Shown: one piece after another, positions 1-64,000 of the stretch
How the letters are laid out: each line of letters starts with the position of its first letter
Numbering within the stretch: the stretch's first letter is position 1
DNA from: a plasmid
Sequence record: LC546831.1
Length of the DNA stretch: 64,000 bases
Direction: 5' to 3' (one strand)
Made by a program: the position numbers and the translations under genes
Notes under the pieces: generated by a model
Told to the model about the DNA's origin: nothing
The model's database searches: none
What the model saw: the letters and a program-made list of their open reading frames with translations, nothing else

Positions 1-252
1 ATGTCACAAGCCGCAAGCGTAGTAACTTCCTCATCGAGAACGAAACGTTCCTATCGTAAGGGGAGCCCGTTGAGCGCCGCTGAACGGCAACAAATCTCTC
101 TGGAACGGAAGAAAAGCACACACAAAGAAGTACGTGTTTTTGTTAGAGACTCGCTCAAGCATCAACTTCAAAGCATGTGTGAACGAGAAGGCATTACACA
201 GGCAGAAATGATTGAGCGATTGATTGAGATGGAGTCGACAAGACACATTTGA
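1..252 (+). CDS. copB: Replication regulatory protein CopB (RepA2)-like, 83 aa
   Basis: N-terminus MSQ..., ...KEVRVFV..CEREGITQAE.IE..I resembles IncFII CopB/RepA2; lies directly upstream of the repA gene as in R100/R1-type replicons. Confidence 0.6.
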   Translation: MSQAASVVTSSSRTKRSYRKGSPLSAAERQQISLERKKSTHKEVRVFVRDSLKHQLQSMCEREGITQAEMIERLIEMESTRHI

Positions 253-680
253 AATGCAACGACATCACATTCTTGATCGTTGTAGCAGCGAGTGCTAGAT
301 TACTGATCGTTTAGCAGAATTTTTGGTTGGCCACGCCGCAAGGTGGCAGGGAAGTGGTTCTGAGGCTGTTACCAGAACACGGAAAAGCAAAAACCCCGAT
401 AATCTTCTCATCTTGGCGGAGGGAAAGACTACCGGGGCTCACTTAAAACTGTATAGAAGCGTTGCTCTATGCAGGGAGTATAGAATTGTGCCAAAAAAAA
501 TTCAACTCCTTCTGCGCAACATAAGCGAAGGGCTATTTGAATAGCCAGTTTGCGAATGTTGAGCACAACATCAATGAATCCAGTAGCTCCCGGCGTGGCG
601 AGGCTAATGCGTTGCGGCGCGGGCAACAAAAAATTCATCGTCGCTATACGCCTAATCTGTGCTGCCGGGTGCCGAAGGGC
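253..680. promoter_or_regulatory. Expected copy-number control region (copA/inc antisense RNA, repA leader) between copB and repA
   Basis: Positional inference from IncFII architecture only. I did not map promoters or RNA ends. Confidence 0.3.
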
Positions 681-1628
681 ATGGCAAGCAAAGTAGTTGC
701 TCGCATGAGCAGTCACGACTGGCGGCGTAATGATGATCTGATCGAGCTGCGCCGGCAGGGCTACATCCCTTATACACAGCGAAACAACCCCGACTACCGC
801 CCTAAACCGATGCGCATCGCCGCGCGGTCGGAGAGCCGTGAAGCGCTGACGGTGCTTTCCCTCGTGCTGGGCGCAAACTGCGACTATAACCCGGACAGCG
901 ACTACCCGTTCGAGATAATGCTGCCTTTCGAAGACGTGGCCAAAGCCATGGGAGTGCTGCATGTCTACGAAAGCGGCCGCAAAGCCTATGATGTGGCTCT
1001 GCACGCGCTGTCGGTGCTCGAGCAGTTGGACTATCTCATCGTATCGCGCGGGCAAGATACCGATACCGGCCAGAACAAACCGCTGCGTATCTGGCTGACG
1101 GAGAACTTCTTCACCAGTCGCGGCATCCAGGTGGACGAAATTCGGCAGTGGCTGAACCAATACCGGCTGTGGGCGATTAAAAACGGCCTGACTGAAACGC
1201 TCAGGCAAAAATACGAGCGCCACCTGGTGCGCATCGCGCATCTGGGGATCGACATCGAGCGTAAGCACTCGCTGAAAAACCGGCTGAAAAAGATTCGGCG
1301 GTGGGTGGTGAGTCCCGACCTGCAAAACCTTAAGCGCGGCGCGGAACAGGCGATTGGCAACGAACTGGCCAGGCGGCAGCAGAACGAGCAGCGATTGGAT
1401 ACGCTGCTGGATGACACCGCCGCCGGCATCAAAAAGCTGGCCGCAGCACGTCGCCAGAAGCGGAACGGCTTTTATCAGGCCTGGGTGCAGTGGACGATGG
1501 GCAGCTCGCCGCTGAAGGCGATGGAGCTGGAAAATACGCTCAAACGTGAACAGCCTGGACTGCTGAACAGCGATCCAGAGGCATTCTACCGGCTGCTGCT
1601 GGAGCGTGCCGGCGCCATTCCAGGCTAA
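681..1628 (+). CDS. repA: Replication initiation protein RepA (IncFII-family RepA1-like); start uncertain (ORF opens at 537, Met codons at 681 and 717)
   Basis: 315-aa basic protein following copB; arginine/lysine-rich C-terminal half typical of RepA1-type initiators; followed by a noncoding repeat region (ori). Confidence 0.6.
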   Translation: MASKVVARMSSHDWRRNDDLIELRRQGYIPYTQRNNPDYRPKPMRIAARSESREALTVLSLVLGANCDYNPDSDYPFEIMLPFEDVAKAMGVLHVYESGRKAYDVALHALSVLEQLDYLIVSRGQDTDTGQNKPLRIWLTENFFTSRGIQVDEIRQWLNQYRLWAIKNGLTETLRQKYERHLVRIAHLGIDIERKHSLKNRLKKIRRWVVSPDLQNLKRGAEQAIGNELARRQQNEQRLDTLLDDTAAGIKKLAAARRQKRNGFYQAWVQWTMGSSPLKAMELENTLKREQPGLLNSDPEAFYRLLLERAGAIPG

Positions 1629-1807
1629 TTTCCCGAACATATCGTGCTTTACCCTGCCTGACCCGCGGGGATTTTGTGCTGCCTGTTTCCCGCCGCTGAT
1701 GCCTGGTTGGCCATTGTTCCGGCCTGTTTCGGCAGATGCCGGCATGATTTTCGCGACCGCCGACGTCGATCGGGGACGCAGACAATAGCGATCGACGAGG
1801 AATAACC

Positions 1808-1880
1808 CTTTAACTTCGACATTAACTTCGTAATCTGCATTAACTTCGAAAAGGTACTCAGTAATATGCTTAATTTCGAA
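1808..1880. repeat. Four copies of TTAACTTCG (fourth TTAATTTCG) at 1810, 1822, 1840 and 1870, downstream of repA; candidate ori element
   Basis: Direct reading of the repeats; spacing increases 12, 18, 30 bp; position matches oriR downstream of repA1 in IncFII replicons. Confidence 0.45.
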
Positions 1881-2677
1881 AGTTGTTTCTGAACAAACTA
1901 AGCCCTTTAAAAAGGGAGTAACTCAGCGCACCGGCTGACGCCGGGTGCTGTTGAGTACGTCCCTCGCTTCGCTCGGGCAAAAAACAACATCGCCCTTAAC
2001 ATCCCAATCACACTCAGCAAAACCTGAAGTAGCTCCTGCAGCAATAGCTGCAGGCAGAAGACTCTGCACCCAAGCAAAAACCGTGAAAATTTCTCAGCAA
2101 ACCGAACTCACCAACCTCAGCCCCACAATCCTCCTCACCACCGCTGAAAAGCGCCGCCGCCCCGGCCCAAAGGGCCGGAACAGAGTCGCTTTTAATGATG
2201 GATGTTGTAACTAGAAATTGAGTGGCTTTCAGATGTGTTGCTGAACGTTCTGCTTACACGCCCATAAGCGGCCCTCACGGCCCGCTAACGCGGAGATACG
2301 CCCCGGCGGCGGCTACGCCTTGCCGTGACCACTCCGACGGCGCACACAAAGATACGCATCGCATTTAACGGAACTGGTCTTGCAGGGCGAGGGATGGGAT
2401 AGGCGATACCTATCAGTCCTGGGCGGCTTCGCCGCGCGACCGGCGACCCTTACCAGCTGATGTTCTCTTGTAGACCTGCTGTCGCCTGCATGCGCTGACG
2501 CGCATAAAGAGATTGATTCTTAGTTAACAGTCGGTTCGTTGTGAAAAATCTCAAGAAGAACCATGCTAGGTGAAATTTGATAGTCCAGGGAAAGGAGAGC
2601 GATTTGCGGTCCTTTAACTTTGACCTGTTGGCTGGCTGGCAGTAGCGTGAGGTTTTGGGTTATGAGGGAATAAAACA

Positions 2678-2872
2678 ATGAAGAAGAACGGTCAATTTAC
2701 CGGAATTTGTGTGTTGAGTGCTATCTACCTGGCGGCTACCGCTGGTAAGCTCGACCAGCTGCAAGGAGATGTTCTGGGCTCTGTTCTGTGGGTGTTGGCA
2801 GTGATTCCTGGCGGTATGTGGTTAATCGCACAAGCCCTGGGGGCGATACACAAAACGTTGCTCAGATTGTGA
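2678..2872 (+). CDS. Small hydrophobic protein (64 aa, two predicted TM segments), unknown function
   Basis: ORF with hydrophobic stretches; no recognisable family. Confidence 0.3.
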   Translation: MKKNGQFTGICVLSAIYLAATAGKLDQLQGDVLGSVLWVLAVIPGGMWLIAQALGAIHKTLLRL

Positions 2873-2920
2873 GGAGTACAGCAATTGACGCAATGTTTGG
2901 CAATAAGGCGTGATTTGAAA

Positions 2921-2945
2921 AAAGCCGCCCATAAGAGCGGCTATA
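2921..2945 (-). terminator. Rho-independent terminator read on the minus strand (AGCCGCTCTTATGGGCGGCT followed by TTTTTT); now separated from the toxin gene it probably served by the Tn3-family insertion
   Basis: Stem GCCGC/GCGGC plus T-run on the minus strand; sits immediately outside the transposon IR at 2949. Confidence 0.4.
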
Positions 2946-3095
2946 AACGGGGTCTGACGCTCAGTGGAACGAAAACTCACGTTAAGGGATTTTGGTCATG
3001 AGATTATCAAAAAGGATCTTCACCTAGATCCTTTTAAATTAAAAATGAAGTTTTAAATCAATCTAAAGTATATATGAGTAAACTTGGTCTGACAG

Positions 3096-3968
<873 letters not shown>

Positions 3969-4105
3969 TCAATATTATTGAAGCATTTATCAGGGTTATT
4001 GTCTCATGAGCGGATACATATTTGAATGTATTTAGAAAAATAAACAAATAGGGGTTCCGCGCACATTTCCCCGAAAAGTGCCACCTGACGTCTAAGAAAC
4101 CATTA

Positions 4106-4165
4106 TTATCATGACATTTATTATCATGACATTTATTATCATGACATTTATTATCATGACATTAA
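4106..4165. repeat. Tandem 15-bp repeat (ATCATGACATTTATT, three extra copies) between the tnpR stop and the bla promoter region
   Basis: Sequence ATTATT(ATCATGACATTTATT)x3ATCATGACATTAACC; canonical Tn3 has a single ATTATTATCATGACATTAACC here. Confidence 0.8.
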
Positions 4166-4183
4166 CCTATAAAAATAAGCGTA

Positions 4184-4903
<720 letters not shown>

Positions 4904-7900
4904 ATGCCCGTTGACTTTCTGACCACTGAGCAGACTGAAAGCTATGGCAGATTCACCGGTGAACCGGATGAGCTTCAGCTGGCACGATATTTTCATCTTG
5001 ATGAAGCAGACAAGGAATTTATCGGAAAAAGCAGAGGTGATCACAACCGTCTGGGCATTGCCCTGCAAATTGGATGTGTCCGTTTTCTGGGCACCTTCCT
5101 CACCGATATGAATCATATTCCTTCCGGCGTCCGGCATTTTACCGCCAGACAGCTCGGGATTCGTGATATCACCGTTCTTGCAGAATACGGTCAGAGGGAA
5201 AATACCCGCCGTGAGCATGCAGCGCTGATACGTCAGCACTATCAGTATCGTGAATTTGCCTGGCCCTGGACATTTCGCCTTACCCGTCTTTTATATACCC
5301 GGAGCTGGATAAGCAACGAACGTCCTGGCCTGCTTTTCGATCTGGCGACAGGGTGGCTTATGCAACATCGTATTATTCTCCCCGGAGCCACTACGCTGAC
5401 CCGGTTGATTTCAGAGGTAAGGGAAAAGGCGACGTTGCGCCTGTGGAACAAACTGGCACTGATACCGTCAGCCGAACAACGTTCACAGCTGGAGATGCTG
5501 CTGGGGCCAACTGATTGCAGCCGCCTGTCTTTACTGGAATCACTGAAAAAAGGCCCTGTGACCATCAGTGGTCCGGCGTTTAATGAAGCAATTGAACGCT
5601 GGAAAACTCTGAACGATTTTGGCTTGCATGCTGACAACCTGAGTACACTCCCGGCTGTGCGCCTGAAAAATCTCGCACGTTATGCTGGTATGACTTCGGT
5701 GTTCAATATTGCCAGGATGTCACCGCAGAAAAGGATGGCGGTTCTGGTTGCCTTTGTCCTTGCATGGGAAACGCTGGCGTTGGATGATGCACTGGACGTT
5801 CTGGACGCCATGCTGGCCGTTATCATCCGTGACGCCAGAAAGATTGGGCAGAAAAAACGGCTCCGCTCGCTGAAGGATCTGGATAAATCTGCATTGGCGC
5901 TCGCCAGCGCATGTTCGTACCTGCTGAAAGAAGAAACACCGGACGAATCGATTCGTGCTGAGGTGTTCAGCTACATCCCCAGGCAAAAGCTGGCTGAAAT
6001 CATCACGCTTGTCCGTGAAATTGCCCGGCCCTCAGACGATAATTTTCATGAAGAAATGGTGGAGCAGTACGGGCGCGTTCGTCGTTTCCTGCCCCATCTG
6101 CTGAATACCGTTAAATTTTCATCCGCACCTGCCGGGGTTACCACTCTGAATGCCTGTGACTACCTCAGCCGGGAGTTCAGCTCACGGCGGCAGTTTTTTG
6201 ACGACGCACCAACGGAAATTATCAGTCGGTCATGGAAACGGCTGGTGATTAACAAGGAAAAACATATCACCCGCAGGGGATACACGCTCTGCTTTCTCAG
6301 TAAACTGCAGGATAGTCTGAGGCGGAGGGATGTCTACGTTACCGGCAGTAACCGGTGGGGAGATCCCCGAGCAAGATTACTACAGGGTGCTGACTGGCAG
6401 GCAAACCGGATTAAGGTTTATCGTTCTCTGGGACACCCGACAGACCCGCAGGAAGCAATAAAATCTCTGGGTCATCAGCTTGATAGTCGTTACAGACAGG
6501 TTGCTGCACGTCTTGGCGAAAATGAGGCTGTCGAACTCGATGTTTCTGGCCCGAAGCCCCGGTTGACAATTTCTCCCCTCGCCAGTCTTGATGAGCCGGA
6601 CAGTCTGAAACGACTGAGCAAAATGATCAGTGATCTGCTCCCTCCGGTGGATTTAACGGAGTTGCTGCTCGAAATTAACGCCCATACCGGATTTGCTGAT
6701 GAGTTTTTCCATGCTAGTGAAGCCAGTGCCAGAGTTGATGATCTGCCCGTCAGCATCAGCGCCGTGCTGATGGCTGAAGCCTGCAATATCGGTCTGGAAC
6801 CACTGATCAGATCAAATGTTCCTGCACTGACCCGACACCGGCTGAACTGGACAAAAGCGAACTATCTGCGGGCTGAAACTATCACCAGCGCTAATGCCAG
6901 ACTGGTTGATTTTCAGGCAACGCTGCCACTGGCACAGATATGGGGTGGCGGAGAAGTGGCATCTGCAGATGGAATGCGCTTTGTTACGCCAGTCAGAACA
7001 ATCAATGCCGGACCGAACCGCAAATACTTTGGTAATAACAGAGGGATCACCTGGTACAACTTTGTGTCCGATCAGTATTCCGGCTTTCATGGCATCGTTA
7101 TACCGGGGACGCTGAGGGACTCTATCTTTGTGCTGGAAGGCCTTCTGGAACAGGAGACCGGGCTGAATCCAACCGAAATTATGACCGATACAGCAGGTAC
7201 CAGCGAACTTGTCTTTGGCCTTTTCTGGCTGCTGGGATACCAGTTTTCTCCACGCCTGGCTGATGCCGGTGCTTCGGTTTTCTGGCGAATGGGCCATGAT
7301 GCCAACTATGGCGTGCTGAATGATATTGCCAGAGGGCAATCAGATCCCCGAAAAATAGTCCTTCAGTGGGACGAAATGATCCGGACCGCTGGCTCCCTGA
7401 AACTGGGCAAAGTACAGGCTTCAGTGCTGGTCCGTTCATTGCTGAAAAGTGAACGTCCTTCCGGACTGACTCAGGCAATCATTGAAGTGGGGCGCATCAA
7501 CAAAACGCTGTATCTGCTTAATTATATTGATGATGAAGATTACCGCCGGCGCATTCTGACCCAGCTTAATCGGGGAGAAAGCCGCCATGCCGTTGCCAGA
7601 GCCATCTGTCACGGTCAAAAAGGTGAGATAAGAAAACGATATACCGACGGTCAGGAAGATCAACTGGGCGCACTGGGGCTGGTCACTAACGCCGTCGTGT
7701 TATGGAACACTATGTATATGCAGGCAGCCCTGGATCATCTCCGGGCGCAAGGTGAAACACTGAATGATGAAGATATCGCACGCCTCTCCCCGCTTTGCCA
7801 CGGACATATCAATATGCTCGGCCATTATTCCTTCACGCTGGCAGAACTGGTGACCAAAGGACATCTGAGACCATTAAAAGAGGCGTCAGAGGTAGAAAAC

Positions 7901-7909
7901 GTTGCTTAA
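4904..7909 (+). CDS. tnpA: Tn3-family transposase TnpA (1001 aa)
   Basis: 1001-aa ORF MPVDFLTTEQTESYGRFTGEPDELQLARYFHL... ending 4 bp inside the right IR, as in Tn3. Confidence 0.97.
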   Translation: MPVDFLTTEQTESYGRFTGEPDELQLARYFHLDEADKEFIGKSRGDHNRLGIALQIGCVRFLGTFLTDMNHIPSGVRHFTARQLGIRDITVLAEYGQRENTRREHAALIRQHYQYREFAWPWTFRLTRLLYTRSWISNERPGLLFDLATGWLMQHRIILPGATTLTRLISEVREKATLRLWNKLALIPSAEQRSQLEMLLGPTDCSRLSLLESLKKGPVTISGPAFNEAIERWKTLNDFGLHADNLSTLPAVRLKNLARYAGMTSVFNIARMSPQKRMAVLVAFVLAWETLALDDALDVLDAMLAVIIRDARKIGQKKRLRSLKDLDKSALALASACSYLLKEETPDESIRAEVFSYIPRQKLAEIITLVREIARPSDDNFHEEMVEQYGRVRRFLPHLLNTVKFSSAPAGVTTLNACDYLSREFSSRRQFFDDAPTEIISRSWKRLVINKEKHITRRGYTLCFLSKLQDSLRRRDVYVTGSNRWGDPRARLLQGADWQANRIKVYRSLGHPTDPQEAIKSLGHQLDSRYRQVAARLGENEAVELDVSGPKPRLTISPLASLDEPDSLKRLSKMISDLLPPVDLTELLLEINAHTGFADEFFHASEASARVDDLPVSISAVLMAEACNIGLEPLIRSNVPALTRHRLNWTKANYLRAETITSANARLVDFQATLPLAQIWGGGEVASADGMRFVTPVRTINAGPNRKYFGNNRGITWYNFVSDQYSGFHGIVIPGTLRDSIFVLEGLLEQETGLNPTEIMTDTAGTSELVFGLFWLLGYQFSPRLADAGASVFWRMGHDANYGVLNDIARGQSDPRKIVLQWDEMIRTAGSLKLGKVQASVLVRSLLKSERPSGLTQAIIEVGRINKTLYLLNYIDDEDYRRRILTQLNRGESRHAVARAICHGQKGEIRKRYTDGQEDQLGALGLVTNAVVLWNTMYMQAALDHLRAQGETLNDEDIARLSPLCHGHINMLGHYSFTLAELVTKGHLRPLKEASEVENVA

Positions 7910-7984
7910 CGTGAGTTTTCGTTCCACTGAGCGTCAGACCCCTAAACCTTACGGTTTTACCAGCTTTCGCCGGCTCCGGAACCC

Positions 7985-8056
7985 TTACAGGAACCAGTTG
8001 ATCAGTTGCAATACAGCCGCAACTAAGGTCAGAATCGCGATAATCAGCTCAATCAT
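7985..8056 (-). CDS. Candidate TisB-like type I toxin, 23 aa MIELIIAILTLVAAVLQLINWFL (upstream in-frame ATG at 8071 would give 28 aa MEVRG...)
   Basis: Short all-hydrophobic ORF preceded by GGAGG with 7-nt spacing; core AILTLVAAVLQLI resembles TisB IAILILKLIVAALQLL; about 270-nt leader; a perfect antisense partner lies upstream (next entries). Confidence 0.4.
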   Translation of the reverse strand: MIELIIAILTLVAAVLQLINWFL

Positions 8057-8141
8057 CCCCCGCACCTCCATCTCTGTGGCGCGTAGGTTACTAGGCAGTC
8101 ACCTTTCCTCTAATCCGCCCATCCGGATATGCCATTCACTT

Positions 8142-8165
8142 CGCTAAAAGAAGAATTTCACCACG
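8142..8165. repeat. 24-bp perfect direct repeat CGCTAAAAGAAGAATTTCACCACG, copy 1, inside the leader of the candidate toxin mRNA, 86-109 nt upstream of its start codon
   Basis: Identical 24-mer occurs again at 8400-8423. Confidence 0.9.
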
Positions 8166-8365
8166 CTGCCGCCCAGGCCGCCGGGGGCTAACCCGGACAG
8201 AGGGCTTGCACCACTCTCACAACCTAAATTATGAAATTGGCACTGTTTCACTACATATTCAGTTTCTAAGGAGAACATAATGGCTACTGAATAGGACGGT
8301 TCCACGGGTGTTTCAACTCCAGCTGCATGATTATAAGCAGAAAAATGGATTGATCTACAGCTTGT

Positions 8366-8394
8366 TTGATTCACTGTGAGATACGGCGTATAAT
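8366..8394 (+). promoter_or_regulatory. Near-consensus sigma70 promoter TTGATT-17 bp-TATAAT driving a plus-strand small RNA
   Basis: TTGATT at 8366-8371, 17-bp spacer, TATAAT at 8389-8394; predicted TSS near 8401, the first base of repeat copy 2. Confidence 0.5.
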
Positions 8395-8400
8395 TAAGCC

Positions 8401-8491
8401 GCTAAAAGAAGAATTTCACCACGTTGTATGTATGCTGCCCTCGCTAAGTAGCTTACTACAGAGTAAAAAACCCGCATACTTGCGGGTTTTT
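8401..8491 (+). ncRNA. Candidate IstR-1-like antitoxin sRNA of about 90 nt. Its 5-prime 23-24 nt are perfectly complementary to the toxin mRNA leader, and it ends at a strong intrinsic terminator
   Basis: Promoter at 8366-8394; the transcript begins with repeat copy 2 (8400-8423), which equals copy 1 on the same DNA strand, so the RNA is antisense to the minus-strand toxin transcript; the terminator hairpin CCCGCATACTTGCGGG plus T6 lies at 8470-8491. Confidence 0.4.
8464..8491. terminator. Bidirectional rho-independent terminator (AAAAAACCCGCATACTTGCGGGTTTTTT) serving the minus-strand umuC operon and the plus-strand sRNA
   Basis: GC stem with A-run and T-run on either side, located 7 bp after the umuC stop. 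Confidence 0.7.
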
Positions 8492-8497
8492 TACTTT

Positions 8498-9760
8498 CTA
8501 AGTCAGTTTAGCCACCGGTATATCCTGAATTCTCGTTGTGTAGCAGGGGGATAATAACTCGCGGCGCATCGCCCAGGTTGTATTGCGTCCCTGGCCGGCA
8601 AACCAAACTTTCCCCAACCCGGACTGGTTTATACCATCGATAACCGTCATCAGTTGTTCACTGCCGGCGCGCGGCGGCTGTTCGTCGAATAGGTCTATCT
8701 GGCCGGGCTTGTCGCAGAAATCGTTCAACATGATCCCCACTTTTTGATAGCGAAACCCGTCACGCCAGATCGCATCGAGGGCTTTTACTGCTGCTGCAAC
8801 AATGTCGCGCGTGTCTTGTGTGGCCAGCATGAGCTGCACGCTGTGGCTGTTGGCGTAATAAGGCTCATGAGGTGCAAAGGGGCTGGTTCGCGCAAACACC
8901 GAAATGTGCCGGCAGTATTGCCTCTCGCGGCGCAATTTCTCGGAAGCGCGCTCTGCGTATTGGCACACCGCCTGGCGCATGTCCTGCAGCTGCGTGACGC
9001 GCTGGCCAAATGACCGGCTGACGATGATCTGCTGCTTTGCCGGCAGCGCATCGATCGAGATACACGGCACACCGTTCAGTTCACGCACGGTGCGCTCGAG
9101 CACAACCCCGAACGTCCTGCGTATCAACGCCTGATTGCTGTCGGCAAGCTGCAGTGCAGTCGTGATCCCCATCGCAGCCAGCTTTTTGGTCAACTGGCGC
9201 CCACATCCCCAAATTTCGCTGACCGGCAGTAACGCCATCAACCGACGTTGTCTATCCCGGTTTGTCAGATCAACGACGCCACCGGTAGCCGGCCAGGTTT
9301 TAGCGGCGTGATTGGCGAGTTTGGCCAGGGTCATTGTCTGAGCAAGGCCGATCCCGCAGGTGAGCCCGGTTTGCTGAAGCACCGTATCACGGACTCGGCG
9401 CCCGTAGTCTTCGAATGACTCTGTGGCATCGATGCCGGCAACGTGAAGAAATGCCTCGTCGATGCTATAGATTGTCATCGCCGGCGCGAGGGATTCTAAA
9501 ATCGTCATGCAGCGTGCCGACATGTCGCCGTACAAGGCATAATTGCTTGAAAAGACGGTTACATTTTGATTTTTAATGATTTCCTTGGCCTGGAAAAACG
9601 GCATGCCACGTTTGAGACCGAGCTTTTTCCCCTCCCGGTTGATCGCCACCAGGGCACCATCATTATTCGAAAGCACGGCGACCGGTCTGCCTTTCAGATC
9701 TGGCCGGAAGACCTGTTCGCAGGCACAGTACATCGAATTGACGTCAGCCAGCAAAAACAT
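8498..9760 (-). CDS. umuC: Error-prone DNA polymerase V subunit UmuC/MucB/ImpB family (Y-family polymerase); start likely MFLLADVNSMY (9760), track ORF begins at 9766
   Basis: Strong similarity to UmuC along the whole length (MF..CDVN..Y..CE.VFRP.L.G.PV.VLSNNDG..., SIDEAF, TLAKLANHAAK). Confidence 0.9.
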   Translation of the reverse strand: MFLLADVNSMYCACEQVFRPDLKGRPVAVLSNNDGALVAINREGKKLGLKRGMPFFQAKEIIKNQNVTVFSSNYALYGDMSARCMTILESLAPAMTIYSIDEAFLHVAGIDATESFEDYGRRVRDTVLQQTGLTCGIGLAQTMTLAKLANHAAKTWPATGGVVDLTNRDRQRRLMALLPVSEIWGCGRQLTKKLAAMGITTALQLADSNQALIRRTFGVVLERTVRELNGVPCISIDALPAKQQIIVSRSFGQRVTQLQDMRQAVCQYAERASEKLRRERQYCRHISVFARTSPFAPHEPYYANSHSVQLMLATQDTRDIVAAAVKALDAIWRDGFRYQKVGIMLNDFCDKPGQIDLFDEQPPRAGSEQLMTVIDGINQSGLGKVWFAGQGRNTTWAMRRELLSPCYTTRIQDIPVAKLT

Positions 9761-9762
9761 GA

Positions 9763-10188
9763 TCACCTCACGAACGAGTGCAGGGCATGGATTACGACCC
9801 CGAAAATTTCCAGTTCTTCGGGGTAAATAGGGCTATAGGCAGGATTCATCGGCGCCAGACAAACCCTGGGTGTCAGCAGCAGCCGCTTGACAGTAAATTC
9901 ACCGTCGACCGCAGCGATAACGATGCTGCCATGTACAGGTTTCTCCGCGCGATCGACGATCAGTAAATCCCCTGAAAGTATGCCGCCATCACTCATTGAC
10001 TCTCCCGTTGCGCGGATAAAATACGTGGCTGCCGGATGTCGGATAAAATCATTTAAATCAATCGACTGCTCAATATAATCGTCGGCAGGGCTGGGGAAGC
10101 CTGCCGGGCATGGCGTCCCGTAGAGTGGGAGTTTGATCGGTTGGCCTGGTGAAAAAAAATACAATTCGCGCGTGTTCATAATAGGCAT
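9763..10188 (-). CDS. umuD: UmuD/MucA/ImpA-like LexA-type self-cleaving protein (141 aa), abutting umuC
   Basis: S24 peptidase-like C-terminus ([15 protein letters not shown]); Ala-Gly cleavage site in CPAGFPSPA; LexA box immediately upstream. Confidence 0.88.
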
Positions 10189-10195
10189 AATTTAT

Positions 10196-10211
10196 CTGTA
10201 TATATATACAG
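10196..10211. promoter_or_regulatory. Canonical LexA (SOS) box CTGTATATATATACAG 8 bp upstream of umuD
   Basis: Perfect CTGT-N8-ACAG palindrome read directly. Confidence 0.85.
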
Positions 10212-10375
10212 TAAATCATAAACGAAACGTGCAGCCATGCAAGCCTGAAACCGGGTCTCGTAGCGCGATCCGACGTAATATAATAATTTTCTGAGTGATT
10301 TTCTCTGCAGCTTTTGACGTTGTTCGTGTGTGTTTGCACACATGATATCCACCAAAACTGTGGATAACGCGCCGC

Positions 10376-11062
10376 TCAGACCGTTGGTGCCTCGATGGCC
10401 AGGATGAGTGAGGGATTGTCATTGCGAACGGCACCCACAGCTGGCGAGACTGGTTGCCAGGTGAAATCCTCCGCTTGCAGGCTGTACACGTCAGCCTGCA
10501 TATGGCCAGAGGGCGGAACTAAGCGGGTATCGAGCCAGTCGCGCGCGGCGGCCGGCGGCAGCGCCAGAGGGCGCCTGTCATGAATATCCGCCAGGCCGGC
10601 ATGACTGGCGGCCGTGATAATGACAACGCTGCCGCCGCTGTCGCTGTCTGCTGCGTACAGCGCCGCAAAGAACAGCGGCTGGCGATCGGCGCCACGGATA
10701 AAATAGGGCTGCTTCAGCCGCGGATTGTCCGGCGACTTTTTCCATTCGTACCAGCCCGATGCCGGCACCAGCGCGCGGCCATGCTTCCAGAGCGGGGAGA
10801 ACATCCGGCTGTGCTCTGCGGTTTCAACGCGGGCATTGATGAGCGGCGGTTTTCCCTGTTCGCGCCACCATGCCGGCGCATAGCCCCAGTTAACCGGCGT
10901 CAGCTGCAACTGACCATCGTGGTGATGAAACACCGGCACTGGCGTGCCAGGGGCTACGTTATACCGTGCATGCCAGTCACCGGCGGTGCTAACTGGTGTA
11001 TCAGGCGCCAGGGCGGCGAGAAATTCGTCGCGGCTATGGAATTGTGCAAAGCGGCCACACAT
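10376..11062 (-). CDS. SOS response-associated peptidase (SRAP, YedK/DUF159 family), abasic-site DNA-protein crosslink protein
   Basis: N-terminal MCGRF with catalytic Cys2 and the overall SRAP signature; sits upstream of umuDC on the same strand. Confidence 0.8.
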   Translation of the reverse strand: MCGRFAQFHSRDEFLAALAPDTPVSTAGDWHARYNVAPGTPVPVFHHHDGQLQLTPVNWGYAPAWWREQGKPPLINARVETAEHSRMFSPLWKHGRALVPASGWYEWKKSPDNPRLKQPYFIRGADRQPLFFAALYAADSDSGGSVVIITAASHAGLADIHDRRPLALPPAAARDWLDTRLVPPSGHMQADVYSLQAEDFTWQPVSPAVGAVRNDNPSLILAIEAPTV

Positions 11063-11263
11063 AGGCAGGTGCTCTTGTTGTCGACATGGCCAAAGTATAG
11101 CTTCAGCGTCGTAGCAGGAGTTTACGCCAAGATATAAATATGTAACTTATTGAAAATGTTAAAAAAGTACAGATAATACGCATTATGTTAAATTGAATTC
11201 ACTGCTGATGGAAACAACCCTTGGACGTTGATTACGTCGCCAAAGTGAAGTCCGCTGACGGTC

Positions 11264-11593
11264 TTAACTGATCTCATTACCAGGGCAACTGTCAGGCAAA
11301 TGGATACCCATCAGGTGCAGAATAAAGCCGCGCCACCCCCGGTTAACCTGACGGTTATAGTTATACAGGTCAGCATTCTCTTTTTTCAGCTTTGACCATT
11401 CATGCATGAGTGTTGGCGCATCGAGATCGGTGATGTGCTTCACTTCACCGCCGATACGTACCGTGTTAATGCCTGTTCCCGTCATGATGACTCCCTCCTG
11501 TGATATCTGTTTCAGATTAACGTTGTTGTGATTTTTGCTGTACGACACTGCATTGATAACGGGTTTATCTGATTTCCGCGTAGTGTTCGTCAC
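11264..11593 (-). CDS. Hypothetical protein (109 aa) whose 5-prime end is fused to a vapC C-terminal remnant
   Basis: ORF with GTG start; upstream in-frame codons VLRSGANDTAIAGHVIAAGSILVTNTTR match the VapC C-terminus GPNDTAIAGHAIAAGTILVTNNTR. Confidence 0.3.
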   Translation of the reverse strand: MTNTTRKSDKPVINAVSYSKNHNNVNLKQISQEGVIMTGTGINTVRIGGEVKHITDLDAPTLMHEWSKLKKENADLYNYNRQVNRGWRGFILHLMGIHLPDSCPGNEIS

Positions 11594-11650
11594 CAGAATG
11601 GAGCCGGCGGCGATGACGTGGCCGGCAATCGCCGTGTCGTTCGCGCCTGA
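11576..11650 (-). pseudogene. vapC: Remnant of the 3-prime end of a vapC (PIN-domain toxin) gene, about 80% nt identity to vapC at 14640-14710
   Basis: Nucleotide alignment CGCGTAGTGTTCGTCACCAGAATGGAGCCGGCGGCGATGACGTGGCCGGCAATCGCCGTGTCGTTCGCGCC versus the intact vapC; a stop codon lies just upstream and the N-terminal 100 codons are missing. Confidence 0.55.
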
Positions 11651-11718
11651 CCGTAGGACATTGACTCATGAACGAATTTCCGCAGCTTTACGCTGAATGT
11701 CAAGTATTTCAGCACCGC

Positions 11719-12321
11719 TCAATTGCCTTCGTTCACCTGGATCTGCACCGGCAGTCCGGCATCATACGCGGCCTGATACCCGTCGGCGATCTGCAGCGCG
11801 TCCCCCTCCACCCGCACGACCGTGCCGTCCGCGCGCCACAGCTGCAGGCAGGTCGTGCCATCGAGCCGTACCACAAACGCTCCACGGCAGGCGGTATAGG
11901 TGATGCCGGCGATCACCAGTTCCTGGTCGGCCAGGGTATCGGCCGGGCGTACCGGCAGCACGCGCACGTCCTCCCGGCGCTGCTGTTCGTGCGCGGCGGC
12001 CAGTTCGTCTGCCAGCAGCGGCGTGGCCACCGCCCGGCCGGCGTCCGTCAGCTCGACGGCCAGCTGCATGTTCGGGGCGCGCAGGGTGCGCAGCCAGCCC
12101 GCGGCTTCCATACGCCGGCAGGAAGCGCGCAGGTTTGGTCCGTATACCGGGACGTCCCCGCCCTGCGTCAGCAGCCGTTCAATATCTCTTGTCGCCACCG
12201 GCCCTGGACGTTTCGCATCGAGGGCGGCCAGCACTATCAGCACCCGCCGCTGCAGCGGCGACGGCCGGCGAACGTTAACCGTTGTCACACTGTCAGCCCT
12301 CTCTCTTATTGATGAGGGCAT
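11719..12321 (-). CDS. Hypothetical DNA-binding protein (winged-helix-like segment RRVLIVLAALDAKRPGPVATRDIERLL); start uncertain
   Basis: Coherent protein-like ORF on the minus strand; the opposite-strand ORFs here look like GC-driven artefacts. Confidence 0.45.
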   Translation of the reverse strand: MPSSIRERADSVTTVNVRRPSPLQRRVLIVLAALDAKRPGPVATRDIERLLTQGGDVPVYGPNLRASCRRMEAAGWLRTLRAPNMQLAVELTDAGRAVATPLLADELAAAHEQQRREDVRVLPVRPADTLADQELVIAGITYTACRGAFVVRLDGTTCLQLWRADGTVVRVEGDALQIADGYQAAYDAGLPVQIQVNEGN

Positions 12322-12538
12322 GCAGGCGCTGCCGGTCGGCATCAACACGTTCATCCATTGTTGTGCCCGGATAACCCTGCAACGCCAGACCGTACCAGAA
12401 ACTCAGAATGGCTCTGGCCTTGGCCGACTCGCTGATGTATTTGGCGCCCTGGCTGTCCAGCTCGCATTCACGGATATGTTCTTCCGCTTCCCGGGTCAGC
12501 TGCTCATAGCTGAGTGAAAAATTCAGTTCCTGATCCAT
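12293..12538 (-). CDS. Hypothetical protein (81 aa), first gene of a minus-strand operon
   Basis: ORF preceded by an AT-rich promoter/operator region. Confidence 0.4.
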   Translation of the reverse strand: MDQELNFSLSYEQLTREAEEHIRECELDSQGAKYISESAKARAILSFWYGLALQGYPGTTMDERVDADRQRLHALINKREG

Positions 12539-12544
12539 CCTGCA

Positions 12545-12720
12545 CGCTCCATCTGATAATTTCCGGTTAAGTGAAAAATCATATCACGAATGGTTTACTT
12601 CTTATCTGATAATCATCATATCAAATATGATTTTATTTTTAATGAAAATTATCATATCAAATATCATTTTGTTTGCGTTCTAATATAATCATATTAAATG
12701 CCTGTTTTCCTCCGAGCAGA
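12545..12720. promoter_or_regulatory. AT-rich promoter/operator region with direct repeats ATCATATCAAATAT(G/C)ATTTT and TGATAAT motifs
   Basis: Repeats at about 12614 and 12649; TGATAAT at 12546 and 12606. Confidence 0.3.
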
Positions 12721-13008
12721 TCCGTTTTCTGGCAGAGTCGAAAGACAGCGCACTGCGCTAAACCTCAGCCAGCAGAGTTGAACAGAATCACCTGAGTGAC
12801 GAGAGCAACAGGCGTAAAAAAGGCCGCTGAAGCGGCCTGATTAGACGACACGGCATCGTCAATCCAGGCCGTTGCTAAACACCGCTGCTTAAAAACAGAC
12901 CTAACTTAGGATGTTTTCCCTTTTGCACGCGCCCCCTGTAAAATTGGCTCGCGAGACAAGGATTTAGAGGGCGTGAAAGACGCCGTATGGAATTATGGAG
13001 ATATTTCA

Positions 13009-13386
13009 ATGAATTTTTTGAAGATAGTACTGACTGCCGCTGTGTTTGTCGCTGCGCCCACATGGGCGGGAGATTTGACTGGGCCTCAAAAAAATGCCGC
13101 TAGATCTGCGAAGCAGTATCTCAGTGTGGCGGGCTTTTCACGGGACGGACTGATTCAGCAACTCTCATCGGATGCAGGAGATGGTTACGAGATTTCTGAC
13201 GCTACGGTAGCCGTGGACAGCCTGAACATTGATTGGAACCAGGAGGCGGTGAAATCTGCCAAGCAGTATCTCAGTATGATGGGCTTCTCGTGCAAAGGCC
13301 TCATTCATCAACTTTCCTCAAGTGCCGGAGACAAATACACCGTTGACCAGGCAACCTACGGTGCAAAACAGGCAGGTGGCTGCTAA
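13009..13386 (+). CDS. Ltp-family repeat protein (two Ltp domains, signal peptide ending TWA-GD); phage-type surface/superinfection-exclusion family
   Basis: Two repeats of SAKQYLSxxGFSxxGLIxQLSSxAGDxY (Lipoprotein_Ltp motif); N-terminal signal peptide MNFLKIVLTAAVFVAAPTWA. Confidence 0.7.
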   Translation: MNFLKIVLTAAVFVAAPTWAGDLTGPQKNAARSAKQYLSVAGFSRDGLIQQLSSDAGDGYEISDATVAVDSLNIDWNQEAVKSAKQYLSMMGFSCKGLIHQLSSSAGDKYTVDQATYGAKQAGGC

Positions 13387-13660
13387 AACACGGCGTGGCT
13401 CAAACGATGGTGACACTTGAGCCACTGAATTCCATTGTGCCGGTGTTTGCTCCCTCCGCATGCGGGCAGTCATTCGTGACGCTTTACCATCGATATGCTG
13501 ATCGAGTCCGCCAGGGCTGGGCGGTGGTTGTACTGACAAAGGTGGAAGGCGAAACTTACACTGCGCTTAGCCAGAGATATACCGGGCGCGCCGAACGCCA
13601 GTGGTGATCACTGGCGTGTCGGAGCTCAGGACGGTGAGTAAATCATTTCGACTATTCATT

Positions 13661-13969
13661 TTAATTAGGTCGCCAGCCACTTTTAAGCAGAACTTTCCCT
13701 TTTCGTACATTGATTTCATGCTGACAAACGGTTTTAGTCGTTTGCATATCGTTTTTGTTTTCCTTACCGAGCGTTTCATCATTCAGCTGAATGTTGATTA
13801 GGGTTATCATATCCTCACACTCTCTAATAGACCGCTTATTAGAAACATAGTTAGACAAACGGCGAACGCAAAAAAACATCAACATGAATACAAATAACGT
13901 TAGTGTGAATTTAATAATCACTTCCATTTTTATCCCCTGGCTGTAATCAATTCTTGATGAATAACTCAT
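13661..13969 (-). CDS. Hypothetical small membrane protein, low-GC
   Basis: ORF with one TM segment in an AT-rich islet. Confidence 0.3.
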   Translation of the reverse strand: MSYSSRIDYSQGIKMEVIIKFTLTLFVFMLMFFCVRRLSNYVSNKRSIRECEDMITLINIQLNDETLGKENKNDMQTTKTVCQHEINVRKGKVLLKSGWRPN

Positions 13970-13990
13970 TGCTGCGAGTGACTTTCCTTG

Positions 13991-14524
13991 TTAAAAAACT
14001 ATACTCGCCGCCGCCATTTTCTTACTTAATACTTTGATATCCTGCTCGTTTTTATCCTTTGAAATAAGGTTTTTTACAGTCCTTTCATGTGAATAATTCA
14101 TGGGGATACCTTTGCTAATGATGTCACAAAGGTAATTAATACCAGAACGAGGGGCATCATCCGGCAGCATCATTTCATCGTAGGCTTTCATGCTTTCATT
14201 ACAGAGATCTTGAATGTAAGTAGAACTGAGTAAAGGTTTTAATTTGGGTAGCTTGCAAAGGAAGAACAGAGCACCAAAACCGTAAACCCCAAAAAACCCA
14301 CCAATTGAAATAGCTAACCAATGATAGGCTGCTTGCTCCGTCTCGCCGAGAGTTACGGGTTTAGTAATCAACCACATTGAACCCATAACTATCACTACAA
14401 ACGACACAATCAAGATCTTGGGAGAGAACAACCCCAGCATGATGTCGGTAAATTTATTGGCAAGGTACTTATCTTGGCGTTGCAGATAGAGTTTCATAAC
14501 GGAATGATCTATTTTCATTATCAA
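13991..14524 (-). CDS. Hypothetical membrane protein (177 aa, 2-3 TM), low-GC
   Basis: ORF in an AT-rich islet, hydrophobic segments. Confidence 0.4.
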   Translation of the reverse strand: MIMKIDHSVMKLYLQRQDKYLANKFTDIMLGLFSPKILIVSFVVIVMGSMWLITKPVTLGETEQAAYHWLAISIGGFFGVYGFGALFFLCKLPKLKPLLSSTYIQDLCNESMKAYDEMMLPDDAPRSGINYLCDIISKGIPMNYSHERTVKNLISKDKNEQDIKVLSKKMAAASIVF

Positions 14525-14577
14525 GTTTCCTGTTCGAGTTTAGATTAGACGTTCTTTCGATTACTGAACATAGTGGC

Positions 14578-14994
14578 TTATTTCACCCAGTCTTCAAGTG
14601 CCAACCCCGCTACCCGCTCAAATTCCCGCGTATTATTCGTCACAAGAATGGTGCCGGCGGCAATGGCATGGCCAGCGATCGCTGTGTCGTTCGGGCCGAT
14701 CGGTGTCCCGGCCGCTGCCAGGGCGGCCTTGATCTCGGACGTGGCCTCCACGGCTGTCCGGTCCCAGGGCAGGATGGCATCGAGGCGGGCACAGAACGCG
14801 TCAACTAGCTGCGCGTGGCGCGGAGAAGCTCTCTTGCCGATCGCTCCAAAACGCATTTCGGCATATGTGATGGCCGAGATCACGATGCGGTGGTTACGCA
14901 GCACCGCCTGCTCTAGACGTTTAATGACGGCTTCTGGCTGCTCGCGCATGATGAACGAGCAGATGTTGGTGTCGAGCATATAGGTCTTGTTCAC
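14578..14994 (-). CDS. vapC: VapC PIN-domain ribonuclease toxin
   Basis: MLDTNICSFIMREQP... PIN signature, 138 aa, 4-bp overlap with upstream vapB. Confidence 0.9.
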   Translation of the reverse strand: MNKTYMLDTNICSFIMREQPEAVIKRLEQAVLRNHRIVISAITYAEMRFGAIGKRASPRHAQLVDAFCARLDAILPWDRTAVEATSEIKAALAAAGTPIGPNDTAIAGHAIAAGTILVTNNTREFERVAGLALEDWVK

Positions 14995-15221
14995 AGGTCA
15001 AATCGTCCTTCGTCGCTGACCACGTCCGCACGCTCCGCCATAAAGTCCGGGTCGGCCTTATCCAGCTGCGCGAACGAACCCCAGGTCGGGCGGACGGGGC
15101 GCAGGATTATATTATCCCCTTCCCTGACGATCTCGAGCTCACTCACCCCCTCAAAGTCCAGATCGCGGGGCAGACGGATGGCGCGGTTGTTGCCGTTTTT
15201 AAAAATGGATACGGTTCGCAT
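14991..15221 (-). CDS. vapB: VapB antitoxin (AbrB/SpoVT-type), start likely MRTVSIFKNG
   Basis: MRTVSIFKNGNNRAIRLPRDL swapped-hairpin motif; overlaps vapC start. Confidence 0.85.
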   Translation of the reverse strand: MRTVSIFKNGNNRAIRLPRDLDFEGVSELEIVREGDNIILRPVRPTWGSFAQLDKADPDFMAERADVVSDEGRFDL

Positions 15222-15264
15222 GATGTCCTCCTGGTTTATGGCCTCATGGCCCATCTACATAGGC

Positions 15265-15335
15265 TAAGTATATGCCGATGCATAGCATATGTATAGGACA
15301 AGGATATGCAGATGGCTGGCATATGGATATGTTTG
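15265..15335. promoter_or_regulatory. vapBC promoter/operator with inverted ATATGC...GCATAT repeats
   Basis: Two ATATGC-N10-GCATAT-like inverted repeats directly upstream of vapB. Confidence 0.35.
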
Positions 15336-15506
15336 CCCTATCCTTGCCTTCTTCTTTTTCAGCCAAGATCCGTTTTCTGCTAAAGCCGGATGCTAACTAT
15401 CTAAGGTGAAGGTGACTATGTGTTTACGCTGGCAGCCAAGCAACCTGAATGGTTTATCGTGATGTGCTCCGGCATACGTAAATCCTACACCGGAGCTAAG
15501 GAGTGA

Positions 15507-16439
15507 TTACTCCTGAAGGTGCAGCTCCTTCAGATTCGTTTCAAAGTAATCAACATAAATTCGCTCATTTTTGGGCTTCATTATCAGCTGAATACCGTTG
15601 GGAACGGGCGGACATGAGGCCCGGTAGGCGAACATCTCATCCTGGATATTCCGGAGCGTATAACCCAGTTGCTCTTCTTCTGCCCTTCCGGACACCCTGA
15701 TGCCGGATAATTCCTTCTCAACGTACTTTTTCAGCTTCTCGCTTCTTTTCATACTGCTGCGATTATCCAGAAACTGAAGCAAGAAATAGCGGATGACCGG
15801 CAGTGTGAACACCACATAGAAGAGGATCTCATTCAGCCCGGATTTCATGGAGATGCCGTAAACAAGCATCGCGACAGGCGAGACAATAAAAGCTGAAAGA
15901 TAAAACACGTGCAGCACCTTCCTGAGCGATTTGTCCCAGCCGAGGTTTTTTCCGTGGCACAGGAGCGCCATTACGGCCAGCGGCGCGTCATACACCTTAC
16001 TGACGTACCATCCCTCTTCGCCAAATCGCTTTCGTGCTTTTTCCGGACTGTCCCTGAAATAGGCAGCTGCCCGGATGATGTCATCCCGTGGGATCTCCTC
16101 CACCTTCAGGTCATTGCGCCGGATGCCCAGTACCCGGCAGTCGTACATTTCCTGGATTGAGGCTGCCTTCCTGCGCAGTGCCGCGATGTGTCCGCTGATG
16201 ATAATGTTAAAAGTAAGCACCAGGAGTCCATACAACCCCAGCAGTGAAGACAGCAGCTCTGAATCGACAAAGCCCCGGCTCCGGTTGTATACGGTAACGA
16301 GCGAAAGCAGGAGCGGCACGATGATGCTGAAGATAAAATTCAGCCTGTTCCAGTTTTTTACCCTGTCGTAAACACGGGCCTGCGCATACAGTAAATCCAG
16401 GTTTTCTCTGGTCGACTGGTTCGTGTAAATGGCATTCAT
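15507..16439 (-). CDS. SLATT-like multi-pass membrane effector (310 aa), downstream partner of the nucleotidyltransferase
   Basis: Two N-terminal TM helices (FIFSIIVPLLLSLVTVY, LLGLYGLLVLTFNIIISGHIAAL) and two more later; tightly coupled 3 bp after the SMODS gene. Confidence 0.55.
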   Translation of the reverse strand: MNAIYTNQSTRENLDLLYAQARVYDRVKNWNRLNFIFSIIVPLLLSLVTVYNRSRGFVDSELLSSLLGLYGLLVLTFNIIISGHIAALRRKAASIQEMYDCRVLGIRRNDLKVEEIPRDDIIRAAAYFRDSPEKARKRFGEEGWYVSKVYDAPLAVMALLCHGKNLGWDKSLRKVLHVFYLSAFIVSPVAMLVYGISMKSGLNEILFYVVFTLPVIRYFLLQFLDNRSSMKRSEKLKKYVEKELSGIRVSGRAEEEQLGYTLRNIQDEMFAYRASCPPVPNGIQLIMKPKNERIYVDYFETNLKELHLQE

Positions 16440-16442
16440 GGT

Positions 16443-17438
16443 TCACCCGTAAACAGGAAATAACGGCCCGAACACATCGCGCCATTTATTGATGGATTTT
16501 TCATACTCTTTGTTCTCCTCAAACCATCTCGCCTCCGATACCTTCTGCGCATCGAGATAACATCTGTCCGAAATCGCCTTACGCGCCTCGGCTGAAAGAG
16601 AGTTGATATCTCCCTGTATGCCTTTGGGATCGTTGACGGAGAACTGTACGTACAGACCGAGATGGCGGAAAAGCGCTTCCAGCTCCATATCGACAAACGA
16701 TGAGCAGGCTGACCTGCCGGCGTAATAGTCCAGAATCAGCGTCTCCAGCAGGTAGGAACTCATGGAGGGCATCGTCGGTCGCCGCTGCCAGTACTTGACT
16801 GCTCTGATGACATTCAGCACATTGCCGTCATTCTGCACATTGACAGTTGTGACTCTGTCCCTGTCTTTGCGGGGGTCGGTAAACTTCCAGTGGCCTTTGC
16901 CGTCGGGGATCAGATAGTAAGTCCGTCCAAAGGCATCTTCGCTGGTAATAAAGCAGGGTACGATGTCAAAATTCCAGTCCTTGCTGACCAGTTTCAGCGT
17001 GACGGCTTCCTGGTTACGCCTGATATCAGCTTGGGCGTATTGGGCAATGTCCTGCAGGCGGTTTTTAAAGGCATTCAGAATTCTGACGGAGCAGATAGTG
17101 TCAGCTCCGGAATGCCGATACCCGTGCAGGCGCGACCCCTCGCCGGAAGAGGTCAGAGTGATCCGGTCACTCAGAACGTTATAGGTGGCACTCTGCGCGG
17201 ATAAGCCGAACATCAGATCGATATCGTCCAGAGGACGGATTTTGGTTCTTCTGGCAAAGGATCCAAAGGCAATATGGATCGCTGGATAACTCACCGGAAA
17301 TTTATCGTCCTTCTCAAAATCATTCATCTTACCGATAAGCCAGTCGCGACTTGCACGCGCGTCATCGGTATCTGCCTTTTTGAGATTCACGGTATCTTTC
17401 ATAAATTCGTTAAAGGCAGCTATTACTGTGGTCGCCAT
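16443..17438 (-). CDS. SMODS-type cGAS/DncV-like nucleotidyltransferase (CBASS cyclase-like), 331 aa
   Basis: Pol-beta NTase motifs GSFARRTKIRPLDDIDLMF (GS...DxD) and third acidic NFDIVPCF; size and order (cyclase then TM effector) typical of minimal CBASS / SMODS-SLATT pairs. Confidence 0.6.
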   Translation of the reverse strand: MATTVIAAFNEFMKDTVNLKKADTDDARASRDWLIGKMNDFEKDDKFPVSYPAIHIAFGSFARRTKIRPLDDIDLMFGLSAQSATYNVLSDRITLTSSGEGSRLHGYRHSGADTICSVRILNAFKNRLQDIAQYAQADIRRNQEAVTLKLVSKDWNFDIVPCFITSEDAFGRTYYLIPDGKGHWKFTDPRKDRDRVTTVNVQNDGNVLNVIRAVKYWQRRPTMPSMSSYLLETLILDYYAGRSACSSFVDMELEALFRHLGLYVQFSVNDPKGIQGDINSLSAEARKAISDRCYLDAQKVSEARWFEENKEYEKSINKWRDVFGPLFPVYG

Positions 17439-18452
17439 GTTCAGTCCTTTAATTATTTATTGCAAAAGGCGCAGGGCTCTGACGTACATCTGCACACTCC
17501 AGTGCCCTGAAAGGGTCGAGACAGTTTATTCTTAGTTCCGCAAGTTCACTACCGTCTCGCTTTCTACAAGGCCTTGTAATTTACATGGGAAATAAGAGCC
17601 TCGCTCTTTTATTGAATTTAATGCAAGTGTTTTCAATTTTTAATGCCAAAAAAGCAATAATGCGATTATGTTTAAAATCAATCATTAGTATTGCATTATC
17701 AGCACAAATCCTTCTGCATTCCTCCTGAGATCCGAAAACTCCCAGAGACGGATCTTCCTGAACTCCTCCGGCGTACAGCTGCACGGAAACACAAGATGTA
17801 GCGGTGTTTACAGCTGATGATGACGCTATATGTTGTGTTCTCCCCCTGCCCCGTGACCCGGCGTGCGGCAGCGGATTTTGGTGCTTTGCTTATTTCCCCG
17901 GCGTGGTACACTTCCGGAAAGTTGTTATATGCCAGAAAGTCGGATCACACAGGAAAGGTGAATAGGTAATTTAATGGCGTGGTTATATGGCTGCTTATTA
18001 TCATCTGGGTGATTTTTACTGTATGGAACTGCGAGGGCGATCATCGTCACTGGCGTGATTGCGGGATGTGATAATTTCAATGGGGGTTTATGTGCAAGTC
18101 ATGTGATATTGACGCTAATTATTTTCACTCGGTTTATTGTGTGTATGACCATCTCGCAACTACTCACCACGTTTTATGGCTGCGCGATTCATCGAGAATT
18201 CCAAGCGGTTTGCTATCGAGGAATCTCCTTTCTTCTGCAGGTGATGTATTGGCCATATGGAATGCCCCTCCAGGAAAAGGATGGGCGCTTCGTATCCACG
18301 ATAATGAAGCCATTGACGAACGGCCAGACCCGCAGCGGGGGGATTTTGTCGATCTCAGTGATGAGGCAACAAGGTTTCAGATTCTTTTAGACCTTGGATG
18401 TTGACGTTTATACAAGAGCTGGGCGGGATTTTGCACTTAATAAGGAACATAC

Positions 18453-19163
18453 ATGGGTGACTGGTTTATTGCCACCGAGGGCGTGAAAATCGTCAAAGAC
18501 AGTCCAGGCCTGTGGCCGCAGATCATTACGGGGTTTGCGGCGTTGGGCGGCGTGTACCTGGCCCACTACTTAACCCGCTGGCGTGAGGAAAGAACGGCGG
18601 CGGCGAAGCAGGCCAGTGAGCGTCTTTTTATCGCCACGGAGCTGGTCTTTTTGCTGGAGCAGTTTGCCGAGGGTTGTGCCCAGGTAGCCACGGACCAGGG
18701 CGAGCCCGATCAGCAAGGTGAGTATTCCCCAGCGGTAAAGGCGCCTGAGCTGACTGTCCTGGATGTTTCGGGGGACTGGCGCACGCTTCCTCCGCTGATC
18801 ATGTACCGGATTCGTGAGCTGCCCATACTGCAGAGCGAAGCCCGTCGGGATATTGCTGCAGCTGCAGAGCATAGTTGGGCTCCCTATCACAAAGAAGGTT
18901 TTCAGGAGCGTCAGTACCAGTATGCGCGCCTCGGGCTGAAGGCCCTGCTCCTCTCACGGCGCCTCCGCAAACTGGCCGGTCTGCCCGACACCCGCCTTGA
19001 TGCGACGGAATGGTCTGCCCAGCCTGTCCTCTGGAAGGCGTGGCGGGAGGAGCGTAACAGACGTTCGGTTCAGGCAAGGCTGCGGCGGCAAACTATCGCA
19101 CAGATGAATGTTGCCCTGCAGCAGAGCATAAAAAATAACAGCCTGTCGGGGAGGACGCCGTGA
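18453..19163 (+). CDS. Hypothetical protein (236 aa, one N-terminal TM), overlaps the recombinase gene start by 4 bp
   Basis: ORF translationally coupled (ATGA) to the downstream tyrosine recombinase. Confidence 0.45.
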   Translation: MGDWFIATEGVKIVKDSPGLWPQIITGFAALGGVYLAHYLTRWREERTAAAKQASERLFIATELVFLLEQFAEGCAQVATDQGEPDQQGEYSPAVKAPELTVLDVSGDWRTLPPLIMYRIRELPILQSEARRDIAAAAEHSWAPYHKEGFQERQYQYARLGLKALLLSRRLRKLAGLPDTRLDATEWSAQPVLWKAWREERNRRSVQARLRRQTIAQMNVALQQSIKNNSLSGRTP

Positions 19164-19933
19164 ATTTGCCAGCCCAGTATACCCAGCCCCCGGCTTTACA
19201 GTTACCAGTGGCGATTGATTATCCTGCTGCGCTTGCCCTGCGTCAGATGGCTCTTGTCCATGACGAACTGCCCAAATACCTGCTGGCGCCGGAGATCAGC
19301 GCCCTGCTCCACTACGTACCGGACTTGCACCGTAAACTGTTGCTGGCCACCCTGTGGAACAGCGGCGCCCGGATCAACGAGGCACTGGCGCTGACGCGCG
19401 AGAATTTCTCGCTGGCGCCGCCCTACCCGTTCGTGCAGCTGGCCACCCTCAAGCAGCGCACGGAAAAGGCGACCCGCAGCGCCGGCCGGTTGCCGGCGGC
19501 CAGCACGCCGCCGCGCGTGGTGCCGCTGTCCGATCCGCAGTACGTGGCGCAGCTGCAGATGATGGTGGCCACGCTGAAAATTCCGCTCGAGCGCCGCAAC
19601 GCGCGCACCGGCCGGATGGAAAAGGCGCGGCTGTGGACGATCACCGATCGGACGGTGCGCAGCTGGCTGGCGGAGGCGGTGGACGCCGCGGCGCGCGACG
19701 GGGTTACGTTCTCGGTGCCCGTCACTCCGCACACCTTCCGCCACAGCTACGCGATGCACATGCTGTATGCCGGCATTCCGCTCAAGGTACTGCAGGCGCT
19801 GATGGGGCACAAGTCGATCAGTTCGACGGAGGTCTACACCAAAGTCTTTGCGCTGGATGTGGCAGCGCGGCACCGGGTACAGTTCTCGATGCAGGAGACT
19901 GACGCGGTGGCAATGCTTAAAGGATTGAACTGA
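19160..19933 (+). CDS. Tyrosine site-specific recombinase (phage integrase family; plasmid resolvase/shufflon-type), 257 aa
   Basis: Catalytic R...HTFRHSYA...LMGHKSISSTEVYTKV (R-H-R-Y tetrad pattern). Confidence 0.85.
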   Translation: MNLPAQYTQPPALQLPVAIDYPAALALRQMALVHDELPKYLLAPEISALLHYVPDLHRKLLLATLWNSGARINEALALTRENFSLAPPYPFVQLATLKQRTEKATRSAGRLPAASTPPRVVPLSDPQYVAQLQMMVATLKIPLERRNARTGRMEKARLWTITDRTVRSWLAEAVDAAARDGVTFSVPVTPHTFRHSYAMHMLYAGIPLKVLQALMGHKSISSTEVYTKVFALDVAARHRVQFSMQETDAVAMLKGLN

Positions 19934-20095
19934 ATAGCGTCGATTTTTAGTTTCATGCGGTTTGTGGCGATTTGCACCCGTTTAGCCTCAATTGCTAAGC
20001 GCACCACGGGAAAAAGAGGAATGGAGCTGGTTGCTACCGCCTTTCGTCGGAGGTATCGAATTTTCCGCAATTAGTGATAGTGTCGAGATAATCAG

Positions 20096-20111
20096 GTTTC
20101 GCATGCGAAAT
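20096..20111. promoter_or_regulatory. Palindromic operator copy 1, GTTTCGCATGCGAAAT (one mismatch)
   Basis: Member of a 7-copy family of the 16-bp perfect palindrome GTTTCGCATGCGAAAC. Confidence 0.6.
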
Positions 20112-20131
20112 TTATTATGAAGGAGATGATG

Positions 20132-20326
20132 ATGATTCAACCCCATCTTGGTCGTTATTCAACGGTCTGTTTGGTCTGTGCCATAATTAACGGATGTACC
20201 GTAGCTTACAATGGATTTTTCCGCTCAGGAGAGATGTCCATAGTTCTGAACTCACTTTTGGCTCTATCTTGTGTTGCATTGGTGTATGTCGGTATTGGCT
20301 TGGAAAAGGTGAGCAAATCGAATTGA
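20132..20326 (+). CDS. Small membrane protein (about 64 aa; the upstream ATG at 20117 lacks a good RBS)
   Basis: AAGGAG RBS then ATG; two hydrophobic helices. Confidence 0.4.
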   Translation: MIQPHLGRYSTVCLVCAIINGCTVAYNGFFRSGEMSIVLNSLLALSCVALVYVGIGLEKVSKSN

Positions 20327-20330
20327 TGAC

Positions 20331-20346
20331 GTTTCGCATGCGAAAC
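20331..20346. promoter_or_regulatory. Palindromic operator copy 2, GTTTCGCATGCGAAAC
   Basis: Perfect 16-bp palindrome. Confidence 0.6.
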
Positions 20347-20392
20347 TTTTCTAAATGCATTTGGTAGTGGAATTTACAAGGAGGATGTACGA

Positions 20393-20581
20393 ATGGAGAG
20401 ATTACATTCAGCGGTGTTTTCTGTACTGCTATTGATTATGGCATGTTTGTTTTTTGGTCTGTATTGGTACGGCGATGATAGTCTGCGCCCTTCCCTGATA
20501 ACGATAGTATTCGCCGTCATCAGTCTCACTGGCGGAGTTCTAACCATGATCAGCTATGCGTTGTCTGCAAGGAAAAACTAG
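20393..20581 (+). CDS. Small membrane protein (62 aa, two TM)
   Basis: GGAGG RBS; hydrophobic. Confidence 0.4.
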   Translation: MERLHSAVFSVLLLIMACLFFGLYWYGDDSLRPSLITIVFAVISLTGGVLTMISYALSARKN

Positions 20582-20596
20582 TTTCGCATGCGAAAC
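20581..20596. promoter_or_regulatory. Palindromic operator copy 3, GTTTCGCATGCGAAAC
   Basis: Perfect 16-bp palindrome. Confidence 0.6.
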
Positions 20597-20734
20597 CTCT
20601 ATTGTGACGAGAAAGCTATGTTGGAGTATCCTGCTCCTTTACTGGTTTAATGACTAACGCGCTGCGCTTGTTAACTGCGGCACGCCTGCGAAATGATTTC
20701 GCCAGGCTTTTCCGCAGTATCCCCTCTTCCTAAA

Positions 20735-20750
20735 GTTTCGCATGCGAAAT
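20735..20750. promoter_or_regulatory. Palindromic operator copy 4, GTTTCGCATGCGAAAT (one mismatch)
   Basis: 16-bp palindrome family. Confidence 0.6.
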
Positions 20751-20871
20751 TCCTCCATATTTTTAAATATCTTTATTGATATTTGATTTATTGTGAGCTA
20801 TATTCTCTGTACTGATAGTGGAAAGCCACTATCGACTCTCTGGCGCAAAGCCATACTCAAAGGAGAATGTC

Positions 20872-21213
20872 ATGCAACACAATGCACTCGTTGGTCGACT
20901 GATCACTCAGCCTGTCTTTGTAGTCAAAGACGACACACGGTTCTGCCGTTTCACCGTAGCTGAACTGAGAAAACGCAGTGGTAACCAAACCAAAATCGAA
21001 TTCACCGCTTTTGATGCCGTAGCCTCGCATATTGCCGATAAGTGCCTGGTCGGCGATACCGTTTCCATCAATTTCACCATCACCAATGCTGTCTATGAGT
21101 CGGATGGTGTTAATCATCATGGCTATCGGTTTCAGGCGACGTTGGTTGAATTCGTTGCCGCCGGCAAACAGCGCCGTGAGCAAGTGAGTCAACGTATTGG
21201 ACAAGGTCGTTAA
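20872..21213 (+). CDS. SSB/PriB-like OB-fold single-strand DNA-binding protein, divergent (113 aa)
   Basis: N-terminus MQHNALVGRLITQPVFVV...RFTVAE... and beta-rich pattern resembling the SSB OB fold; AAGGAG RBS. Confidence 0.4.
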   Translation: MQHNALVGRLITQPVFVVKDDTRFCRFTVAELRKRSGNQTKIEFTAFDAVASHIADKCLVGDTVSINFTITNAVYESDGVNHHGYRFQATLVEFVAAGKQRREQVSQRIGQGR

Positions 21214-21220
21214 CTTCCCG

Positions 21221-21236
21221 GTTTCGCATGCGAAAC
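21221..21236. promoter_or_regulatory. Palindromic operator copy 5, GTTTCGCATGCGAAAC
   Basis: Perfect 16-bp palindrome. Confidence 0.6.
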
Positions 21237-21262
21237 TGACCTAACTACCAGAGGTCGAGTTT

Positions 21263-21529
21263 ATGTCGATTTATATGGAATTACGCTGCGAACTCCGAGG
21301 GGAGTTACCAATTAACGAGTCAAAATGTTGGTCAGAAGTTGACCGCAGCCTGTGGGCAATGGCATTAAACACCCATGAGTCTACAGAACAGACCACAACA
21401 GAACTTTTAAGCAAGGCCACCCATGCCGGTTGGCAAAGTATTAATGGTGATTGGATATGCCCTGGCTGCCAAGAAAATCTGGCATTAACAGAGCAGATGC
21501 AGGCAGTCGCCGAAAGGCATGACCAATAA
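21263..21529 (+). CDS. Hypothetical protein (88 aa) with a CxxC pair (CPGC)
   Basis: ORF between two palindrome copies. Confidence 0.35.
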   Translation: MSIYMELRCELRGELPINESKCWSEVDRSLWAMALNTHESTEQTTTELLSKATHAGWQSINGDWICPGCQENLALTEQMQAVAERHDQ

Positions 21530-21537
21530 CAGTCTTA

Positions 21538-21553
21538 GTTTCGCATGCGAAAC
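21538..21553. promoter_or_regulatory. Palindromic operator copy 6, GTTTCGCATGCGAAAC, 20 bp upstream of parA
   Basis: Perfect 16-bp palindrome. Confidence 0.6.
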
Positions 21554-21573
21554 TTTTGAAGAGGATTTCTAAG

Positions 21574-22416
21574 ATGACAGCGAAAGTAATCACGATTTGT
21601 TCACAAAAAGGTGGCATCGGTAAGACCTTTGCCACAACGGAAATAGCGGCAGAGCTGCAGCGTCGCAGCTATCGGACATGTGCAGTTGATGGGGATTGGA
21701 TGAGCGCGCTGACGTCGCGCCAATTCCCCGATGGCCTGCCGCTGGAAATCGATGCCAATCCTTCAGGGCGCGTTCTTACGCCGGGCACCGCACACGTCAA
21801 TCGCATCTATGGGGAAGAACCCTTTGAGCCGCTGCGGCTGCATGATGGCCGTGGATTTATGGGGGCGACGGAACAGCTGAACGATATCAACAACCGCAAC
21901 TCCGATTGTATCTACGATTTCCGCGCCCGCTTCGCGGAGCTGCGCGACCAATTTGACTATATCCTGATTGACTCGTCGCCAGTCTGGTCAAACTTGCTGA
22001 TGGCCAATCACCTGGTCGCCGATTATCTGTTGATCCCAACGCTGTTGGAAAAAACATCCCGCCTCGGCGCCGAAAAACACCTGCGCACGTTGAAGAAAAT
22101 CAAGGAGCGGTATAACCCAGACCTCAAACTGCTGGGGATCGTGGTTACTCAGGCGACGGTGGCCAACTATAAGAAAGAAGTGCTGGGTGGTCGTTATGCG
22201 AGTGTCGATACCGAGAATCTCAAGATGTTGCTGGAGATCCTGGAAGAGAATGGTTTCGGGCCGGAGCATTTGCTGGAGATTATTCCCTATGTTCAAACCA
22301 AGGTCCGTGAAGCCATTGAGTTGAACTACACCATGAAAGAATACGCGCCGGACAGCCCATTGGTGGCTCGTTATGACGCGCTGGTTGACACTATCATTGC
22401 ACGGACAGGGGGCTGA
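21574..22416 (+). CDS. parA: ParA/Soj-family partition ATPase
   Basis: Deviant Walker A KGGIGKT in MTAKVITICSQKGGIGKTF. Confidence 0.85.
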   Translation: MTAKVITICSQKGGIGKTFATTEIAAELQRRSYRTCAVDGDWMSALTSRQFPDGLPLEIDANPSGRVLTPGTAHVNRIYGEEPFEPLRLHDGRGFMGATEQLNDINNRNSDCIYDFRARFAELRDQFDYILIDSSPVWSNLLMANHLVADYLLIPTLLEKTSRLGAEKHLRTLKKIKERYNPDLKLLGIVVTQATVANYKKEVLGGRYASVDTENLKMLLEILEENGFGPEHLLEIIPYVQTKVREAIELNYTMKEYAPDSPLVARYDALVDTIIARTGG

Positions 22417-22420
22417 CACG

Positions 22421-23557
22421 ATGGCCAAAAATTTCAAAGCCCAAATGCGTGAAAAGCGCGAAAAGGCCGCTTCACCGCAAACGCAGGTTGAAACTCCCGC
22501 AGTCGAACGCGAACTGGCGTTACCGCGTAATGACCTGAACCAGAACGAGCTGAAGGTCAACCGGGCTGAGCACGAGGACCCTGCGGGTCAGATAATTCGT
22601 GTTCCAATCGATGATGTCTACGCTATTGACCAGGTTCGCCCCGAAGACGACTTTGATGATGAAGTTATCGACGGGATGAAACAAACCTACGGCGACTTCG
22701 GCATTTTATCACCTCCTCGTTGTTTCCCCCGCGATAAGCGCGGATATCGCATTTGGTTGGGTGAAACGCGAGTGCGTTCTGCAAAGAAAAAAGGGGATTT
22801 GTTCATCGACATTTATGTCGGCCTGCCGCCTGAAAATGAGAAGAAGCGCATCTATGGGCAGCTGATCGAAAATCTTCACCAGTCTGGGTTAAAACCGTTA
22901 GCCACAGCAATACAGCTGCAGGCACTTCGCGATGTGCATGGTGAAACTCAGGAGTCGATGTCTCGTATTTTGGGTAAACCCAAAACGTTCATCAGTAAAC
23001 ACATGCGGTTGATTGATGCGCCGGCGCCGGTCATCGCTCTGCTGAAAGAAAAGGTGACCAAAGATGTCGACCTGGTCTATACGCTGTGCCAAATCAACGA
23101 TATCAGTCCAGAGAGCGTTGATAAACTGGCCAAACTGGTTCGGGATGGGAAGCTCACGCGCCAGGGAGCGATTAAAGAGCTGAACGTCCTGAAGGGCAAG
23201 CCGCCAAAGAACCCGCCGCCTCCGGCGCCATCAACCAACTCCGGGACAGAAACTCAGGAAGAGAACCGTAACAAAGATGTATTGACGGAACATCCGGGAA
23301 CTTCGACGAATCAAACCGGCAACACCGCCGGCGAACAGCAGAATGCCGGCAACGAACAGACCCATAAGACGCAACCGCTACAGGGCGAGTCTAACGTCAA
23401 AATCACTCGTGTCATGGTGAAGTTTGAGGGGGGGGAAGGCTATTTGCTGACTGACCGGATACCCGAGGAATATGGCCAGGTTTGGATAGCGCTGCCGTTA
23501 GGTGAACTGTGCATCGATGCCGCAGAAATATCTATCCTGGGGATCAAAGAGGTATAG
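22421..23557 (+). CDS. parB: ParB-family protein (N-terminal ParB/Srx domain with a GETRVRSA box-II-like motif), 378 aa
   Basis: Located 4 bp after parA; ParB box motifs; likely binds the parS-like GTTTCGCATGCGAAAC sites. Confidence 0.7.
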   Translation: MAKNFKAQMREKREKAASPQTQVETPAVERELALPRNDLNQNELKVNRAEHEDPAGQIIRVPIDDVYAIDQVRPEDDFDDEVIDGMKQTYGDFGILSPPRCFPRDKRGYRIWLGETRVRSAKKKGDLFIDIYVGLPPENEKKRIYGQLIENLHQSGLKPLATAIQLQALRDVHGETQESMSRILGKPKTFISKHMRLIDAPAPVIALLKEKVTKDVDLVYTLCQINDISPESVDKLAKLVRDGKLTRQGAIKELNVLKGKPPKNPPPPAPSTNSGTETQEENRNKDVLTEHPGTSTNQTGNTAGEQQNAGNEQTHKTQPLQGESNVKITRVMVKFEGGEGYLLTDRIPEEYGQVWIALPLGELCIDAAEISILGIKEV

Positions 23558-23995
23558 ATGAGTAAAGCGCTGTTTGCAGACCTGGCGGAGCAGTTTTTAT
23601 CCGTCGCAGTCAAAACCTGGGTGATACGTTCAGAATTACCGGCCGCTGCTGCGGCCGATGTTTTGCTTACCACTGCAATCCAGCAGGGCTTCCTGGAAGA
23701 CCGTGGACGCCCTTTATTGGGTAATACACTCAATGAGTGGGGGAAGAACAAGAAATACCCGCGATGGGCCATACAGAGCGCTATGGCTCTCCTTTTGGCT
23801 GATGGGTGGAAACCCGTCACCCATCCTGAATGGGCTGCCTATGCGGCTATACACGTTCAGTCTAAAAAGGGGGGATCGCTCACCCAACTCCTCGATGTTT
23901 TGCCGGAAGGGCTGGACATTGATGTGGCGGCAGGTTGGATCTGCGCGGCGACGGAAGACGCTGCCAGATATCATGATAGGAAAAAGCTGCGATGA
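23558..23995 (+). CDS. Hypothetical protein (145 aa)
   Basis: ORF immediately after parB. Confidence 0.4.
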   Translation: MSKALFADLAEQFLSVAVKTWVIRSELPAAAAADVLLTTAIQQGFLEDRGRPLLGNTLNEWGKNKKYPRWAIQSAMALLLADGWKPVTHPEWAAYAAIHVQSKKGGSLTQLLDVLPEGLDIDVAAGWICAATEDAARYHDRKKLR

Positions 23996-24312
23996 CGTTT
24001 TCTGATATTGAGGCCGCACTGTCCAGTACCGGGCGGCGTGCTTACGCCGGCGTCATTTTAGCTTTCCTGCTTGATGCTCACGATCGTGGTGCTGGTCTGG
24101 TCGAGAAGCACACTGTGGTGGAGAATGTCGGGATCACCGACACCAATGTTTCGGCGGTGGCGCGGCGCCTGGAGGAACAAGGGATAATCGAGATCCTCTA
24201 CTGGGATACAAAATCCGAGAGTCCCACATGGTCCAGCCTACGGAACGGTGCTTGGTCAGCCCCCGGATATCGTCTGCTGCCAGCTGTACTGCAGTTGTAT
24301 CGTCGTTGCTGA
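23992..24312 (+). CDS. Hypothetical protein (106 aa), possible winged-helix fold
   Basis: ATGA-coupled to the upstream gene. Confidence 0.4.
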   Translation: MTFSDIEAALSSTGRRAYAGVILAFLLDAHDRGAGLVEKHTVVENVGITDTNVSAVARRLEEQGIIEILYWDTKSESPTWSSLRNGAWSAPGYRLLPAVLQLYRRC

Positions 24313-24320
24313 ATGACAAG

Positions 24321-24336
24321 GTTTCGCATGCGAAAC
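24321..24336. promoter_or_regulatory. Palindromic operator copy 7, GTTTCGCATGCGAAAC, 35 bp upstream of the 442-aa gene
   Basis: Perfect 16-bp palindrome. Confidence 0.6.
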
Positions 24337-24370
24337 TCACCTGAGGACACAGATACGTAAAGGAACCCGT

Positions 24371-25699
24371 ATGAAACTGGTAACGAAGAAATCACCCAGA
24401 GGTCGACTGTTCGATGAGTTATCGCCTGAACAGGCGACGGCGGTAGGCAACGTTTGTGGCAAAGGACGCGTTACTTCGCTGGTTGAAAAACAGTTGGCTG
24501 AAGAGGTGCTGAGAAGCATGCGTGATAATGATCTTTGGCTGTCTTGCGGTTGCCGCACGACTGCAGAAGATCGGCCACTTAACACCGTCTGTAACCGCGA
24601 CGGATCTTTGTTCCTGGTGAATTTCAGCGGAGAGCACAGCTCGGATTGTCCGCTGTATCGTTCAAAGCGGGGTGATGATGGCACAGGGCAGGGCGGCGGG
24701 CGCCGAACAGCCGGCGCCGTGCGCATTGATTTTCGCTCTTTCTTGCCGCGAGACGATAATGGGGCTCGTATCGCTGGGCCGGCGAAGACAAACAGTCATG
24801 GCAAAGACAAAACAAGTCGGCGCCGTATACCCGCGTTGGCACGCCTGCTGCTGACCTTGATCGAGGCCGCTGGGCTTAATCGCATCGAACCGGTTTACCC
24901 TCAGCCAGGACAAACCAAAACGCAGGCGCTCAATGCGGTGAAGTTGGTTACCGAGATGGAGCACTTTGCCCAGGGTCGTCCTCTGAGCGAGATTGTATTC
25001 TTCGACCCCTGGCTGAAACAAGAACGGCTCGATGCGCGCATGCGTGAACTTGAAAACGAGGGTAAAGCCTGGCCTGCAGGGAGAGCACGAACTTTCTACC
25101 AGATCCTGTTCTCTGAGCAGGTGACACAAGATGAGGTCGTTTTCAAAAGTAAGTTCGGTGAGACAATATTCCGGCCCGAAAAGCGAGTGAGCATCAACGG
25201 CGAGGTTGATGGTCATCGGGAGAAATACTGGGTGATCCTGATGTACCGGCGCAATGATGCTGGTACGGTCGTTTGCCGCGATGCTTATGCGCATGCGCTC
25301 TTTGATTACGCCTGCCCGGTTCCGGTCGACAGTAACCTTGAACGTGAAACCATTAACTCCATCATTACTGGGGGGAAGTGGCTGCAGAGTTCAGGCTATG
25401 AGTTATCCCTTAACAAACCGCTGTTCGATATCACTGTGGACCTTGATGGCGAGGAGCGTTTTGTTTTGCCTGACTTCCTTTTGACTGTCAAACACCCTGG
25501 GCGGGTGCGAACGTCGGAGCTTGTTATCGAGACGATGGGGTATACTGATGATGACTACGTCGAACGCAAAGCGAATCAGCATAAGGGTATGAGGGAATTG
25601 GGGTTGTTGCTGAAAGATCCCCCTTATTGGCCGGCACCGGCCGATAAGCGTGATGCATTTGCACGGTATTTGTATGGGCGAATTTCGCACTTAAAATAG
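24371..25699 (+). CDS. Hypothetical 442-aa protein with an N-terminal Cys cluster (SCGC..C..C) and a C-terminal region suggestive of a nuclease-like fold; plasmid-associated family
   Basis: Long ORF with its own palindrome-associated promoter; no confident family assignment. Confidence 0.5.
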   Translation: MKLVTKKSPRGRLFDELSPEQATAVGNVCGKGRVTSLVEKQLAEEVLRSMRDNDLWLSCGCRTTAEDRPLNTVCNRDGSLFLVNFSGEHSSDCPLYRSKRGDDGTGQGGGRRTAGAVRIDFRSFLPRDDNGARIAGPAKTNSHGKDKTSRRRIPALARLLLTLIEAAGLNRIEPVYPQPGQTKTQALNAVKLVTEMEHFAQGRPLSEIVFFDPWLKQERLDARMRELENEGKAWPAGRARTFYQILFSEQVTQDEVVFKSKFGETIFRPEKRVSINGEVDGHREKYWVILMYRRNDAGTVVCRDAYAHALFDYACPVPVDSNLERETINSIITGGKWLQSSGYELSLNKPLFDITVDLDGEERFVLPDFLLTVKHPGRVRTSELVIETMGYTDDDYVERKANQHKGMRELGLLLKDPPYWPAPADKRDAFARYLYGRISHLK

Positions 25700-25726
25700 A
25701 AATTAATATTTAAATAAGGATATCGA

Positions 25727-26158
25727 ATGATGAAAAAGCTATCGGAAAAAATGCTTGATTTTGCATTGGCACGGCCATACATGTGTTTAACTCTCAGCAT
25801 AGTGTTTTTATTTTTGTGTGCTGCCAAAGGGGTAGAGTATATGGTTAATGGAAGACATTTAACACCATTGCTAATATCCATTTTGGCATGTGCAATTGGT
25901 GGGCTATTTTTCGTTTACTTTTATATGCGCCATACTTTAGCAATGAGTAGAACTTATAACTTTTTGTTAAATAATAGGAATTCTATTGCGGAGGGAGTTG
26001 CGGTGGACCACCTAAGGGCATTGGCAAAGAGTCATGCTGTTGAGAAAGAATTCGATGATTATTTTTCGTCGAAGAAACACCCTCAAAAAATTGAAGTTTT
26101 CGTGAATAAGATAAGCGAATTCGCCATGAAAAAACTCAAAGATAATTCACGTTCTTGA
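25727..26158 (+). CDS. Hypothetical membrane protein (143 aa), low-GC
   Basis: AT-rich ORF with two TM. Confidence 0.35.
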   Translation: MMKKLSEKMLDFALARPYMCLTLSIVFLFLCAAKGVEYMVNGRHLTPLLISILACAIGGLFFVYFYMRHTLAMSRTYNFLLNNRNSIAEGVAVDHLRALAKSHAVEKEFDDYFSSKKHPQKIEVFVNKISEFAMKKLKDNSRS

Positions 26159-26772
26159 TATGCACCAAAATGCTACATGTCTCTTTTTAGAGACATTGCA
26201 GATATTAACGAACGCTTTATGATGACGCGAACAACCTTACTTTGAGGCCTTCGTATGAATCATTACCCCGCTGAATATGCAGAAAATATCAATGCCCTGA
26301 AAAACGGGCAGGGCGTTGTTCGAATCGAATCATGGATGCCCGACGAGGTTATTGGGAAACTCATCCGCCGAAAACTGGAACAGGCGGAGGGCGCCGATAT
26401 TACGGTGACGTATACGGTGATCACGGATGAAATGCAGCAGGCGGCCCACAATTTCTGACCACTCTCCTCTGAATAAGGCCGTCGCTGCGCTCCGCTCTTT
26501 TCTGATTCCGCCTGGCGGCGGCCACCTCCCGAACACCGTCATATCCCTATAGCGGGCCTGCAGCCCGATGACATCTTGCCATACCCCGGCCTTGGCGGGG
26601 CGACGGCATGCCGTCTTCAAGCGGCTTTCGCGGCATATCCTTGCCGCGCGCGGCGGCGGTATTCCACGTCCGCTTGACCCGCGGCGGTGCCTGGCCGCGC
26701 TGACATCGGGCCGCAGGGAACGGGTGCCGCACCGGCACCCTCCTGCCGTCCCTTGTCAGACGAGGAACGCTT

Positions 26773-27417
26773 ATGTCCCGCTATGTGTTGGGTGACTCCG
26801 TACAAGTCATGTCTTCTTTCCCTGCCGGCAGTATCGACTTTATTCTGACCGATCCTCCATACCTGGTTGGTTTTACCGATCGCTCCGGGCGCTCGATCGC
26901 CAACGATACGAACCCTGACTGGGTGCTGCCGGCGAGCCGGGAAATGTTTCGGGTGCTCAAACCCAATAGCCTGATGGTGAGCTTCTATGGTTGGAACCGC
27001 ATCGATGCCTTTGTCGGCGCCTGGAAGGCCGCTGGCTTCCGTATCGTTGGCCACCTGGTGTTTACCAAGCAATATGCCTCGAAATCCGCGTTTGTCGGCT
27101 ATCAACACGAGAGCGCTTATATCCTGGCGAAAGGTAGGCCGGCACTGCCGGCACAACCTCTCGCTGATGTGCAGAGTTGGCAATATACCGGCAACCGCCA
27201 CCACCCGACCGAGAAACCCGTTTCCAGCCTGCGACCGCTGATCGAGTCCTTTACCCAGCCTGGCGCCATTGTTCTCGATCCGTTCGCCGGCTCCGGTTCG
27301 ACCTGCGTCGCCGCTGCCTTGTCCGGGCGCCGCTATATTGGCATCGAGCTGTTACCTGACTACCACGCTACGGGCTGTCGTCGCCTGGCTGCGCTGCGCG
27401 GCCGGCGCGCGGCATAA
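26773..27417 (+). CDS. Orphan DNA N6-adenine/N4-cytosine methyltransferase (beta-class, motif order IV then I)
   Basis: DPPY motif near the N-terminus and LDPFAGSGST motif I near the C-terminus; no adjacent restriction gene. Confidence 0.85.
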   Translation: MSRYVLGDSVQVMSSFPAGSIDFILTDPPYLVGFTDRSGRSIANDTNPDWVLPASREMFRVLKPNSLMVSFYGWNRIDAFVGAWKAAGFRIVGHLVFTKQYASKSAFVGYQHESAYILAKGRPALPAQPLADVQSWQYTGNRHHPTEKPVSSLRPLIESFTQPGAIVLDPFAGSGSTCVAAALSGRRYIGIELLPDYHATGCRRLAALRGRRAA

Positions 27418-27431
27418 GGGGAGGGATACCG

Positions 27432-27653
27432 ATGAACTATCAGGGCCATGAGAAATTACGCGCCGACGTGGCGGCGCTGTCAAACGACATGTGGGAGCTG
27501 CATTTGCGATTGAGGGAACTGGTCAGCACGCATTTCTGGAACAGCGATGTATTGGCCGATCGTCTGGCCGGCCACATTCTGCGTGATGCGCACGATCGCT
27601 TCCTTGAGGTCTGCAAAGCTGTCAACGAACTGGATCACCATTTCAGGGAATAG
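27432..27653 (+). CDS. Hypothetical protein (73 aa)
   Basis: ORF 15 bp after the methylase. Confidence 0.35.
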   Translation: MNYQGHEKLRADVAALSNDMWELHLRLRELVSTHFWNSDVLADRLAGHILRDAHDRFLEVCKAVNELDHHFRE

Positions 27654-28074
27654 TGGAAAGCAATACCGGGCGGGCAAGGGAGCCTGCCCGGATCACCAGG
27701 CGGTATCACGGTCGGCCGCCGCAGCGTATCGAACGCCGCCCGACCGTGATACCGCCACGCGGCAATTGCCGGCGTCGCCGGCGCCGCAAAGGGCGCAGGC
27801 TGGGCCTGCCTACACCTCTCTAAATCCACTTCCTCTGCCGCTGCTGCGTAGTGACGGCCTGTGCCGTCCCCAAACGCTAGTCCGGCTCGGTTGTGTTCAA
27901 GCGCCGCGGTGCTCGCCGTCGGCACCCGTTCGCACCCGTTACGGGCATTCAGCCGCGCAACGGGCTTGCGCTGCGGCTTTGACGGCGCCCTTGACCACTG
28001 CCCTCAAGGCCGGCCTTTCGAATGGGTACGGCACCGGCCGGTGTCGCAAACCCTGAAACTGTGGAGGTAGTCCC

Positions 28075-28500
28075 ATGCAACATGCTCATTCCGTCAACCT
28101 GCAGGTGTGTGAAGCCGATCGTCTGTCATTCCTGCCGTACCTGTTCGACGGCGATTTCCTGCGCGCTGAAATGCAAATTTACGCCACCGCCGATCGCTAC
28201 TTGTCGGGTTACAACGGTGGGTTCTGGCATTTCATCCGCCTGCCGAATGGCGGCGGGTATATGGCGCCGGATATTGATCAGGTGACGTTGAGCAATGCCG
28301 ATAACTGGTTCGAAAAAACCATCAGCGGCGATGCCGCCGGCATTATCTTGACGTCGCTGGTCATTAACCGCCGCTGCTGGTTCCATCACGACCGCGGCAA
28401 TGCCGGCATGGTGCAAATGTATATCCAGCGGGAAGACCAGTTGAAAACCTACATCGATACGCACCCGGAACGGGCTGATATCTGGCGCGCCCTGGACTGA
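28075..28500 (+). CDS. ArdB/KlcA-family antirestriction protein (141 aa)
   Basis: GGFWHFIRLPNGGGYMAPD matches the KlcA/ArdB core GG.W..Y.L.NGG.FMAP. Confidence 0.7.
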   Translation: MQHAHSVNLQVCEADRLSFLPYLFDGDFLRAEMQIYATADRYLSGYNGGFWHFIRLPNGGGYMAPDIDQVTLSNADNWFEKTISGDAAGIILTSLVINRRCWFHHDRGNAGMVQMYIQREDQLKTYIDTHPERADIWRALD

Positions 28501-29139
28501 CTGAAGGCGGCGGGTCTGTTTGCCCCGCCTTGAACAACAACACAGAAACCCGAGGTTGCCCATGAAACTGGATGAAGAAACCCAAAAACGTCTGCGTCGA
28601 TACCAGGCGATCATCAATGAAGACCGTCTGCAATATGGATTATCCCCGCTGACATTACCGCAAGTGGTCGCCGCCGTTTTTGAATATCTGGCAGATCAGC
28701 CGTGCATCTTCTTGCGCGGGGTGTTTATTCGACAGTAATGCTGGACTTGCCGTGTAGCCTTACATCAGTGGGGCTACCTGACGCCGCGGGAAAAACCCTG
28801 TCACCTGCGGTGACTGGCAGAAGAGAGCGGCGGCGATGCCGCCGCCTCCAGCTGCCAACAATGACTGCATACCCGTGCTGCAGCAGTGAGGCATCTACCG
28901 AGGTAAGAAAGATTGATGAAGGGTATCCACTATGAAAAGGAACACGTCTTCCGGTTATAAAAGGAATAACTGCTTGTTTATAAGAACAGTGTTTGGAAAG
29001 TAGTGGGTGGCCACCCTTCTATTGCCATAACACATCACATTATCGGGATAGTTGGACAAAGGGGGGAGAGGGGAAAAAAACGAGGGCTTGGGGCAATGGC
29101 CGGTCGAATGACCGTCCAGCAGACCTACTCAACCAAGAC

Positions 29140-29420
29140 GCCCGTATGCGGGCGTCAGGTTTCGCCGAACCCGCACGCGGTTTCGGCCTGTCGGTTAGGG
29201 TCTCCAAGCCAACGGCAACACCCGCGCTTGCTGCCGGCGTCGCCGGCGCCGCTTTCACTGCTCGTCGTTCGGACGACGAGCGCTAAGGTCGCCCCAGCGT
29301 TCGCTGCCGCGCCCGCTGTGTCGGGTTGATCCGTGTTCAACCTTCCAGAGTGCTTTAGCCGCAGTAAGTCTTCCCGCCGCAACTGATAACAGCACAACGC
29401 CTCGCTTAAACACCAAGGGG
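29140..29420. repeat. Degenerate copy (R0) of the Frpo/ssi-like leading-region repeat, upstream of the MAQQNV gene and the ParB-like operon
   Basis: Segments GGTTTCGCCGAACCC..GGGTCTCCAAGCC..GCTGCCGGCGTCGCCGGCGCCGCTTTCACTG..CTAAGG.CGCCCC align with copies R1-R3. Confidence 0.5.
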
Positions 29421-29573
29421 TGTATGAACTCCGCCAAAAACTTTTTCCTCCCTTCGGTCAAAAAAACTTTTTGTCTCCGCCCCTTGGTGCCGCTCTTCGC
29501 CGTGCTGAATCAGTTTATTGCGACGGCGAATACTCACAGCGGCATCAGTTATCACCCCACGGAGGATTTCAAC

Positions 29574-29867
29574 ATGGCTCAACAAAACGTCAAAGGCGCG
29601 ACATCGAAGCCTACAGCAGCATCAGCACTTAAAAACGGCGGTCGTTCTGACCTGCAGGTGTATGAGCTGTTTCTCGCTGTGCAGCGCGCCTGCGGTGGCC
29701 GTTCAACCGGCACGAGTGAGCCGCCGTCCGTACCGGCTGATGCCGAGTATCTGGTCATCGATCAGGGGGAGTTTGACTCTCTGGCCGTTTGGCTGGTCGA
29801 GGGGGTTCCGGTCGCCGCCAGCGATGAAATGAACCTGACGCACTGGGTGATCAGCGCAGGGCAGTAA
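29574..29867 (+). CDS. Hypothetical protein (97 aa), N-terminus MAQQNVKGATSK related to the MNTQNV leader family
   Basis: GGAGGA RBS; follows repeat R0. Confidence 0.4.
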   Translation: MAQQNVKGATSKPTAASALKNGGRSDLQVYELFLAVQRACGGRSTGTSEPPSVPADAEYLVIDQGEFDSLAVWLVEGVPVAASDEMNLTHWVISAGQ

Positions 29868-29952
29868 AAAGCAGGGTTGCCCCTGCTCCTAACCGCCGGT
29901 CTGGACGCCAATCTGACCGGTTTGACAGTAATAACTATTGGAGAGAAATCAC

Positions 29953-32031
29953 ATGTCTGACATCGATACTAAAGCACCTGCAAAACCAAAATCAACCGCC
30001 AAGAAAAGCCCGGCCAAGGCTGCATCAGCCAAAACCGCAGCGGCGAAGTTTGTTGAAGCTGCGCTGGACAAGGCTGAGCGTAAAAATCTCATGCTCAAAG
30101 AGATCACCTTTACTGATCAGAATGCGCGTATTACCCCTCGCACTCAGGACGAGATCGAGGAGATGGCAACCAGTATCGAGGCCACAGGCCTGTTGCAGAA
30201 CCTCGTCGTACACCGCATGGCGGATGGTCGATACGGTGCGGCTGCCGGTGAGACCCGCCGCCTTGGTATGGATTTGTTGATGGTGCAAGGGCGTTCAGCT
30301 GCTGGCGTACCGGTAACGCCGGAGTTTATCGTCCCTGTTTTAGTCGTCGATGAGCAGGACGCCTATGCGATTTCTGTTGCGGAGAACGTGCGCCGCACCA
30401 ATCTGCAACCTGCCGATCAGCTCGAAAATATGCGTAAGCTGGCTGAGAACGGAACCCCGGCCGAACAGATCGCTGCCATCCTCGGCTTCAGCACCCTGCA
30501 TGTTAAAAAATGCCTTAAGTTGACAACCGTAGCCCCTGCGCTGCTGGAGCTGCTGAAAACGAATCAAATCAATTTTGACCAGCTGGCGGCGCTGGGTGCG
30601 ACGGATGATCATCTGCGCCAGATTCAGGCATGGGATAAAGGTAAATATGACGACCACTTCCGCACACCAAAGGCGTTACGAAAAATAGTGCTGGCCGACG
30701 AGGTTTCGGCCGCAGACAGCCAGTTGGTTAACTTTGTTGGGATTGATGCCTATCAAGCAGCAGGCGGTGAGATCCGCGAGGAGATGTTCGTTGACGATGT
30801 CATTCTAACCGACCCATTGAAGCTGGAAACGCTGGCGATCGCCAAGCTGCAAGCGGTGGCGGATGATGTGGCGAAAAATGAAGGGTGGGCATGGGCTGTT
30901 GGCCGTACTCGTGAGGCGCAACGTTATACCGACGATGAGAAGACATTCGTAGTCCCTTGGGTAACCACGAGGCTGACCAGCGAGCAGCAGGCAGAAATGG
31001 ATCAGCTGCTCGCTGAGCAAGAATTGCTGGATGACATGTTTGATACTGCTGAACTCGATGCAGACGATGAATGGGAACATGCGCCACGCGTTGAGCAGAT
31101 TGAGACGCGTATCAACGAAATAAACGCAGCTGCAGAACTCAACAACTGGCCGTCAGAAGTTCGTGCGACGGCAGGCATAATCGCTTATCTGAAAGATGGC
31201 CAGATCCAAATCCAACGTGGCTTGATGAAAGTGGAGGACATCAAGCAACAAGAGAAAGCCAACCGCGAAGAAATCAAGAAGAACACCCCACCGTCAGAAA
31301 AGGGGCTGTCCCAAGTCTTGGTGAGCAGTTTATCCGCCGAACGCACTTTAGCCGTGTCAGCGGCGCTGGCGCAGAACACCAACGTCGCGATTGCACTCCA
31401 TACGTTCACGCTGGCGCGGCGGGTGTTCGACGCGGGATATTTCTATGTGTTGCACACCTCTGTAGAAAGCATGCGCAGCGGCTGCTTATCCCAGTCAGAA
31501 GAGGCTGGTAGCGCGAGTGGCATCGCCAACCTGAAACTGAACGAGATGCATGAGAGCTGGCTGAACCAATTCCCGGATAATTGGAGCGAAAGTTTTGAGT
31601 GGCTGCTGGCGTGGCCACAGGGTGACGTTCTCGGGTTATTGGCATACTGCGTTTCCCACGGCCTCGATGGCCGAGACAGTTATCTCAAGGATAAGCGGGT
31701 TGGCACCAAGCTGGATTCGGTAGAAAAAGCCCTCGATTTCCAGATCGGGGAATGGTGGAAACCGACTGCCGCGAACTTCTTCTCACGGATCGGCAAAGAC
31801 CAAATCGTGGACGCCCTCAATAGCGCCGGTGAAATCGGGAAGGCAAAAGATGCCGAGGGTATGAAACGTAAAGAAGCCGCCGAATTCGCCGCTGCGGTGT
31901 TGAGCGAAACAGGTTGGTTGCCGAGCTGCATGGCACCGCAGCCGCAGGCCGAATCGGAAAGCCGGGCTGATGCCACTGCCAGTGCCACGAACGCCAACGA
32001 TACTGACGCTGACGACAGCGCTGCCGCCTAA
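29953..32031 (+). CDS. Large ParB-like nuclease-domain protein of plasmid leading regions (692 aa)
   Basis: N-terminal ParB/Srx-like domain (ITFTDQNARITPRTQDEIEEMATSIEATGLLQNLVV); acidic C-terminal tail; position upstream of psiB as in F-like leading regions. Confidence 0.75.
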   Translation: MSDIDTKAPAKPKSTAKKSPAKAASAKTAAAKFVEAALDKAERKNLMLKEITFTDQNARITPRTQDEIEEMATSIEATGLLQNLVVHRMADGRYGAAAGETRRLGMDLLMVQGRSAAGVPVTPEFIVPVLVVDEQDAYAISVAENVRRTNLQPADQLENMRKLAENGTPAEQIAAILGFSTLHVKKCLKLTTVAPALLELLKTNQINFDQLAALGATDDHLRQIQAWDKGKYDDHFRTPKALRKIVLADEVSAADSQLVNFVGIDAYQAAGGEIREEMFVDDVILTDPLKLETLAIAKLQAVADDVAKNEGWAWAVGRTREAQRYTDDEKTFVVPWVTTRLTSEQQAEMDQLLAEQELLDDMFDTAELDADDEWEHAPRVEQIETRINEINAAAELNNWPSEVRATAGIIAYLKDGQIQIQRGLMKVEDIKQQEKANREEIKKNTPPSEKGLSQVLVSSLSAERTLAVSAALAQNTNVAIALHTFTLARRVFDAGYFYVLHTSVESMRSGCLSQSEEAGSASGIANLKLNEMHESWLNQFPDNWSESFEWLLAWPQGDVLGLLAYCVSHGLDGRDSYLKDKRVGTKLDSVEKALDFQIGEWWKPTAANFFSRIGKDQIVDALNSAGEIGKAKDAEGMKRKEAAEFAAAVLSETGWLPSCMAPQPQAESESRADATASATNANDTDADDSAAA

Positions 32032-32072
32032 CTGACAAGGAGCTGCCGCCCTCGGGCGGCAGAATAAGCATC

Positions 32073-32537
32073 ATGAAAAACCAAAAATTGAGCCTTTCGC
32101 AGTTAGCCGTGATGAGTGCCTTTGAGCTGGAACAGTATCGTGATCGGGGCAGTGAGGCGCGGCGGCAGCTGAACAATATTGTGCTTGGCCAGATTGAGCT
32201 GCCGGATGGGTGGAGCGCCGTTGCGGAGGAGGCAAGCGAGTTTTGCGGGCAGGTGCCTGTTGTTTGCCGGATCAGTCCACGGGGGGATGACAATCTGGCC
32301 ATATTCCTGTGCAGTGCCGGGAATGAAGTGCCGGAATGGTCAGCTTTTCTCCCATTCCAGGAAACAACAAATGAGGCAGACCAGGGCAATCGCGTCGCCT
32401 GGTTACACACTGCGGAGAATTTTGACCCGGATACGGTCAACAAGGTGTTGGCGACTGTCGGCGATTACTATCGGCACGGGTTTAACCAGCCAGCACAGCT
32501 GGCCACCGCGCTGCGGATGGGAGGGCTGTGCGTATGA
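32073..32537 (+). CDS. psiB: PsiB, plasmid SOS inhibition protein B
   Basis: Similarity to F PsiB (..GSEF.G..PV..R..P......LA..LCS.G..). Confidence 0.8.
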   Translation: MKNQKLSLSQLAVMSAFELEQYRDRGSEARRQLNNIVLGQIELPDGWSAVAEEASEFCGQVPVVCRISPRGDDNLAIFLCSAGNEVPEWSAFLPFQETTNEADQGNRVAWLHTAENFDPDTVNKVLATVGDYYRHGFNQPAQLATALRMGGLCV

Positions 32538-33271
32538 TCCCGAACAGTCACGCTCTGGTATCGATCAATGAATATCAGCATGCCGCCGTCCATGCCGTAG
32601 CATTGGTCGAAAGTAAAAAAAAGAGGGGAAAGCGGCTCGCTGAATTTCCGTATGCCAAAGCCTTTTTCAAGGTGTTGAACAACGGGCGGGGGCAGATTCT
32701 ATCAACCGACATTCGCCTCATTTCATCCAACTATTTTCCTGATGAGCGGGGCGGCGCATCCATTGCGCAGTATGTTGCGGCACTGGACACGTTGATCGAA
32801 AGTGGTGGCCAATACAACCCGCTTCCTCTGTCTGGGGATGTCGCTGCCAAGCTGTTTCCGGCCTACGGTGCTCTTTGCCGCGAACGGCGTGAACGTCAGT
32901 GGGATATGAAATCCGAGCGTAAAGAACGCCGGCGCTCACGGGAAGAACAGCAAAAGCGCCGGCGATACCAAAACCGACTTGCGCAAGCTGACGTCGAGCT
33001 GGCGTTTGTAACGCCGAGTACAGTAGGGGCATGGTATACGCGCTGGAGTAAACAGGACATTTACGAAGACGATCTGGTCGAGAGCGTGCTGGTATGGATT
33101 GAACAGTTCCCGTGCATGGCAGAAAGCGGGCTTCAGCGCCACAAAAGTGACGCTTTGTGGAGAGTCATTGAGCGGTTGACTCAGGTCGAAACTAACTTTA
33201 CCGAGACTGAACGTGTTTTTAATTCTCTGATCATTCCAAACAAGTTACGGGCATTTGATTGCGATGCCTAA
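32528..33271 (+). CDS. psiA: PsiA
   Basis: Overlaps psiB end; EFPYAKAFF versus F PsiA EYPYAGAFF. Confidence 0.75.
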   Translation: MRMIPNSHALVSINEYQHAAVHAVALVESKKKRGKRLAEFPYAKAFFKVLNNGRGQILSTDIRLISSNYFPDERGGASIAQYVAALDTLIESGGQYNPLPLSGDVAAKLFPAYGALCRERRERQWDMKSERKERRRSREEQQKRRRYQNRLAQADVELAFVTPSTVGAWYTRWSKQDIYEDDLVESVLVWIEQFPCMAESGLQRHKSDALWRVIERLTQVETNFTETERVFNSLIIPNKLRAFDCDA

Positions 33272-33329
33272 ATAAAGGTAATGTAGTGTATATCGGGTGT
33301 TAATATAATAAATTATTTGGGGGCGTAAT

Positions 33330-33713
33330 ATGTTAGGGTTTATTGTAGCTGTTTTGATAATGTCATGCGCTATTGCTTTTGTGACAAAACAGGCAAAAAA
33401 TGGTGCATTTACTAGATTTAACAAGCGATTAAGTGCTATATGCAATGTTGGCTTGTTGTATTCTGGACTAATATTTATTTTGGTGTCTGTTGTATTTAAC
33501 GCATTTTATGGAGCGGAAAATACTCCTGTGGAAACTCTGAATTCGCCTTTCTCAAACGTTGTTAGCGGAATGGGTGAGATGGCCTCTCAGTTGTCCAATG
33601 TATTGATGTATTTGGGAGTTTTTTGTTCGGTTGCTTCCTTTCCATTGAAACTATTGATTAATAGGGATGGAAGTAGCGGTGATGATGATAAACAAGATGA
33701 GGGGGCATTATGA
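33330..33713 (+). CDS. Hypothetical membrane protein, low-GC
   Basis: AT-rich ORF, three TM. Confidence 0.35.
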   Translation: MLGFIVAVLIMSCAIAFVTKQAKNGAFTRFNKRLSAICNVGLLYSGLIFILVSVVFNAFYGAENTPVETLNSPFSNVVSGMGEMASQLSNVLMYLGVFCSVASFPLKLLINRDGSSGDDDKQDEGAL

Positions 33714-33928
33714 ATAATTTAGAAATTGACCGGAGTGTCACGGGGGATCTGGTCACTGAGTTAAAGAAATATGGCAGTAAAACAGTGACTGTTATGCAAT
33801 CCTACGATGAACTAGCTGACCGTCACTACAAGCCTCGCCCCGCGTTCCGTGACTGGGTGCGTCGGTTGAAAGAAGGTGAGCGATTGCCCAGGGGCCGGTA
33901 TTTTAACGGGCCAAAAAAGAAAGCATAG
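33710..33928 (+). CDS. Hypothetical protein (72 aa), followed by a terminator hairpin GGCGCCTGGCGGCGCC-T5
   Basis: ATGA-coupled ORF; intrinsic terminator at 33937-33960. Confidence 0.3.
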   Translation: MNNLEIDRSVTGDLVTELKKYGSKTVTVMQSYDELADRHYKPRPAFRDWVRRLKEGERLPRGRYFNGPKKKA

Positions 33929-34151
33929 TAATAACAAGGCGCCTGGCGGCGCCTTTTTCTTGTCTGCTTATTGACCTGGCCCCTTTCCGCTCGTTAGGAA
34001 GCTTATCCACTCGGTGCGATGTGCATTCATTAGTGTCGGGAATTCGCTGCGTGTTTAAGCTGCGGGGTAGCATCGGGTCTTTTCCTGGTTGGATTCGGCG
34101 TTTTCCTCGTTTTGAATACTGTGCCAACAGCTGCAAAAAACAATACGCCAG

Positions 34152-34660
34152 CTGGCGCTTCCTTCGGTGGCAGGCCGCAAGCGTCCAGCCATCAAGCCCT
34201 ACTCGACTAATCGCCCGCCGGCGGGCGCCAAGTCTCGCCGAACTCCTTCGGGTTTCGGGCCGGCCGGCTAGGGTCTGAAAGCCAGGGTCAACAACCTGCG
34301 CTTGCAGCCGGCTATGCCGGCGCCACTTTCACTGTTCGCCGCTGTGCCGGCGATCGCTAAGGGCGCCCCGGCGTTTCGCCGGGTCGGGTATGTTCCTGCT
34401 CATCTCACCGTTGGTTATCTCTCATCGGCCTCACGCGGCCGCTTTTGTAGCACCGTCGCCCGGTTGCCCGCAAGGGAGGATAAATCGCCGCAAGCGGCGC
34501 CCTTGCTGTCCCCCGTTCGCCGTCGCTACTTCCGCTTTTTCGCCGCGCAAGGTTCCGACGAGAGATAGATAACCCACCCAGCAAGGAGAACAGCATGAAC
34601 ACACAGAACGTCAACATCAACGTCAACACCGCCACGAAGGAACACTCTGGGAGATATGAA
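34152..34660. repeat. Frpo/ssi-like leading-region repeat, copy R1 (about 510 bp) including the RBS and first 20 codons of the downstream gene
   Basis: More than 80% identity to 38216-38725 and 41494-42000. Confidence 0.8.
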
Positions 34661-35041
34661 ACGGCGGGATTGTGCGAACCAGAGGCCCCGGAGCCTTGGG
34701 AAAAGCCCGGCGTGCAATATCCTGCTGCCGTGCGCGCGTTGGAAATGGAGTTTATTTACTTAGACGACCTGAATGAACTGTATGCGCAAAGCAGCACGTC
34801 ACCCGACGAGCTGGAGCAGGCTCTCTATGTGATTTTCGGCCGAATGACAGAGCTTGTCCAAAGCTGCGGGGCTGATTATAAGCAGCCTGACAAGCCGAGG
34901 GTTTCATACGAGATGGCCAAATACTGGATCAGGGGGCAACGGGTAGCGCAGCAATGTTTCGGGGAAATCGGTCAGCGCGCCTGGGAGCATGCACGTTACA
35001 GACTGGCGTTCGAGTTGGCGGTGGAGTATTCGTACAACTGA
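34595..35041 (+). CDS. Hypothetical protein (148 aa), MNTQNV-leader family, paralog A
   Basis: N-terminus MNTQNVNINVNTATKEHSGRYE shared with two other genes; C-terminal region DKPRVSYEMAKYW homologous to paralog B. Confidence 0.5.
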   Translation: MNTQNVNINVNTATKEHSGRYETAGLCEPEAPEPWEKPGVQYPAAVRALEMEFIYLDDLNELYAQSSTSPDELEQALYVIFGRMTELVQSCGADYKQPDKPRVSYEMAKYWIRGQRVAQQCFGEIGQRAWEHARYRLAFELAVEYSYN

Positions 35042-35137
35042 CCAGCTTAAAGATATTTTTATCAAAAAGACCTGTTAACAGGTCTTTTGGGTGATATAAT
35101 AAGACCTGTTAAGTGGTCATATTAAGTCGAGGATACT

Positions 35138-35389
35138 ATGCCAAATATCATTCTGAGTGACACAAGTGCGAGCATCAGCGAGCTGAAGAAAAACCCTATG
35201 GAAACCGTTGGCGCCGGTGCCGGTTTTCCAGTGGCCATCCTGAACCGCAATCAGCCTGCATTCTATTGCGTGCCGGCGGCGCTCTATGAGCAAATGCTCG
35301 ATGCCCTCGATGATCAGGATCTGGTGAGATTGGTCAATGAGCGCCGTAGCGAAGCGCTGGTTGATATCGATCTGGATCAGTTCGCATGA
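35138..35389 (+). CDS. stbD: Phd/YefM-family antitoxin (StbD-like)
   Basis: 83 aa, N-terminus and size typical of YefM/Phd; ATGA overlap with the downstream RelE-like gene. Confidence 0.75.
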   Translation: MPNIILSDTSASISELKKNPMETVGAGAGFPVAILNRNQPAFYCVPAALYEQMLDALDDQDLVRLVNERRSEALVDIDLDQFA

Positions 35390-35673
35390 CGTATACGGTC
35401 AAATTTCGTGAATCCGCGCTGAAAGAGTGGGGCAAGCTGGACAAGTCGCTACAGCAGCAGTTCGCTAAAAAGCTGAAAAAATGCTGCGAGAACCCGCATA
35501 TACCCTCGGCAAAACTACGGGGGATGCCGGGGTGTTACAAAATCAAGCTGCGCGCCTCGGGTTTTCGTCTGGTTTATGAGGTGATCGACGATTGCCTGAT
35601 TATCGCGGTGGTTGCCGTTGGCAAACGTGAGCGCGGTGATGTGTACCAGTTGGCCAGCGAACGTCTTAAGTGA
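35386..35673 (+). CDS. stbE: RelE/ParE-family toxin (StbE-like)
   Basis: 95 aa; RelE-like C-terminus FRLVYEVIDDCLIIAVVAVGKRER. Confidence 0.75.
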   Translation: MTYTVKFRESALKEWGKLDKSLQQQFAKKLKKCCENPHIPSAKLRGMPGCYKIKLRASGFRLVYEVIDDCLIIAVVAVGKRERGDVYQLASERLK

Positions 35674-35679
35674 ACAGAT

Positions 35680-36003
35680 GTGCCTAAGCACAAGAGCTAT
35701 TCAAATGAGGTGAGGTTAATAACAATGCTGGTATTGGGATTAGTTGGTTTCTTGGTGTGGATGCTTTCAATTCTTTATATTGGATTTTCAGCAACCATAC
35801 TTTGGTCGTGGTTTATTGTGCCTTTTGGCATAACGCCTATCAATTTGGCGTGGGCTATCGGCCTAGCTTGCCTGTTTGGATTGGGAAGGGGAATTCCCCG
35901 TTCGTCAGAAGATAATGATAAATTATTTTCAGAATTGCTGATGCCGTATATAAGTACAACATTACTTCTTATTATTGGGTATATTTCGCATATTTTTATG
36001 TAA
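35680..36003 (+). CDS. Hypothetical membrane protein (107 aa, 3 TM), low-GC
   Basis: ORF. Confidence 0.3.
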   Translation: MPKHKSYSNEVRLITMLVLGLVGFLVWMLSILYIGFSATILWSWFIVPFGITPINLAWAIGLACLFGLGRGIPRSSEDNDKLFSELLMPYISTTLLLIIGYISHIFM

Positions 36004-36008
36004 ACAAT

Positions 36009-36497
36009 ATGATAGGTGAAAAAATGAAGACGATCAGACCGGAAATTTTTGAGAAGCTTCGAGACAAGTCAACCGCGGCGAAATACCTGCAGCCCGGCAA
36101 ATGTGGTTTTCATACTGCGACAGGTTCCCGCCGATTGTTCATCGGGGAGACAACTCGCCAATACTGGACGCGCGAAAAGTATGAAAGCCCCGAGGTCGGG
36201 AACACGGAAGCCTATGTAAACTACAGACTCGACCAGGCATCAGGTGATCTTGCTCCGGAGGAAAGAGAGGTTCCCGTTTGCCTGAAGGGGGAGGAAGGGG
36301 ATGAGCATACGCCGGTGCTTTGCTATATGACGTTGCCGGTGAAAAAGAAGGGGGTTACTACTGAGGAATTCCTGGCGGAAGTCGAAGACAAGCTGACACT
36401 GACGCTGGCCGTTCAGTATGTCTATGATTGCCTGGAGGCTGAACGGCGAGAGCGCGCTACCGGCGGGTCTGATGAGATTATCATCAATGACTTCTGA
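36009..36497 (+). CDS. Hypothetical protein (162 aa; alternative start 36024)
   Basis: ORF. Confidence 0.35.
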   Translation: MIGEKMKTIRPEIFEKLRDKSTAAKYLQPGKCGFHTATGSRRLFIGETTRQYWTREKYESPEVGNTEAYVNYRLDQASGDLAPEEREVPVCLKGEEGDEHTPVLCYMTLPVKKKGVTTEEFLAEVEDKLTLTLAVQYVYDCLEAERRERATGGSDEIIINDF

Positions 36498-36511
36498 TAG
36501 GGAGGTATAGA

Positions 36512-36865
36512 GTGGGGAAAAATGTCTTTACTATTAAACATGAATACTCAAATATCGACTTCTCCGCACTGACTGATTCAGAGTTGACGGAGTTGATAAA
36601 ACGCGCAATGACTGAATTTCAAAACAGACTGAATAATCCTGTATTTGAAAATAGAAGAGAAGAAAGGAAGGTTGTATATTCACCTTCGGCGCGACAATTG
36701 ACATTTATAGAAAATTGTCTTTCAGGTGGATATGTTCACGCATCAATGAAAGACGAGTATAAAGCATTAGCTAAAGAGTTTTCGGAATGGTTCACGAGTA
36801 AGGGATACCCTACAGATTTACGGGGTTCTGATTTTGAGCGCTGGAAACGCTATTACCAAAAGTGA
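36512..36865 (+). CDS. Hypothetical protein (117 aa), low-GC
   Basis: ORF. Confidence 0.35.
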   Translation: MGKNVFTIKHEYSNIDFSALTDSELTELIKRAMTEFQNRLNNPVFENRREERKVVYSPSARQLTFIENCLSGGYVHASMKDEYKALAKEFSEWFTSKGYPTDLRGSDFERWKRYYQK

Positions 36866-37076
36866 GTATGTAATCTTTACACTGCCGAACAGGCAGCTTA
36901 GAAACTCTGGGTTAATAACGAAAATATACTGCCGTACAGGCAGATGCATCAATATTCAGCGAGTATATTAACAACAAAAAAAAGCACCTGATGGGTGTTT
37001 TTTTGGTTTTCATGTGCACCTGTTAGGTGTATTATTGCATTGTTGTTAAGCAGATGACAATTTTCAATAAAAGAGG

Positions 37077-37325
37077 GTGAAGAATATGTCTAAATATCAA
37101 CTCCGTAAGCTAAATGTAAACTCTTTAGCGGTTTCCTACGATACCAAAAAAGAGTTCGATAATTTTTCTACACTGCGTGACGCAATTAATGCTGATAAAA
37201 GTCTGTTCTTTGGGAAAGGCTTCCATGTGTTGGACACAGATAACAATATCATCTTCGATGATAAGGCTGTGGAGCATTTAGGCGCTCAATTTACGCTGAA
37301 GCAGGCAATTTTTAACTATAGCTGA
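37077..37325 (+). CDS. Hypothetical protein (82 aa)
   Basis: ORF. Confidence 0.35.
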   Translation: MKNMSKYQLRKLNVNSLAVSYDTKKEFDNFSTLRDAINADKSLFFGKGFHVLDTDNNIIFDDKAVEHLGAQFTLKQAIFNYS

Positions 37326-37334
37326 GGTGAGAGT

Positions 37335-37865
37335 ATGAACGCGGACGAGTTTAAAAGAATTGTCCTGCAGAATGGGCCGGTATTGCAAGCGTGTAAAAAG
37401 CCTAAAACCCTTGTAGAAGCGATGACCTCCAATTTTGCATTGGCGAATAGTGACATTAATTGGAAATTTCATAGCGGATTGGCTTTTGCCTGGCTTATGG
37501 GGAGCACGGTTGCCGCTTCTAGACTGAATCGTCTAAACAAGAATCGTCGATCGACAGTGCCCTTTTGTGAGGCGTGGGGCAGGGTGGCCAAACGGGATAA
37601 CGGAAAGATCCATATTAATGAACGACGATTCACGCGCTGGTTATCGGTCGCGACGAACGACCTGGAAAAGTTTTATCAGGAAACCCTGAGAGCAATCGAT
37701 GCGATGGATACCTATTCCTCCCCGTTTTCGGTCGCTTCGTTGTATGAGCTCGCTCAGGATCTGGATAACGACTTCTATTACCAAAATAGCGAGCTTGAGC
37801 AAAAAGCCGTTGAACGCTTTCGGGTGATCGCTGCAGAGCAATTCCTCAATGGCCAGGGTGCCTGA
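37335..37865 (+). CDS. Hypothetical protein (176 aa)
   Basis: ORF. Confidence 0.4.
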   Translation: MNADEFKRIVLQNGPVLQACKKPKTLVEAMTSNFALANSDINWKFHSGLAFAWLMGSTVAASRLNRLNKNRRSTVPFCEAWGRVAKRDNGKIHINERRFTRWLSVATNDLEKFYQETLRAIDAMDTYSSPFSVASLYELAQDLDNDFYYQNSELEQKAVERFRVIAAEQFLNGQGA

Positions 37866-37876
37866 ATGAGCTGTAT

Positions 37877-37924
37877 GTTCCCCACGTCAGTGGGGTGAGT
37901 GTTACGTTCCCCGCGACAGTGGGG
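37877..37924. promoter_or_regulatory. Two 19-bp hairpin-forming repeats GTTCCCCACGTCAGTGGGG and GTTCCCCGCGACAGTGGGG, 14 bp upstream of the XRE regulator gene; candidate operators
   Basis: Direct reading; each repeat is internally palindromic (CCCCAC..GTGGGG). Confidence 0.4.
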
Positions 37925-37937
37925 AGGAAATCGTATT

Positions 37938-38165
37938 ATGCATAATGAAATATTGTCTGAAGCCCAGGCTGCTCTGGGCCTGAACAAGCAGGATATGGCG
38001 CGCGCCCTGGGCGTTCATTACAACACCTACGGAAAGTGGTCGCGCGGTGAGCAAAATCCGCCGGCGGCCGTTTATACCGCAATTAACATGCTTCTTTTTC
38101 TTAAAGAAAAACAGCTTGTTGCGGAGTGGCTTTACAGGAATGAATCTTTCAAACAGATTCGGTGA
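37938..38165 (+). CDS. XRE-family HTH transcriptional regulator (75 aa)
   Basis: HTH LNKQDMARALGVHYNTYGKWSRGE. Confidence 0.6.
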   Translation: MHNEILSEAQAALGLNKQDMARALGVHYNTYGKWSRGEQNPPAAVYTAINMLLFLKEKQLVAEWLYRNESFKQIR

Positions 38166-38215
38166 TCTGCCGATCGCCGGTGCCTATCAAAATACCTTTC
38201 TTAAACTTCCTATGA

Positions 38216-38725
38216 GCTTCCTCCGGTGGCCGGCCGCAAGCGTCCAGCCATCGAGCCCTACTCGACTAGCCGCCCGCGCGCGGGCGCCAAGTCTCACCGA
38301 ACCCGCGTAGCGGTTTCGGGCCTGCCGGCTAAGGTCTGAAAGCCAACATCAACAACACCAAGGTCAACAGCATGCGCTTGCTGCCGGCGATGCCGGCGCC
38401 GCTTTAACTGTTCGTCGCCTGGCGACGAACGTTGAGGACGCCCCGGCGTTTCGCCGTGTCGGGTGTGTTCCTGCTCATCTCACCGGTGGTTATCTCTCAT
38501 CGGCCCTTACGCGGCCGCTTTTGTAGCACCGTCGCCCGCGTGCCCGCAAGGGTGAAATGCACGCCGCAAGCGGCGCCCTTGCGTTCCCCCGTTCGCCGTC
38601 GCTACGTCAGCTTTTCGCCGCGCAAGGTTCCGACGAGAGATAAATCAACCACCGAAGAGGGATACCAGCATGAACACACAAAACGTCAACGTCAAAACCG
38701 CCACGAAGGAACGCTCTGAAAGATA
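38216..38725. repeat. Frpo/ssi-like leading-region repeat, copy R2
   Basis: Aligned with R1 and R3. Confidence 0.8.
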
Positions 38726-39092
38726 TGGGTGGACGGAAGCCTATGGTTGGGGCTTGTCGCCTGCTGAACGCATTTCTGAGCAACAGGGCTATCTGAAAGA
38801 GCTGCGCCATTTTAACGATCAGTGGAAACCGGAAAGAGCGCAGCGGCTGATGGAACTGCTGATGACCATCGCCGATAACGTGCTGGACTCGGTGACGAAC
38901 TGGAAAGACGTGGGCGCTTTTGGTGATAAACCCCGCGTTCCTTACATGATCGTTCGTTGCTGGCTGGACGCGATGGCGTTGGCGCCAGAGATGTGCGGCG
39001 AAATGGGCAGCAACGCCGTGGCGTATGTGCTCGAAAAATTGGAGGGGAAATTTGAGTTTGAATGCGCGATGACCCGGATGGATCACCCATAA
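38670..39092 (+). CDS. Hypothetical protein (140 aa), MNTQNV-leader family, paralog B
   Basis: N-terminus MNTQNVNVKTATKERSERYG; DKPRVPYMIVRCW region homologous to paralog A. Confidence 0.5.
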   Translation: MNTQNVNVKTATKERSERYGWTEAYGWGLSPAERISEQQGYLKELRHFNDQWKPERAQRLMELLMTIADNVLDSVTNWKDVGAFGDKPRVPYMIVRCWLDAMALAPEMCGEMGSNAVAYVLEKLEGKFEFECAMTRMDHP

Positions 39093-39151
39093 ATTTTACC
39101 GGCCGGGCGGCGGTGCTGCTGCCCGGCCTATCACGAGAAGGAGATAAGACT

Positions 39152-39568
39152 ATGAAACAGAGCATCAACACCGCCGCCAAAGGATCGCCTGATGATTGGG
39201 ATGTAAAAGCCTGCCTGTTCGTTACTCAAGAGATCGGCCGCTTTTCTGTCAAATTCTCGGCGCCTTGCATCGGGGGCACTGTGAACCTGAGTTGCAGCCA
39301 CATCACCAACGCCTGCAATCCATTTGATGCAGTAATGCGATTTGCGCACGAAACCAGCGCGAAGGGCTGCACGGTGTACGCCGTGGAACAGGTCGAGCCT
39401 GTGCGCCCTGTTTGCCTGAGCACAGCCGGGTATCGCTTTATGCAAAAAGGCTTCATCTGGCTGTGTCTTGATACCGGCGTGATCGTCGAAGTGTCAGAGG
39501 ATGGCCGGATGCGGCGCGGGGATGATGGCTGCACGTTGCCGTACTACGGCACGTTAACCCGCATTTAA
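39152..39568 (+). CDS. Hypothetical Cys-rich protein (138 aa)
   Basis: GAAGGAG RBS. Confidence 0.4.
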   Translation: MKQSINTAAKGSPDDWDVKACLFVTQEIGRFSVKFSAPCIGGTVNLSCSHITNACNPFDAVMRFAHETSAKGCTVYAVEQVEPVRPVCLSTAGYRFMQKGFIWLCLDTGVIVEVSEDGRMRRGDDGCTLPYYGTLTRI

Positions 39569-39603
39569 CCGATGGAAAACCACCCTAACAGAGGAGAAAA
39601 ACG

Positions 39604-39951
39604 ATGTATCAGACCGAAATCAGCACTGAAAACCGCATGTTGTGGGATGCCAGCACCGAGGCCTCTTATTGGCAGCTAAGGGAGCAAGAAGCACGCACAG
39701 AAATCGTGGAGATCACCCTGACGGAGTTTATGGACGCGATCGCGGTGTTGTACCCGAAAGACTGGGAGGGAGACGCACATAGCGAAACTTTCAAGCTGGC
39801 CGAAATGTACTGCGGGGACGTTACCTACATTTTCGCCAAAGTCGGCGATCGCTATTTTAAGTTCCGTGACGTGGTGACGTTATCGCATAGCGCCATTTTG
39901 GCGCGGATCAATAAGGAGGTGCTAAACCGGGAAACGAAGACTCAGAAATGA
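39604..39951 (+). CDS. Hypothetical protein (115 aa)
   Basis: ORF. Confidence 0.4.
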   Translation: MYQTEISTENRMLWDASTEASYWQLREQEARTEIVEITLTEFMDAIAVLYPKDWEGDAHSETFKLAEMYCGDVTYIFAKVGDRYFKFRDVVTLSHSAILARINKEVLNRETKTQK

Positions 39952-40040
39952 AAAAAGCAGCGTTTCCGCTGCTCTCTCATGCCGGTTTACCCCTGAGAAA
40001 GCTAGACCGGCGTTCTATCAAACTACATGGAGTATCGACC

Positions 40041-40304
40041 ATGAAATCGAAAGACCCGAGCATCATGACAGTAACTGACGAGTATGTAAAGCGCCTGCAG
40101 GCAGAGTGCGATCATGTGAAGCGCCAGCGGCGGATCGCGCGCGGCGATATAGCCGCCGCCGACGTCGATCCGGATCTGCGGTCGTTCGGGCGTCATATCG
40201 CCGGGTGTGTCCGCAAGGGCAAATCAGTCCGGGTGCCGTCGATGCGGGGCAGTGAGTGGGGGCACGTTCTGCGTGCGCTGGAGTTAACGCGGGCAATGGC
40301 CTGA
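40041..40304 (+). CDS. Hypothetical protein (87 aa; longer ORF from 39948 possible)
   Basis: ORF. Confidence 0.3.
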   Translation: MKSKDPSIMTVTDEYVKRLQAECDHVKRQRRIARGDIAAADVDPDLRSFGRHIAGCVRKGKSVRVPSMRGSEWGHVLRALELTRAMA

Positions 40305-40356
40305 TAACGCGAGCCGCCCCGAAACCGGGGCGGCTATTCACTGACCCGGAGGTTAA

Positions 40357-41157
40357 TTGATGTCACAACTCTCTTTTGATGCCCTGTTTTCTGTGCCCGT
40401 CGATGCGGTGCGCCCGGCGGAAAAGAACGTCAGGGCTGATGCTTTAGAACAGCCAAAACCCGCCGACCCTGTACCAGGACGGAAACGGACAATCACCGGC
40501 GATGATCCGCGGAAGGCGTTTTTGAGTACGTTTCGTGAAACGGCGCGTAATCACCATCGGTACGAGGTTTTCAGCGATTTCGTGAAGTTGGCGGCCTGTG
40601 CTTTGGAGAATGCCTGTTTAAAGTCGCCGGATATCGAGGCGGAGTATATGGCCACAATACAACGCTATGAGAAGGCAGACGCGCAGCGCATGGCGCAGCT
40701 GCTTTCGTGGCTGGTCATCGGGCTGGAGCAGAATATGGGGGATTTTCTCGGCTCACTGTTTATGGAGCTGGAGCTGGGCAGCGGCCACATCGGCCAGTTT
40801 TTCACGCCGTTCCATCTTTCTGAGCTGATGGCGGGACTGGTGGCCGGTGATCGGCTGGCGGCGCTGGAAAATGAGCCGTATATCACGCTGTCCGAACCGA
40901 CCAGCGGCGCGGGCGGGATGGTGATCGCGTTTGCCAAAGTGATGCTGGCGCGCGGCTATAACCCGCAAACGCAGCTGCGCGCCGACTGCGTGGACATCGA
41001 TCCGGTGGCGGCGCGGATGTGTTACATCCAGCTGTCGCTGTTGGGTATCCCGGCGCGCGTGGTGATCGGCAACAGCCTGACACTGAAGTATCAGCGCGAG
41101 ATGTATACACCGTTTTGGTATCGCGTGACGTCCACGCGCTGGCCGATGTATCGCTAA
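40357..41157 (+). CDS. HsdM-like / N6-adenine methyltransferase-like protein with an apparently degenerate catalytic motif (266 aa)
   Basis: Motif-I-like LSEPTSGAGGMVIAFAKVM (AdoMet-binding G-loop), but the expected (D/N)PP(F/Y) position reads VVIGNSLTLK. Confidence 0.45.
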   Translation: MMSQLSFDALFSVPVDAVRPAEKNVRADALEQPKPADPVPGRKRTITGDDPRKAFLSTFRETARNHHRYEVFSDFVKLAACALENACLKSPDIEAEYMATIQRYEKADAQRMAQLLSWLVIGLEQNMGDFLGSLFMELELGSGHIGQFFTPFHLSELMAGLVAGDRLAALENEPYITLSEPTSGAGGMVIAFAKVMLARGYNPQTQLRADCVDIDPVAARMCYIQLSLLGIPARVVIGNSLTLKYQREMYTPFWYRVTSTRWPMYR

Positions 41158-41493
41158 CAACAGAGGCGGGCAGGGGGATCCTGCCCGATAACGCATGGCA
41201 GAAGAAAATGAAACGCCGGCGTTACTGGGCGAATTGACCGACCGGGGCGGGAACCGCTAGGCACTGTGCAACTCGACGCCTGAAGGATGCGGTGCACTAT
41301 TACGCGTGAGCCTGGCAGCAAAGAGGGTGCCGGTACAAAAGGCAGAATAAGAACAGAGTACGGCGCCTGCGGCGCCGTTCTTATTCCTCATTCCCGTTCT
41401 GAGTGTGCCCACTTGTTATGTCGGCATGTACTTGTTTGTCGTCCTACCACTCTTATTTCCCCGCACCAGGTGTAAAAAACCATTCCACAAGAA

Positions 41494-42000
41494 CTGGCGC
41501 TTCCTTCGGTGGCCGGTCGCAAGCGCCCAGCCATCAAGCCCTACTCGACTAGCCGCCCGCGCGCGGTCGCCAAGTCTCGCCGAACCCCTTCGGGTTTCGG
41601 GCCAGCCGGCTAGGGTCTGAAAGCCAACATCAAGGTCAACCCCCTACGCTTGCAGCCGGCGATGCCGGCGCCGCTTTAACTGTTCGTTGCCTGGCAACGA
41701 ACGCTAAGGACGCCCCGGCTTGTCGCCGTGTCGGGTGCGTACCTGCTCATATTGCCGGTGGCTATCTCTCATCGGCCCTTACGCGGCCGCTTTTGTAGCA
41801 CCGTCGCCCGGTTGCCCGCAAGGGTGAAATGCACGCCGCAAGCGGCGCCCTTGCTGTCCCCCGTTCGCCGTCGCTACGTCAGCTTTTTGCCGCGCAAGGT
41901 TCCGACGAGAGATAGATAACCCACCCAGGAAGGAGAACAGCATGAACACACGAAACGTCAAAGTCCAAACCGCCACGAAGGAACACTCTGAAAGATACGG
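41494..42000. repeat. Frpo/ssi-like leading-region repeat, copy R3
   Basis: Aligned with R1 and R2. Confidence 0.8.
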
Positions 42001-42226
42001 GGAAAAGATCATCGCTGATTTGGATTCGTTGCTGCAGAAAACAAGCCGGGCGCTGTTTAAGTTTCAGAAAAATGCGAACAGAAGTGCACTCGGCATTCAA
42101 ACAGCTGCGCTGAGCCAGGAACTTGAAATATTGGTGAAGGGAGTACCGGCCATCCCGGATATTCAGGAAAGAGTGAATAAGGTGGCCGAACTGCTGCACA
42201 TTATGGAAGATTTTTCGGCCCAATAA
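41942..42226 (+). CDS. Hypothetical protein (94 aa), MNTQNV-leader family, paralog C, unrelated C-terminal body
   Basis: N-terminus MNTRNVKVQTATKEHSERYG. Confidence 0.45.
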   Translation: MNTRNVKVQTATKEHSERYGEKIIADLDSLLQKTSRALFKFQKNANRSALGIQTAALSQELEILVKGVPAIPDIQERVNKVAELLHIMEDFSAQ

Positions 42227-42310
42227 TAACAGTGGCCATTTAATTAGTGAGTAAGGCTGGTTAATCCAGCTATTCACCGCACACATACATCAGAAAGAAA
42301 GGAGAATATC

Positions 42311-43138
42311 ATGCGTCTGACTTCCCGTTTCGGCCGTTATAACGCCATCCGTAAAGACCGCCCGTTAACCAACGACGAATTAATGAACGTGGTGCCGAGC
42401 GTGTTTTCTGAAGATAAACACGATTCGCGCAGTGACCGTTATACCTACATCCCCACCATTACGCTGCTGGATAAATTACGTGAGGAAGGTTTTCAGCCGT
42501 TTTATGCCTGCCAGACACGCGTTCGGGATGAAAGCAAACGCGGCCATACCAAACACATGCTGCGGCTGCGCCGGGAAAATATGATTGCCTCCGGCAATAA
42601 GGAAGTGCCCGAAATCGTATTGTTGAACAGCCACGACGGGAGCAGCAGTTACCAAATGATCCCCGGCATGTTCCGCTATGTCTGCGCCAACGGCATGGTA
42701 TTTGGTCAATCGTTCGGTGATGTCAGAGTGCCGCATAAAGGCGACGTAGTCGGGCAGGTGATTGAGGGGGCTTATGAAGTGCTAGGTATATTTGACCGCG
42801 TCGATAATGATCTCGATACCATGAAATGCATTTCACTGACCGAGCGCGACCAGGAATTGTTTGCGCGGGCGGCGTTAAGTTATCGCTACGAGTATGAAGA
42901 TAAATCCCCAATCAAGCCGTCCCAGGTTTTGCGTCCGCGTCGGCGTGAAGATTACGGCAATGATTTATGGACGACATTCCAGCGCGTTCAGGAAAACATG
43001 ATTAAAGGCGGATTACCCGGTAAAAGCGCTACCGGGAAAAATACCCGGACTCGGGCGGTCAACGGTATCGATGGCGATATAAAACTGAACCGTGCGTTAT
43101 GGTTGATTGCGGATGAATTCAAAAACCGAATGAAATAA
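42311..43138 (+). CDS. DUF932-family protein (YfjQ/YafZ-like), common in leading regions and CP4-type prophages
   Basis: MRLTSRFGRYNAIRKDRPLTNDELMNVVPSVFSE... characteristic N-terminus. Confidence 0.65.
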   Translation: MRLTSRFGRYNAIRKDRPLTNDELMNVVPSVFSEDKHDSRSDRYTYIPTITLLDKLREEGFQPFYACQTRVRDESKRGHTKHMLRLRRENMIASGNKEVPEIVLLNSHDGSSSYQMIPGMFRYVCANGMVFGQSFGDVRVPHKGDVVGQVIEGAYEVLGIFDRVDNDLDTMKCISLTERDQELFARAALSYRYEYEDKSPIKPSQVLRPRRREDYGNDLWTTFQRVQENMIKGGLPGKSATGKNTRTRAVNGIDGDIKLNRALWLIADEFKNRMK

Positions 43139-43239
43139 CAGAGTGCCCCGGTAATGACGCCCATCAATACCGGGGCCGAACACTGCTACAGAACGTACAG
43201 TTAACACAGCGCGGACAGTATGAAATAACGAGGTGAAAG

Positions 43240-43536
43240 ATGCAAACGGAAAATTTACGGGTATGCAGTACGGCGCATTTTACATCGGAAGATAACGAGC
43301 TGTTAGCGACAATGGCAGGGCAGGCGGCTTTTAGTTCCTGGGTGGTTAACATCCAGTACGGTTATATTCTGGTGCTGACGGATTATCGCTGGCGGCTGCG
43401 GGTATTAAAGTCACAAGGAGCGTCAAAGGCGCTGAGGTGGTTTTTAATTCATCAGATAAAATATCACCGTATAGGCTACATCCATTTTGATTGTGATGCG
43501 CCCATTCTCCCCGGTCACGAAGTTTTTGAATGGTAG
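43240..43536 (+). CDS. Hypothetical protein (98 aa)
   Basis: ORF. Confidence 0.35.
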   Translation: MQTENLRVCSTAHFTSEDNELLATMAGQAAFSSWVVNIQYGYILVLTDYRWRLRVLKSQGASKALRWFLIHQIKYHRIGYIHFDCDAPILPGHEVFEW

Positions 43537-43821
43537 CGCGCTGATAAGAGCCGTCCCCATCGAGGGGGCGTCTCTTATTCTCCCCGCCCGCCCAGCGGGA
43601 AATAAATTTCCCGCTCCCGCTGCCCCAAAGGGGCGCCCAGGTTAGCACCAAAAAACGGTAACGTTTTTTGGTGGTGTCCGTTAACTCTGCGATCCGCTTA
43701 CCCACATCTACACAATCGACGTTATTTCACCTTCACCCGGTGAAATAACCGCTCCCGTTCGTTTCCCATTAAGGTGATGGGAAACTTCACTGGCTTTGTC
43801 TTATGTGCATATGTGGATAAA

Positions 43822-44292
43822 CTACGGGTTCTGGACGAGGAGGGGTTGCTGCTTGCTGGCTTTTATCGCCCGGTAGGTCTTTTCGATTTTGCTTGCATAC
43901 TTATAACGTCGTTGCGCCTGCTTAGGCGAATCTTTAAATCCTGCATTATAAGCACCTACTGCCTGCCAGGTCGCTCCCCACTTCTTAAAGGCAATCGCGA
44001 GATAATAAGCACCGGTGTAGATGTTCATGCACGGATCTTGCTTCAGGTGCCGTTCTGAAACCCCTATCGATGAGAGCGAGTTAAAGTGCTGGGAGTCAAT
44101 TTGCATTAACCCCACGCCGTACCCTGTTGTAGGATTTGGACCGATAGCCACGGGATTAAACCGTGACTCGTTCCATGAAATAGCACGTAGCAGATCCGGG
44201 TCGATGTGATAATCACGACCCGCCATGTCAAAACAATCAGCCATAGCGGCCGTTGAACTGAATAGCATTAACACTGCGATGAGGTTCTTCAT
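43822..44292 (-). CDS. Lytic transglycosylase (F gene X/orf169, R1 P19 family) with signal peptide
   Basis: SLT-domain motifs [11 protein letters not shown]...GLMQI...YNAG; sits next to oriT. Confidence 0.85.
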
Positions 44293-44299
44293 GTTATCC

Positions 44300-44720
44300 T
44301 TAAAATCCCTAGCCCTGGTGAAAATCTAGCCTTTTCGGGATCTCGAGTCAACAAATTCGCGCTCTTTGGGTTAACAGCATCACACCCCACGCAAAAATTC
44401 TTTTTGCAGATAATTCCATTATAAACAATGTGATAGCGTTATTTTTAAAGATATGGTTTGAGTTAATGAACTTTAAGTGAATCGCTTGTGATTTACTGGT
44501 GATTCGTATAAAAATCATATTTGGATTCGCATGTGATTCATTCTATAAAATACAGTAAGTTATATGATAAATTGTGAAACAATTGCAGAAAGTGATTCGT
44601 CTATGAATTGTGTAATCACTTGTTAATATGGCTAAAAACTGATATATGAATCGTCAGTGAATCATTATTTGCGATTCGAGAATTCAAAATAACTTATCGT
44701 GATGGAGTGAAAAGTAACCT
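44300..44720. promoter_or_regulatory. oriT: oriT region, with the putative nic site on the minus strand between 44381 and 44382, within ...TTTTTGCGTGGGGTGT^GATGCTG... Downstream AT-rich traM promoter region carries 10 or more TGATTCG/CGAATCA motifs (candidate TraM/IHF binding sites)
   Basis: Reverse complement of 44375-44397 closely matches the F nic region TTTGCGTGGGGTGT^GGTGCT; repeats read directly. Confidence 0.55.
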
Positions 44721-44722
44721 AA

Positions 44723-45103
44723 ATGGCTAAAGTTCAAATTTATCTTTCAGATGAAACTTATAAGGACATAGAGCAACAGCTTATCACACATCGAGGAGAA
44801 AAGGGGCGTCAGGAGTCATTCTCTTCTTTTTCATCAATGTTGTTAGAACTTGGATTGAGAGTTTATAAAGCTCAACGAGAATCCGTTGCAGACCCATTTG
44901 ATCAAACGTCATTTAATAAAACTCTATTAGAGAATGTGTTGCTCACCAGTTTTACTATGTCAAAACTTCTGGGTATTAACTCTCACAATACTGAAATACA
45001 AGGGTTGTCACACTTTGTGATGAGAGACATGGTTAATGATATTAAAACGAAGACTTCTGATGAAATGTTAAAAATATTTACAGTGAAAGACGAATTTGAG
45101 TGA
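44723..45103 (+). CDS. traM: TraM (relaxosome accessory protein)
   Basis: MAKVQIYLSDETYKDIEQ... similar to F TraM MAKVNLYISNDAYEKI...; ...ASMLLELGLRV conserved; 126 aa. Confidence 0.85.
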   Translation: MAKVQIYLSDETYKDIEQQLITHRGEKGRQESFSSFSSMLLELGLRVYKAQRESVADPFDQTSFNKTLLENVLLTSFTMSKLLGINSHNTEIQGLSHFVMRDMVNDIKTKTSDEMLKIFTVKDEFE

Positions 45104-45113
45104 TAACTAGGGG

Positions 45114-45129
45114 GGCGTCGCCCGACGCC
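45114..45129. terminator. Hairpin GGCGTCGCCCGACGCC between convergent traM and the histidine kinase gene
   Basis: GC stem 11 bp after the traM stop. Confidence 0.35.
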
Positions 45130-45134
45130 TTCCC

Positions 45135-46847
45135 TTATAAAATCTCGTTTATTTTACTATTAATTTCTGATGTTCGTACCGGTTTAATAAGAACTGGCAC
45201 ACCATCAATTTCCTTTTCATTTGAGTAGGCAGTAATAAATATAAATGGTGTGTGCTTATTAGGTCCTTCCTCTCTTCTTATATATTTGAATAATTGGTCT
45301 CCGTTCATCATTGGCATTTGTAAATCCGATAAAATAACATCATAAGGCTTTCGCATTAACTTCTCTATTGCTCGATTTACTGATGATATTGACTCTCCAC
45401 GATACCCACAGCTGTTTAGAGTGGATGTCATCACGGAACAAGTTAACTCATTATCATCAATAAACAATATATTTATACCTTTATGCATCGCTTCAATTGT
45501 GTTATCACTTAGAACAATATCGCTAACATCAACATTTGATATTTCGACTGGGAGCTGAACTGTAAAGGTAGTCCCTATGCCTAGCTCACTGCTCAAGTGG
45601 ATATTACCGTTCATAGCTCGTATAACACCCTCAACTATAGCCAACCCCATGCCTGAACCAGGTATCCGAGATGTAGGGTTATCTATCCGTATGAATGGTT
45701 GGAAAATAGTTTTAAATTTCTCTTTAGGGATACCTATGCCAGTGTCAGATATCTGTATCGTAAGTGTGCTATTCTTATGTGATTTTGTTATTTGGCATGT
45801 AACCGTAATTAACCCTGCTTCCGTATACTTGAATGCATTAGTTAGCAAGTTTTCAACTACTTGTGATATTCTTGCAGAGTCACTTTTTATAAATACGTTG
45901 GGGCACTCTACCAAACTTGCTTTTAGATTATCTGATTTGTATTTCGAGTTGCAATCTGAAACTATGTTGCTTATAAGTGCTGCTATATTAAAATCGGATT
46001 TGTTTATTTTTACTGCGCCATTATCGATCTGAGCATACTCTGACAGATCACTCATTTGTCTCTCAATTTGAGTGGCAGCGTTTTCTAGTCTACGTATTAC
46101 TAGTTCATCGACTTTCTTATCTTTCGTGTTCATTATTAATTCAATTGAACCCACGATAGCTTGTAATGATGTTCTTAGTTCATGGCCAAGTTTCCCAAGG
46201 AATGCATTTTTATTATTGAATGATTTTTTCTCAGAATCTAACTGTTTATTAATAAGAATGATTTGCCTAAAAGATAGAGATACCATAATAAGCAATAAGA
46301 GATATAAGGTGATAATCGGTATCTTTATTGAACTCCATTTGTTCAGGTAGTCCTCATGAAGGATAGTTCTTTGCCTAACTTCGGCATGATCTGATATAGC
46401 GATCAGGTTTTTGTTCTCAATACTTATATCTTCAATATCTTTCAGGATGATCTCGTAATTCGTATTTTGTGAATTTAGCTCTTGGTCAATTTCATTCAAT
46501 ATGCTGTTGATTTTCGAAATTGACTCCGCATACCCTTGCTCCTCGTATAGGTAACGAGTTGACATGCTCTTGTTTAGTAACACATTGGACCCAGAAAATA
46601 GTAAGTCCAGGTCTTGTTGTAAACCCTGCTTATCATCAATCTTTAGACGCAATTGCCTTTCTGTCCTGGCACCGAAAGCTGCAAGCCGAATTGAAAATTT
46701 TGCAATCGCCCATGCGTAGTTTTCCTGTGGGCCAGCAGAGTTAATATTGTGCATTGATGAGAAATAGCGGTCATACATCCAGAAAAATGCCGAACTCAGT
46801 ACGACCAAAACAACAATGTATTGTGTTATGATACGTTTCAGTTTCAT
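45135..46847 (-). CDS. Hybrid sensor histidine kinase (two TM, periplasmic sensor, HisKA, HATPase_c, C-terminal receiver; no HPt), low-GC
   Basis: H-box LGKLGHELRTSLQAIVGSIELI; G-boxes DTGIGIP and GSGMGLAIV; receiver ILFIDDN...ILSDLQMP...LIKPV. Confidence 0.8.
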   Translation of the reverse strand: MKLKRIITQYIVVLVVLSSAFFWMYDRYFSSMHNINSAGPQENYAWAIAKFSIRLAAFGARTERQLRLKIDDKQGLQQDLDLLFSGSNVLLNKSMSTRYLYEEQGYAESISKINSILNEIDQELNSQNTNYEIILKDIEDISIENKNLIAISDHAEVRQRTILHEDYLNKWSSIKIPIITLYLLLLIMVSLSFRQIILINKQLDSEKKSFNNKNAFLGKLGHELRTSLQAIVGSIELIMNTKDKKVDELVIRRLENAATQIERQMSDLSEYAQIDNGAVKINKSDFNIAALISNIVSDCNSKYKSDNLKASLVECPNVFIKSDSARISQVVENLLTNAFKYTEAGLITVTCQITKSHKNSTLTIQISDTGIGIPKEKFKTIFQPFIRIDNPTSRIPGSGMGLAIVEGVIRAMNGNIHLSSELGIGTTFTVQLPVEISNVDVSDIVLSDNTIEAMHKGINILFIDDNELTCSVMTSTLNSCGYRGESISSVNRAIEKLMRKPYDVILSDLQMPMMNGDQLFKYIRREEGPNKHTPFIFITAYSNEKEIDGVPVLIKPVRTSEINSKINEIL

Positions 46848-47332
46848 TTTGGATCTACCGTTATATGTTCTACTTGCCATACAAATCGCGAGTAAAAAAT
46901 AGGTTTGTTAAGCTCTTCATAATGTTCATCTAAAGGATATATTACGAAGTAGGGACCAAAGTCGCGCACTTTTAACGGGGTATCATTTCTTTTGCTTGCA
47001 AGGATAATGTTGTACTTATCAACATCACTCATCGGAATGTCTACCCAATAGTCGTTTAAGGCATGGACTCGTACTATTTTTCCCGTTATGCCAACTTCTG
47101 TGAGTATGTCTTTGAAGCTTGTCCCGGTAAATTTTTCTTTCGGTGTCCAGGCAGTTGACGTCGTTATTGATGTCTTTGGTAGGGCATCCATCATAGCTTT
47201 CGTTAAAGTGACCGTGGTTTGTGTACTCCCATCAGTTACTCTCAGGTCACCTATCGGACGATCCTCTGCTTTCGTAATTATTGAGAAAAGACCAATAAAC
47301 ATAATTGCAGCATATTTTTTAAGCGTTTTCAT
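46844..47332 (-). CDS. Periplasmic protein with an oxidoreductase molybdopterin-binding-like fold (YedY/MsrP-like core, no Cys); signalling accessory
   Basis: Signal peptide; FTGTSFKDIL...IVRVHALNDYWVDIPMSDVDKYNIILASKRNDTPLKVRDFGPYFVIYP follows the sulfite-oxidase-family Mo-domain pattern; overlaps the kinase start. Confidence 0.45.
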   Translation of the reverse strand: MKTLKKYAAIMFIGLFSIITKAEDRPIGDLRVTDGSTQTTVTLTKAMMDALPKTSITTSTAWTPKEKFTGTSFKDILTEVGITGKIVRVHALNDYWVDIPMSDVDKYNIILASKRNDTPLKVRDFGPYFVIYPLDEHYEELNKPIFYSRFVWQVEHITVDPK

Positions 47333-48308
47333 AATAGCTCTCAAATTTCTTTTCTATGTATTGAATTAGTGACGGATTGTTGCTTTCATGCATCCCATTG
47401 ACTTTTTCACTGCCAATATAAACGGAGGTGCAGTTATTATAGTATTTGCTACGTAACTCTGGCTGTATTGATGTGAAAATGCAAAATGTAGGAATGTTGT
47501 AGCCAGCAGCTACATGTAGAGCAGATGAATCGCAAGTGTATAGGTATGATGAGTTAGCAATCATTTCTATGTACTGTCTTGTACTTTTACACATGCTTGT
47601 TACATTAAAGTATTTAGAATGATTCGATATTCCAAACCCGTATACTGGTAATCTAAATTTTTCATAAAGCATCGTGACAATTTTGTCATGATGCTTCTCA
47701 GGGATCGATCTGAGCTTAGTGCTGGCATACGGGCAGAATAATATATATTTGCTTTTTTTATTCTGAGGGATGGCTCGCTTTAACCAGGTGTTTCTCTTCC
47801 AGTCTTCATCTATTGAGTTATAGTCTAACCCTATGGTTTTCATGAAAAAATCATGCATTTCTAGTTCATTGAAGTCCTTCCAATACACCTGATTACCAAT
47901 ATCTACATTGGTATCATTTGGAGATATGTCCTGCAATGAAAATGGCATGTATTCTATTTTGCTTATGATTTCCTTAGCTTCATAGTATATGTCGTTTACA
48001 TATTTTGCGCAGTTTTTTGGCCGAATTACCCGGATTCTAATCTGGTCATTAATTTTTTTTATTGCTTCTAATGCACTGATGCCTATGATTGAATCACCAA
48101 GCGTAACACCCATTCCGTTTATTATCGTTAAGTCACGCGTCAATCTGTAGTCTATCGTGAAGTTTCTCAATGCACTGTTTAGTACCAAGCTACTGTTCAG
48201 CTTGGTCAGTTCACGTTCAATGGGACTGTATATTAAATCGAATGCAGAGACTATATCTGTTGAATTCAATAATAAACTGCCATTGTTTTGTGAAATGTCA
48301 ATGTTCAT
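47319..48308 (-). CDS. Glycosyltransferase family 9 (heptosyltransferase)-like protein, low-GC
   Basis: C-terminal TCDSSALHVAAGYNIPTFCIF resembles the GT9 motif G.DSG.MHLAAA.G.P.V.LF. Confidence 0.55.
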   Translation of the reverse strand: MNIDISQNNGSLLLNSTDIVSAFDLIYSPIERELTKLNSSLVLNSALRNFTIDYRLTRDLTIINGMGVTLGDSIIGISALEAIKKINDQIRIRVIRPKNCAKYVNDIYYEAKEIISKIEYMPFSLQDISPNDTNVDIGNQVYWKDFNELEMHDFFMKTIGLDYNSIDEDWKRNTWLKRAIPQNKKSKYILFCPYASTKLRSIPEKHHDKIVTMLYEKFRLPVYGFGISNHSKYFNVTSMCKSTRQYIEMIANSSYLYTCDSSALHVAAGYNIPTFCIFTSIQPELRSKYYNNCTSVYIGSEKVNGMHESNNPSLIQYIEKKFESYYENA

Positions 48309-49162
48309 GGTCTACTTGAAAAGTATTTGTCTACTAGAGCTTGAATCGAGTTAATCCTTAGCGGTTTACTATATGGTCCAAGGACATCGAAATCATTAAC
48401 GGCAGATGCAATTTCCCTATCTATATTTTCACCCACTTGGCCAGTGAGTATGATGATCATTGCATTTGGCTTTTCTGATTGTCGGATTTTTTGAACTAGA
48501 TCGTAGACTGAATGGTCTCTAACGACCCAGTCTAAAATGTAAGCGTCATATGGTTTTGTTACTGCAGATTTAAGCAAGCTATCAATATCGACGAAGATAT
48601 CAATATGATACTCTTTTCCCTGCATTATCCCTCTAATGCTTTCAACTATCGCAACATCATCATCAAGGATAGCTATCCTGGGATGCTTTCTTGTGAGCAC
48701 TGTAGAGTCGATGGATATCATGCTAACCCCACGCTTTGACTCCATGTAGAGCTGGTTCTCTTGAATTTCCTCTGTCTTAAAAACGTGCCATATGTCATTT
48801 ATTTTTACTGCGGAATAGGTTCTGGGTTCGTCCTGCCCGACACCCAAAAGATATGCTTCGCACTCTATCTCTGCACTGTTGATGTCCAGAACGGCACTAA
48901 CCTTATCAGCAAAGCCTGACTCGATAATCATGTAGAACTGACTCATCGTGAGACCTACTGAAACCACAACGCTTTGGAGTTGGGAGACTTCCCACTGAGC
49001 TTGCCCCTTTAGTTTTTTATGGGCTTGAGATGGGGATATTGATAGCACGCTTCTTACGTGGTCTACGTGCTTATGCTTTGCGATCCCCTGCATGTTAAGC
49101 ATCAGCGAAACAACATCCCCTATATTTGAACCACTTATGTATTTCTCGTTGGCTTCGCTCAT
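48305..49162 (-). CDS. Atypical response regulator: N-terminal putative HTH (VRSVLSISPSQAHKKLKG) and C-terminal receiver domain with an intact phospho-acceptor set; divergent from traY
   Basis: REC motifs IAILDDD...YDAYILDW...IIILTGQ...YSKPL; first gene of a 4-gene minus-strand operon with ATGA overlaps. Confidence 0.6.
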   Translation of the reverse strand: MSEANEKYISGSNIGDVVSLMLNMQGIAKHKHVDHVRSVLSISPSQAHKKLKGQAQWEVSQLQSVVVSVGLTMSQFYMIIESGFADKVSAVLDINSAEIECEAYLLGVGQDEPRTYSAVKINDIWHVFKTEEIQENQLYMESKRGVSMISIDSTVLTRKHPRIAILDDDVAIVESIRGIMQGKEYHIDIFVDIDSLLKSAVTKPYDAYILDWVVRDHSVYDLVQKIRQSEKPNAMIIILTGQVGENIDREIASAVNDFDVLGPYSKPLRINSIQALVDKYFSSRP

Positions 49163-49344
49163 TTTATGCTCTCTGAATTACATTCTTGTTCTTTTGGCAA
49201 GTCTAATAAAAGCGAAGAAAAAGGCAATAAAAACAAAAACTTTAGTGCAGTTTGCCTTCCAAAAAATGTCGTATTTGGATTGAAAATATATAAAGATTTC
49301 CTTAAACAACATAAAATATCTTTACATGTTGCTTCTCGATAGTG

Positions 49345-49388
49345 CATGATTGCGTCTAACGATAATCTTCTCTGCCATGATTGCGTCT
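49345..49388. promoter_or_regulatory. Two direct repeats CATGATTGCGTCT (49345-49357 and 49376-49388, 31-bp pitch) in the divergent promoter region upstream of traY
   Basis: Direct reading; about 85-125 bp upstream of the traY start codon. Confidence 0.4.
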
Positions 49389-49470
49389 GGGGAATCGATT
49401 CTTCGCTGGTGTTTGTAGGTTAGGTTGCTTTTGTTTGAACCAACAATATTAGCCATTAGGTTGATTTTTA

Positions 49471-49866
49471 ATGAAAAATCAAAAATCAAAATCAGAACAT
49501 GAATATCCGGCGATCCGCATAACCATAGATATATCGTCGGACACGAACAGAAAGCTCTCCTTATCCGCCAAACGGTCAGGTAGAGCTAAACGTCAGGAAG
49601 CGGGGATACGCCTATCCGACCACTTGGATAGCTTCATTGATATCTCGACTGACGCAATACAGCTTTCTAAGCTTCAACTGGAACCTGACGCTGAATATCC
49701 AGCGATTAGTATAACTGTCGATATATCGTCTGAAACAAACAGAAAACTCTCTTTATCGGCCAAGCGATGGGGTAGAGCGAAACGTCAAGAGGCGGTAATA
49801 CGGTTAGATCATCATTTAGATATCATTACAGATATTGCTACGGAGGGTAAAAGATTTCTGAGGTAA
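49471..49866 (+). CDS. traY: TraY (tandem ribbon-helix-helix relaxosome protein)
   Basis: Internal duplication EYPAIRITIDISSDTNRKLSLSAKRSGRAKRQEAGIRL / EYPAISITVDISSETNRKLSLSAKRWGRAKRQEAVIRL; 131 aa as in F TraY. Confidence 0.8.
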   Translation: MKNQKSKSEHEYPAIRITIDISSDTNRKLSLSAKRSGRAKRQEAGIRLSDHLDSFIDISTDAIQLSKLQLEPDAEYPAISITVDISSETNRKLSLSAKRWGRAKRQEAVIRLDHHLDIITDIATEGKRFLR

Positions 49867-50013
49867 CAACGCCAACACCAGGGGAACTACTAATCATAAT
49901 TTATTAACTTCGATGCAATTGAAAGGAGGTGAATACACAAGAAAGTTCGTGAATATCAGTTCTATATGCAAAACACACGTTTTCTGAATGTTAATTTCAA
50001 AAGGATATATGCA

Positions 50014-50379
50014 ATGAATGCTTCATTAAGCGCTCAGGGTTCTGCTATTGCCCAACGCCAGGGAATCTCACTAAGCAAGATGTTCTCACGTCAACGAGTG
50101 GTGAATTTCCTCAAACTGGTTCTGCCTTTTGCTGTGCTGACCGCGTTGTTCCCGCAACTGGCCCTGGCAGCCGGGGCTTCCGGTGACTTGCTTAAAACGG
50201 GTGACGATACCGTTAAGCAGACAGCCGGCAGCGGCTCCACCATGTACAAGTGGATCATCCTCGGTGAGGTCGTGACCGGGCTGTGCCTCTATGTCTTCAC
50301 GCACAGCTTCAAGTTCCTGTTCGGCTTCATCATCCTGTCCATCATCGGCAACGTCGGCATGAAGGTCGCCGGCTACTGA
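50014..50379 (+). CDS. traA: TraA propilin (F-type pilin)
   Basis: MNASLSAQGSAIA...FPQLALAAG...(G/A)S.....G.. matches the F propilin leader and mature pilin pattern. Confidence 0.85.
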   Translation: MNASLSAQGSAIAQRQGISLSKMFSRQRVVNFLKLVLPFAVLTALFPQLALAAGASGDLLKTGDDTVKQTAGSGSTMYKWIILGEVVTGLCLYVFTHSFKFLFGFIILSIIGNVGMKVAGY

Positions 50380-50388
50380 GGAGGCATT

Positions 50389-50694
50389 ATGTCGGGAGAC
50401 GATATCAATCTTTACCGTTTCCCGAAAACACTGAACAACCAGGGCCGCTGGTTTGGTTTAACCCCTGACGAATTAATTCCCATTGTGCTTTCTGCCTGCT
50501 GGTTCTTTTGGCAGGGCAAACAGATTGCGGGAATTATCGTGGCGGCTCTGGTTTATCTGGCAATACGCAAGGTTAAAAAAGGGAAGGGCAGCGTCTGGTT
50601 GCGCGATTTGGCGTACTGGTATCTGCCCACCTTTATGTTGCGTGACCTTTATAAAAAAGTGCCGCCTTCGTGTTTTCGGCAATGGATTAAATAG
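50389..50694 (+). CDS. traL: TraL
   Basis: Size, position and F TraL similarity (YRFPKTLN..RWFGLT.DEL). Confidence 0.85.
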   Translation: MSGDDINLYRFPKTLNNQGRWFGLTPDELIPIVLSACWFFWQGKQIAGIIVAALVYLAIRKVKKGKGSVWLRDLAYWYLPTFMLRDLYKKVPPSCFRQWIK

Positions 50695-50703
50695 GGTGAG
50701 GGA

Positions 50704-51270
50704 ATGAAACATTCAGCCAGACTTAATTCCAACAGGATTATCGCCCTGAGTTTCGTGTTACTCGGTGTGCTGTTATTCCTTAGCATTGTTTCTAACGTCA
50801 TTCTCTCCGTAACCAATTACAAACTGCAGGGTGATCGTCAGGTCGTCGCCGTACCCATGTTGTTCAAGGCGCCGTTTGCGATTTCAGAGAACAGTATGGA
50901 CGCCGGCTATCTCGAGCAGATGGCGCTGAGCTTTGTCTCACTTCGTCTCAACGTCTCCCCTGAGACGGTTGATGCCTCGCATCAATTTCTGCTCACGATG
51001 GTCAAACCCGCCGCACAGAAGGAACTCAAGCTGACGATGGCCAAGGAGGCCAACCAAATCAAAAAGAATGACGTTAATGCGGCGTTCTTTAAAACCGGTG
51101 TTCGCGTCTATCCCGCAGAAGGCCGGGTCGATATCCGCGGTGAACTCAAAACCTGGTTCGGCGACAGCAAGCCGGACTCGGTGCTCAAGCATTACGCCCT
51201 CTATATCGACAGAACTGACGGCGTGACCTGGCTGGCCAAATTTGTCGAGGTATCCGATGAAAACAAATAA
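50704..51270 (+). CDS. traE: TraE
   Basis: 188 aa, N-terminal TM, F TraE-like. Confidence 0.88.
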   Translation: MKHSARLNSNRIIALSFVLLGVLLFLSIVSNVILSVTNYKLQGDRQVVAVPMLFKAPFAISENSMDAGYLEQMALSFVSLRLNVSPETVDASHQFLLTMVKPAAQKELKLTMAKEANQIKKNDVNAAFFKTGVRVYPAEGRVDIRGELKTWFGDSKPDSVLKHYALYIDRTDGVTWLAKFVEVSDENK

Positions 51271-52003
51271 CCCCGTCCACGGATGGCTGATTGCCTGTGC
51301 GCTAACCGCTGCCGGCACTGCACAGGCCGGCACGGTGCTGGCGCCGGTCACCATTCCTTTGCAGAACGGCAGTCAGGCGGCCGTGGCGCTCAGCAACAGC
51401 GAACCCAACCTGTTCAACGTCCCCGGCGACAGTGTGCTGGCAGTATCCGGCGTTGACGAGAACCTGGTGCGGTATGAACCGACCGCCAACGGCGGGTTGG
51501 TGCTCAGTACGCTCAACAAAAAGCCTTTCACCTTCGTCATTGAAACCGAGCGCGGGATGAATTTCTCCATTCGCGCAGTCCCACGCGCCGGCAGTGGCCG
51601 CACGTTCCAGCTGGTCAGTGGTGATCGTGGCGTGTCCGAGCCGGCCCGGATCTGGGAACAGTCACAGCCGTATGAGTCGATGCTGGTCGACCTCAACCGG
51701 TCACTGATGGAAGGGCGGTTGCCGGTAGGTTATGGCCAGGTGCCTGTGACCGCCGAGCAGCTGGCAGCGCCTTACGGCCTGCGTGCCGAGGCTGCCCAGG
51801 TCTGGAAAGGCCACAACCTCAAGGTGGTGCGCTTTACCGTCAGTAATCCCGGCACGTCCCCGCGCTGGGTGAACGAGCACGATTTCTGGACGGCGGGAGT
51901 GCGTGCGGTGATGTTCGACACGCCAACCCGCCAGATTGTTGCCGGCGGTCGTGCAGGTGTGTGGATCACCTTCTCCGGGGAGGCAGCCGATGGCCAACAT
52001 TAA
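51257..52003 (+). CDS. traK: TraK (secretin-like periplasmic ring protein)
   Basis: Position and similarity; signal peptide. Confidence 0.85.
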   Translation: MKTNNPVHGWLIACALTAAGTAQAGTVLAPVTIPLQNGSQAAVALSNSEPNLFNVPGDSVLAVSGVDENLVRYEPTANGGLVLSTLNKKPFTFVIETERGMNFSIRAVPRAGSGRTFQLVSGDRGVSEPARIWEQSQPYESMLVDLNRSLMEGRLPVGYGQVPVTAEQLAAPYGLRAEAAQVWKGHNLKVVRFTVSNPGTSPRWVNEHDFWTAGVRAVMFDTPTRQIVAGGRAGVWITFSGEAADGQH

Positions 52004-53387
52004 TGTCATCGTCAAACGCAAACAGTTCCTGTGGGCTGGCGGCGTTGCGCTGGCGCTTGCAGCGGCCGTTGGCGTGGGCTGGTACGTCTCGCAGGACAGT
52101 GAGAGTGAACCGACGCAGGCCAGCGAACCGGCCCCTGACATGACCGGGGTGGTTGACAACACCTTCGGCGAGCGGGCGACCGAAAACGCCATCACGCAAA
52201 CCCAGGTGGCGCAGGCCGAAATCAACAAGCAGTTCTCCTCGCTGCGTCAGGAGATCGACATGCTGAGTAAGGCGCACCAGGAAGACCAGAAGCGCATCAG
52301 CACACTGGAAGACGAAAACCGCAAGCTCAATAACCAGACAGGTGGCGACGGGAGCCCAACACCAGGGAGCACCACGCCCGGCGCCACCGCCATTCCCCCT
52401 CTTGCTGCCGGTGTGACGCCGGAAGGTGAGCCGATGCCGTCAGCTTTCCCTCCGGCGCCAGGCGGCCCGGTGCCGCCGCCAACCGCCTTCTATCCGGGGC
52501 GCGGCGCGGTTCCTCCGCCGGTGGTGGACTACACGCCTGTTCCGGTGCCGGGCCAGCTGTATCGCAAGGTGCTGCGCCCGAAAGACGCCGGGAAACCAAA
52601 GAAAAAGTACCCCTATATCCCGACCGGCAGCTTCGCCAAATCGATCCTGATTGAGGGGGCGGATGCCAACGCATCGGTAACTGGGAACACTGCCACGGTG
52701 CCGATGCAGGTGCGGTTGACCGGCCGGATCGAGATGCCGAACAGCAAGACCTACGACGCGACCGGCTGCTTTATCAGCATGGAGGCCTACGGTGACGTCT
52801 CCAGCGAACGTGCCATCGTGCGCACCCGCAAAATCAGCTGCATTCGGGGGGACGACATTATCGATCAGGACATCGACGGTCATGTCAGCTTTATGGGCAA
52901 GAACGGCGTCAAGGGCGAGGTGGTGATGCGTAACGGCAAAATCCTCGGCTTTGCCTGGGGCGCCGGATTCCTTGATGGGTTAGGTGAAGGTGCCGGCCGG
53001 GCGGCGCAGCCGACCGTTGGCCTGGGCGCAACGGCCAGCATGGGCGCTGGCGACATTGCCAAATCGGCCCTGGGCGGGGGCGCCAGCAAGGCTGCATCGA
53101 CCCTCAGCGACTACTACATCAAGCGCGCCGAACAGTATCACCCGGTTATTCCGATCGGTGCCGGCAATGAGGTCACGGTGGTGTTCCAGGAAGGCTTCCA
53201 GATGAAAACCATCGAGGAAGTGGCGGCGGAAAAAGAGAGCCGACAGCAGGCGCAGACCGACGGGGGCGATCAGTCCAAGTCCGGGCAGAACCTGAACGGC
53301 TTCAACACCGATCAGATGCTGAACCATCTTGGCAAGGTTGATCCGGCCCAGTTCGGACTAGGCACATCAACAACAGGAGAGCGGTGA
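51990..53387 (+). CDS. traB: TraB (VirB10-like)
   Basis: N-terminal TM, Pro-rich linker, C-terminal VirB10 domain. Confidence 0.9.
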   Translation: MANINVIVKRKQFLWAGGVALALAAAVGVGWYVSQDSESEPTQASEPAPDMTGVVDNTFGERATENAITQTQVAQAEINKQFSSLRQEIDMLSKAHQEDQKRISTLEDENRKLNNQTGGDGSPTPGSTTPGATAIPPLAAGVTPEGEPMPSAFPPAPGGPVPPPTAFYPGRGAVPPPVVDYTPVPVPGQLYRKVLRPKDAGKPKKKYPYIPTGSFAKSILIEGADANASVTGNTATVPMQVRLTGRIEMPNSKTYDATGCFISMEAYGDVSSERAIVRTRKISCIRGDDIIDQDIDGHVSFMGKNGVKGEVVMRNGKILGFAWGAGFLDGLGEGAGRAAQPTVGLGATASMGAGDIAKSALGGGASKAASTLSDYYIKRAEQYHPVIPIGAGNEVTVVFQEGFQMKTIEEVAAEKESRQQAQTDGGDQSKSGQNLNGFNTDQMLNHLGKVDPAQFGLGTSTTGER

Positions 53388-53391
53388 CACC

Positions 53392-53928
53392 ATGAATAAC
53401 AACGATAGACCCACTATCCAGCATTTCGATGACTTTCCCTTTACGGGGGGCGTTTCTGCAGAAATCGGGAACCTCGTCGTCTGTGGCCGAACCGGCGCGG
53501 GGAAAACAACGCTGATGCAGTCCATCGTGGATAAATACAGCGCGGATGCCGTGCGAATGACGGGGTTATATGTCTTTTTATTGCTGGCCTGGTGGGGTGG
53601 TTGGCTTGCGCTCGATGCGTGGCGCATTGAGAACCTGCTGACCGATGCCGACAAGTGGGCCGGTTTTCGGCGTGACATCCTCTGGTGTGCGGGGTCGGCG
53701 GCGCTCTCCTTAATTTTCTTAATGACGGGTCCCAACAAAAAATCCTCTGTTTACGCACTGTCATTATGCCTGGCACTGATAGTGCCCATCTCGGTCGCAA
53801 TCGTTGCCGGGAGTTCTTTCATTCACTGGGAATTTGATGTGCCGGCGTTCTTGATGGCGCATACGTGCGCCGGATGGGTAATGACTCTGGCTGTACCGTT
53901 AGTGACTTTTTTCTCTGTCAGGATTTAA
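53392..53928 (+). CDS. TraP-like inner-membrane protein (positional call), with an N-terminal Walker A-like GRTGAGKTT motif
   Basis: 178 aa, four TM; occupies the traP slot between traB and traV. Confidence 0.4.
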   Translation: MNNNDRPTIQHFDDFPFTGGVSAEIGNLVVCGRTGAGKTTLMQSIVDKYSADAVRMTGLYVFLLLAWWGGWLALDAWRIENLLTDADKWAGFRRDILWCAGSAALSLIFLMTGPNKKSSVYALSLCLALIVPISVAIVAGSSFIHWEFDVPAFLMAHTCAGWVMTLAVPLVTFFSVRI

Positions 53929-53937
53929 GGAGACTCA

Positions 53938-54492
53938 ATGAAAACGCACATCATGAAATCACTGCTTTTACTCCCCGCCTTGGGTGGCGTGCTACTGCTG
54001 GCCGGTTGTGCCGGCGTCAGCAGCGAGTTCGGCTGTAACGCCACCACCTCCGACAGCTGCATGACGATGGAGCAGGCCAACGAGAAAGCCAAGTCACTGG
54101 AAGAGGGCGGCGGAGCAAAGCCGGCTGCAGCCGCATTGCCTCGCCTGGCTGACGGCGACTTTGCGGCGATTGGTCGGGATACCGGCCCGGTGCCGGTTGC
54201 GGTCGGCCGTTCGTCGCGCTTGCTGCCCCGTCAGGGGGCAGCCTCCCCGGCACCAATGGTGCCTGCGTATCCGGCGATCGCTGCGCCGGCCTCCATCGTG
54301 ACGACCGTCAGCACCTGCACCTTACCACGCTGTGCCGGTGTCGGTAGCACCCGCCCGGCCCGCCAGGCCGAGCAGACCGCACAGTTGTGGATCGCGCCCT
54401 GGATTGACAGCCAGGACGTCTATCACCAGCCGGGCAAGGTGCTGTTCGTGGTTAAACCGGCCGTCTGGGGCAAGCCCCAGTCAGTGTATTGA
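53938..54492 (+). CDS. traV: TraV lipoprotein
   Basis: Lipobox LLAGC; CAGVSSEFGCNATTSDSCMTMEQANEKAK nearly identical to F TraV. Confidence 0.88.
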   Translation: MKTHIMKSLLLLPALGGVLLLAGCAGVSSEFGCNATTSDSCMTMEQANEKAKSLEEGGGAKPAAAALPRLADGDFAAIGRDTGPVPVAVGRSSRLLPRQGAASPAPMVPAYPAIAAPASIVTTVSTCTLPRCAGVGSTRPARQAEQTAQLWIAPWIDSQDVYHQPGKVLFVVKPAVWGKPQSVY

Positions 54493-54504
54493 CAGGAGCC
54501 CTTC

Positions 54505-57135
54505 ATGAATTTGCTCGACAAGGTCACCCATACGGCCAACAGCCTGCTGTCGGCGCTCAAAATGCCCGATGCGTCCAGTCAGGCTAACCAGCTGCTCGGC
54601 GATATGCGTTTCCCGCAGCTGAGCAGCCTGTTGCCTTATCGTGATTATGATGAAAGCTCGGGGCTGTTCATCAATGACGGCTCTATCGGTTTCATGCTGG
54701 AAGTGCAGCCGCTGACCGGCGCCAGCCCGACCGAGGTGCTGGCGATTGAGAGCCTGCTGCGTACCAAACTGCCGCGCGGCGTACCGCTGTCCATCCATCT
54801 GATGTCCAGCAAGCGCGTGGGCAACCATATCGAGTCCGGCCTGCGTGATTTCTCCTGGTCAGGACGGGATGCCGACAAGTTCAACGCCATCACCCGCGCC
54901 TATTACCTGTCGGCGGCCGAAGATCGCTTTTCCTTGCCGCCTGGTGTCGATATTCCGTTGACCCTGCGTAATTACCGGGTATTCATCTCGATGTGCATCA
55001 AGGCCAAGAGAAATAACAAGGCGGCCTTTGTGCAAATGGAGAACCTGGTCAAGGTGCTGCGCGCGTCATTGATGGGTGCAAAGATGCCTACCCGAACCGT
55101 TGATGCGGATGACTTTATCAACGTGGTCGGCGAGATGATCAATCACGACCCCGATCAGCTGTATGACACGCCGCGTACCCTCGACCCGTACCAGGATCTG
55201 AACTTCCAGTGCATCGACAACGGCTTCGGTATGAACGTCTATCCTGACTGCCTCAAGATAAATTTGCGTAGTGCAGGCAGAGAAAGCGAGAGCGTGGCTC
55301 GCGTGATGAATTTCCAGCTGGAAAAGAACCCCGATATTGCGTTCCTGTGGGCCAGCGCTGACAACTACGGCAACCTGCTGTATCCCGAGCTGTCGATCGC
55401 GTGCCCGTTCATCATCACGCTGACGATGGTGGTCGAGGAGCAGGAGAAAAATCAGTTCGAAGCTAACCGCAAATACCTCGACCTCGAGAAGAAATCCCGC
55501 ACGTCATACGCCAAGGTGTTCCCTAACGTGGTGGAGGAGGCCAAAGAGTGGGGGGACTTGCGCCAGAGACTCTCTACCAACCAGACTGCGCTGGCCTCTT
55601 ACTTCTATAACGTCACGGTATTTTGCGAAGACAACGATAACGTGGCGCTGCGCTGTGAGCAGGATGTGATCAATACCTATCGCAAGAACGGTATCGACTT
55701 GATCGCCCCACGTTTCAAGCAGCACTGGAACTTCCTCGCCTGCCTGCCATTCATGGCCCATCACGGTGTACTGGACGACCTGCGCAAGCACGGCGCGGTA
55801 CATCGGGCAGAGACGCTGAACGTGGTCAATCTGATGCCGGTGGTGGCCGACAACCGCCTGGCGCCGGCCGGGCTGTTGGCGCCCACCTACCGTAACCAGC
55901 TGGCGTTTATCGATATCTACTCTGAAGTCATGGACAACACCAACTACAACATGGCGGTATGTGGCACATCCGGCGCCGGCAAGACCGGGTTGATCCAGCC
56001 GATGATACGCAGCGTGCTTGATACTGGCGGTGTGGCCTGGGTCTTTGATATGGGCGACGGTTACAAATCGCTTTGCGAGAACATGGGCGGGGTCTATATC
56101 GACGCACAGACGCTCAAATTTAATCCCTTTGCCAACATCGTGGACATTGATGAATCCGCCGAGCGTGTTCGCGACCAGTTGTCTGTTATGGCCAGCCCTA
56201 ACGAAAAGTTGGGTGATGTCGCTGAGTCCTTGCTGCTGATGGCCGTCAAAGCTGCATGGATAGCCAAATCGACGCATGCGCGTATCGATGACGTAGTGGA
56301 CTTCCTCAAGGAGTCTATGGACGACAGCGAATTAAGCAAAACCCCAGAGGTACGCAGAGATTTACATGCAATGGTCATTCTGCTCGACAAATATACCCAG
56401 GATGGCATTTACGGTGATTTCTTCAATTCCGACGAACCAACGTTACGTGACGACGCCAACATGGTGGTACTGGAGTTGGGTAGCCTGAAGTCGCGCCCTA
56501 ATCTTCTTATTGCCGTTATGTTCTCGCTCATCATCTATATCGAAGGACGAATGTACCAGTCTTCCCGCTCGGCCAAGAAACTGTGCGTGATTGATGAAGG
56601 TTGGAAGTTACTCGATTTCAAAACCGAAAAAGTGGGTGACTTCATCGAAGAAGGCTACCGCACGGCACGCCGCCATTATGGTGCGTACATCACCATTACT
56701 CAGAATATCAAGGATTTCGAGTCTGAGTCTGCGAGTAAGGCTGCGAAAGCTGCCTGGGCCAACTCTTCCTACAAAATCATCCTGATGCAGGAAGCACAGG
56801 CCTTCAAGAAATATAACCAAGAATATCCGGATAACTTCAGTCAGCTGGAGAAGGATGTCATCGCTCGGTTCCAGTCAGCCAAGGATCAGTGGTTCAGTTC
56901 ATTCATGTTGATGGTCGCGGGTCGCAGTTCCTGGCACCGACTGTTTGTCGATCCACTCAGTCGGGCAATGTACTCCTCGCAAGGCAAAGACTTTGAGTTT
57001 ATCCAGAGCCGCCGTGAGCAAGGGGTATCTGTGCACGATGCCGTTTACGCGCTGGCGCAACGCAACTTCGCCGAAGAAATGGCCCGGTTGGAACAGTGGG
57101 TCGAACTGCAGGCTAACCGGAGGATGGCGGCATGA
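54505..57135 (+). CDS. traC: TraC (VirB4-family ATPase)
   Basis: 876 aa; Walker A GTSGAGKT. Confidence 0.95.
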   Translation: MNLLDKVTHTANSLLSALKMPDASSQANQLLGDMRFPQLSSLLPYRDYDESSGLFINDGSIGFMLEVQPLTGASPTEVLAIESLLRTKLPRGVPLSIHLMSSKRVGNHIESGLRDFSWSGRDADKFNAITRAYYLSAAEDRFSLPPGVDIPLTLRNYRVFISMCIKAKRNNKAAFVQMENLVKVLRASLMGAKMPTRTVDADDFINVVGEMINHDPDQLYDTPRTLDPYQDLNFQCIDNGFGMNVYPDCLKINLRSAGRESESVARVMNFQLEKNPDIAFLWASADNYGNLLYPELSIACPFIITLTMVVEEQEKNQFEANRKYLDLEKKSRTSYAKVFPNVVEEAKEWGDLRQRLSTNQTALASYFYNVTVFCEDNDNVALRCEQDVINTYRKNGIDLIAPRFKQHWNFLACLPFMAHHGVLDDLRKHGAVHRAETLNVVNLMPVVADNRLAPAGLLAPTYRNQLAFIDIYSEVMDNTNYNMAVCGTSGAGKTGLIQPMIRSVLDTGGVAWVFDMGDGYKSLCENMGGVYIDAQTLKFNPFANIVDIDESAERVRDQLSVMASPNEKLGDVAESLLLMAVKAAWIAKSTHARIDDVVDFLKESMDDSELSKTPEVRRDLHAMVILLDKYTQDGIYGDFFNSDEPTLRDDANMVVLELGSLKSRPNLLIAVMFSLIIYIEGRMYQSSRSAKKLCVIDEGWKLLDFKTEKVGDFIEEGYRTARRHYGAYITITQNIKDFESESASKAAKAAWANSSYKIILMQEAQAFKKYNQEYPDNFSQLEKDVIARFQSAKDQWFSSFMLMVAGRSSWHRLFVDPLSRAMYSSQGKDFEFIQSRREQGVSVHDAVYALAQRNFAEEMARLEQWVELQANRRMAA

Positions 57136-57563
57136 CAGGCAGTGAACTGCAGGTGATTGAGCAGGGGAGCGCGGGCGGACAACGGTCAGACCGCCAGCTG
57201 GCGCTATGGGGCAGCGGCGCGGTGGTACTGGCCGTGCTGCTGAGCAGCCTGGTGGCGCTGTGGCTGGTGCAGCGCCAGCCGGTGATTGTCACGTTCAACA
57301 TGAAGCAGACCATGGAAGCGTTCTATGAGAGCGCTGGGAAAAAAGCGCTGCCCCCGGAACAAAGCAAACAACTGGCAGAACGGTTTACCGGTGCGCTGGA
57401 GGCCAGTATCACGCACTACCAGCAGCGCAACAACGTGATCATTCTGGTATCGCCGGCGGTTGTGGGCGGGGCTAAAGACGTGACGCGCGAGTTGCAGCGG
57501 GATATTGCTGCCCGCATGCAGCAGGGCAATATCGTCCGGGTAGGTAAGGAGGCAAACCTATGA
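57132..57563 (+). CDS. trbI: TrbI
   Basis: Position after traC with ATGA overlap; single TM. Confidence 0.75.
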   Translation: MTGSELQVIEQGSAGGQRSDRQLALWGSGAVVLAVLLSSLVALWLVQRQPVIVTFNMKQTMEAFYESAGKKALPPEQSKQLAERFTGALEASITHYQQRNNVIILVSPAVVGGAKDVTRELQRDIAARMQQGNIVRVGKEANL

Positions 57564-58390
57564 ATAGTTCAGCAATAAGTTTTATGGCGGGCTTTATTCT
57601 TTGTTTAATAGTCATGTTCGCTTCGAGCCGGTTGATGGTTCAAACGCCAGCCACCATTACGGCGGCTCCAGTGGTGTTTACCCCGGCGCAGCAGGAGGCT
57701 ATCGGCTCGCTTGCCCGCGATTACCTGCTGGCGCACCCGGACATCCTGCTGCAGATGAGCGAGAAGCTGGAGGCACAGCAACAGACCGCGGCCAATCGCA
57801 CGGTGCAAACCGCGTTGACCACGCAGCCGGAACTGCAGGCGACGTTATTGCACGATCCTGCGACGCCGGTAGTGCATCCTGACGGCGGCGTGACCGTGGT
57901 GCAGTTTTTTGACTATCAGTGCATCTGGTGCGCGCGTATGGCGCCGGTGGTGGCCGACTTTGTGCGAGACAATCCCGATGTGCGTTTCGTGTTCAAGGAA
58001 TTCCCCATTTTCGGCAGTCGCTGGCCGATGTCGGTGCAGGCGGCACGCACCGGCCTGACGCTGTGGCACCTTAAGGGTGGTGACGCCTATCTGGCCTACC
58101 ACAATGCGGTGTTTGCTTCCGGTGAGAACGAAGGTCGGTTGTCGCAACCCACGCTTAATGCGGCACTCCTGGCGGCCGGCACCGCGCCGATGACCGTACT
58201 GCCCGAGACGGAGAAAACGCTGCTGGCCACACGCGAGCTGGCCCAGCAGCTGAATATCAGCGGCACCCCCGCCTTTATTGTTATGCCGACCCGTGATGCG
58301 CAGGCGGAGCAGGTGACGCCGCTGTACGGCGCCGTGGATGTGAAGGCGTTGCAGTCTGCGGTCGCACAGGCAAAAGCAGGAGGCCACTGA
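57560..58390 (+). CDS. DsbA-like thioredoxin-fold thiol:disulfide oxidoreductase (CIWC active site) inserted between trbI and traW
   Basis: CxxC motif FDYQCIWCARMAP and DsbA-family C-terminus (ISGTPAFIV). Confidence 0.7.
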   Translation: MNSSAISFMAGFILCLIVMFASSRLMVQTPATITAAPVVFTPAQQEAIGSLARDYLLAHPDILLQMSEKLEAQQQTAANRTVQTALTTQPELQATLLHDPATPVVHPDGGVTVVQFFDYQCIWCARMAPVVADFVRDNPDVRFVFKEFPIFGSRWPMSVQAARTGLTLWHLKGGDAYLAYHNAVFASGENEGRLSQPTLNAALLAAGTAPMTVLPETEKTLLATRELAQQLNISGTPAFIVMPTRDAQAEQVTPLYGAVDVKALQSAVAQAKAGGH

Positions 58391-59025
58391 TGCGCGTTGT
58401 CTGCCTGGTGTTCTCCTTATCACTGCTGCCTTGCATGGCGGTGGCCAAAGACTTCGGCACCTGGGGCGACCTGTACCCGGTTGCCGAGCCGGACATGCTG
58501 CAGACCATTCACGAACGGCTGACCGAATTGCAGCGCAGCGGCCGTTGGGATGAGGAAATGACGGCGTTCAAAGAGCGCACCGTGAAGCACAGCCAGCGGC
58601 CTGAGCCGGTCGCCGGCATCGGCAAGACCGAACGCTATGCCGAACGCTTCTTCGATCCGAGCGTACAGCTCTCTTCTGACCTGAAAGACGACAAGGGGCG
58701 AGTCTTTGCCCGCAAGGGCGACGTTATCAACCCGCTGGCCACCGTGCCGTTCGCGCAGACGCTGTATTTCATCGACGGCGACGATCCGCAGCAGGTTGCC
58801 TGGATGAAGGCGCAGCAGCCAGAGACCCTGATGGTGAAGATCATTTTGGTCAACGGCGACGTTCCCAAAACCTCTGCCGCGCTGGACAGCCGTATCTACT
58901 TCGATCAGGGAGGGGCGCTGTCGCGCCGGTTCGGGCTGACGACGGTACCGGCGCGCATCACGGCGGCGCCGAGCGGCCTGCGGCTGCGTATCGAATCCAT
59001 TCCTGCCGCCGGCAGCACGAACTGA
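58390..59025 (+). CDS. traW: TraW
   Basis: Strong similarity to F TraW (DLGTWGDLWPV.EPDML..I..RL..L...G...........ER). Confidence 0.88.
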   Translation: MRVVCLVFSLSLLPCMAVAKDFGTWGDLYPVAEPDMLQTIHERLTELQRSGRWDEEMTAFKERTVKHSQRPEPVAGIGKTERYAERFFDPSVQLSSDLKDDKGRVFARKGDVINPLATVPFAQTLYFIDGDDPQQVAWMKAQQPETLMVKIILVNGDVPKTSAALDSRIYFDQGGALSRRFGLTTVPARITAAPSGLRLRIESIPAAGSTN

Positions 59026-59036
59026 AGGGGAACAAT

Positions 59037-59414
59037 ATGTTTGTGACACGTAAACGTTTTATTGCGACCGAGAATCAGCTGCAGAGCTGTCGCCAATTGC
59101 TGGCCGCGCGCCACGGCGAGTTGATGGCCATCCGCCAGGCGGCATCGGCAAAGGGGGGGATCTACAAATGCATTCTTGAGTGCCGTGAGGTCGCCCACGA
59201 GCTGCGTGAACAGCTGCCTGCCGAACAGAACGGTCATGGCCCTTATCTGTTCGACAAGCTGGCGCTTATCGATAGCTTGCTGAGCACCCTGGCTGCGTTA
59301 TTGCCGCCGCAGGATGAAGCACGTCCCACCGCCCGGATGGTTGCCGCCGGTGATGTGCAAGAGATTTACCGGGGAACGCAGTGGGCGACGCATTGCCAGG
59401 AGCATCGCGTATGA
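59037..59414 (+). CDS. Hypothetical protein (125 aa) between traW and traU
   Basis: ORF, 4 bp overlap with traU. Confidence 0.35.
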   Translation: MFVTRKRFIATENQLQSCRQLLAARHGELMAIRQAASAKGGIYKCILECREVAHELREQLPAEQNGHGPYLFDKLALIDSLLSTLAALLPPQDEARPTARMVAAGDVQEIYRGTQWATHCQEHRV

Positions 59415-60409
59415 CCCGGTGCTGGCTCTCGGCGTTGCTGGTCGTGGCAGGCCTGTTTTCGGCACCGTCTCAGGCAGCGGATGCGGCCTGTCAGGGGCGC
59501 TTTGTTAACCCGATCACCGATATCTGCTGGCGCTGCATCTTCCCGCTCTCGATTGGGAGCATTCCGGTCGGGAAAGGGGATTTGCCGGATACCAGTAATC
59601 CGGGCAGCCCTATTCAGTTTTGCCCGGCACCGCCGCCGATTTTTCAACGTATCGGGATGGCGATGGGGTACTGGGAGCCGATGGCCATGACTGACGTGAC
59701 CCGTTCGCCGGGCTGCATGGTCAATCTGGGCGGCTTTAGTATCAATCTCGGCAAGATTGGCACCGGCACGGGGGGCAGCAGTGGTAAAGGGGACGTGACC
59801 ACCGCGTTCTATCACGTCCACTGGTACAAGTACCCGCTGACCTACTGGCTGAACATCATCACGTCAGTGGGCTGCCTGCAGGGTGGCGACCTGGATATTG
59901 CCTATCTGTCGGAAATCGATCCGACCTGGGTGGACAGCAGCCTGACCACCATTCTCAATCCGGAGGCGGTGGTCTTTGCCAACCCACTGGCGCAGGGAGC
60001 CTGCGCGGCCGACGCCATTGCCAGCGGCTTCCATCTGCCGCTCGACGCATTGTTCTGGTGCGCCGGCAGTCAGGGGTCGATGTACCCGTTCAACGGCTGG
60101 GTCGCCAAGGAAATCAGTCCGCTGCAGTCGTCAGTTCTGGTCTCGGAAAAGATGGCGTTCAAGCTGCACCGCCAGGGACAAATCATGGAGTCCATCGGCA
60201 AAGACCGGGCGGTCTGTTTCGAGTATCCGTCACCGATCATGCCGAAAGAGCGCTGGCGTTATCAGATGGTGAACATGTACCCGGACAGCGCCCGCTGTCA
60301 CCCGATGGGGCGCAGCGTGATGCGCTGGGAGGTGGGCCACAACTCACCGGCCAGCAAGAAGAACTTCGGCTACGTCATGTGGCGCAAGCGCAACTGCGTC
60401 TTTTTATAA
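59411..60409 (+). CDS. traU: TraU
   Basis: Signal peptide; Cys-rich mature protein like F TraU. Confidence 0.9.
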   Translation: MTRCWLSALLVVAGLFSAPSQAADAACQGRFVNPITDICWRCIFPLSIGSIPVGKGDLPDTSNPGSPIQFCPAPPPIFQRIGMAMGYWEPMAMTDVTRSPGCMVNLGGFSINLGKIGTGTGGSSGKGDVTTAFYHVHWYKYPLTYWLNIITSVGCLQGGDLDIAYLSEIDPTWVDSSLTTILNPEAVVFANPLAQGACAADAIASGFHLPLDALFWCAGSQGSMYPFNGWVAKEISPLQSSVLVSEKMAFKLHRQGQIMESIGKDRAVCFEYPSPIMPKERWRYQMVNMYPDSARCHPMGRSVMRWEVGHNSPASKKNFGYVMWRKRNCVFL

Positions 60410-60419
60410 GGAGAAAGTC

Positions 60420-61094
60420 ATGACGACATACAGCAAGGCGACAGGGCTGCTGACAGTGCTCCTGACGGGGGCAACCGTACCGATGATCGCTGTCGGGCAA
60501 ACGGCGGCAGATCCTGTTGCTACCGCACAGCAGCAGGCGACCGTCCAGGTGGACAGCAACCGGGCATGGCTGCGCGAGCAGGAAAAACGCTCGGCTGACT
60601 TGCACCAAAACACCCCGGTGCCGGAGTTCCTGCGTAATCAACCGCCGCGTTCTCTGGCACAGGACGACCAGTCTTTTATTGACCAGCTGGCAGCAAAGCA
60701 GCGTCAGGACGCCGCCGAACAACCGGCCGAGGGCGCGCTGTACTTCGTGTCCTTCGCTATTCCCGAGGAAGGTATGCGCCGCATGCTGCAAGAGGCGCGT
60801 CGTTTCGGTATTCCGGCCACGTTGCGCGGCATGGTGAATGGCGACATGCGCGTAACGGTGCAGCGGGTGCAAAAACTGGTGGAAGCGGGCGGCATCGACG
60901 GCGTGCAAATCGACCCGCAGCCCTACAGCCAGTTCGGCATCACCGCCGTGCCAGCGCTGGTCGTGCGCTGCGCGGCCGGCTTCGATGTGGTGCGCGGCAA
61001 TCTGCTGATGACGCAGGCGCTGAAGAAGGTCGCCAAAGACGGCGATTGTGCCGCCACGGCTCAGGCGCTGCTGGACAAGGAGAGCGGAAAATGA
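60420..61094 (+). CDS. trbC: TrbC
   Basis: Position, signal peptide, F TrbC similarity. Confidence 0.8.
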   Translation: MTTYSKATGLLTVLLTGATVPMIAVGQTAADPVATAQQQATVQVDSNRAWLREQEKRSADLHQNTPVPEFLRNQPPRSLAQDDQSFIDQLAAKQRQDAAEQPAEGALYFVSFAIPEEGMRRMLQEARRFGIPATLRGMVNGDMRVTVQRVQKLVEAGGIDGVQIDPQPYSQFGITAVPALVVRCAAGFDVVRGNLLMTQALKKVAKDGDCAATAQALLDKESGK

Positions 61095-62995
61095 CCCACC
61101 TGGTGAAGTCACTGCCCGGACTGCTGGCAACACATGCCCTGGTGCTGGGGACGTTTATCTTCGCCACCGGCGATTGCCGGGCGGAAGGTGATGACGTGTT
61201 CCAGACCGGCAGCGAGTTTGCCAAACAGATCGCCGGTCAGGGTACAGGTACGCTGCAGAACACCAACCCGGCGAACGTGTTGCCGAACTACACCGACAAC
61301 CCGAAAGAAAAAGGCTATTACGGCGGCGTGACGGCCGGGGATGCCAACAATCTCAAGACCGACGGCGGCACCGCATGGGGCCAGACCGAGGTCGGGCAGG
61401 CGGTGACCGATTCGGTGCTCAAGAACCCCAAGGAGCCGATTTCTCACGATGCGCCCTTTATTCAGGCTGGCAAGGAGATTGAAGGCAAGGCCGAGAGCAT
61501 CGTCGGCAAGACCGGCCCGGACTGCAAGGCCGAACAGGTAACCCGCAGTGAGTTCACCCGGCATGTGTGCGAGCGTGATACGGCGGTGATGCGTACCTGC
61601 GAACGTGCCACCGACATCGGTGGCCACTATGAGACCCGTTATGAAGACCGTAACGCGCACATCGACAAATCGATGATCCGTTGGTGGAAAGAGGGCAACC
61701 GCATTCACGGCACCTTTACGGCGCCGTTTACCGGCAAGCTCACTACGGGTTCGATATACCTCGAGCTGCAGGACGATCTGCACAGCTATGGCGTGCCGCT
61801 GGCCTTTTCACTGCTGGGGAATGAGGTGCGCTATGGGCGTCAGGACTGGGGCAGTCGGCCGCTGAACGTCGGTAACGTCACGCTCACGCAGGGTCAGCAG
61901 GTCGATATATTCCTCACGATGGACCCCGGTGGCCACCTGGATACCTTTCTGGATGCGATGGTCAGGCAGCTGAGCGGCGGCGGGGGCGGCTCGCCGATGG
62001 TGTTCTACGTGAAGTTCGACGGCAGTTCGTCGGTGCAGGTTTGGGTGCCGACCACGTCGACGCCGGCCGACTGTCCACTGGCACAGGAAGCCGGGGCGGT
62101 GAAGGTCAATACCGTCTGCAGTGAGCCGGGCGGCGAGCGAACCGTTACGGTCAACGGCCAGACCTATCCGGTGTGGGCCAGCTGCTGGCGCTTTACCGAT
62201 ACCTATCGGTTGCAGGAGGCCGGCCAGGGCAGCTGCGACGCCTATGCCAACAATCCGGCCTGTACCATCGCTACGCACGGCTGCGCCTTCTCTGATGAGT
62301 ATGGCCAGTGCCTGCACGAGAACGTGACCTACTCCTGCGAAACCCGCACCACCGGTAACGTGATGCTGTGCGGTGGCCAGATGTACTGCCTGGACGGGGA
62401 GTGCGACAAGGCGCAGAAGGGCACTCAGGGTAACGACTTTGCGCACGCCGTTTCCGAGCTGGCCGCGGTGGCGGCCGCCGGCAAGGACGTGGCGGCGCTG
62501 AACGGTATCGATGTGCGCGCCTTCACCGGTAAGGGACAGTCCTGCCGCAAGGCATTTGCCGGTTTCAGCGACTGCTGCAAGGACTCCGGGTGGGGTAACA
62601 GCGTCGGGTTGGCGCACTGCGACAGCGAAGAGAAGGCGCTGGGCAAGGCGAAAGAGAACAAATTGACCGTCAGCGTCGGCGAATACTGCAGCAAGAAAGT
62701 GCTGGGTGTCTGCCTGCAGAAGAAGCGCAGCTACTGCCAGTTCGACAGCAAGCTGGCGCAGATTGTTCAGCAGCAGGGGCGCGCGTGGCAGCTGGGTATC
62801 GGCTTTGGCGCCGCAAAATCACCGGACTGCCGGGGTATTACCGTAGATGAGTTGCAGCGCATCAACTTCGACCAGCTGGACTTCGCCAATTTCTATGAAG
62901 ACCTGATGAAGAACCAGAAGGTGCCCGAAGACGCGGCCCTGCTGGAAAAGGTGAAGAAGCAAATTGCAGATCGCATGACGGAGGCAGCCAAGTGA
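61091..62995 (+). CDS. traN: TraN (outer-membrane mating-pair stabilisation protein)
   Basis: Large Cys-rich protein; ATGA overlap with trbC and traF. Confidence 0.9.
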   Translation: MTHLVKSLPGLLATHALVLGTFIFATGDCRAEGDDVFQTGSEFAKQIAGQGTGTLQNTNPANVLPNYTDNPKEKGYYGGVTAGDANNLKTDGGTAWGQTEVGQAVTDSVLKNPKEPISHDAPFIQAGKEIEGKAESIVGKTGPDCKAEQVTRSEFTRHVCERDTAVMRTCERATDIGGHYETRYEDRNAHIDKSMIRWWKEGNRIHGTFTAPFTGKLTTGSIYLELQDDLHSYGVPLAFSLLGNEVRYGRQDWGSRPLNVGNVTLTQGQQVDIFLTMDPGGHLDTFLDAMVRQLSGGGGGSPMVFYVKFDGSSSVQVWVPTTSTPADCPLAQEAGAVKVNTVCSEPGGERTVTVNGQTYPVWASCWRFTDTYRLQEAGQGSCDAYANNPACTIATHGCAFSDEYGQCLHENVTYSCETRTTGNVMLCGGQMYCLDGECDKAQKGTQGNDFAHAVSELAAVAAAGKDVAALNGIDVRAFTGKGQSCRKAFAGFSDCCKDSGWGNSVGLAHCDSEEKALGKAKENKLTVSVGEYCSKKVLGVCLQKKRSYCQFDSKLAQIVQQQGRAWQLGIGFGAAKSPDCRGITVDELQRINFDQLDFANFYEDLMKNQKVPEDAALLEKVKKQIADRMTEAAK

Positions 62996-63786
62996 AAACA
63001 CGCGGGACTTCAAATTTCAATTTGGCGGCACGCGGGTTGGCCAACCGCAGGGCGGCAGCGTTGTTGGGTATGAGCCTGCTGGGCGCGGCGTTCACTGCGC
63101 AGGCCGGCGGCTGGCAGTGGTATGAGCGGGAGGCCAAACCCGCTGACGAAGATATACCACTGCCGGCTGCAGCCCCGGCCGCACCGGCCGGGGCACTGGA
63201 AAAGCTGCAGCTGCTGCAGCAGTCGCTCAAGGAGAAGCTGGCGGACGCCATCCTGTACCCCAGTACCGAGAACTTCGTGAAGTTCTTCCAGATGCAGAAC
63301 TACTTCACCCAGCAGGCGGGACTATTTGAGCGCTCCGCTCAGCGCGCGTTCCTAGCGCACCCGGAGCTGGATTACAACCTGAAACACAGTCATTACAACG
63401 GCACGGTAAAGAGCCAGTTGGCGGCCGATTTCGCTGCCCAGCGCGAGGCCATCGGCCAGCTGGCGCAGCGTTATGGCGTGATGCTGTTTTATCGCGGCGC
63501 CGAGCCTATCGACGGCCAGCTGGTGAGCGTGGTGAAGGGCTTTCGGGATAGCTACGGGCTGTCGGTGGTGCCGGTGACCGTTGACGGGGTGGTTAACCCT
63601 GCGATGCCGGAGAGCCGGCGTGATGCGGGGCAGGCGCAGCGGTTGGGTGTCAGTCACTTCCCGGCACTGATGCTGGTTGATCCGCGCAGCGGGGCGGTCA
63701 AGCCGCTGGCCTACGGCTTTATCAGTCAGGACGACCTGGCGCGGCAATTCCGCGACGTGTTAACCGATTTCAAACCGAACTATTAA
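62992..63786 (+). CDS. traF: TraF (thioredoxin-fold, no CxxC)
   Basis: F TraF similarity (FFQMQNYFTQQAG..). Confidence 0.88.
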   Translation: MKTRGTSNFNLAARGLANRRAAALLGMSLLGAAFTAQAGGWQWYEREAKPADEDIPLPAAAPAAPAGALEKLQLLQQSLKEKLADAILYPSTENFVKFFQMQNYFTQQAGLFERSAQRAFLAHPELDYNLKHSHYNGTVKSQLAADFAAQREAIGQLAQRYGVMLFYRGAEPIDGQLVSVVKGFRDSYGLSVVPVTVDGVVNPAMPESRRDAGQAQRLGVSHFPALMLVDPRSGAVKPLAYGFISQDDLARQFRDVLTDFKPNY

Positions 63787-63796
63787 AGGAACGTGA

Positions 63797-64000
63797 ATGC
63801 GTAAATTCAAATTTCCCCAGGTTGACGTTGCCGGCATGTGGATGGTCGGGCTGGGTTTGTGGTGCAACATGATAGCGGGCTGCGTCTGGTCTTTGCCTGA
63901 TTTTGCCTGGGGGCTGGCCAAGCTGTTAGCCGTCAGCCTGATAGTTATCGGCGGCTATCGCATTCTGGATGCTATTGCGACCCGCGTGGCGGATGAAAGG
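63797..64000 (+). CDS. traQ: TraQ (pilin chaperone), 5-prime partial at the window end
   Basis: MRKFKFPQVDVAGMWMVGLGLW... resembles F TraQ ...LPRLDVPGMWVFSLGVWFHIVARL.. Confidence 0.6.
   Translation, partial: MRKFKFPQVDVAGMWMVGLGLWCNMIAGCVWSLPDFAWGLAKLLAVSLIVIGGYRILDAIATRVADER

Follow-up and report, generated by a model that had tools for sequence, protein, structure and literature searches.

A putative plasmid-borne type I toxin-antitoxin module with a long toxin leader and a divergent antisense RNA in Enterobacterales

Experiments performed with the DqlB/agrB pair of pOXA-48 have demonstrated toxicity of the peptide, rescue by the sRNA and post-segregational killing, and the same study reported dqlB homologues on 83 of 501 IncN plasmids (16.6%) (PMC12365149). 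DinQ-like toxins have as their defining trait a striking nucleotide similarity of the 5' UTR to that of dinQ (Kristiansen 2016). ZorO/OrzO of E. coli O157, which is set beside our locus by description only, has a long 5' UTR that undergoes processing and contains a ribosome-access region upstream (PMC11264685). Plasmid-borne tis/istR was not found in E. coli by others (PMC11264685); the module considered here is carried by a plasmid.

The locus lies on the plasmid of sequence record LC546831.1, of which a stretch of 64,000 nucleotides, hereafter the window, was analysed. It is very likely a plasmid-borne type I toxin-antitoxin module of the class with a long toxin leader and a divergent, trans-acting sRNA. 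The putative toxin gene is a minus-strand ORF at 7985-8056 (23 codons plus stop, MIELIIAILTLVAAVLQLINWFL), with GGAGG at 8069-8065, 8 nt 5' of its ATG, as the preliminary description had it. A single transmembrane helix is predicted for the peptide, and residues 3, 10, 17 and 20 would form a polar stripe along it. A 28-aa reading from an ATG upstream, within the Shine-Dalgarno (SD) block, is also open; since in other lineages this ATG falls into a different frame, the 23-aa start is taken as the genuine one. In every record inspected the ORF is hypothetical or lacks annotation, and the "hypothetical proteins" of 58-71 aa in databases that share its stop codon are over-calls. A 76-aa ORF inside the toxin leader (8144-8374), hypothetical in the annotation of PWN146p1, was dismissed as a gene because the leader region there is unconserved in other lineages. 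The traits of the class are present: the hydrophobic ORF is small (<60 aa) and has an SD, a promoter and a terminator of its own, and, as T1TAdb requires, the sRNA gene lies 5' of the mRNA in divergent orientation, does not overlap it, is no more than 300 nt away and has at least 15 nt of complementarity to the leader.

The toxin promoter has a TATAAT -10 element at 8335-8330 on the minus strand, whose position is conserved in all ten lineages compared, and a weak -35. Together with the first ~16 nt of the predicted mRNA it occupies 8308-8335, with a predicted transcription start (TSS) at about 8323, and counting from the -10 gives a predicted leader of ~267 nt, which refines the earlier estimate of roughly 270 nt; coordinates shifted by 1-3 nt overall. 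The SD block (8061-8083, minus strand, CACAGAGATGGAGGTGCGG) is invariant across all lineages. In predicted folds its GGAGG is half buried in a local hairpin, CGCGCC...GGUGCG (local dG -12 to -15 kcal/mol), and, averaged over its five bases, the unpaired probability of the SD is close to 0.4 for almost every lineage and construct (0.22-0.41 across the whole set). Further upstream, 85-109 nt from the toxin AUG, lies a U-rich box (8142-8165, minus strand, UUCUUCUUUU), the predicted target of the sRNA. The box is one copy of a direct repeat, the other being at 8400-8423; the copies agree at 24 of 24 nt, as originally noticed, and the repeat extends to 27 nt with 26 matches. These are the only two copies in the 64 kb, where none is expected (100 shuffles).

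The second copy forms the 5' end of a predicted sRNA on the plus strand (8401-8497), which would thus be antisense to the leader about 100 nt upstream of the start codon, as had been proposed; the computed energy of the cognate duplex is -46 kcal/mol. The proposed sRNA gene holds up, with a predicted size of about 95-97 nt in place of about 90. Its promoter, TTGATT-17-TATAAT at 8366-8394 on the plus strand, is where the preliminary description placed it and is the sole sigma-70-like match within 7800-8700, in a scan that gave 1 match vs 0.9 expected in shuffles; an equivalent -35/-10 pair is found in all lineages. The predicted TSSs of the toxin mRNA and the sRNA are about 77 nt apart. In the predicted fold of the sRNA the box copy is a 5' tail that stays single-stranded; a stem-loop follows in the middle, and the hairpin AAAAAACCCGCA/TGCGGGTTTTTT at 8464-8493 on the plus strand would serve as terminator. 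This hairpin bears out the strong terminator first suggested (folded RNA z = -6.35), and its stem shows compensatory changes between lineages. A terminator scanner made no call at 8464-8493, because the A-T extension of the stem consumes the T-run; the same extension makes the hairpin bidirectional, so that it can also terminate umuC on the opposite strand, the umuC stop codon directly preceding it.

Ten sequence-distinct versions of the locus, all parts retained, were found on plasmids and contigs of Enterobacterales (Serratia, Klebsiella, Enterobacter, Lelliottia, Buttiauxella, Erwinia, Mixta and Brenneria; IncN, IncF-type and untyped replicons). Common to them are the ORF, the SD block, the leader box, the toxin terminator and the divergent sRNA gene with its promoter and terminator. 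The ORF keeps its frame and a length of 23-24 codons, and with pN/pS of 0.08-0.6 at pS of 0.5-0.9, that is, with synonymous sites near saturation, it is under purifying selection. The longest exact repeat per lineage is 13-27 nt, the 13-nt case being a longer repeat broken by one mismatch, and it always ends 82-100 nt from the ATG. The box varies among lineages (GTGGTGAAATTCTTCTTTTAGCG; ...TTTTGG; TGGTGAACTTCCTCTTAGC; GCGTGGAAAACTTATCTTCTTAGCA; GCGGGGTGAAA...), both copies changing together, and the sRNA:box duplex averages -47 kcal/mol for cognate vs -35 kcal/mol for non-cognate pairs, which fall into three specificity groups. Such concerted change could in principle reflect gene conversion between direct repeats and not selection for pairing. 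The arrangement also recurs where umuDC is missing and the 150-200 nt in between can no longer be aligned. Taken together, the comparison of ten lineages and the co-variation of the box support the original proposal of a type I pair with a geometry like that of TisB/IstR-1. The adjacency to umuDC, which that proposal also mentioned, is true of this plasmid and is not a shared trait, since umuDC is absent beside the module in IncN and IncF-type relatives.

At least 110 sequenced plasmids carry the module without annotation, among them KPC-bearing IncN plasmids of Klebsiella, Enterobacter, Citrobacter and E. coli. Across the plasmid and complete E. coli genome collections every match was plasmid-borne, and none of the 5,426 complete E. 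coli genomes searched by blastn had a match on the chromosome. A scan of GTDB genomes with a 19-nt SD motif returned 10 matches (about 4.3 expected by calculation), of which four, in Patescibacteria, Carboxylicivirga, Burkholderiaceae and an unclassified MAG, were chance matches without the module. Both promoters are gone in about one sixth of the related records listed, so the module is dispensable. Crossover between the repeats does occur. Relatives with one box copy are deletion derivatives; they still carry the ORF, and the pattern that would have pointed to a mere recombination scar, a repeat without the ORF, was not seen.

From this anatomy we infer that both RNAs are transcribed and that the peptide would be toxic, in the following manner. 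The weak promoter would give an mRNA of ~400 nt, in which the ~267-nt leader precedes the coding sequence of the 23-residue hydrophobic peptide, and the stronger divergent promoter would give the ~95-nt sRNA, whose first ~24 nt are predicted to be unstructured and are perfectly complementary to the U-rich box. Since the SD is half-sequestered in a conserved hairpin, translation probably requires ribosome loading upstream, at the box, which is a candidate standby site. Binding of the sRNA to the box would block loading and/or create a substrate for RNase III, and the toxin would stay silent as long as the cell retains the plasmid. Once the plasmid is lost, the sRNA would be degraded before the toxin mRNA, and membrane damage by the toxin would result in post-segregational killing.

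A further possibility is that the toxin mRNA mimics the sRNA in cis with its very 5' end, the primary transcript staying closed until it is processed. This end is predicted to pair with the 3' part of the box, and the duplex can form in all lineages, with co-variation of AGC/GCU vs GG/CC. The pairing is barely cognate-specific (-10.6 for cognate vs -9.0 kcal/mol for non-cognate combinations), for which reason the cis-mimic step is weakly supported. RNAalifold, run on the 5' end and box concatenated, recovered the long-range helix in part only, with few compensatory changes. The mean unpaired probability of the box rises from 0.35 to 0.42 in the partition function after a 40-nt 5' truncation, with no clear opening in global folds. 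Support for a pairing between the mRNA 5' end and the box is modest.

In the plasmid studied here the toxin gene is interrupted downstream. The Tn3-family insertion named in the preliminary description does part the ORF from its terminator: the element bla-tnpR-tnpA (2949-7942, 4994 bp in total) has 38-bp inverted repeats at 2949-2986 and 7905-7942 and is flanked by a 5-bp target duplication, TAAAC, at 2944-2948 and 7943-7947. The original rho-independent toxin terminator (2917-2942, minus strand; stem 2942-2923 followed by TTTTTT), which is conserved in all lineages, is now 5 kb from the ORF, and in the Serratia plasmids PWN146p1 and pAHRB3, which are uninterrupted relatives, ORF and terminator are contiguous. 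IncN plasmids of the pKPC_FCF/3SP type likewise carry an uninterrupted copy. Upstream of the insertion point the toxin 3' UTR retains a small GAAA-loop hairpin (7960-7973, minus strand, CCGGC-GAAA-GCUGG), with the counterparts CUGG-GAAA-CCAG and CCGG-GAAA-CCGG in other lineages. Loss of the terminator probably destabilises the toxin mRNA and weakens or disarms the module, the antitoxin being spared.

Among described systems, TisB is the sole profile match of the peptide in Pfam and NCBIfam. To that extent the resemblance noted at the outset stands; family membership does not. Scores for TisB are 16.5-19.1 bits, the peptide here reaching 18 bits vs a cutoff of 38 (TIGR04459) and 19 vs 25 (PF13939), and the peptides of three divergent lineages do not match the TisB models. 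Peptide likeness to known toxins stays below threshold and may in part be a matter of hydrophobic composition. The residues of the polar stripe, E3/T10/Q17/N20, line up with D5/K12/Q19/D22 of TisB, and an mRNA profile of the module family weakly matches the SD/start region of tisB (E = 0.017, in a small database). The design is alike as well, with the sRNA target some 100 nt 5' of an RBS that is hidden by structure, in agreement with standby-site logic: in K-12 tisB/IstR-1 the target ends 113 nt upstream and the copies are 258 nt apart, against 85 nt and 258 nt here. The complementarity is continuous over 24 nt here, whereas that of IstR-1 is interrupted, with a longest exact run of 10 nt; TisB has 29 aa and the peptide here 23; and a tisA-like upstream ORF is not conserved at our locus. 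Rfam IstR was unmatched at E <= 10 here and at E <= 1 in other lineages, and blastn against E. coli chromosomes found no nucleotide homology to tis/istR. A LexA box (CTGT-N8-ACAG-like) was not found within 8280-8400 by a search that does recover the umuD box at 10194-10213. Being below the cutoffs and lacking both a LexA box and tis/istR nucleotide homology, the module does not belong to the TisB family. We also rejected a connection with SOS or umuDC, because the LexA box is absent and the neighbourhood is unconserved.

In ShoB/OhsC, too, the sRNA gene is divergent and does not overlap the toxin gene, and the very 5' end of the sRNA pairs with the long toxin leader. In K-12 the complementarity covers 19 nt from sRNA nt 2, the target ends 75 nt upstream and the copies are 248 nt apart, compared with 24 nt, 85 nt and 258 nt at this locus. 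Aligned at the C-terminus, ShoB (...IIIAVLQLILLFL) and the peptide here (...LVAAVLQLINWFL) are identical at 10 of 23 positions, while HMM scores stay under 5 bits and nucleotide similarity is not detected. ShoB is chromosomal and has 26 aa with a basic N-terminus, RYLIKRVIK, whereas our peptide is without a basic residue. In Rfam searches at permissive thresholds, covering the window and four other lineages, nothing reached threshold, and the matches to ohsC, AgrB and leader families were terminator-driven: ohsC_RNA (RF02495) gave 22.2-24.4 bits on the terminator only, vs a gathering score of 50, and AgrB (RF02891) gave 19.7 bits vs 40, on the terminator only and the wrong strand.

The best functional analogue is DqlB/agrB. 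Both are plasmid-borne and adjoin the replication region, which at our locus means rep genes and iterons, both encode a short hydrophobic peptide that is helical and have the SD within a stem-loop able to close, and agrB is also a trans-acting divergent sRNA that pairs in the 5' UTR, 69-103 nt upstream of the AUG. The DqlB toxin has 31 aa vs 23 aa here, and the box sequences are unrelated. Given this identical architecture and niche, the motif MI-L-I...AVL(E/Q)LI that the peptide has in common with DqlB, the weak TisB profile match and the dqlB homologues reported on IncN plasmids, it might be thought that the module is already known, as a member either of DqlB/AgrB (DinQ-like) or of TisB/IstR-1. 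We consider this unlikely, although it is the strongest of the alternatives. Five module-family peptides were unmatched by the NCBIfam models for DqlB (NF041473) and DinQ (NF041472) at E <= 10, where true DqlB and true DinQ, as positive controls, scored 73.5 and 54 bits. An mRNA profile of dqlB, which weakly links the TisB, ShoB and DinQ lineages, finds K-12 dinQ at 1.9e-43 and the module locus at E = 0.12 over 46 nt, and the profile of the module family finds neither dqlB nor dinQ. Searching plasmids with DqlB by tblastn came back empty, probably through low-complexity masking, and a DNA search gave the dqlB records instead, a pOXA-48-type plasmid having been located via a primer arm from the supplement of PMC12365149. 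Other IncN plasmids, such as pKPC-c9fd, carry a genuine, PGAP-annotated dqlB, 87% identical to that of pOXA-48, and this explains the IncN clade that was published; of the RefSeq dqlB records listed, most have the gene annotated by PGAP, but in the records inspected the module ORF is at most called hypothetical.

It is less probable still that the pair is genuine and serves a purpose other than addiction, such as abortive-infection phage defence, stress dormancy or replication-linked regulation. Chromosomal TisB and DinQ act in SOS-induced persistence and not in plasmid maintenance (PMC11264685 and established knowledge), and the module is often deleted and sits beside rep genes and iterons. 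Its confinement to plasmids in the collections searched and the absent LexA box speak for addiction, as do the closest experimentally tested plasmid analogue, itself an addiction module, and the extended complementarity of the sRNA, which is to the toxin leader only. A reading in which the repeat arose as a scar of recombination or a neutral duplication, the ORF is a chance frame and the plus-strand hairpin is a umuC terminator only is highly improbable: chance does yield short hydrophobic ORFs, and also promoter-like hexamers, the latter at about the rate seen in the promoter scan, the bidirectional hairpin does follow umuC and the repeats do recombine, but a perfect 24-nt repeat is not a chance expectation, the full arrangement recurs without umuDC and with unalignable intervening sequence, the ORF outlasts near-saturated synonymous sites, the box is matched within each lineage, and the promoter, TSS position and terminator of the sRNA are conserved, with compensatory stem changes.

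As neither the curated family models nor Rfam were passed, the type I module would represent a new family within the known type I design, one that it appears to share with TisB/IstR-1, ShoB/OhsC and DinQ/AgrB. More tentatively, it could be a fifth, so far uncatalogued family among the long-leader type I toxins of enterobacteria, carried by plasmids only. Were this so, the 5' end of the toxin mRNA may be a degenerate copy of the antitoxin, in three-way co-variation with box and sRNA; the direct repeat may double as a safe-exit recombination substrate, deleting both promoters at once; and the family may, on plasmids, bridge the TisB, ShoB and DinQ lineages of the chromosome.

The understanding of type I systems in general is unchanged by this module. 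Its naturally diversified sRNA/target specificities, in at least three groups, may be of use for the study and engineering of orthogonal antisense control, and the transposon insertion in the 3' UTR and the deletion between the two box copies offer natural examples of disarming. If the module is an addiction system, it would add to the persistence of resistance plasmids, and any strategy for plasmid curing would need to neutralise it, a requirement demonstrated with DqlB/agrB on pOXA-48.

Sequence evidence identifies the locus as a genuine type I toxin-antitoxin module that is conserved and carries no annotation, and the ORF, repeat, promoter, terminator and insertion given in the preliminary description proved correct to within 1-3 nt. 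The toxin ORF (23 codons, MIELIIAILTLVAAVLQLINWFL; 8056 to 7985, minus strand) has a Shine-Dalgarno sequence (SD), GGAGG, 8 nt upstream (8069-8065, minus strand). Its promoter combines a -10 TATAAT (8335-8330, minus strand) with a poor -35, and the predicted start at ~8323 gives a leader of 267 nt. An ORF finder also lists a 28-aa version starting at an ATG within the SD; that ATG is out of frame in other lineages, which makes the start of the 23-aa form the conserved one. On the plus strand, TTGATT-17-TATAAT (8366-8394), the sole sigma-70-like promoter in 7800-8700, is predicted to start an sRNA at ~8401, the first base of the second copy of a perfect 24-nt direct repeat (8142-8165 and 8400-8423). 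The repeat occurs in two copies only in the 64 kb, and 0 were found in 100 shuffles. Folding of the 97-nt RNA from 8401 (z = -6.35) leaves 24 nt free as a 5′ tail, followed by a middle stem-loop and the terminator, whose 12-bp hairpin (8464-8493, plus strand) is bordered by runs of A and T. The unstructured tail is perfectly complementary to a U-rich leader segment, the box, 85-109 nt upstream of the AUG. The symmetric A6-stem-T6 terminator lies directly after the umuC stop codon (8498), and probably ends transcription of the sRNA as well as of the convergent umuDC operon.

The ORF is present on about 110-120 PLSDB plasmids, most of them conjugative, from Klebsiella, Citrobacter, Enterobacter, Escherichia, Serratia, Raoultella and others. 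It was found in 21 of 5,426 complete E. coli genomes, in each case on a plasmid and in none on the chromosome. When one GTDB genome per species was scanned for the invariant SD block, further carriers came from Buttiauxella, [Erwinia] mediterraneensis, Mixta theicola, Brenneria izbisi, Huaxiibacter and Klebsiella michiganensis; four further matches were set aside as chance, about 4.3 being expected by calculation. Ten sequence-distinct versions of the module were dissected, and all ten share an ORF of 23-24 codons and, without variation, the block CACAGAGATGGAGGTGCGG. The toxin -10 keeps a fixed position in each, the 3′ UTR contains a small hairpin with a GAAA loop, the terminator TTTATAGCCG...CGGCTTTTTT is present, and the divergent sRNA gene has a -35, a -10 and a terminator of its own. 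The middle 150-200 nt of the leader is unalignable between subgroups.

Pairwise pN/pS of the toxin ORF is 0.08-0.6, at a pS of 0.5-0.9 that places synonymous sites near saturation, and length and frame are kept across lineages, which is evidence that the ORF is translated. Residues 3, 10, 17 and 20 are without exception polar or small (E/G, T/S/N, Q/H/S and N/K/E, respectively), giving a helix that is otherwise aliphatic a heptad polar stripe. The longest exact repeat measures 13-27 nt across lineages and always ends 82-100 nt before the ATG. The box sequence varies by lineage, with each difference found in both copies: UUUUAGC versus UUUUGG, the Mixta variant GCGUGGUG versus GCGGGGUG, a different box, UGGUGAACUUCCUCUUAGC, in three lineages, and another, GCGUGGAAAACUUAUCUUCUUAGCA, in one. 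The sRNA:box pairs fall into three specificity groups, with a mean duplex energy of -47 kcal/mol for cognate and -35 kcal/mol for non-cognate pairs, and the sRNA terminator stem has compensatory changes at 4 of 11 pairs. These matched box changes, cognate energies and compensatory stem changes are evidence that the sRNA:box pairing is under selection.

The organisation of the locus is, as read from sequence, that of known long-leader type I systems with a divergent, trans-acting sRNA. Measured with the same script, the module has 24 nt of complementarity, a target that ends 85 nt before the AUG, and a spacing of 258 nt between the copies; the corresponding K-12 values are 113 nt upstream and 258 nt apart for tisB/IstR-1, and 19 nt from sRNA nucleotide 2, 75 nt upstream and 248 nt apart for shoB/OhsC. 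The proposed likeness to TisB/IstR-1 holds as an analogy of organisation and geometry, but not as membership. TisB is the sole Pfam/NCBIfam match of the toxin peptide, at 16.5-19 bits against unreached cutoffs of 25 and 38, and three divergent lineage peptides gave no match. DinQ and DqlB models do not match the module peptides (positive controls, 54 and 73.5 bits). In Rfam, the sRNA has no IstR match, and its ohsC and AgrB matches are sub-threshold and terminator-driven. An nhmmer profile of the module mRNA matches the tisB SD/start region weakly (E = 0.017) and nothing in dinQ, dqlB or shoB. No LexA box was found at the module promoters by a search that finds the near-consensus umuD box (ATCTGTATATATATACAGTA, 10194-10213). 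Adjacency to umuDC, noted in the preliminary description, is present in the window, but the proximity is incidental. Upstream of umuD, immediately beyond its LexA box, lies an SOS-response-associated peptidase gene (SRAP/YedK-like, 10376-11062), which with umuDC makes a small plasmid-borne DNA-damage cluster. The architecture of the module is well known; by sequence it forms a separate family.

A dqlB mRNA profile (loci L004 and L024-L028) matches the K-12 loci dinQ strongly (1.9e-43) and tisB (1.8e-5) and shoB (9e-5) weakly over most of the mRNA length, and the module locus at 0.12. This hints that the chromosomal dinQ, tisB and shoB families share RNA-level ancestry.

By analogy with tisB, zorO and dinQ, the box would be a ribosome entry (standby) site for the toxin mRNA, which sRNA binding would block and/or expose to RNase III cleavage. 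With a promoter much nearer the consensus than that of the toxin, the antitoxin sRNA would be in excess. A conserved hairpin (local dG -12 to -15 kcal/mol) half-buries the SD, whose five bases have a mean unpaired probability near 0.4 across nearly all lineages and constructs (range 0.22-0.41). The predicted toxin mRNA begins, in each of the ten lineages, with ~12 nt that look like the 5′ end of the sRNA and can base-pair with the 3′ portion of the box, showing co-variation of GCU/AGC versus CC/GG. Pairing of the first 40 nt with the extended box region reaches -24 to -33 kcal/mol (z = -1.9 to -4.5 versus shuffles), and would keep the primary transcript shut until its processing, in the manner described for tisB. 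This closing step has modest support: RNAalifold recovers part only of the helix, accessibility changes on 5′ truncation are small and inconsistent, and the pairing is hardly cognate-specific.

In the window, a 4994-bp Tn3-family element encoding a 1001-aa TnpA (2949-7942; 38-bp inverted repeats, 2949-2986 and 7905-7942; TAAAC target duplication, 2944-2948 and 7943-7947) separates the toxin from its terminator, as had been suggested. With the element removed in silico, the 3′ UTR of the toxin runs into a canonical terminator, a stem with a T-run (2942-2923, minus strand), and the same uninterrupted sequence is carried by the Serratia marcescens plasmids PWN146p1 and pAHRB3. The window's copy matches pAHRB3 exactly in the toxin ORF, its SD, the two promoters and the sRNA, all of them intact; the toxin terminator alone is displaced. 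The toxin strand past the insertion has no terminator-like site for about 2.5 kb, which agrees with the earlier proposal that the transcript now extends antisense into tnpA. The interrupted allele is probably weakened, with the antitoxin still protecting the cell, because an mRNA lacking its terminator would be less stable and open to Rho and to convergent tnpA read-through. Within the element, between tnpR/res and bla, four tandem copies of the 15-nt unit TTATTATCATGACAT (4100-4165) give several overlapping promoter-like matches (ATGACA-17-TATTAT).

Several relatives are rearranged. The Serratia plasmid pQE01 (L005, about 1500-1710) and a K. michiganensis plasmid contig (L022, about 6300-6530) have independent deletions with the crossover exactly within the two box copies, removing both promoters together and leaving the ORF, leader and box fused to the sRNA 3′ half; pQE01 additionally has its SD mutated from GGAGG to GGGGG. 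Search matches H4-H8 and H97-H104 are of the same type, and about 1/6 of the related records listed look like such deletions. Crossover between the boxes would be a safe route for losing the module. A Buttiauxella MAG (L013, 3830-4550) combines a Lelliottia-type (L006) toxin CDS with a leader, box and sRNA of Klebsiella sp. (L008) type, which suggests recombination at the invariant SD block. In IncN-type lineages, the motif T(T/C)GGTAAAAC, inside ATTCGGTAAAAC, recurs in one orientation on both module flanks (3359, 3408 and 4066 in L001, an IncN plasmid; also L014, L020, L022 and L017), and does not occur around the copy in the window. It could mark the edge of a mobile cassette or be a regulatory site of the backbone.

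A BLASTn survey across E. coli reported neither tis/istR nor shoB/ohsC on plasmids (PMC11264685), and dqlB homologues were reported on 83 of 501 IncN plasmids, one clade with IncL/M genes (PMC12365149). That clade is explained without the module, since the IncN plasmid pKPC-c9fd (L024, 598-693) carries a genuine, PGAP-annotated dqlB, 87% identical to that of pOXA-48. IncN plasmids appear to carry one or the other, dqlB as in L024 or the module as in L001 (pKPC_FCF/3SP, 3430-4040). PGAP names dqlB in most RefSeq dqlB records listed; in all records inspected, the toxin ORF is either unannotated or labelled "hypothetical". A collection of 15 billion proteins lacks the exact 23-aa and 28-aa peptides and has over-extended 58-71-aa "hypothetical proteins" only. 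The module has probably not been listed before. We infer that the module would act in post-segregational killing, given that it is plasmid-only in the collections searched, adjoins replication genes, and is analogous to DqlB/agrB of pOXA-48, which has been proven to act in this way (PMC12365149). The module is conceptually unsurprising, and useful for plasmid biology and annotation.

Follow-up and report, generated by a model that had tools for sequence, protein, structure and literature searches.

Related partition and control systems

The closest proven system to the one described here is parAB053-parS, an IncC/IncA module of plasmid R55 (Nagy et al., Nucleic Acids Res 2024; PMC10954446). 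Its ParB binds the parS core TTTCACATGTGAAA in EMSA, with the bare 14-bp core being insufficient for binding, and represses its own promoter PparA, while stabilisation requires both ParA and ParB and the centromere exerts incompatibility (PMC10954446). Two further systems are more distant from the present one: the parA-parB-parR-parC cluster of NAH7 (IncP-9) with parS_NAH (Kishida et al., mBio 2025; PMC12421886), and the KorB-OB-KorA-IncC central control of RK2/RP4 (IncP-1) (McLean et al., Nat Microbiol 2025; PMC11790492). NAH7 ParB binds TTTCTCGCATGCGAGAAA in EMSA, has sites near the par and transfer genes, and is an activator of conjugation genes (PMC12421886). CTP clamp activity has been proven for RK2 KorB (PMC11790492). 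A search of the literature returned no paper with the palindrome sequence described below in this context.

The palindrome array

The window, the whole 64-kb stretch analysed here, comes from an F-like conjugative plasmid of Serratia marcescens. The original prediction of seven copies of a 16-bp palindrome around a parA-parB module proved right in number and position: with up to two mismatches allowed, GTTTCGCATGCGAAAC occurs seven times, five times perfectly and with a terminal C>T change at 20096 and 20735. No further copy appears across the 64 kb at up to three mismatches, and dinucleotide-preserving shuffles gave a mean of 0.06 copies and a maximum of 2, with seven reached in none of 100 shuffles. 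The 14-mer TTTCGCATGCGAAA is the invariant part, and the outermost pair (position ±8) is G/C in the window copies. All seven copies are intergenic, and they lie in a part of the DNA of which only 14-16% is intergenic (p ~1e-6).

20096-20111: site 1, GTTTCGCATGCGAAAT; integrase stop 163 bp upstream, RBS/ATG of a small membrane-protein ORF ~15 bp downstream
20331-20346: site 2, perfect; stop of the 69-aa ORF 5 bp upstream, ATG of the 62-aa ORF 47 bp downstream
20581-20596: site 3, perfect; begins on the final base of the TAG that terminates the 62-aa ORF
20735-20750: site 4, GTTTCGCATGCGAAAT; promoter-associated copy, ending 25 bp ahead of the operon promoter's -35
21221-21236: site 5, perfect; stop of the ssb-like gene 8 bp upstream, orf88 ATG 27 bp downstream
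21538-21553: site 6, perfect, parA-proximal; orf88 stop 9 bp upstream, parA RBS 7-10 bp and ATG 21 bp downstream
24321-24336: site 7, perfect; orf106 stop (end of the four-gene module) 9 bp upstream, orf442 ATG 35 bp downstream

Five of the seven follow a stop codon by 0-9 bp, and five precede a start codon by 15-47 bp. The placement originally proposed, 20-60 bp 5′ of a start codon or immediately 3′ of a stop codon, describes six sites and fails only at 20735, which is 154 bp from the preceding stop and 122 bp from the next start. A resemblance to the plasmid-wide IncP operator network had also been suggested and does not hold in this plasmid lineage, as the seven window sites fall inside 4.2 kb around par, and all nine sites of a complete 76.5-kb relative plasmid fall inside 4.2-4.7 kb around par.

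Genes of the module

The genes named in the original prediction were correctly called, and are given here with their neighbours.

19160-19933: tyrosine recombinase (integrase), adjoining the palindrome array
20117-20581, plus strand: two short ORFs for hydrophobic products of 69 and 62 aa, both with palindromes on either side
20872-21213, plus strand: SSB-like gene, 113 aa, first gene 3′ of the promoter; SSB match of 22.5 bits, below the 26-bit cutoff
21263-21529, plus strand: orf88, between sites 5 and 6, confined to close relatives
21574-22416, plus strand: parA, 280-aa Walker/deviant-Walker ATPase (KGGIGKT) lacking an N-terminal HTH domain
22421-23557, plus strand: parB, 378 aa; domains ParB_N, HTH_ParB and KorB, plus a disordered linker and a C-terminal domain that is conserved; proposed palindrome binder
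23558-23995, plus strand: orf145, conserved third module gene, all-helical
23992-24312, plus strand: orf106, conserved as the module's fourth gene; its product is a predicted winged helix-turn-helix DNA binder and a candidate for a second regulator
24371-25699, plus strand: orf442, first gene beyond the last palindrome (site 7)

The ParB-like protein is of the KorB type, as its Pfam KorB domain scores 36.6 bits (cutoff 22.3). It also passes TIGR00180, while its ParB_N domain, at 23.7, is under the gathering cutoff of 26.3. ParB matches solved chains of ParB, Noc, Spo0J and KorB, and its best PDB sequence matches are chromosomal ParB/Spo0J/Noc (E 4e-12 to 1e-8). The CTP-pocket motifs are atypical, with GETRVRSA (GATR in Pantoea) in place of the canonical GERRxRA and ENLHQSG in place of ENLQRxDL, and because of these deviations, CTP-dependent sliding-clamp behaviour may differ or be absent.

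The predicted structure of the orf106 product (pLDDT 89.9) matches the folds of MarR/PadR/ArsR, AspA and TubR (probability 1.0, E ~2e-3, TM ~0.55). No relative of known function was detectable for orf145, and orf442 has no match in Pfam or NCBIfam. The SSB-like gene carries an SSB annotation in a relative and lies directly 5′ of parA in two loci (L007 and L008). The annotation of the complete relative plasmid contains no further pair of the ParA/ParB, Sop or ParM kind.

Conservation of sites and ParB

The identical 14-mer is present in multiple copies beside all ParB relatives examined (4 plasmid and 18 genome loci, 38-70% protein identity), with 2-11 copies per locus and at least four wherever both flanks were covered. 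These relatives span about ten genera (Serratia, Yersinia, Klebsiella, Kluyvera, Mixta, Izhakiella, Erwinia, Pantoea, Morganella and Providencia), and the same palindrome is common to a large family of enterobacterial plasmids that includes Klebsiella virulence plasmids. Positions are conserved as well as sequence: sites recur 5′ of parA, ~220 bp further upstream, and 3′ of the fourth gene. The position of site 6 is kept in the family loci examined, and that of site 7 is kept where the four-gene module is present.

Most clades carry one core copy within parB, where it encodes ISHAKS (ATT TCG CAT GCG AAA TC) in an otherwise variable linker. Selection acts on the DNA sequence rather than on RNA pairing, because the core is invariant, shows no compensatory changes among relatives, and forces ISHAKS inside parB. 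Three loci (L019, L020 and L022) have parA-parB with 6-11 perfect sites and lack both orf145 and orf106, and a fourth (L025) lacks orf145. Since the core persists without both downstream genes, ParB is the likely binder of the palindrome.

By sequence, the palindrome also co-varies with the ParB protein lineage. Position ±3 is G in the window ParB family and A in IncC and Alteromonas, where the motif TTTCACATGTGAAA is present 5′ of parA. At ±8, 42 of 46 half-sites of the Serratia clade have G, against A elsewhere. Of seven G-type proteins, six have SK(H/Y/R) in the recognition helix, where A-type proteins have ST or SQ.

Promoter and second inverted repeat

Two predicted elements lie between site 4 and the SSB-like gene.

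20763-20786: second inverted repeat, TTAAATATCTTTATTGATATTTGA, core ATC-N6-GAT, overlapping the -35
20776-20804, plus strand: predicted sigma-70 promoter, TTGATA-17-TATATT, 10 of 12 consensus matches, 14.9 bits

This is the sole strong promoter-like site in 19.9-24.5 kb, with the runner-up scoring 10.4 bits, and it presumably drives ssb-like, orf88, parA, parB, orf145, orf106 and possibly orf442. Most gaps between genes in the par region are 44-66 bp, too short for a promoter. With so little room and only one strong promoter, most palindromes would lie inside the operon, which argues against one operator per gene. Only site 4 of the seven occupies a classical operator position, and the geometry recurs in distant relatives, where a palindrome lies 17-25 bp upstream of a TTGATA -35.

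Clade-specific versions of the second repeat occur at the same place in ~13 of 17 loci with orf106 and in none of the three without it. This repeat is probably the operator of another regulator, for which orf106 is the candidate. Control of the whole module by a single repressor, as first envisaged, is thus doubtful.

Proposed function and alternative explanations

We consider it likely that the palindromes are parS sites, acting as both centromere and operator, of the plasmid's only ParABS system, and that they are bound by the KorB-domain ParB. Binding, centromere activity and autoregulation are inferred from homology to IncC ParB/parS, NAH7 ParB/parS and RK2 KorB/OB. A dimer of this ParB would recognise the 16-bp palindrome through its helix-turn-helix, and the seven sites in 4.2 kb around parAB would seed a single large partition complex of ParB and DNA, to be segregated by ParA, the short Walker ATPase. 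Because ParA lacks a DNA-binding domain of its own, the contacts between ParB and its sites may also set operon expression. Site 4 lies upstream of the -35 and site 6 just before the parA RBS, with the rest inside or beside the transcribed region. The orf106 product probably binds the second repeat over the -35, giving two-factor control.

An unlikely alternative is that the palindromes are operators only, with ParB a purely KorB-like transcription factor and the centromere elsewhere or partition independent of the sites. The KorB domain, the site just upstream of the operon promoter and the one before parA would suit this, as would two precedents: RK2 partition needs only one OB site (OB3) and the others regulate, according to a reference cited in PMC10954446, and NAH7 ParB regulates transfer genes through parS (PMC12421886). 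However, the corresponding sites are proven centromeres in IncC, the closest characterised relative (PMC10954446), there is no further repeat family around par, promoters are not adjacent to most sites, and the parB-internal copy in other clades has no obvious regulatory logic. Less probable still is binding by another operon protein (the winged-helix orf106 product, or that of orf145 or orf88) in place of ParB. The confident winged-HTH prediction for orf106 resembles MarR/PadR regulators and the centromere binders AspA and TubR, and orf106 is encoded in the same operon and co-conserved with parAB in most loci. Yet the loci lacking orf145 or both downstream genes keep their sites, orf88 is found only in close relatives, a different inverted repeat tracks orf106, and near-identical palindromes are bound directly by the IncC and NAH7 ParBs (PMC10954446, PMC12421886).

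The two remaining explanations are both highly improbable. Palindromes placed between cistrons could act as RNA, as intercistronic hairpins, weak terminators, REP-like stabilisers or processing sites in a polycistronic mRNA, and a consensus scan flagged several as terminator-like (6-bp stem, T-run after some). The hairpin is nevertheless weak (~-6 kcal/mol), local folding does not surpass that of shuffled sequence (z -1.6 to +0.2), and the sequence stays invariant, lacking compensatory pairs, across lineages of 38% identity; copies also lie upstream of promoters and within the parB coding sequence, and perfect two-fold symmetry is the hallmark of a protein that binds DNA as a dimer. The palindromes might instead be recombination sites of the tyrosine recombinase, bounding mobile gene cassettes like attC. 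An integrase does lie beside the array in the window and several relatives, and the site-bracketed small-gene units differ in number among close relatives, with 7, 8 or 9 sites in 95%-identical plasmids. Against this, many loci with sites and parAB have no integrase within the flank examined (≤7 kb), and the indel separating the window from relatives (19923-19953) does not end at a palindrome. Core sites of tyrosine recombinases have a 6-8-bp overlap region, which a 7+2+7 palindrome lacks, and recombination leaves the parB-internal copy and the strict link to ParB unexplained.

Comparison with known systems

The likely parS sites and their module have several features in common with IncC parAB053. 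ParA is a short Walker protein in both (27% identical), ParB carries ParB and KorB domains (28% identical, E 1e-20), and the palindrome is present in multiple copies, lies mostly between genes and keeps an invariant, symmetric core of 14 bp with the form TTTCNCATGNGAAA. In both, a single copy accompanies the parA promoter and parB has a small HTH-type gene on its 3′ side, although orf106 and IncC 053 show no sequence similarity (E 0.58). The cores differ at one symmetric position (±3), A/T in IncC and G/C in the window, and the flanks differ at ±8, with C and AAAC/GTTT arms in IncC and G or A in the window family. The 14 IncC sites are spread over the backbone, including beside AcaCD promoters, whereas those of the window lie within ~4.5 kb. 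The IncC site overlaps the -10, while the window has a site 25 bp upstream of the -35 plus a separate copy before the parA RBS. The window module also has two extra genes (orf145 and orf106), and its ParB has GETRVRSA where IncC ParB has GERRWRA.

NAH7 is similar in its four-gene par cluster and its six intergenic inverted-repeat copies, TTTCTCGCATGCGAGAAA, which share the central CGCATGCG and T-rich arms with the window palindrome. Its site, however, is 18 bp with another arm sequence, its ParB is only 22% identical (pairwise E 0.002) and its ParA 24%, its partner ParR is of the KorA/TrfB type where orf106 is a predicted winged helix, and its hosts are Pseudomonas, Xanthomonas and Burkholderia. 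RK2 likewise combines a ParB-family protein carrying a KorB DNA-binding domain with a short ParA (IncC), and its 16-bp palindromic operator is both centromere and silencer, lies either immediately 5′ of promoters or further away, and works with a second small DNA-binding co-repressor at the core promoter. OB, TTTAGCSGCTAAA (PMC10954446), is unrelated to the window palindrome except in its TTT...AAA arms, and KorB is only weakly similar in sequence to the window ParB (PDB 8qa8, E 4e-4). The window encodes no homologue of KorA/TrfB, its parA contains no nested gene, and its plasmid lineage has no sites at replication or transfer promoters.

The original prediction also noted a likeness to chromosomal parS (TGTTTCACGTGAAACA), which stands for the half-site, GTTTC(G/A)C, nearly equal as GTTTCGC in the window and GTTTCAC in the chromosome, but not for the spacing: two extra central bases (AT) set the window half-sites 2 bp further apart, and in register 2 of 8 positions match per half. 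The IncC sequence GTTTCAC-AT-GTGAAAC is intermediate between the two. The ParB proteins belong to the same superfamily, and a parS copy inside the parB gene itself is a further likeness, seen in the ISHAKS copies of window-family clades. Bacillus subtilis spo0J contains a parS copy. In contrast to the chromosomal systems, the window ParA is of the plasmid type, and its ParB has extra KorB-type and C-terminal domains and an atypical arginine patch. The palindrome system had not been described before, but as a relative of the known systems of IncC and IncP it is fairly ordinary.

The palindrome array and its plasmid setting

The 16-bp palindrome GTTTCGCATGCGAAAC occurs at 20096, 20331, 20581, 20735 (site 4), 21221, 21538 and 24321. 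A search allowing up to two mismatches returned exactly the seven positions of the original prediction, of which five are perfect while those at 20096 and 20735 end in T, and the predicted absence of the motif elsewhere also held, with no extra copy in the 64 kb at up to three mismatches. Chance would provide a mean of 0.06 matches, and none of 100 dinucleotide-preserving shuffles reached seven. All seven sites are intergenic (p about 1e-6), where the non-genic room for a 16-mer is only about 14-16% of 19.9-24.4 kb. The operon is thus accompanied in cis by a parS-like palindrome, with seven copies within 4.2 kb around parAB. That each copy would adjoin a start or stop codon was only partly borne out: five begin 0-9 bp past a stop and five are followed by a start codon at 15-47 bp, while site 4 is near neither.

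The surrounding region shares about 95% identity with conjugative plasmids of Serratia marcescens (type MOBF/MPF_F), and is arranged as follows:

3096-7909, Tn3-family transposon, with a class A beta-lactamase (3096-3956, minus strand), a resolvase (4184-4810, minus strand) and a transposase (4904-7909, plus strand)
Between the Tn3-type transposon and the SMODS/4TM pair, umuDC
15507-17438, minus strand, SMODS nucleotidyltransferase and SMODS-associated 4TM effector pair, just upstream of the recombinase and par
19160-19933, ResD-like tyrosine recombinase, preceding the palindrome array
After the array, leading region with a methylase, an antirestriction protein, a large ParB-nuclease-like protein, PsiB and PsiA, followed by TraM/oriT and the tra operon

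The SMODS/4TM pair (15507-17438) resembles CBASS anti-phage modules. On a complete 76.5-kb S. marcescens relative, the annotation shows no second partition locus. Among relatives that are 95% identical, the array comprises seven, eight or nine copies depending on the plasmid. Where the window has 19923-19953, two relatives (L001, 8723-9073; L002, 22126-22633) are longer by 350-507 bp and hold one or two additional palindromes. Site-specific cassette exchange at this indel was considered and is unsupported, as the indel does not end at palindromes.

The ParA and ParB proteins

The parA gene (21574-22416) encodes a Walker ParA of 280 aa that lacks an N-terminal DNA-binding domain, matches the AAA_31 (7e-21) and CbiA (4e-15) profiles and contains a KGGIGKT box. 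It lies directly upstream of parB, its stop falling at 22416 and the parB start at 22421. ParB (22421-23557) is composed of ParB_N, HTH_ParB and KorB domains, with scores of 60.7 bits for TIGR00180 (cutoff 58.45), 26.3 for HTH_ParB (cutoff 22.6) and 36.6 bits for the KorB domain PF08535 (E 4.6e-9); ParB_N, at 23.7, is slightly below its cutoff of 26.3. Among solved structures, Noc, ParB and Spo0J match best (E down to 4e-12), and KorB matches more weakly (8qa8, E 4e-4; 1r71, E 7e-4). The KorB C-terminal SH3-like dimerization domain (PF06613) gave no match in the window ParB at E <= 0.01. This domain is precomputed for many homologues of 40-47% identity, with which the C-terminal 50 aa of the window ParB align well.

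A closer look at the CTP pocket shows the motifs GETRVRSA (residues 114-121) and ENLHQSG(L) (150-156), for which the canonical forms are GERRxRA and ENLQRxDL. Across the family the invariant pocket residues are G, T, R and R, with the glutamate replaced by alanine in Pantoea members (GATR), while the IncC, NAH7 and IMG/VR relatives keep the canonical GERRxRA and the ENxQRxDL (QRE/D) residues. Given these unusual motifs, KorB-like sliding is not assumed for the window ParB.

Conservation of the site with the ParB family

By tblastn, relatives of ParB were found in 1,944 plasmid records; in 734 of these the match extends over most of the protein, and 800 of the records come from Klebsiella. We inspected 4 plasmid loci, and 18 more from a genome collection at species level; their ParB identities are 38-70%. 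The 14-mer core TTTCGCATGCGAAA is unchanged in all 22, in 2-11 copies per locus and in at least four wherever both flanks were available. Three placements recur: 7-10 bp before the parA ribosome-binding site, ~220 bp farther upstream, and just past the fourth gene of the parA-parB-orf145-orf106 module.

In most clades a further copy is found inside parB itself, read in frame as ATT TCG CAT GCG AAA TC:

L004 (a related locus) 6637-6653, intragenic palindrome inside parB (5833-6864); likewise in L005, L011-L018 and L021-L025

This copy accounts for the conserved peptide ISHAKS, which is odd in the variable, disordered linker of ParB, and the DNA sequence itself is therefore under selection. Some ParBs have two intragenic copies, and the Serratia clade of the window has none. 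In the Klebsiella-type clade, a putative leader ORF (MKSRNEF..., with a good ribosome-binding site) apparently reads through the parA-proximal palindrome and ends in ...NISHAKS*:

L004 about 4868-4957, putative leader ORF; equivalents in L013, L014, L015, L017 and L018

The gene content of the loci narrows the choice of binding protein. Three loci (L019, L020 and L022) carry parA-parB and 6-11 sites without orf145 or orf106, and L025 is without orf145. ParB is thus the one candidate for sequence-specific DNA binding that every locus encodes. Position ±8, counted outward from the palindrome center, is G in 42 of 46 Serratia-clade half-sites and A in all other clades; the recognized element would therefore span at least 16 bp and have drifted along with the protein. 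Support for ParB-parS binding and for stabilization of the replicon by parABS comes by homology from the experiments on IncC and NAH7.

Promoter, operon and a second inverted repeat

A single strong predicted sigma-70 promoter (TTGATA-17-TATATT, 20776-20804) precedes the SSB-like gene, on which consensus and simple weight-matrix scans agree; it scores 14.9 bits, the next best in the region scoring 10.4. The intergenic gaps after the SSB-like gene measure 44-66 bp and contain a palindrome and a ribosome-binding site; a single operon reaching from ssb-like to orf106, and perhaps to orf442, is therefore the simplest reading. Between the end of site 4 and the downstream -35 element of this promoter are 25 bp. 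In relatives from Klebsiella, Providencia, Mixta, Erwinia and Pantoea, the distal site is separated by 17-25 bp from a downstream TTGATA -35 with a good -10 after it. The idea that each palindrome is its own promoter, prompted by the resemblance of its right end plus the next base (TGCGAAACT) to an extended -10, was ruled out: the implied start would lie inside the parA ribosome-binding site, the match reaches 6-7 bits only, and the sequence is GAAATC in other clades.

The operon promoter also coincides with another repeat:

20763-20786, second inverted repeat TTAAATATCTTTATTGATATTTGA, core ATC-N6-GAT, overlapping the -35 of the operon promoter

Relatives have it in the same place with clade-specific outer arms, for example TTCATTGCATATCAATATTGATATGCAATGAA in Providencia. 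Of the 17 loci with orf106, about 13 have an ATC-N6-GAT repeat, against none of the three lacking the gene. The orf106 product is predicted to be a winged helix-turn-helix protein (pLDDT 89.9), structurally neighboring the MarR/PadR/ArsR regulators and the plasmid centromere binders AspA and TubR; the search for its homologues returned only 8 close relatives, giving a shallow alignment. From the distribution of the repeat and the predicted fold, we infer that orf106 may be a second regulator of the operon. The orf145 model is all-helical and of moderate quality (pLDDT 79; the remaining four models were far poorer), and had no informative structural neighbor. For orf442, a DUF1173 identity was considered, such a protein being encoded near par in NAH7 and Klebsiella, and no similarity was found.

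Spread over whole plasmids

The sites are clustered. In the complete S. marcescens relative NZ_CP027301.1, all nine copies fall inside 4.7 kb, and no site was found beyond 20.1-24.3 kb in the window, oriT and tra included, nor elsewhere in the complete relative, rep included. A Providencia plasmid has all four of its copies around par, as does the Klebsiella pLVPK-type plasmid NZ_CP087641.1 (L031, L033) with three perfect copies and one variant. The latter plasmid has two partition loci, the KorB-type parAB with palindromes and a separate sopAB adjoining RepB. The exception is S. plymuthica p75 (NC_021594.1, L028), whose ParB is 69% identical and where 3 of 10 copies are remote, all of them perfect:

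21886, 36298 and 54007 (p75), remote sites, lying ~77 bp upstream of an SLT transglycosylase gene beside oriT/traM, just past traF, and just past a replication gene

A plasmid-wide network of the IncP/KorB type, to which the array had been likened, does not fit this distribution, all copies being confined to 4.2-4.7 kb in the window and the complete relative. An IncP-like network is therefore not a trait of the window's lineage. The p75 sites hint at wider regulation in some family members, and such a network may be arising or being lost in other parts of the ParB family.

Upstream of traM (44460-44700) the window contains a family of GATTCG...GAATC repeats, one of them superficially palindrome-like with four mismatches, which are likely TraM binding sites. 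A candidate degenerate oriT-proximal site adjoining traM in a relative (GATTCGCATGTGAATC, three mismatches) was rejected because it belongs to these separate repeats.

A model for the array and its alternatives

The palindromes are very probably multi-copy parS/operator sites of a KorB-domain ParB, a known kind of system of which this member has a distinct specificity. By homology and comparative genomics, ParB dimers would bind the palindromes, the cluster of sites would assemble a partition complex that ParA moves, and contacts between ParB and the sites would feed back on the operon promoter, probably jointly with orf106. Each of the three, binding, centromere function and regulation, is proposed on this footing.

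An inverted repeat between genes could also be read as a terminator or hairpin acting in RNA, but the hairpin amounts to only about -6 kcal/mol, local folding does not surpass that of shuffles (z-scores not significant) and compensatory variation is absent, which makes this role unlikely. It is also unlikely that the palindromes are recombination sites, as they accompany parAB in loci whose available flanks (7 kb or less) contain no integrase, and no palindrome lies at the ends of the indel between close relatives. Binding of the palindrome by orf106 in place of ParB is contradicted by the loci that lack orf106 and keep their sites. The palindromes might instead be purely regulatory and have no centromere function.

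Wider use of the core and significance

The core is also present in enterobacterial F-like, IncFIB and IncHI1B plasmids. We scanned viral contigs (IMG/VR) for the 14-mer, and among the matches listed are inovirus-like contigs of high-GC bacteria (Rep_trans, Zot; 52-60% G+C) with five (L102) or four copies (L142 and L087), as well as contigs in which a 28%-identical ParA-ParB pair is accompanied by four or five. L102 encodes a 387-aa ParB_N/KorB protein whose N-terminus overlaps a site. No match to the window ParB was detected in the 7.7 kb of L142 (tblastn at E<=1e-4; Pfam on two ORFs). In L076 (28% G+C), four copies of AATTTCGCATGCGAAATT lie at 1779-5158 near a CI/LexA-like repressor (HTH_3 and Peptidase_S24) and an integrase; the palindrome there may serve an unrelated protein as an operator, or the occurrence may be a coincidence. 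The multi-copy viral cases thus place the motif in use beyond the enterobacterial ParB family. A bolder reading, which we consider improbable, is that TTTCGCATGCGAAA is a "centromere currency" of otherwise unrelated mobile elements, and that ParB and orf106 make up a KorB/KorA-like two-component silencer with a non-homologous partner. With a core shared across elements, some could therefore hijack or sabotage the partition machinery of others, as SGI1 does with IncC.

Comparison of the loci provides a concrete parS candidate for a large, previously uncharacterized ParB family. This family reaches clinically important Klebsiella plasmids, including a pLVPK-type IncFIB/IncHI1B plasmid carrying rmpA. 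A defined centromere could be used for incompatibility-based plasmid curing, for plasmid typing, for fluorescent ParB/parS labeling orthogonal to existing pairs, and for predicting interference between co-resident plasmids. The finding leaves the understanding of ParABS or KorB systems unchanged and will not surprise the specialist.

Comparison with known systems

A search of a literature library for the 16-mer and its 12-mer core did not find the palindrome in a relevant context, and one on pLVPK parB and its centromere returned only work on the separate sopABC locus. The functional archetype is KorB of RK2, a CTP-dependent sliding clamp locked by KorA, whose 16-bp operator occurs both close to promoters and at a distance from them (PMC11790492). 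IncP-1 KorB and the window ParB have the KorB DNA-binding domain in common, although RK2 KorB is more distant from the window system in both protein sequence and site. The TrfB-family co-repressor KorA of IncP-1 has no counterpart by TrfB/KorA match in orf88, orf145 or orf106, and parA contains no nested plus-strand ORF of at least 50 aa in the style of IncP-1 KorA. The IncP-1 operators at replication and transfer promoters plasmid-wide are likewise missing from the window lineage.

The IncC system is closer. ParB and KorB domains are likewise combined in its ParB, which shares 28% identity with the window ParB over 246 aa (E 1e-20). The target of IncC ParB is a 22-bp inverted repeat with the invariant 14-bp core TTTCACATGTGAAA, of which R55 has fourteen mostly intergenic, scattered copies (PMC10954446). 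IncC ParA and ParB jointly stabilize a replicon carrying parS, incompatibility arises through the site, and ParB acts as a repressor of PparA (PMC10954446). The bare 14-bp core is not bound by IncC ParB (PMC10954446), so the flanks matter there. We located the IncC motif ahead of parA in an IncC plasmid, at a distance of 63 bp; an Alteromonas plasmid has GTTTCACATGTGAAAC 42 bp ahead of its parA. The window core TTTCGCATGCGAAA differs from that of IncC by one symmetric substitution, and its flanks are G/C or A/T at ±8, without the AAAC/GTTT arms of IncC. Whereas the IncC copies are scattered over the backbone, those of the window, NZ_CP027301.1 and the Providencia and Klebsiella plasmids are not (p75 excepted). 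Both systems place a parS at the par operon promoter, where the IncC copy overlaps the -10 and site 4 lies upstream of the -35. An orf106 relationship to IncC ORF053 was not supported by similarity (E 0.58); as a small predicted winged-HTH protein, orf106 appears analogous to 053, and not demonstrably homologous.

NAH7 (IncP-9) ParB, only 22% identical, is an activator of transfer genes and binds TTTCTCGCATGCGAGAAA, of which six copies lie between genes (PMC12421886). Its site shares the central CGCATGCG with that of the window. The resemblance to chromosomal parS that the original prediction had pointed out is genuine for each half-site, while the spacing is off by 2 bp. The sites can be arranged as a series, from chromosomal parS (GTTTCAC|GTGAAAC) to IncC (GTTTCAC-AT-GTGAAAC), the window ParB family (GTTTCGC-AT-GCGAAAC) and NAH7 (TTTCTCGC-AT-GCGAGAAA). 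In an alignment of the recognition helix, six of seven proteins with G-type sites have Ser-Lys, and two with A-type sites have Ser-Thr or Ser-Gln, a tentative lead to a specificity determinant. Arg196 was rejected as the reader of G at ±3, being inconsistent across G-type proteins; Lys192 might fit that role better, weakly so given few independent lineages. Together with this candidate lysine, the series offers a small natural experiment on the drift of ParB specificity, in which the specificity of the window site, as judged from its sequence, is related to that of IncC but distinct.

Follow-up and report, generated by a model that had tools for sequence, protein, structure and literature searches.

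Four leading-region repeats of an F-like Serratia plasmid are probable single-strand promoters that also supply a translation start and a shared N-terminal leader

The window analysed here, a stretch of 64,000 nucleotides of plasmid DNA, represents the leading region of a Serratia plasmid of F-like type (MOBF/MPF_F), and contains four copies of a cassette that are likely to be single-strand promoters of the Frpo/ssi lineage, which in addition provide the gene behind them with a ribosome-binding site (RBS), a start codon and a leader. Across a family of 62 non-redundant relatives, conservation begins at about -455 from the ATG and breaks off sharply after about +58; these limits were used to set the spans of the three well preserved copies.

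41487-41999, minus strand: cassette copy nearest oriT (~2.4 kb from nic), from repeat families D1-D7 and alignment; 147 bits with the family core HMM
38215-38727, minus strand: cassette copy 2, from repeat families and alignment; 158 bits with the family core HMM
34140-34658, minus strand: cassette copy 3, with a two-codon insertion in the leader, from repeat families and alignment; 134 bits with the family core HMM
29120-29632, minus strand: diverged fourth copy that has kept an A+T-rich hairpin tip (29436-29473), from alignments

The 34k, 38k and 41k copies, with start codons at 34595, 38670 and 41942, are 84.6-89.1% identical in pairs and in register over ~510 bp. A first-pass annotation of this DNA had placed them, at more than 80% identity, at 34152-34660, 38216-38725 and 41494-42000, and both the identity and the ends (within a few bases) are confirmed, as is the GC-richness of the repeat (62%, versus 53% in the leading region). 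The same annotation had a degenerate copy at 29140-29420; a related copy is present, but its true extent is 29120-29632. This 29k copy, with its ATG at 29574, represents a different sub-variant with about 65% (65-67%) identity to the others. Searching Rfam with positions 24000-46000 at E<=1 returned nothing for the repeats. The only match above its gathering score in that search was a CRISPR repeat elsewhere.

The orientation of the cassettes relative to transfer follows from the position of the origin.

44374-44392, minus strand: F-like nic site of oriT, identical to F GCGTGGGGTGTGGTGCTTT at 17 of 19 bases, with 0 chance matches expected

The nic site is flanked by an SLT gene and traM, in the same layout as in F. 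Since nic lies on the minus strand, while the leading genes, including all ORFs behind cassettes, lie on the plus strand, the minus strand is both the transferred strand and the template of all cassette genes, which bears out the earlier placement of the repeats in a leading region whose minus strand is transferred. Terminator-like hairpins at 33936-33955 and 41360-41378 close units ahead of the following cassette units, which suggests that the cassette genes form separate transcription units. A gene for a helix-turn-helix (HTH) protein (37899-38165) is located just upstream of copy 2.

Each cassette carries the RBS, the ATG and the first 19-21 codons of the ORF, which encode the shared leader MNT(Q/R)NV..TATKE.S.RY, in agreement with the original observation that the repeat runs about 20 codons into each ORF.

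34595-35041, plus strand: first gene of unit B, 148 aa, leader MNTQNVNINVNTATKEHSGRYE, followed by a helical-bundle body
38670-39092, plus strand: first gene of unit C, 140 aa, leader MNTQNVNVKTATKERSERYG, with a body distantly paralogous to that of the 34595 ORF
41942-42226, plus strand: first gene of unit D, 94 aa, leader MNTRNVKVQTATKEHSERYG; in the F ygeA position, upstream of a DUF932 gene
29574-29867, plus strand: first gene behind the diverged copy, 97 aa, MAQQNVKGATSK..., with RBS GGAGG and then ATG

The leader had been described as joining three otherwise different proteins. This holds for the 41942 body, which is unrelated to the other two, but local BLASTP relates the 34595 and 38670 bodies to each other as distant paralogs (E=3e-6). 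Homologues of the 34595 ORF keep the leader while their bodies diverge to as little as 40% identity, and AlphaFold2 predicts a disordered leader set apart from the folded body, with pLDDT below 50 for residues 1-27 and ~90 for the body. Neither Pfam, NCBIfam nor the PDB provided a family or fold match for the 34595 protein (a Foldseek search of the PDB with the confident model gave nothing below E=1), and nothing relevant was found in Pfam or NCBIfam for the cassette proteins. The arrangement at 29574 is also present at an S. ureilytica locus (L063).

Beyond the window, a leader-type ATG occupies the same position in 84 of 84 strong cassette matches, 78 of which open ORFs of at least 55 aa; these ORFs fall into 19 families, none of which are merged by profile-profile comparison. 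One leader is thus fused in frame to at least 19 unrelated early-gene families across Enterobacterales, the cassette family being found in Serratia, Klebsiella, Enterobacter, Pantoea, Erwinia, Yersinia, Salmonella and other genera, with up to three copies within 8 kb in Pantoea. In a library of 1.84 billion cluster representatives the leader matches 51, at residue 1 in all but one, and it occurs in 866 plasmid records. The sister plasmid PWN146p1 captures an exchange of the gene body exactly at the end of the leader: it is 95.5% identical to the window up to 38729, continues with 326 unrelated base pairs and regains 92% identity from 39104, so that the body of the 38670 ORF is replaced from 38730 onward and the same leader stands on a different body. 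The in-frame fusions and this swap substantiate the modular promoter-leader cassette that had been proposed. Simple tandem gene duplication as the whole story is ruled out, because the leader sits on 19 families that profile-profile comparison leaves unmerged. A full-text literature search for the leader (MNTQNV, MNTHNV, MSTRNI) retrieved no paper; since older subscription papers escape such a search, the leader is not proven to be undescribed.

The minus strand of the cassette forms a long hairpin that is strand-specific and supported by covariation. When folded as DNA, the 38k copy reaches -145.3 kcal/mol (z=-7.9) on the minus strand versus -120.5 kcal/mol (z=-4.4) on the plus strand, and the 34k copy -119.2 kcal/mol (z=-4.3) versus -102.9 kcal/mol (z=-2.2); the minus strands of the 41k and 29k copies yield -127.9 kcal/mol (z=-5.0) and z=-7.6, respectively. 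The transferred strand is more stable than its complement in all 52 relatives compared (mean -73.7 versus -57.9 kcal/mol). For 32 hairpin pairs counted in 52 sequences, 95.1% of the cells are paired, against 86.2% after shuffling, a value reached by none of 500 shuffles; changes on both sides of a pair affect 151 cells compared with 49 in the shuffles, and pairing falls to 55% or less when the partners are slid out of register. Wobble pairs are also asymmetric, with 162 G-T and 26 A-C pairs. The compensatory changes together with the excess of G-T indicate selection on the fold of one particular strand, and the long-range self-complementarity and transferred-strand folding claimed at the outset are upheld by minus-strand z-scores of -4.3 to -7.9, by covariation and by the uniformly greater stability of that strand. 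Three parts of the hairpin can be delimited in the 38k copy.

38667-38679 (equivalents 34592-34604, 41939-41951), minus strand: proximal half of the start stem, 13 bp, ORF positions -3 to +10, from the family alignment
38463-38476 (equivalents 34388-34401, 41735-41748), minus strand: distal half of the start stem; plus-strand sequence GTGTGTTCCTGCTC
38562-38575 (equivalents 34486-34499, 41834-41847), minus strand: GC mini-hairpin of 14 nt, CGCCGCAAGCGGCG, capping the long hairpin in place of the A+T-rich tip

The base of the hairpin is therefore a 13-bp stem holding the complement of the start codon and of codons 2-4; across 52 sequences, alignment columns 73-85 pair with columns 351-363, and the pairs 83-353 and 85-351 covary. 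The tip exists in three interchangeable types among the relatives, the A+T-rich one being absent from the 34k, 38k and 41k copies and present in F, ColIb-P9, the 29k copy and Klebsiella relatives. Leader codons 5-20 have no conserved pairing partner at >=85% pairing over >=5 bp, and for this reason their conservation is not accounted for by the hairpin. Several short GC hairpins lie in the distal 200 bp of the cassette.

A search for canonical -35/-10 boxes in the central stem came up empty for the three good copies, no such pair is conserved across the family alignment, and a consensus scan gave no sigma-70 site of at least 9/12 on either strand inside any copy; promoter activity of the cassettes is consequently suggested by their homology. 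Of the single-strand promoter claim, for which folding of the minus strand had been recommended as a check, the stable hairpin stood (z=-4.3 for the 34k copy), but no canonical boxes could be located. The sole recurrent site in a weight-matrix scan, and the only sigma-70-like pair, is TTGACG-17-CATGCT, at the hairpin base, scoring 8.7 bits in the 38k copy, 6.9 in the 34k copy and 5.4 in the 41k copy; as TTGACG-17-CAT(G/T)CT, it is matched in position with the proper spacing in only 32 of 62 relatives.

38684-38695, minus strand: two TTGACG boxes from leader codons 5-9, the outer one 17 nt from CATGCT (the start-codon complement)

An unpaired A in the CAT of the putative -10 was discarded as a family feature, as it occurs in only eight of 52 relatives, the three window copies included. 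The weight-matrix scan of F ssiD returned TTGAGA-17-CATACT; this pair was dropped, the -10 hexamer being CATCAC in NC_002483 and the pair being unconserved in ColIb-P9 and the cassettes.

Judged by sequence comparison, all four copies belong to the Frpo/ssi lineage, within a subgroup that Samuel et al. (2024) listed as low-certainty 'Frpo*'. Frpo*5 of S. enterica matches each of them over its full 397 nt (nhmmer, E=5e-21, 1e-20 and 2e-20, and 2e-15 for the 29k copy), F Frpo2 matches the 29k copy over 29606-29326 (nhmmer, E=1.6e-6), and a family profile built without the leader matches F Frpo1 with 29 bits at a reporting threshold of 1e-5. These matches bear out the likeness to Frpo/ssi elements noted in the first-pass annotation. 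In the alignment with F, the motif GGGTGAAATGCAC is common and the 3' boundary is homologous. BLAST with F ssiD or with the ColIb-P9 ssi did not detect the three good copies, nor did a single-sequence nhmmer search with F ssiD; an nhmmer profile of eight class 1 sequences returned no hit to the window, probably owing to a poor alignment.

The pieces upstream of ardB (about 27700-28070) and of the methylase gene (about 26480-26770), which had been regarded as diverged copies of the repeat, share just a 21-nt stretch with it and represent separate single-stranded DNA promoter classes.

27753-27979, minus strand: separate element upstream of ardB, of class 2 (ssp2/Frpo3) type; matched by Frpo*1 at E=8e-27 (BLAST), fold z=-6.9
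26615-26780, minus strand: separate element upstream of the methylase gene, in the class 3/ssp3 position; 69% identical over 182 nt to the region upstream of the F methylase gene

Both homology and a transferred-strand hairpin place the ardB-upstream element in class 2. Compared with F directly it shows a match of only 23 nt; in F, the region ahead of ardB in which ssp2/Frpo3 lies is matched by the central part of Frpo*1, and the F counterparts of Frpo*1, Frpo*3 and Frpo'4 alike fall at 6392-6726, ahead of the same gene. The methylase-upstream piece matches F with a BLAST E value of 1e-14, and its minus strand folds with z=-3.6.

During conjugation, the minus strand would enter the recipient first, from nic at 44.38 kb, and before synthesis of the complement each cassette may fold into an imperfect hairpin of ~300 nt, with the complement of the ATG and codons 2-4 at its base paired with the conserved distal box. 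By homology with F Frpo1/2, host RNA polymerase would start on the folded strand and transcribe the operon behind it, serving the four units that start at 29574, 34595, 38670 and 41942, until complementary-strand synthesis removes the hairpin and turns the promoter off. Since the cassette includes the RBS, the ATG and the first 19-21 codons, the same leader, predicted to be disordered, is placed on every first gene, and its conservation probably stems mainly from its DNA belonging to the element, the corresponding segment being conserved yet untranslated in F Frpo1/2 and at L010:2203. The shared 500 bp would also serve as portable homology for the in-frame exchange of bodies at the end of the leader. 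From these comparisons we infer promoter activity, the position of the start site and the reason for the conservation of codons 5-20. A bolder extension, which we hold to be rather improbable, is that the start codon in the hairpin acts as a gate tying translation to the single-stranded state, with the leader as a common-fate tag. In RNA, the distal box would occlude the AUG of transcripts starting upstream, for example by read-through from the preceding operon at the double-strand stage, while a transcript starting downstream of the distal box, from the single-strand promoter, would be free for translation; the disordered leader might then give dozens of unrelated early proteins one fate, such as rapid turnover. 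If true, gate and tag would together constitute a plug-in expression-and-timing module for anti-defence genes.

Other explanations of the cassettes differ in what they take to be under selection. The leader could be a functional peptide tag, for instance a degradation signal or a translation-enhancing start region, instead of a by-product. Its placement at residue 1 in 50 of 51 cluster representatives, its near-identity where bodies diverge to 40%, its predicted disorder apart from the fold and the in-frame ORFs of at least 55 aa behind 78 of 84 cassettes all favour such a role, as do the slightly higher entropy at the third positions of codons 12-20 (0.98 versus 0.76 and 0.66) and the retention by F YgeA, outside the repeat, of a diverged version of the leader, with which it starts (MSTRNIHVNTAS). 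Nevertheless, we regard a selected tag as unlikely: F Frpo1/2 and L010:2203 conserve the same DNA without translating it, codons 15-19 have accumulated many amino-acid-altering changes at first and second positions while third positions are fixed, base pairing accounts for codons 1-4, and the leader has no Pfam or NCBIfam family match. It is also quite improbable that the cassettes are mainly single-strand initiation sites, working as primers or replication roadblocks, with mRNA made from elsewhere. Frpo was originally isolated as ssiD, a priming signal, and its transcripts act as primers of DNA synthesis in vitro and probably also in vivo (Masai & Arai, 1997, as reviewed in PMC7690428; bioRxiv 10.64898/2026.01.09.698686); ssp2 is a structural roadblock (bioRxiv 10.64898/2026.01.09.698686), and the short GC hairpins of the distal 200 bp would suit such a site. 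Priming is nonetheless compatible with a promoter role, both functions coexisting in F; also against this reading are the fixed position and orientation at an ORF start, with RBS and ATG, seen in 84 of 84 cassettes, and the fact that no plus-strand promoter was found inside the copies.

The repeats might on the other hand be ordinary double-strand promoter/operators under a plasmid repressor, comparable to the CUP elements of R46, with an incidental hairpin. CUP elements are also leading-region repeats of ~450 bp, which reach 23 nt into ccgAI and ardA (N-terminus MT..TTPS) and are bound by ArdK (PMC6289460), and the HTH gene at 37899-38165 lies just upstream of copy 2. The cassettes, however, have no sequence similarity to R46 CUP and no plus-strand sigma-70 match of at least 9/12, and selection on the fold of one strand, evident from compensatory changes and G-T excess, would be needless for a double-strand operator, all of which makes this reading very unlikely. 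Finally, a nearly complete self-complementarity in a multi-copy sequence (as many as three within 8 kb in Pantoea), conserved boundaries that are sharp on both sides (-455 and +58), a body-replacement junction exactly at the boundary and three interchangeable hairpin tips might recall an element that moves or recombines, such as a palindromic miniature transposon or a folded single-strand site of the integron attC kind. A single orientation and reading frame at an ORF start in 84 of 84 cases and the homology to experimentally validated promoters render this extremely unlikely, and homologous recombination in 500 bp of shared sequence suffices for the swaps.

It is single-strand promoters that determine which genes a plasmid deploys during the first minutes in a new host, when restriction, CRISPR and the SOS response are fought. 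The interpretation of the cassettes as such promoters moves published 'low-certainty' candidates into a well supported family with a covariation-backed, transferred-strand-specific fold. In this family many early genes that are unrelated to each other have the same leader and translation start hard-wired onto them, and their bodies are exchanged at the leader boundary. The pattern MNT[QH]NV... is therefore a simple sequence handle for candidate early or anti-defence genes, and the cassettes offer defined mutations with which to address the coupling of folded DNA, transcription start and translation start.

Among known systems, the nearest relatives are the Frpo* candidates 5-7 from a conjugative element of Salmonella enterica (Samuel et al., Nature 2024, Supplementary Table 2), which belong to the same family as the cassettes and were rated as low-certainty candidates by the authors themselves (PMC11541004). 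They have the A+T-rich tip, as does the 29k copy and unlike the three good copies; their leader and start stem went unreported because the candidates were listed only as far as the ATG. F Frpo1 and Frpo2 (ssiD; ssp1a/ssp1b; class 1), like the cassettes, are multi-copy elements of the leading region; the transferred strand is the template of the genes behind them and folds, within each element, into a long imperfect hairpin. Deletion of Frpo1 or Frpo2 abolishes early expression in transconjugants (PMC9849209), and start sites of classes 1-3 have been mapped in vivo (PMC12672017). Synteny is preserved: ygeA and DUF932 lie behind Frpo1, and the copy at 41.5 kb precedes the gene in the ygeA position and DUF932, while the 29k copy, like Frpo2, precedes a ParB-like/psiB/psiA unit. 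The motifs GTGCATTTCACCC and GCGGTTTTGACGTT and the 3' boundary are shared. In F, however, the leader-homologous segment is untranslated, with AGG in place of ATG, and each gene has an RBS of its own 60-75 nt downstream, whereas the cassettes supply it themselves; the three good copies also have the 14-nt GC mini-hairpin instead of the A+T-rich tip. Read by eye, the base stem pairs GGCAGGTCCCCGC with GCGGGTGCCTGCC in F and GCATGAACACAC with GTGTGTTC(A/C)TGC in the cassettes, both sides being different.

The ssi1-3 elements of ColIb-P9/pESBL (IncI1, class 1) are likewise repeats, three of them, scattered over a single leading region; each precedes a different early operon, and they function in single-stranded form (PMC12672017; Bates et al., 1999, as cited there). 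Only their central ~110 nt are common with F, and the ColIb-P9 ssi has no BLAST match to the window. In the minus-strand origin of the filamentous phages M13/f1, folded single-stranded DNA that mimics a promoter is recognized by host sigma-70 RNA polymerase. This origin gives rise to a short primer only, without a protein start, and has no known sequence relationship to the cassettes. The CUP (conserved upstream) repeats of the IncN plasmids pKM101/R46 (Delver & Belogurov, 1997), of ~450 bp and ahead of different early genes in the leading region, are double-strand promoter/operators bound by ArdK (PMC6289460). R46 positions 22000-28400 yielded no homology to the cassettes with nhmmer at E<=10 or BLAST at E<=0.01. 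To our knowledge, no strand-specific hairpin has been reported for CUP. Two R46 copies (23189-23644 and 24529-24985) are 96% identical, including the first 23 nt of each gene, such that CcgAI and ArdA share MT..TTPS; with only ~7 codons inside the ORF, compared with 19-21 in the cassettes, the IncN CUP repeats constitute a partial precedent for a repeat that runs into the genes that it precedes.

The 34k, 38k and 41k copies of the repeat align in register across about 510 bp with pairwise identities of 84.6–89.1%, in line with the value of more than 80% proposed in the first-pass annotation, and the description of the repeat as GC-rich was also borne out (62% G+C in the copies versus 53% in the region). 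In an alignment of 62 non-redundant relatives, conservation begins at about −455 relative to the ATG of the first gene behind the cassette, crosses the start codon and ends abruptly at about +58, and these limits therefore define the spans of these three copies. A degenerate copy previously placed at 29140–29420 is indeed present, but its actual span is 29120–29632. The sequences upstream of ardB and of the methylase gene, which had been regarded as further diverged pieces of the repeat, are not copies of it, having only 21 nt in common with it.

Candidate hairpin elements of the leading region and the nic sequence
26615–26780, folding on the minus strand (z = −3.6): element upstream of the methylase gene, matching the upstream region of the F methylase gene (E = 1e-14)
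27753–27979, folding on the minus strand (z = −6.9): element upstream of ardB, matching Frpo*1 of Samuel et al. (E = 8e-27)
29120–29632, gene on the plus strand: diverged fourth (29k) copy of the cassette, 65–67% identical
34140–34658, gene on the plus strand: 34k copy
38215–38727, gene on the plus strand: 38k copy
41487–41999, gene on the plus strand: 41k copy
44374–44392, minus strand: F-type nic sequence, 17 of 19 bases (0 expected by chance)

F 6392–6726, upstream of F ardB, is where Frpo*1, Frpo*3 and Frpo'4 each match and where the Frpo3/ssp2/class 2 element has been described (PMC12672017; bioRxiv 10.1101/2025.04.03.647016; bioRxiv 10.64898/2026.01.09.698686), and the putative element upstream of the methylase gene sits at the class 3 position. 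Together with the four cassettes, the separate ardB and methylase elements thus bring the number of candidate single-strand promoter hairpins in the window to six, belonging to three kinds and lying within 18 kb of the leading region.

F-like (MOBF, MPF_F) Serratia plasmids match the window along its whole length, the closest being S. marcescens CP027301 (96% identity), and the order of leading-region genes is that of F: methylase, ardB, ParB-like, psiB and psiA, further small genes, DUF932, SLT transglycosylase and traM. The nic sequence lies on the minus strand, which is therefore the transferred strand and would enter the recipient toward falling coordinates. All genes between 26 kb and 43.5 kb are encoded on the plus strand, with the minus strand as template.

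Further features of this region were observed. The unit behind the 34k cassette includes a Phd/YefM–RelE toxin–antitoxin pair (35138–35673). A minus-strand block occupies the place of F traJ, between traM and traY (window 45135–46880 and onward; 33721–37748 in locus L001), and codes for a hybrid sensor kinase/response regulator, an oxidoreductase, a family 9 glycosyltransferase and an HTH regulator. On the plus strand at 36877–36945, between genes of the leading region, is a solitary type I-F-like CRISPR repeat, TTACACTGCCGAACAGGCAGCTTAGAAA (Rfam CRISPR-DR4, 37 bits, above the gathering score), which is followed after 21 nt by a partial second repeat core, ACTGCCGTACAGGCAG, and then by a strong terminator-like hairpin at 36978–37004. 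This CRISPR-like repeat is kept in 14 Serratia plasmids and may represent an RNA anti-CRISPR or a degenerate mini-array.

The long-range self-complementarity noticed in the first-pass annotation corresponds to a long, imperfect and stable hairpin in the minus strand of each copy, with predicted energies of −119.2 kcal/mol (z = −4.3) for the 34k copy, −145.3 (z = −7.9) for the 38k copy, −127.9 (z = −5.0) for the 41k copy and −120.1 (z = −7.6) for the 29k copy; the plus strands of the 34k and 38k copies reach −102.9 (z = −2.2) and −120.5 kcal/mol (z = −4.4), respectively. The same hairpin was predicted by RNAalifold from 52 relatives. When its 32 long-range pairs were counted over these relatives, 95.1% of cells were paired, compared with 86.2% after shuffling (the observed value was reached in none of 500 shuffles), and 151 cells had changed on both sides, compared with 49; sliding the partners by 1–3 columns reduced pairing to at most 55%. 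G–T wobbles outnumber A–C pairs by 162 to 26, a count that is not fully independent since a structure predicted on the minus strand favours G–T. The consensus fold comprises 44 pairs on the minus strand versus 12 on the plus strand, and the minus strand folds more stably in all 52 relatives (mean −73.7 versus −57.9 kcal/mol). The hairpin is thus a feature of the transferred strand.

A 13-bp stem forms the base of this hairpin. One side of the stem complements ORF positions −3 to +10, placing the start codon within it, and opposite lies a distal box, about 200 nt farther upstream, that reads GTGTGTTC(A/C)TGCT on the plus strand. This stem is nearly invariant, and its covarying pairs fall at ORF positions −1 and −3 (G–C, T–A and C–G at one; T–A and C–G at the other). 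In F, compared by eye, the stem at the corresponding place differs in sequence on both sides and lacks the ATG.

The claim of a shared N-terminus on different genes was upheld. In all 84 strong matches of a profile devoid of the leader, an RBS and a leader-type ATG follow at a constant position, and 78 of these cassettes open ORFs of at least 55 amino acids. BLASTP sorted the bodies, stripped of their first 21 residues, into 19 families, none of which merged upon profile–profile comparison (best pair, 51% probability); searches for the function of these bodies assigned none. A leader profile built from three sequences retrieved 51 clusters from 1.84 billion representatives, the match beginning at residue 1 in 50 of them, and 866 plasmid records, predominantly of Klebsiella, Enterobacter, Serratia and Citrobacter, contained the leader in a tblastn search. 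Leader-bearing cassettes that equal or nearly equal enterobacterial ones also occur in assemblies assigned to unrelated taxa, Streptomyces morookaense (contig, L062), Dysgonomonas (MAG, L046) and Thiotrichaceae (MAG, L041), most likely through contamination or mis-binning of plasmid contigs. Among homologues of the 34595 protein the leader is almost unchanged while body identity falls to 40%; in the AlphaFold2 model of this protein, residues 1–27 have pLDDT values below 50 and the body values of about 90. The leader peptide is mentioned nowhere in the literature searched, which did not extend to older subscription papers, so that its novelty is not proven.

The start stem explains codons 1–4 of the leader. 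Conservation beyond codon 4 might be ascribed to the peptide or to the DNA. The segment is also conserved where it is untranslated, in F Frpo1/2 and at L010:2203, where something else stands in place of the ATG and an RBS belonging to the gene lies farther downstream; in the family, codon-position periodicity is weak and many substitutions in codons 15–19 are non-synonymous. Together these observations argue for reading the conservation as mostly a DNA-level constraint, in which case the peptide would be tolerated as a by-product. No conserved pairing partner was found for codons 5–20. In F, the untranslated leader-like segments (13950–14036 and about 8560–8650) keep an open frame: behind Frpo1 it ends in a TGA overlapping the ygeA ATG (ATGA), and behind Frpo2 it stays open for 25 codons and reaches the ssb ATG in frame. 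F YgeA itself starts with MSTRNIHVNTAS, a second, diverged leader-like start.

Modularity, also part of the earlier proposal, is visible in related plasmids. Nine of the 15 best-matching plasmids lose similarity at window position 41997 (query 17998), the end of the 41k leader. Up to 38729, where the 38k leader ends, PWN146p1 matches the window at 95.5% identity; it then carries 326 bp of unrelated sequence before resuming at 92% identity from 39104, and encodes the same leader on a different 119-amino-acid body, which is a clean swap of the gene body at the leader end. The cassette therefore acts as portable homology, with the leader boundary as a recurrent junction.

BLAST of F ssiD and ColIb-P9 ssi1–3 against the three good copies gave no match. 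With nhmmer, F Frpo2 matched the 29k copy (E = 1.6e-6) and S. enterica Frpo*5, over its own full length, matched all four copies (E = 5e-21 to 2e-15); the family profile without start codon or leader matched F Frpo1 (29 bits), and a multiple alignment revealed a motif common to the family and F, GGGTGAAATGCAC, and showed their 3′ boundaries to be at homologous positions. The family is thus linked to Frpo through intermediates and profiles, and corresponds to the low-certainty Frpo*5–7 of Samuel et al. The A+T-rich hairpin tip of F is present in the 29k copy and in Klebsiella relatives, and is replaced in the three good copies by a 14-nt GC mini-hairpin; among the relatives the tip occurs as three interchangeable types. 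The third, a long GC-rich insert on the same leader-bearing base (columns 185–245 of the relatives' alignment, A4; for example L016, L018, L031 and L045, from Pantoea and Erwinia), resembles by eye the class 2 centre (GGAAGCCGCAGCGCAAG...GCGAACGGGTGAGGA), which suggests that single-strand promoter classes exchange modules.

The core observation is confirmed and the earlier interpretation of the repeats as single-strand promoters is largely right, but promoter activity is something that we infer from homology. On the minus strand, an invariant TTGACG lies within the stretch of leader codons 5–20, and in sequences with a two-codon NV insertion, including the three good copies, a TTGACG-like box lies 17–18 nt from CAT(G/T)CT, the start-codon complement. 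No other σ70-like pair recurs at a fixed place in the alignment; this one does so in 32 of 62 sequences, the spacing failing in the other half of the family. Such an arrangement would make the distal arm the template and the leader side the non-template strand, and polymerase would initiate immediately downstream of the distal box, proceed up and around the hairpin and enter the gene. No plus-strand σ70 match of at least 9/12 was found inside any copy. Terminator-like hairpins at 33936–33955 and 41360–41378 end the preceding units, and each cassette heads its own unit. Within each good copy, a plus-strand hairpin with CTTTTG after it (CGGCC..GCGGCCG, CTTTTGTAGC; 34426–34441, 38501–38517 and 41773–41789) also resembles a weak terminator; it is found in Serratia copies and is absent from the family consensus.

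The presence of several single-strand promoters in one leading region is already established: deletion of Frpo1/Frpo2 abolishes early expression in F (PMC9849209), ColIb-P9/pESBL carries ssi1–3, start sites of classes 1–3 have been mapped in vivo (PMC12672017), and thousands of homologues and candidates have been reported by Samuel et al. (PMC11541004). A repeat that runs into the ORF also has a precedent in the IncN CUP: the R46 repeats at 23189–23644 and 24529–24985 are 96% identical and reach 23 nt into both ccgAI and ardA (common MT..TTPS). CUP sequences are, however, unrelated to the cassette, and CUP is known as a double-strand operator for ArdK (PMC6289460). The cassette is of the Frpo lineage, and its novelties are the replaced tip, a hairpin base that includes the start codon, and a leader shared by many unrelated early genes.
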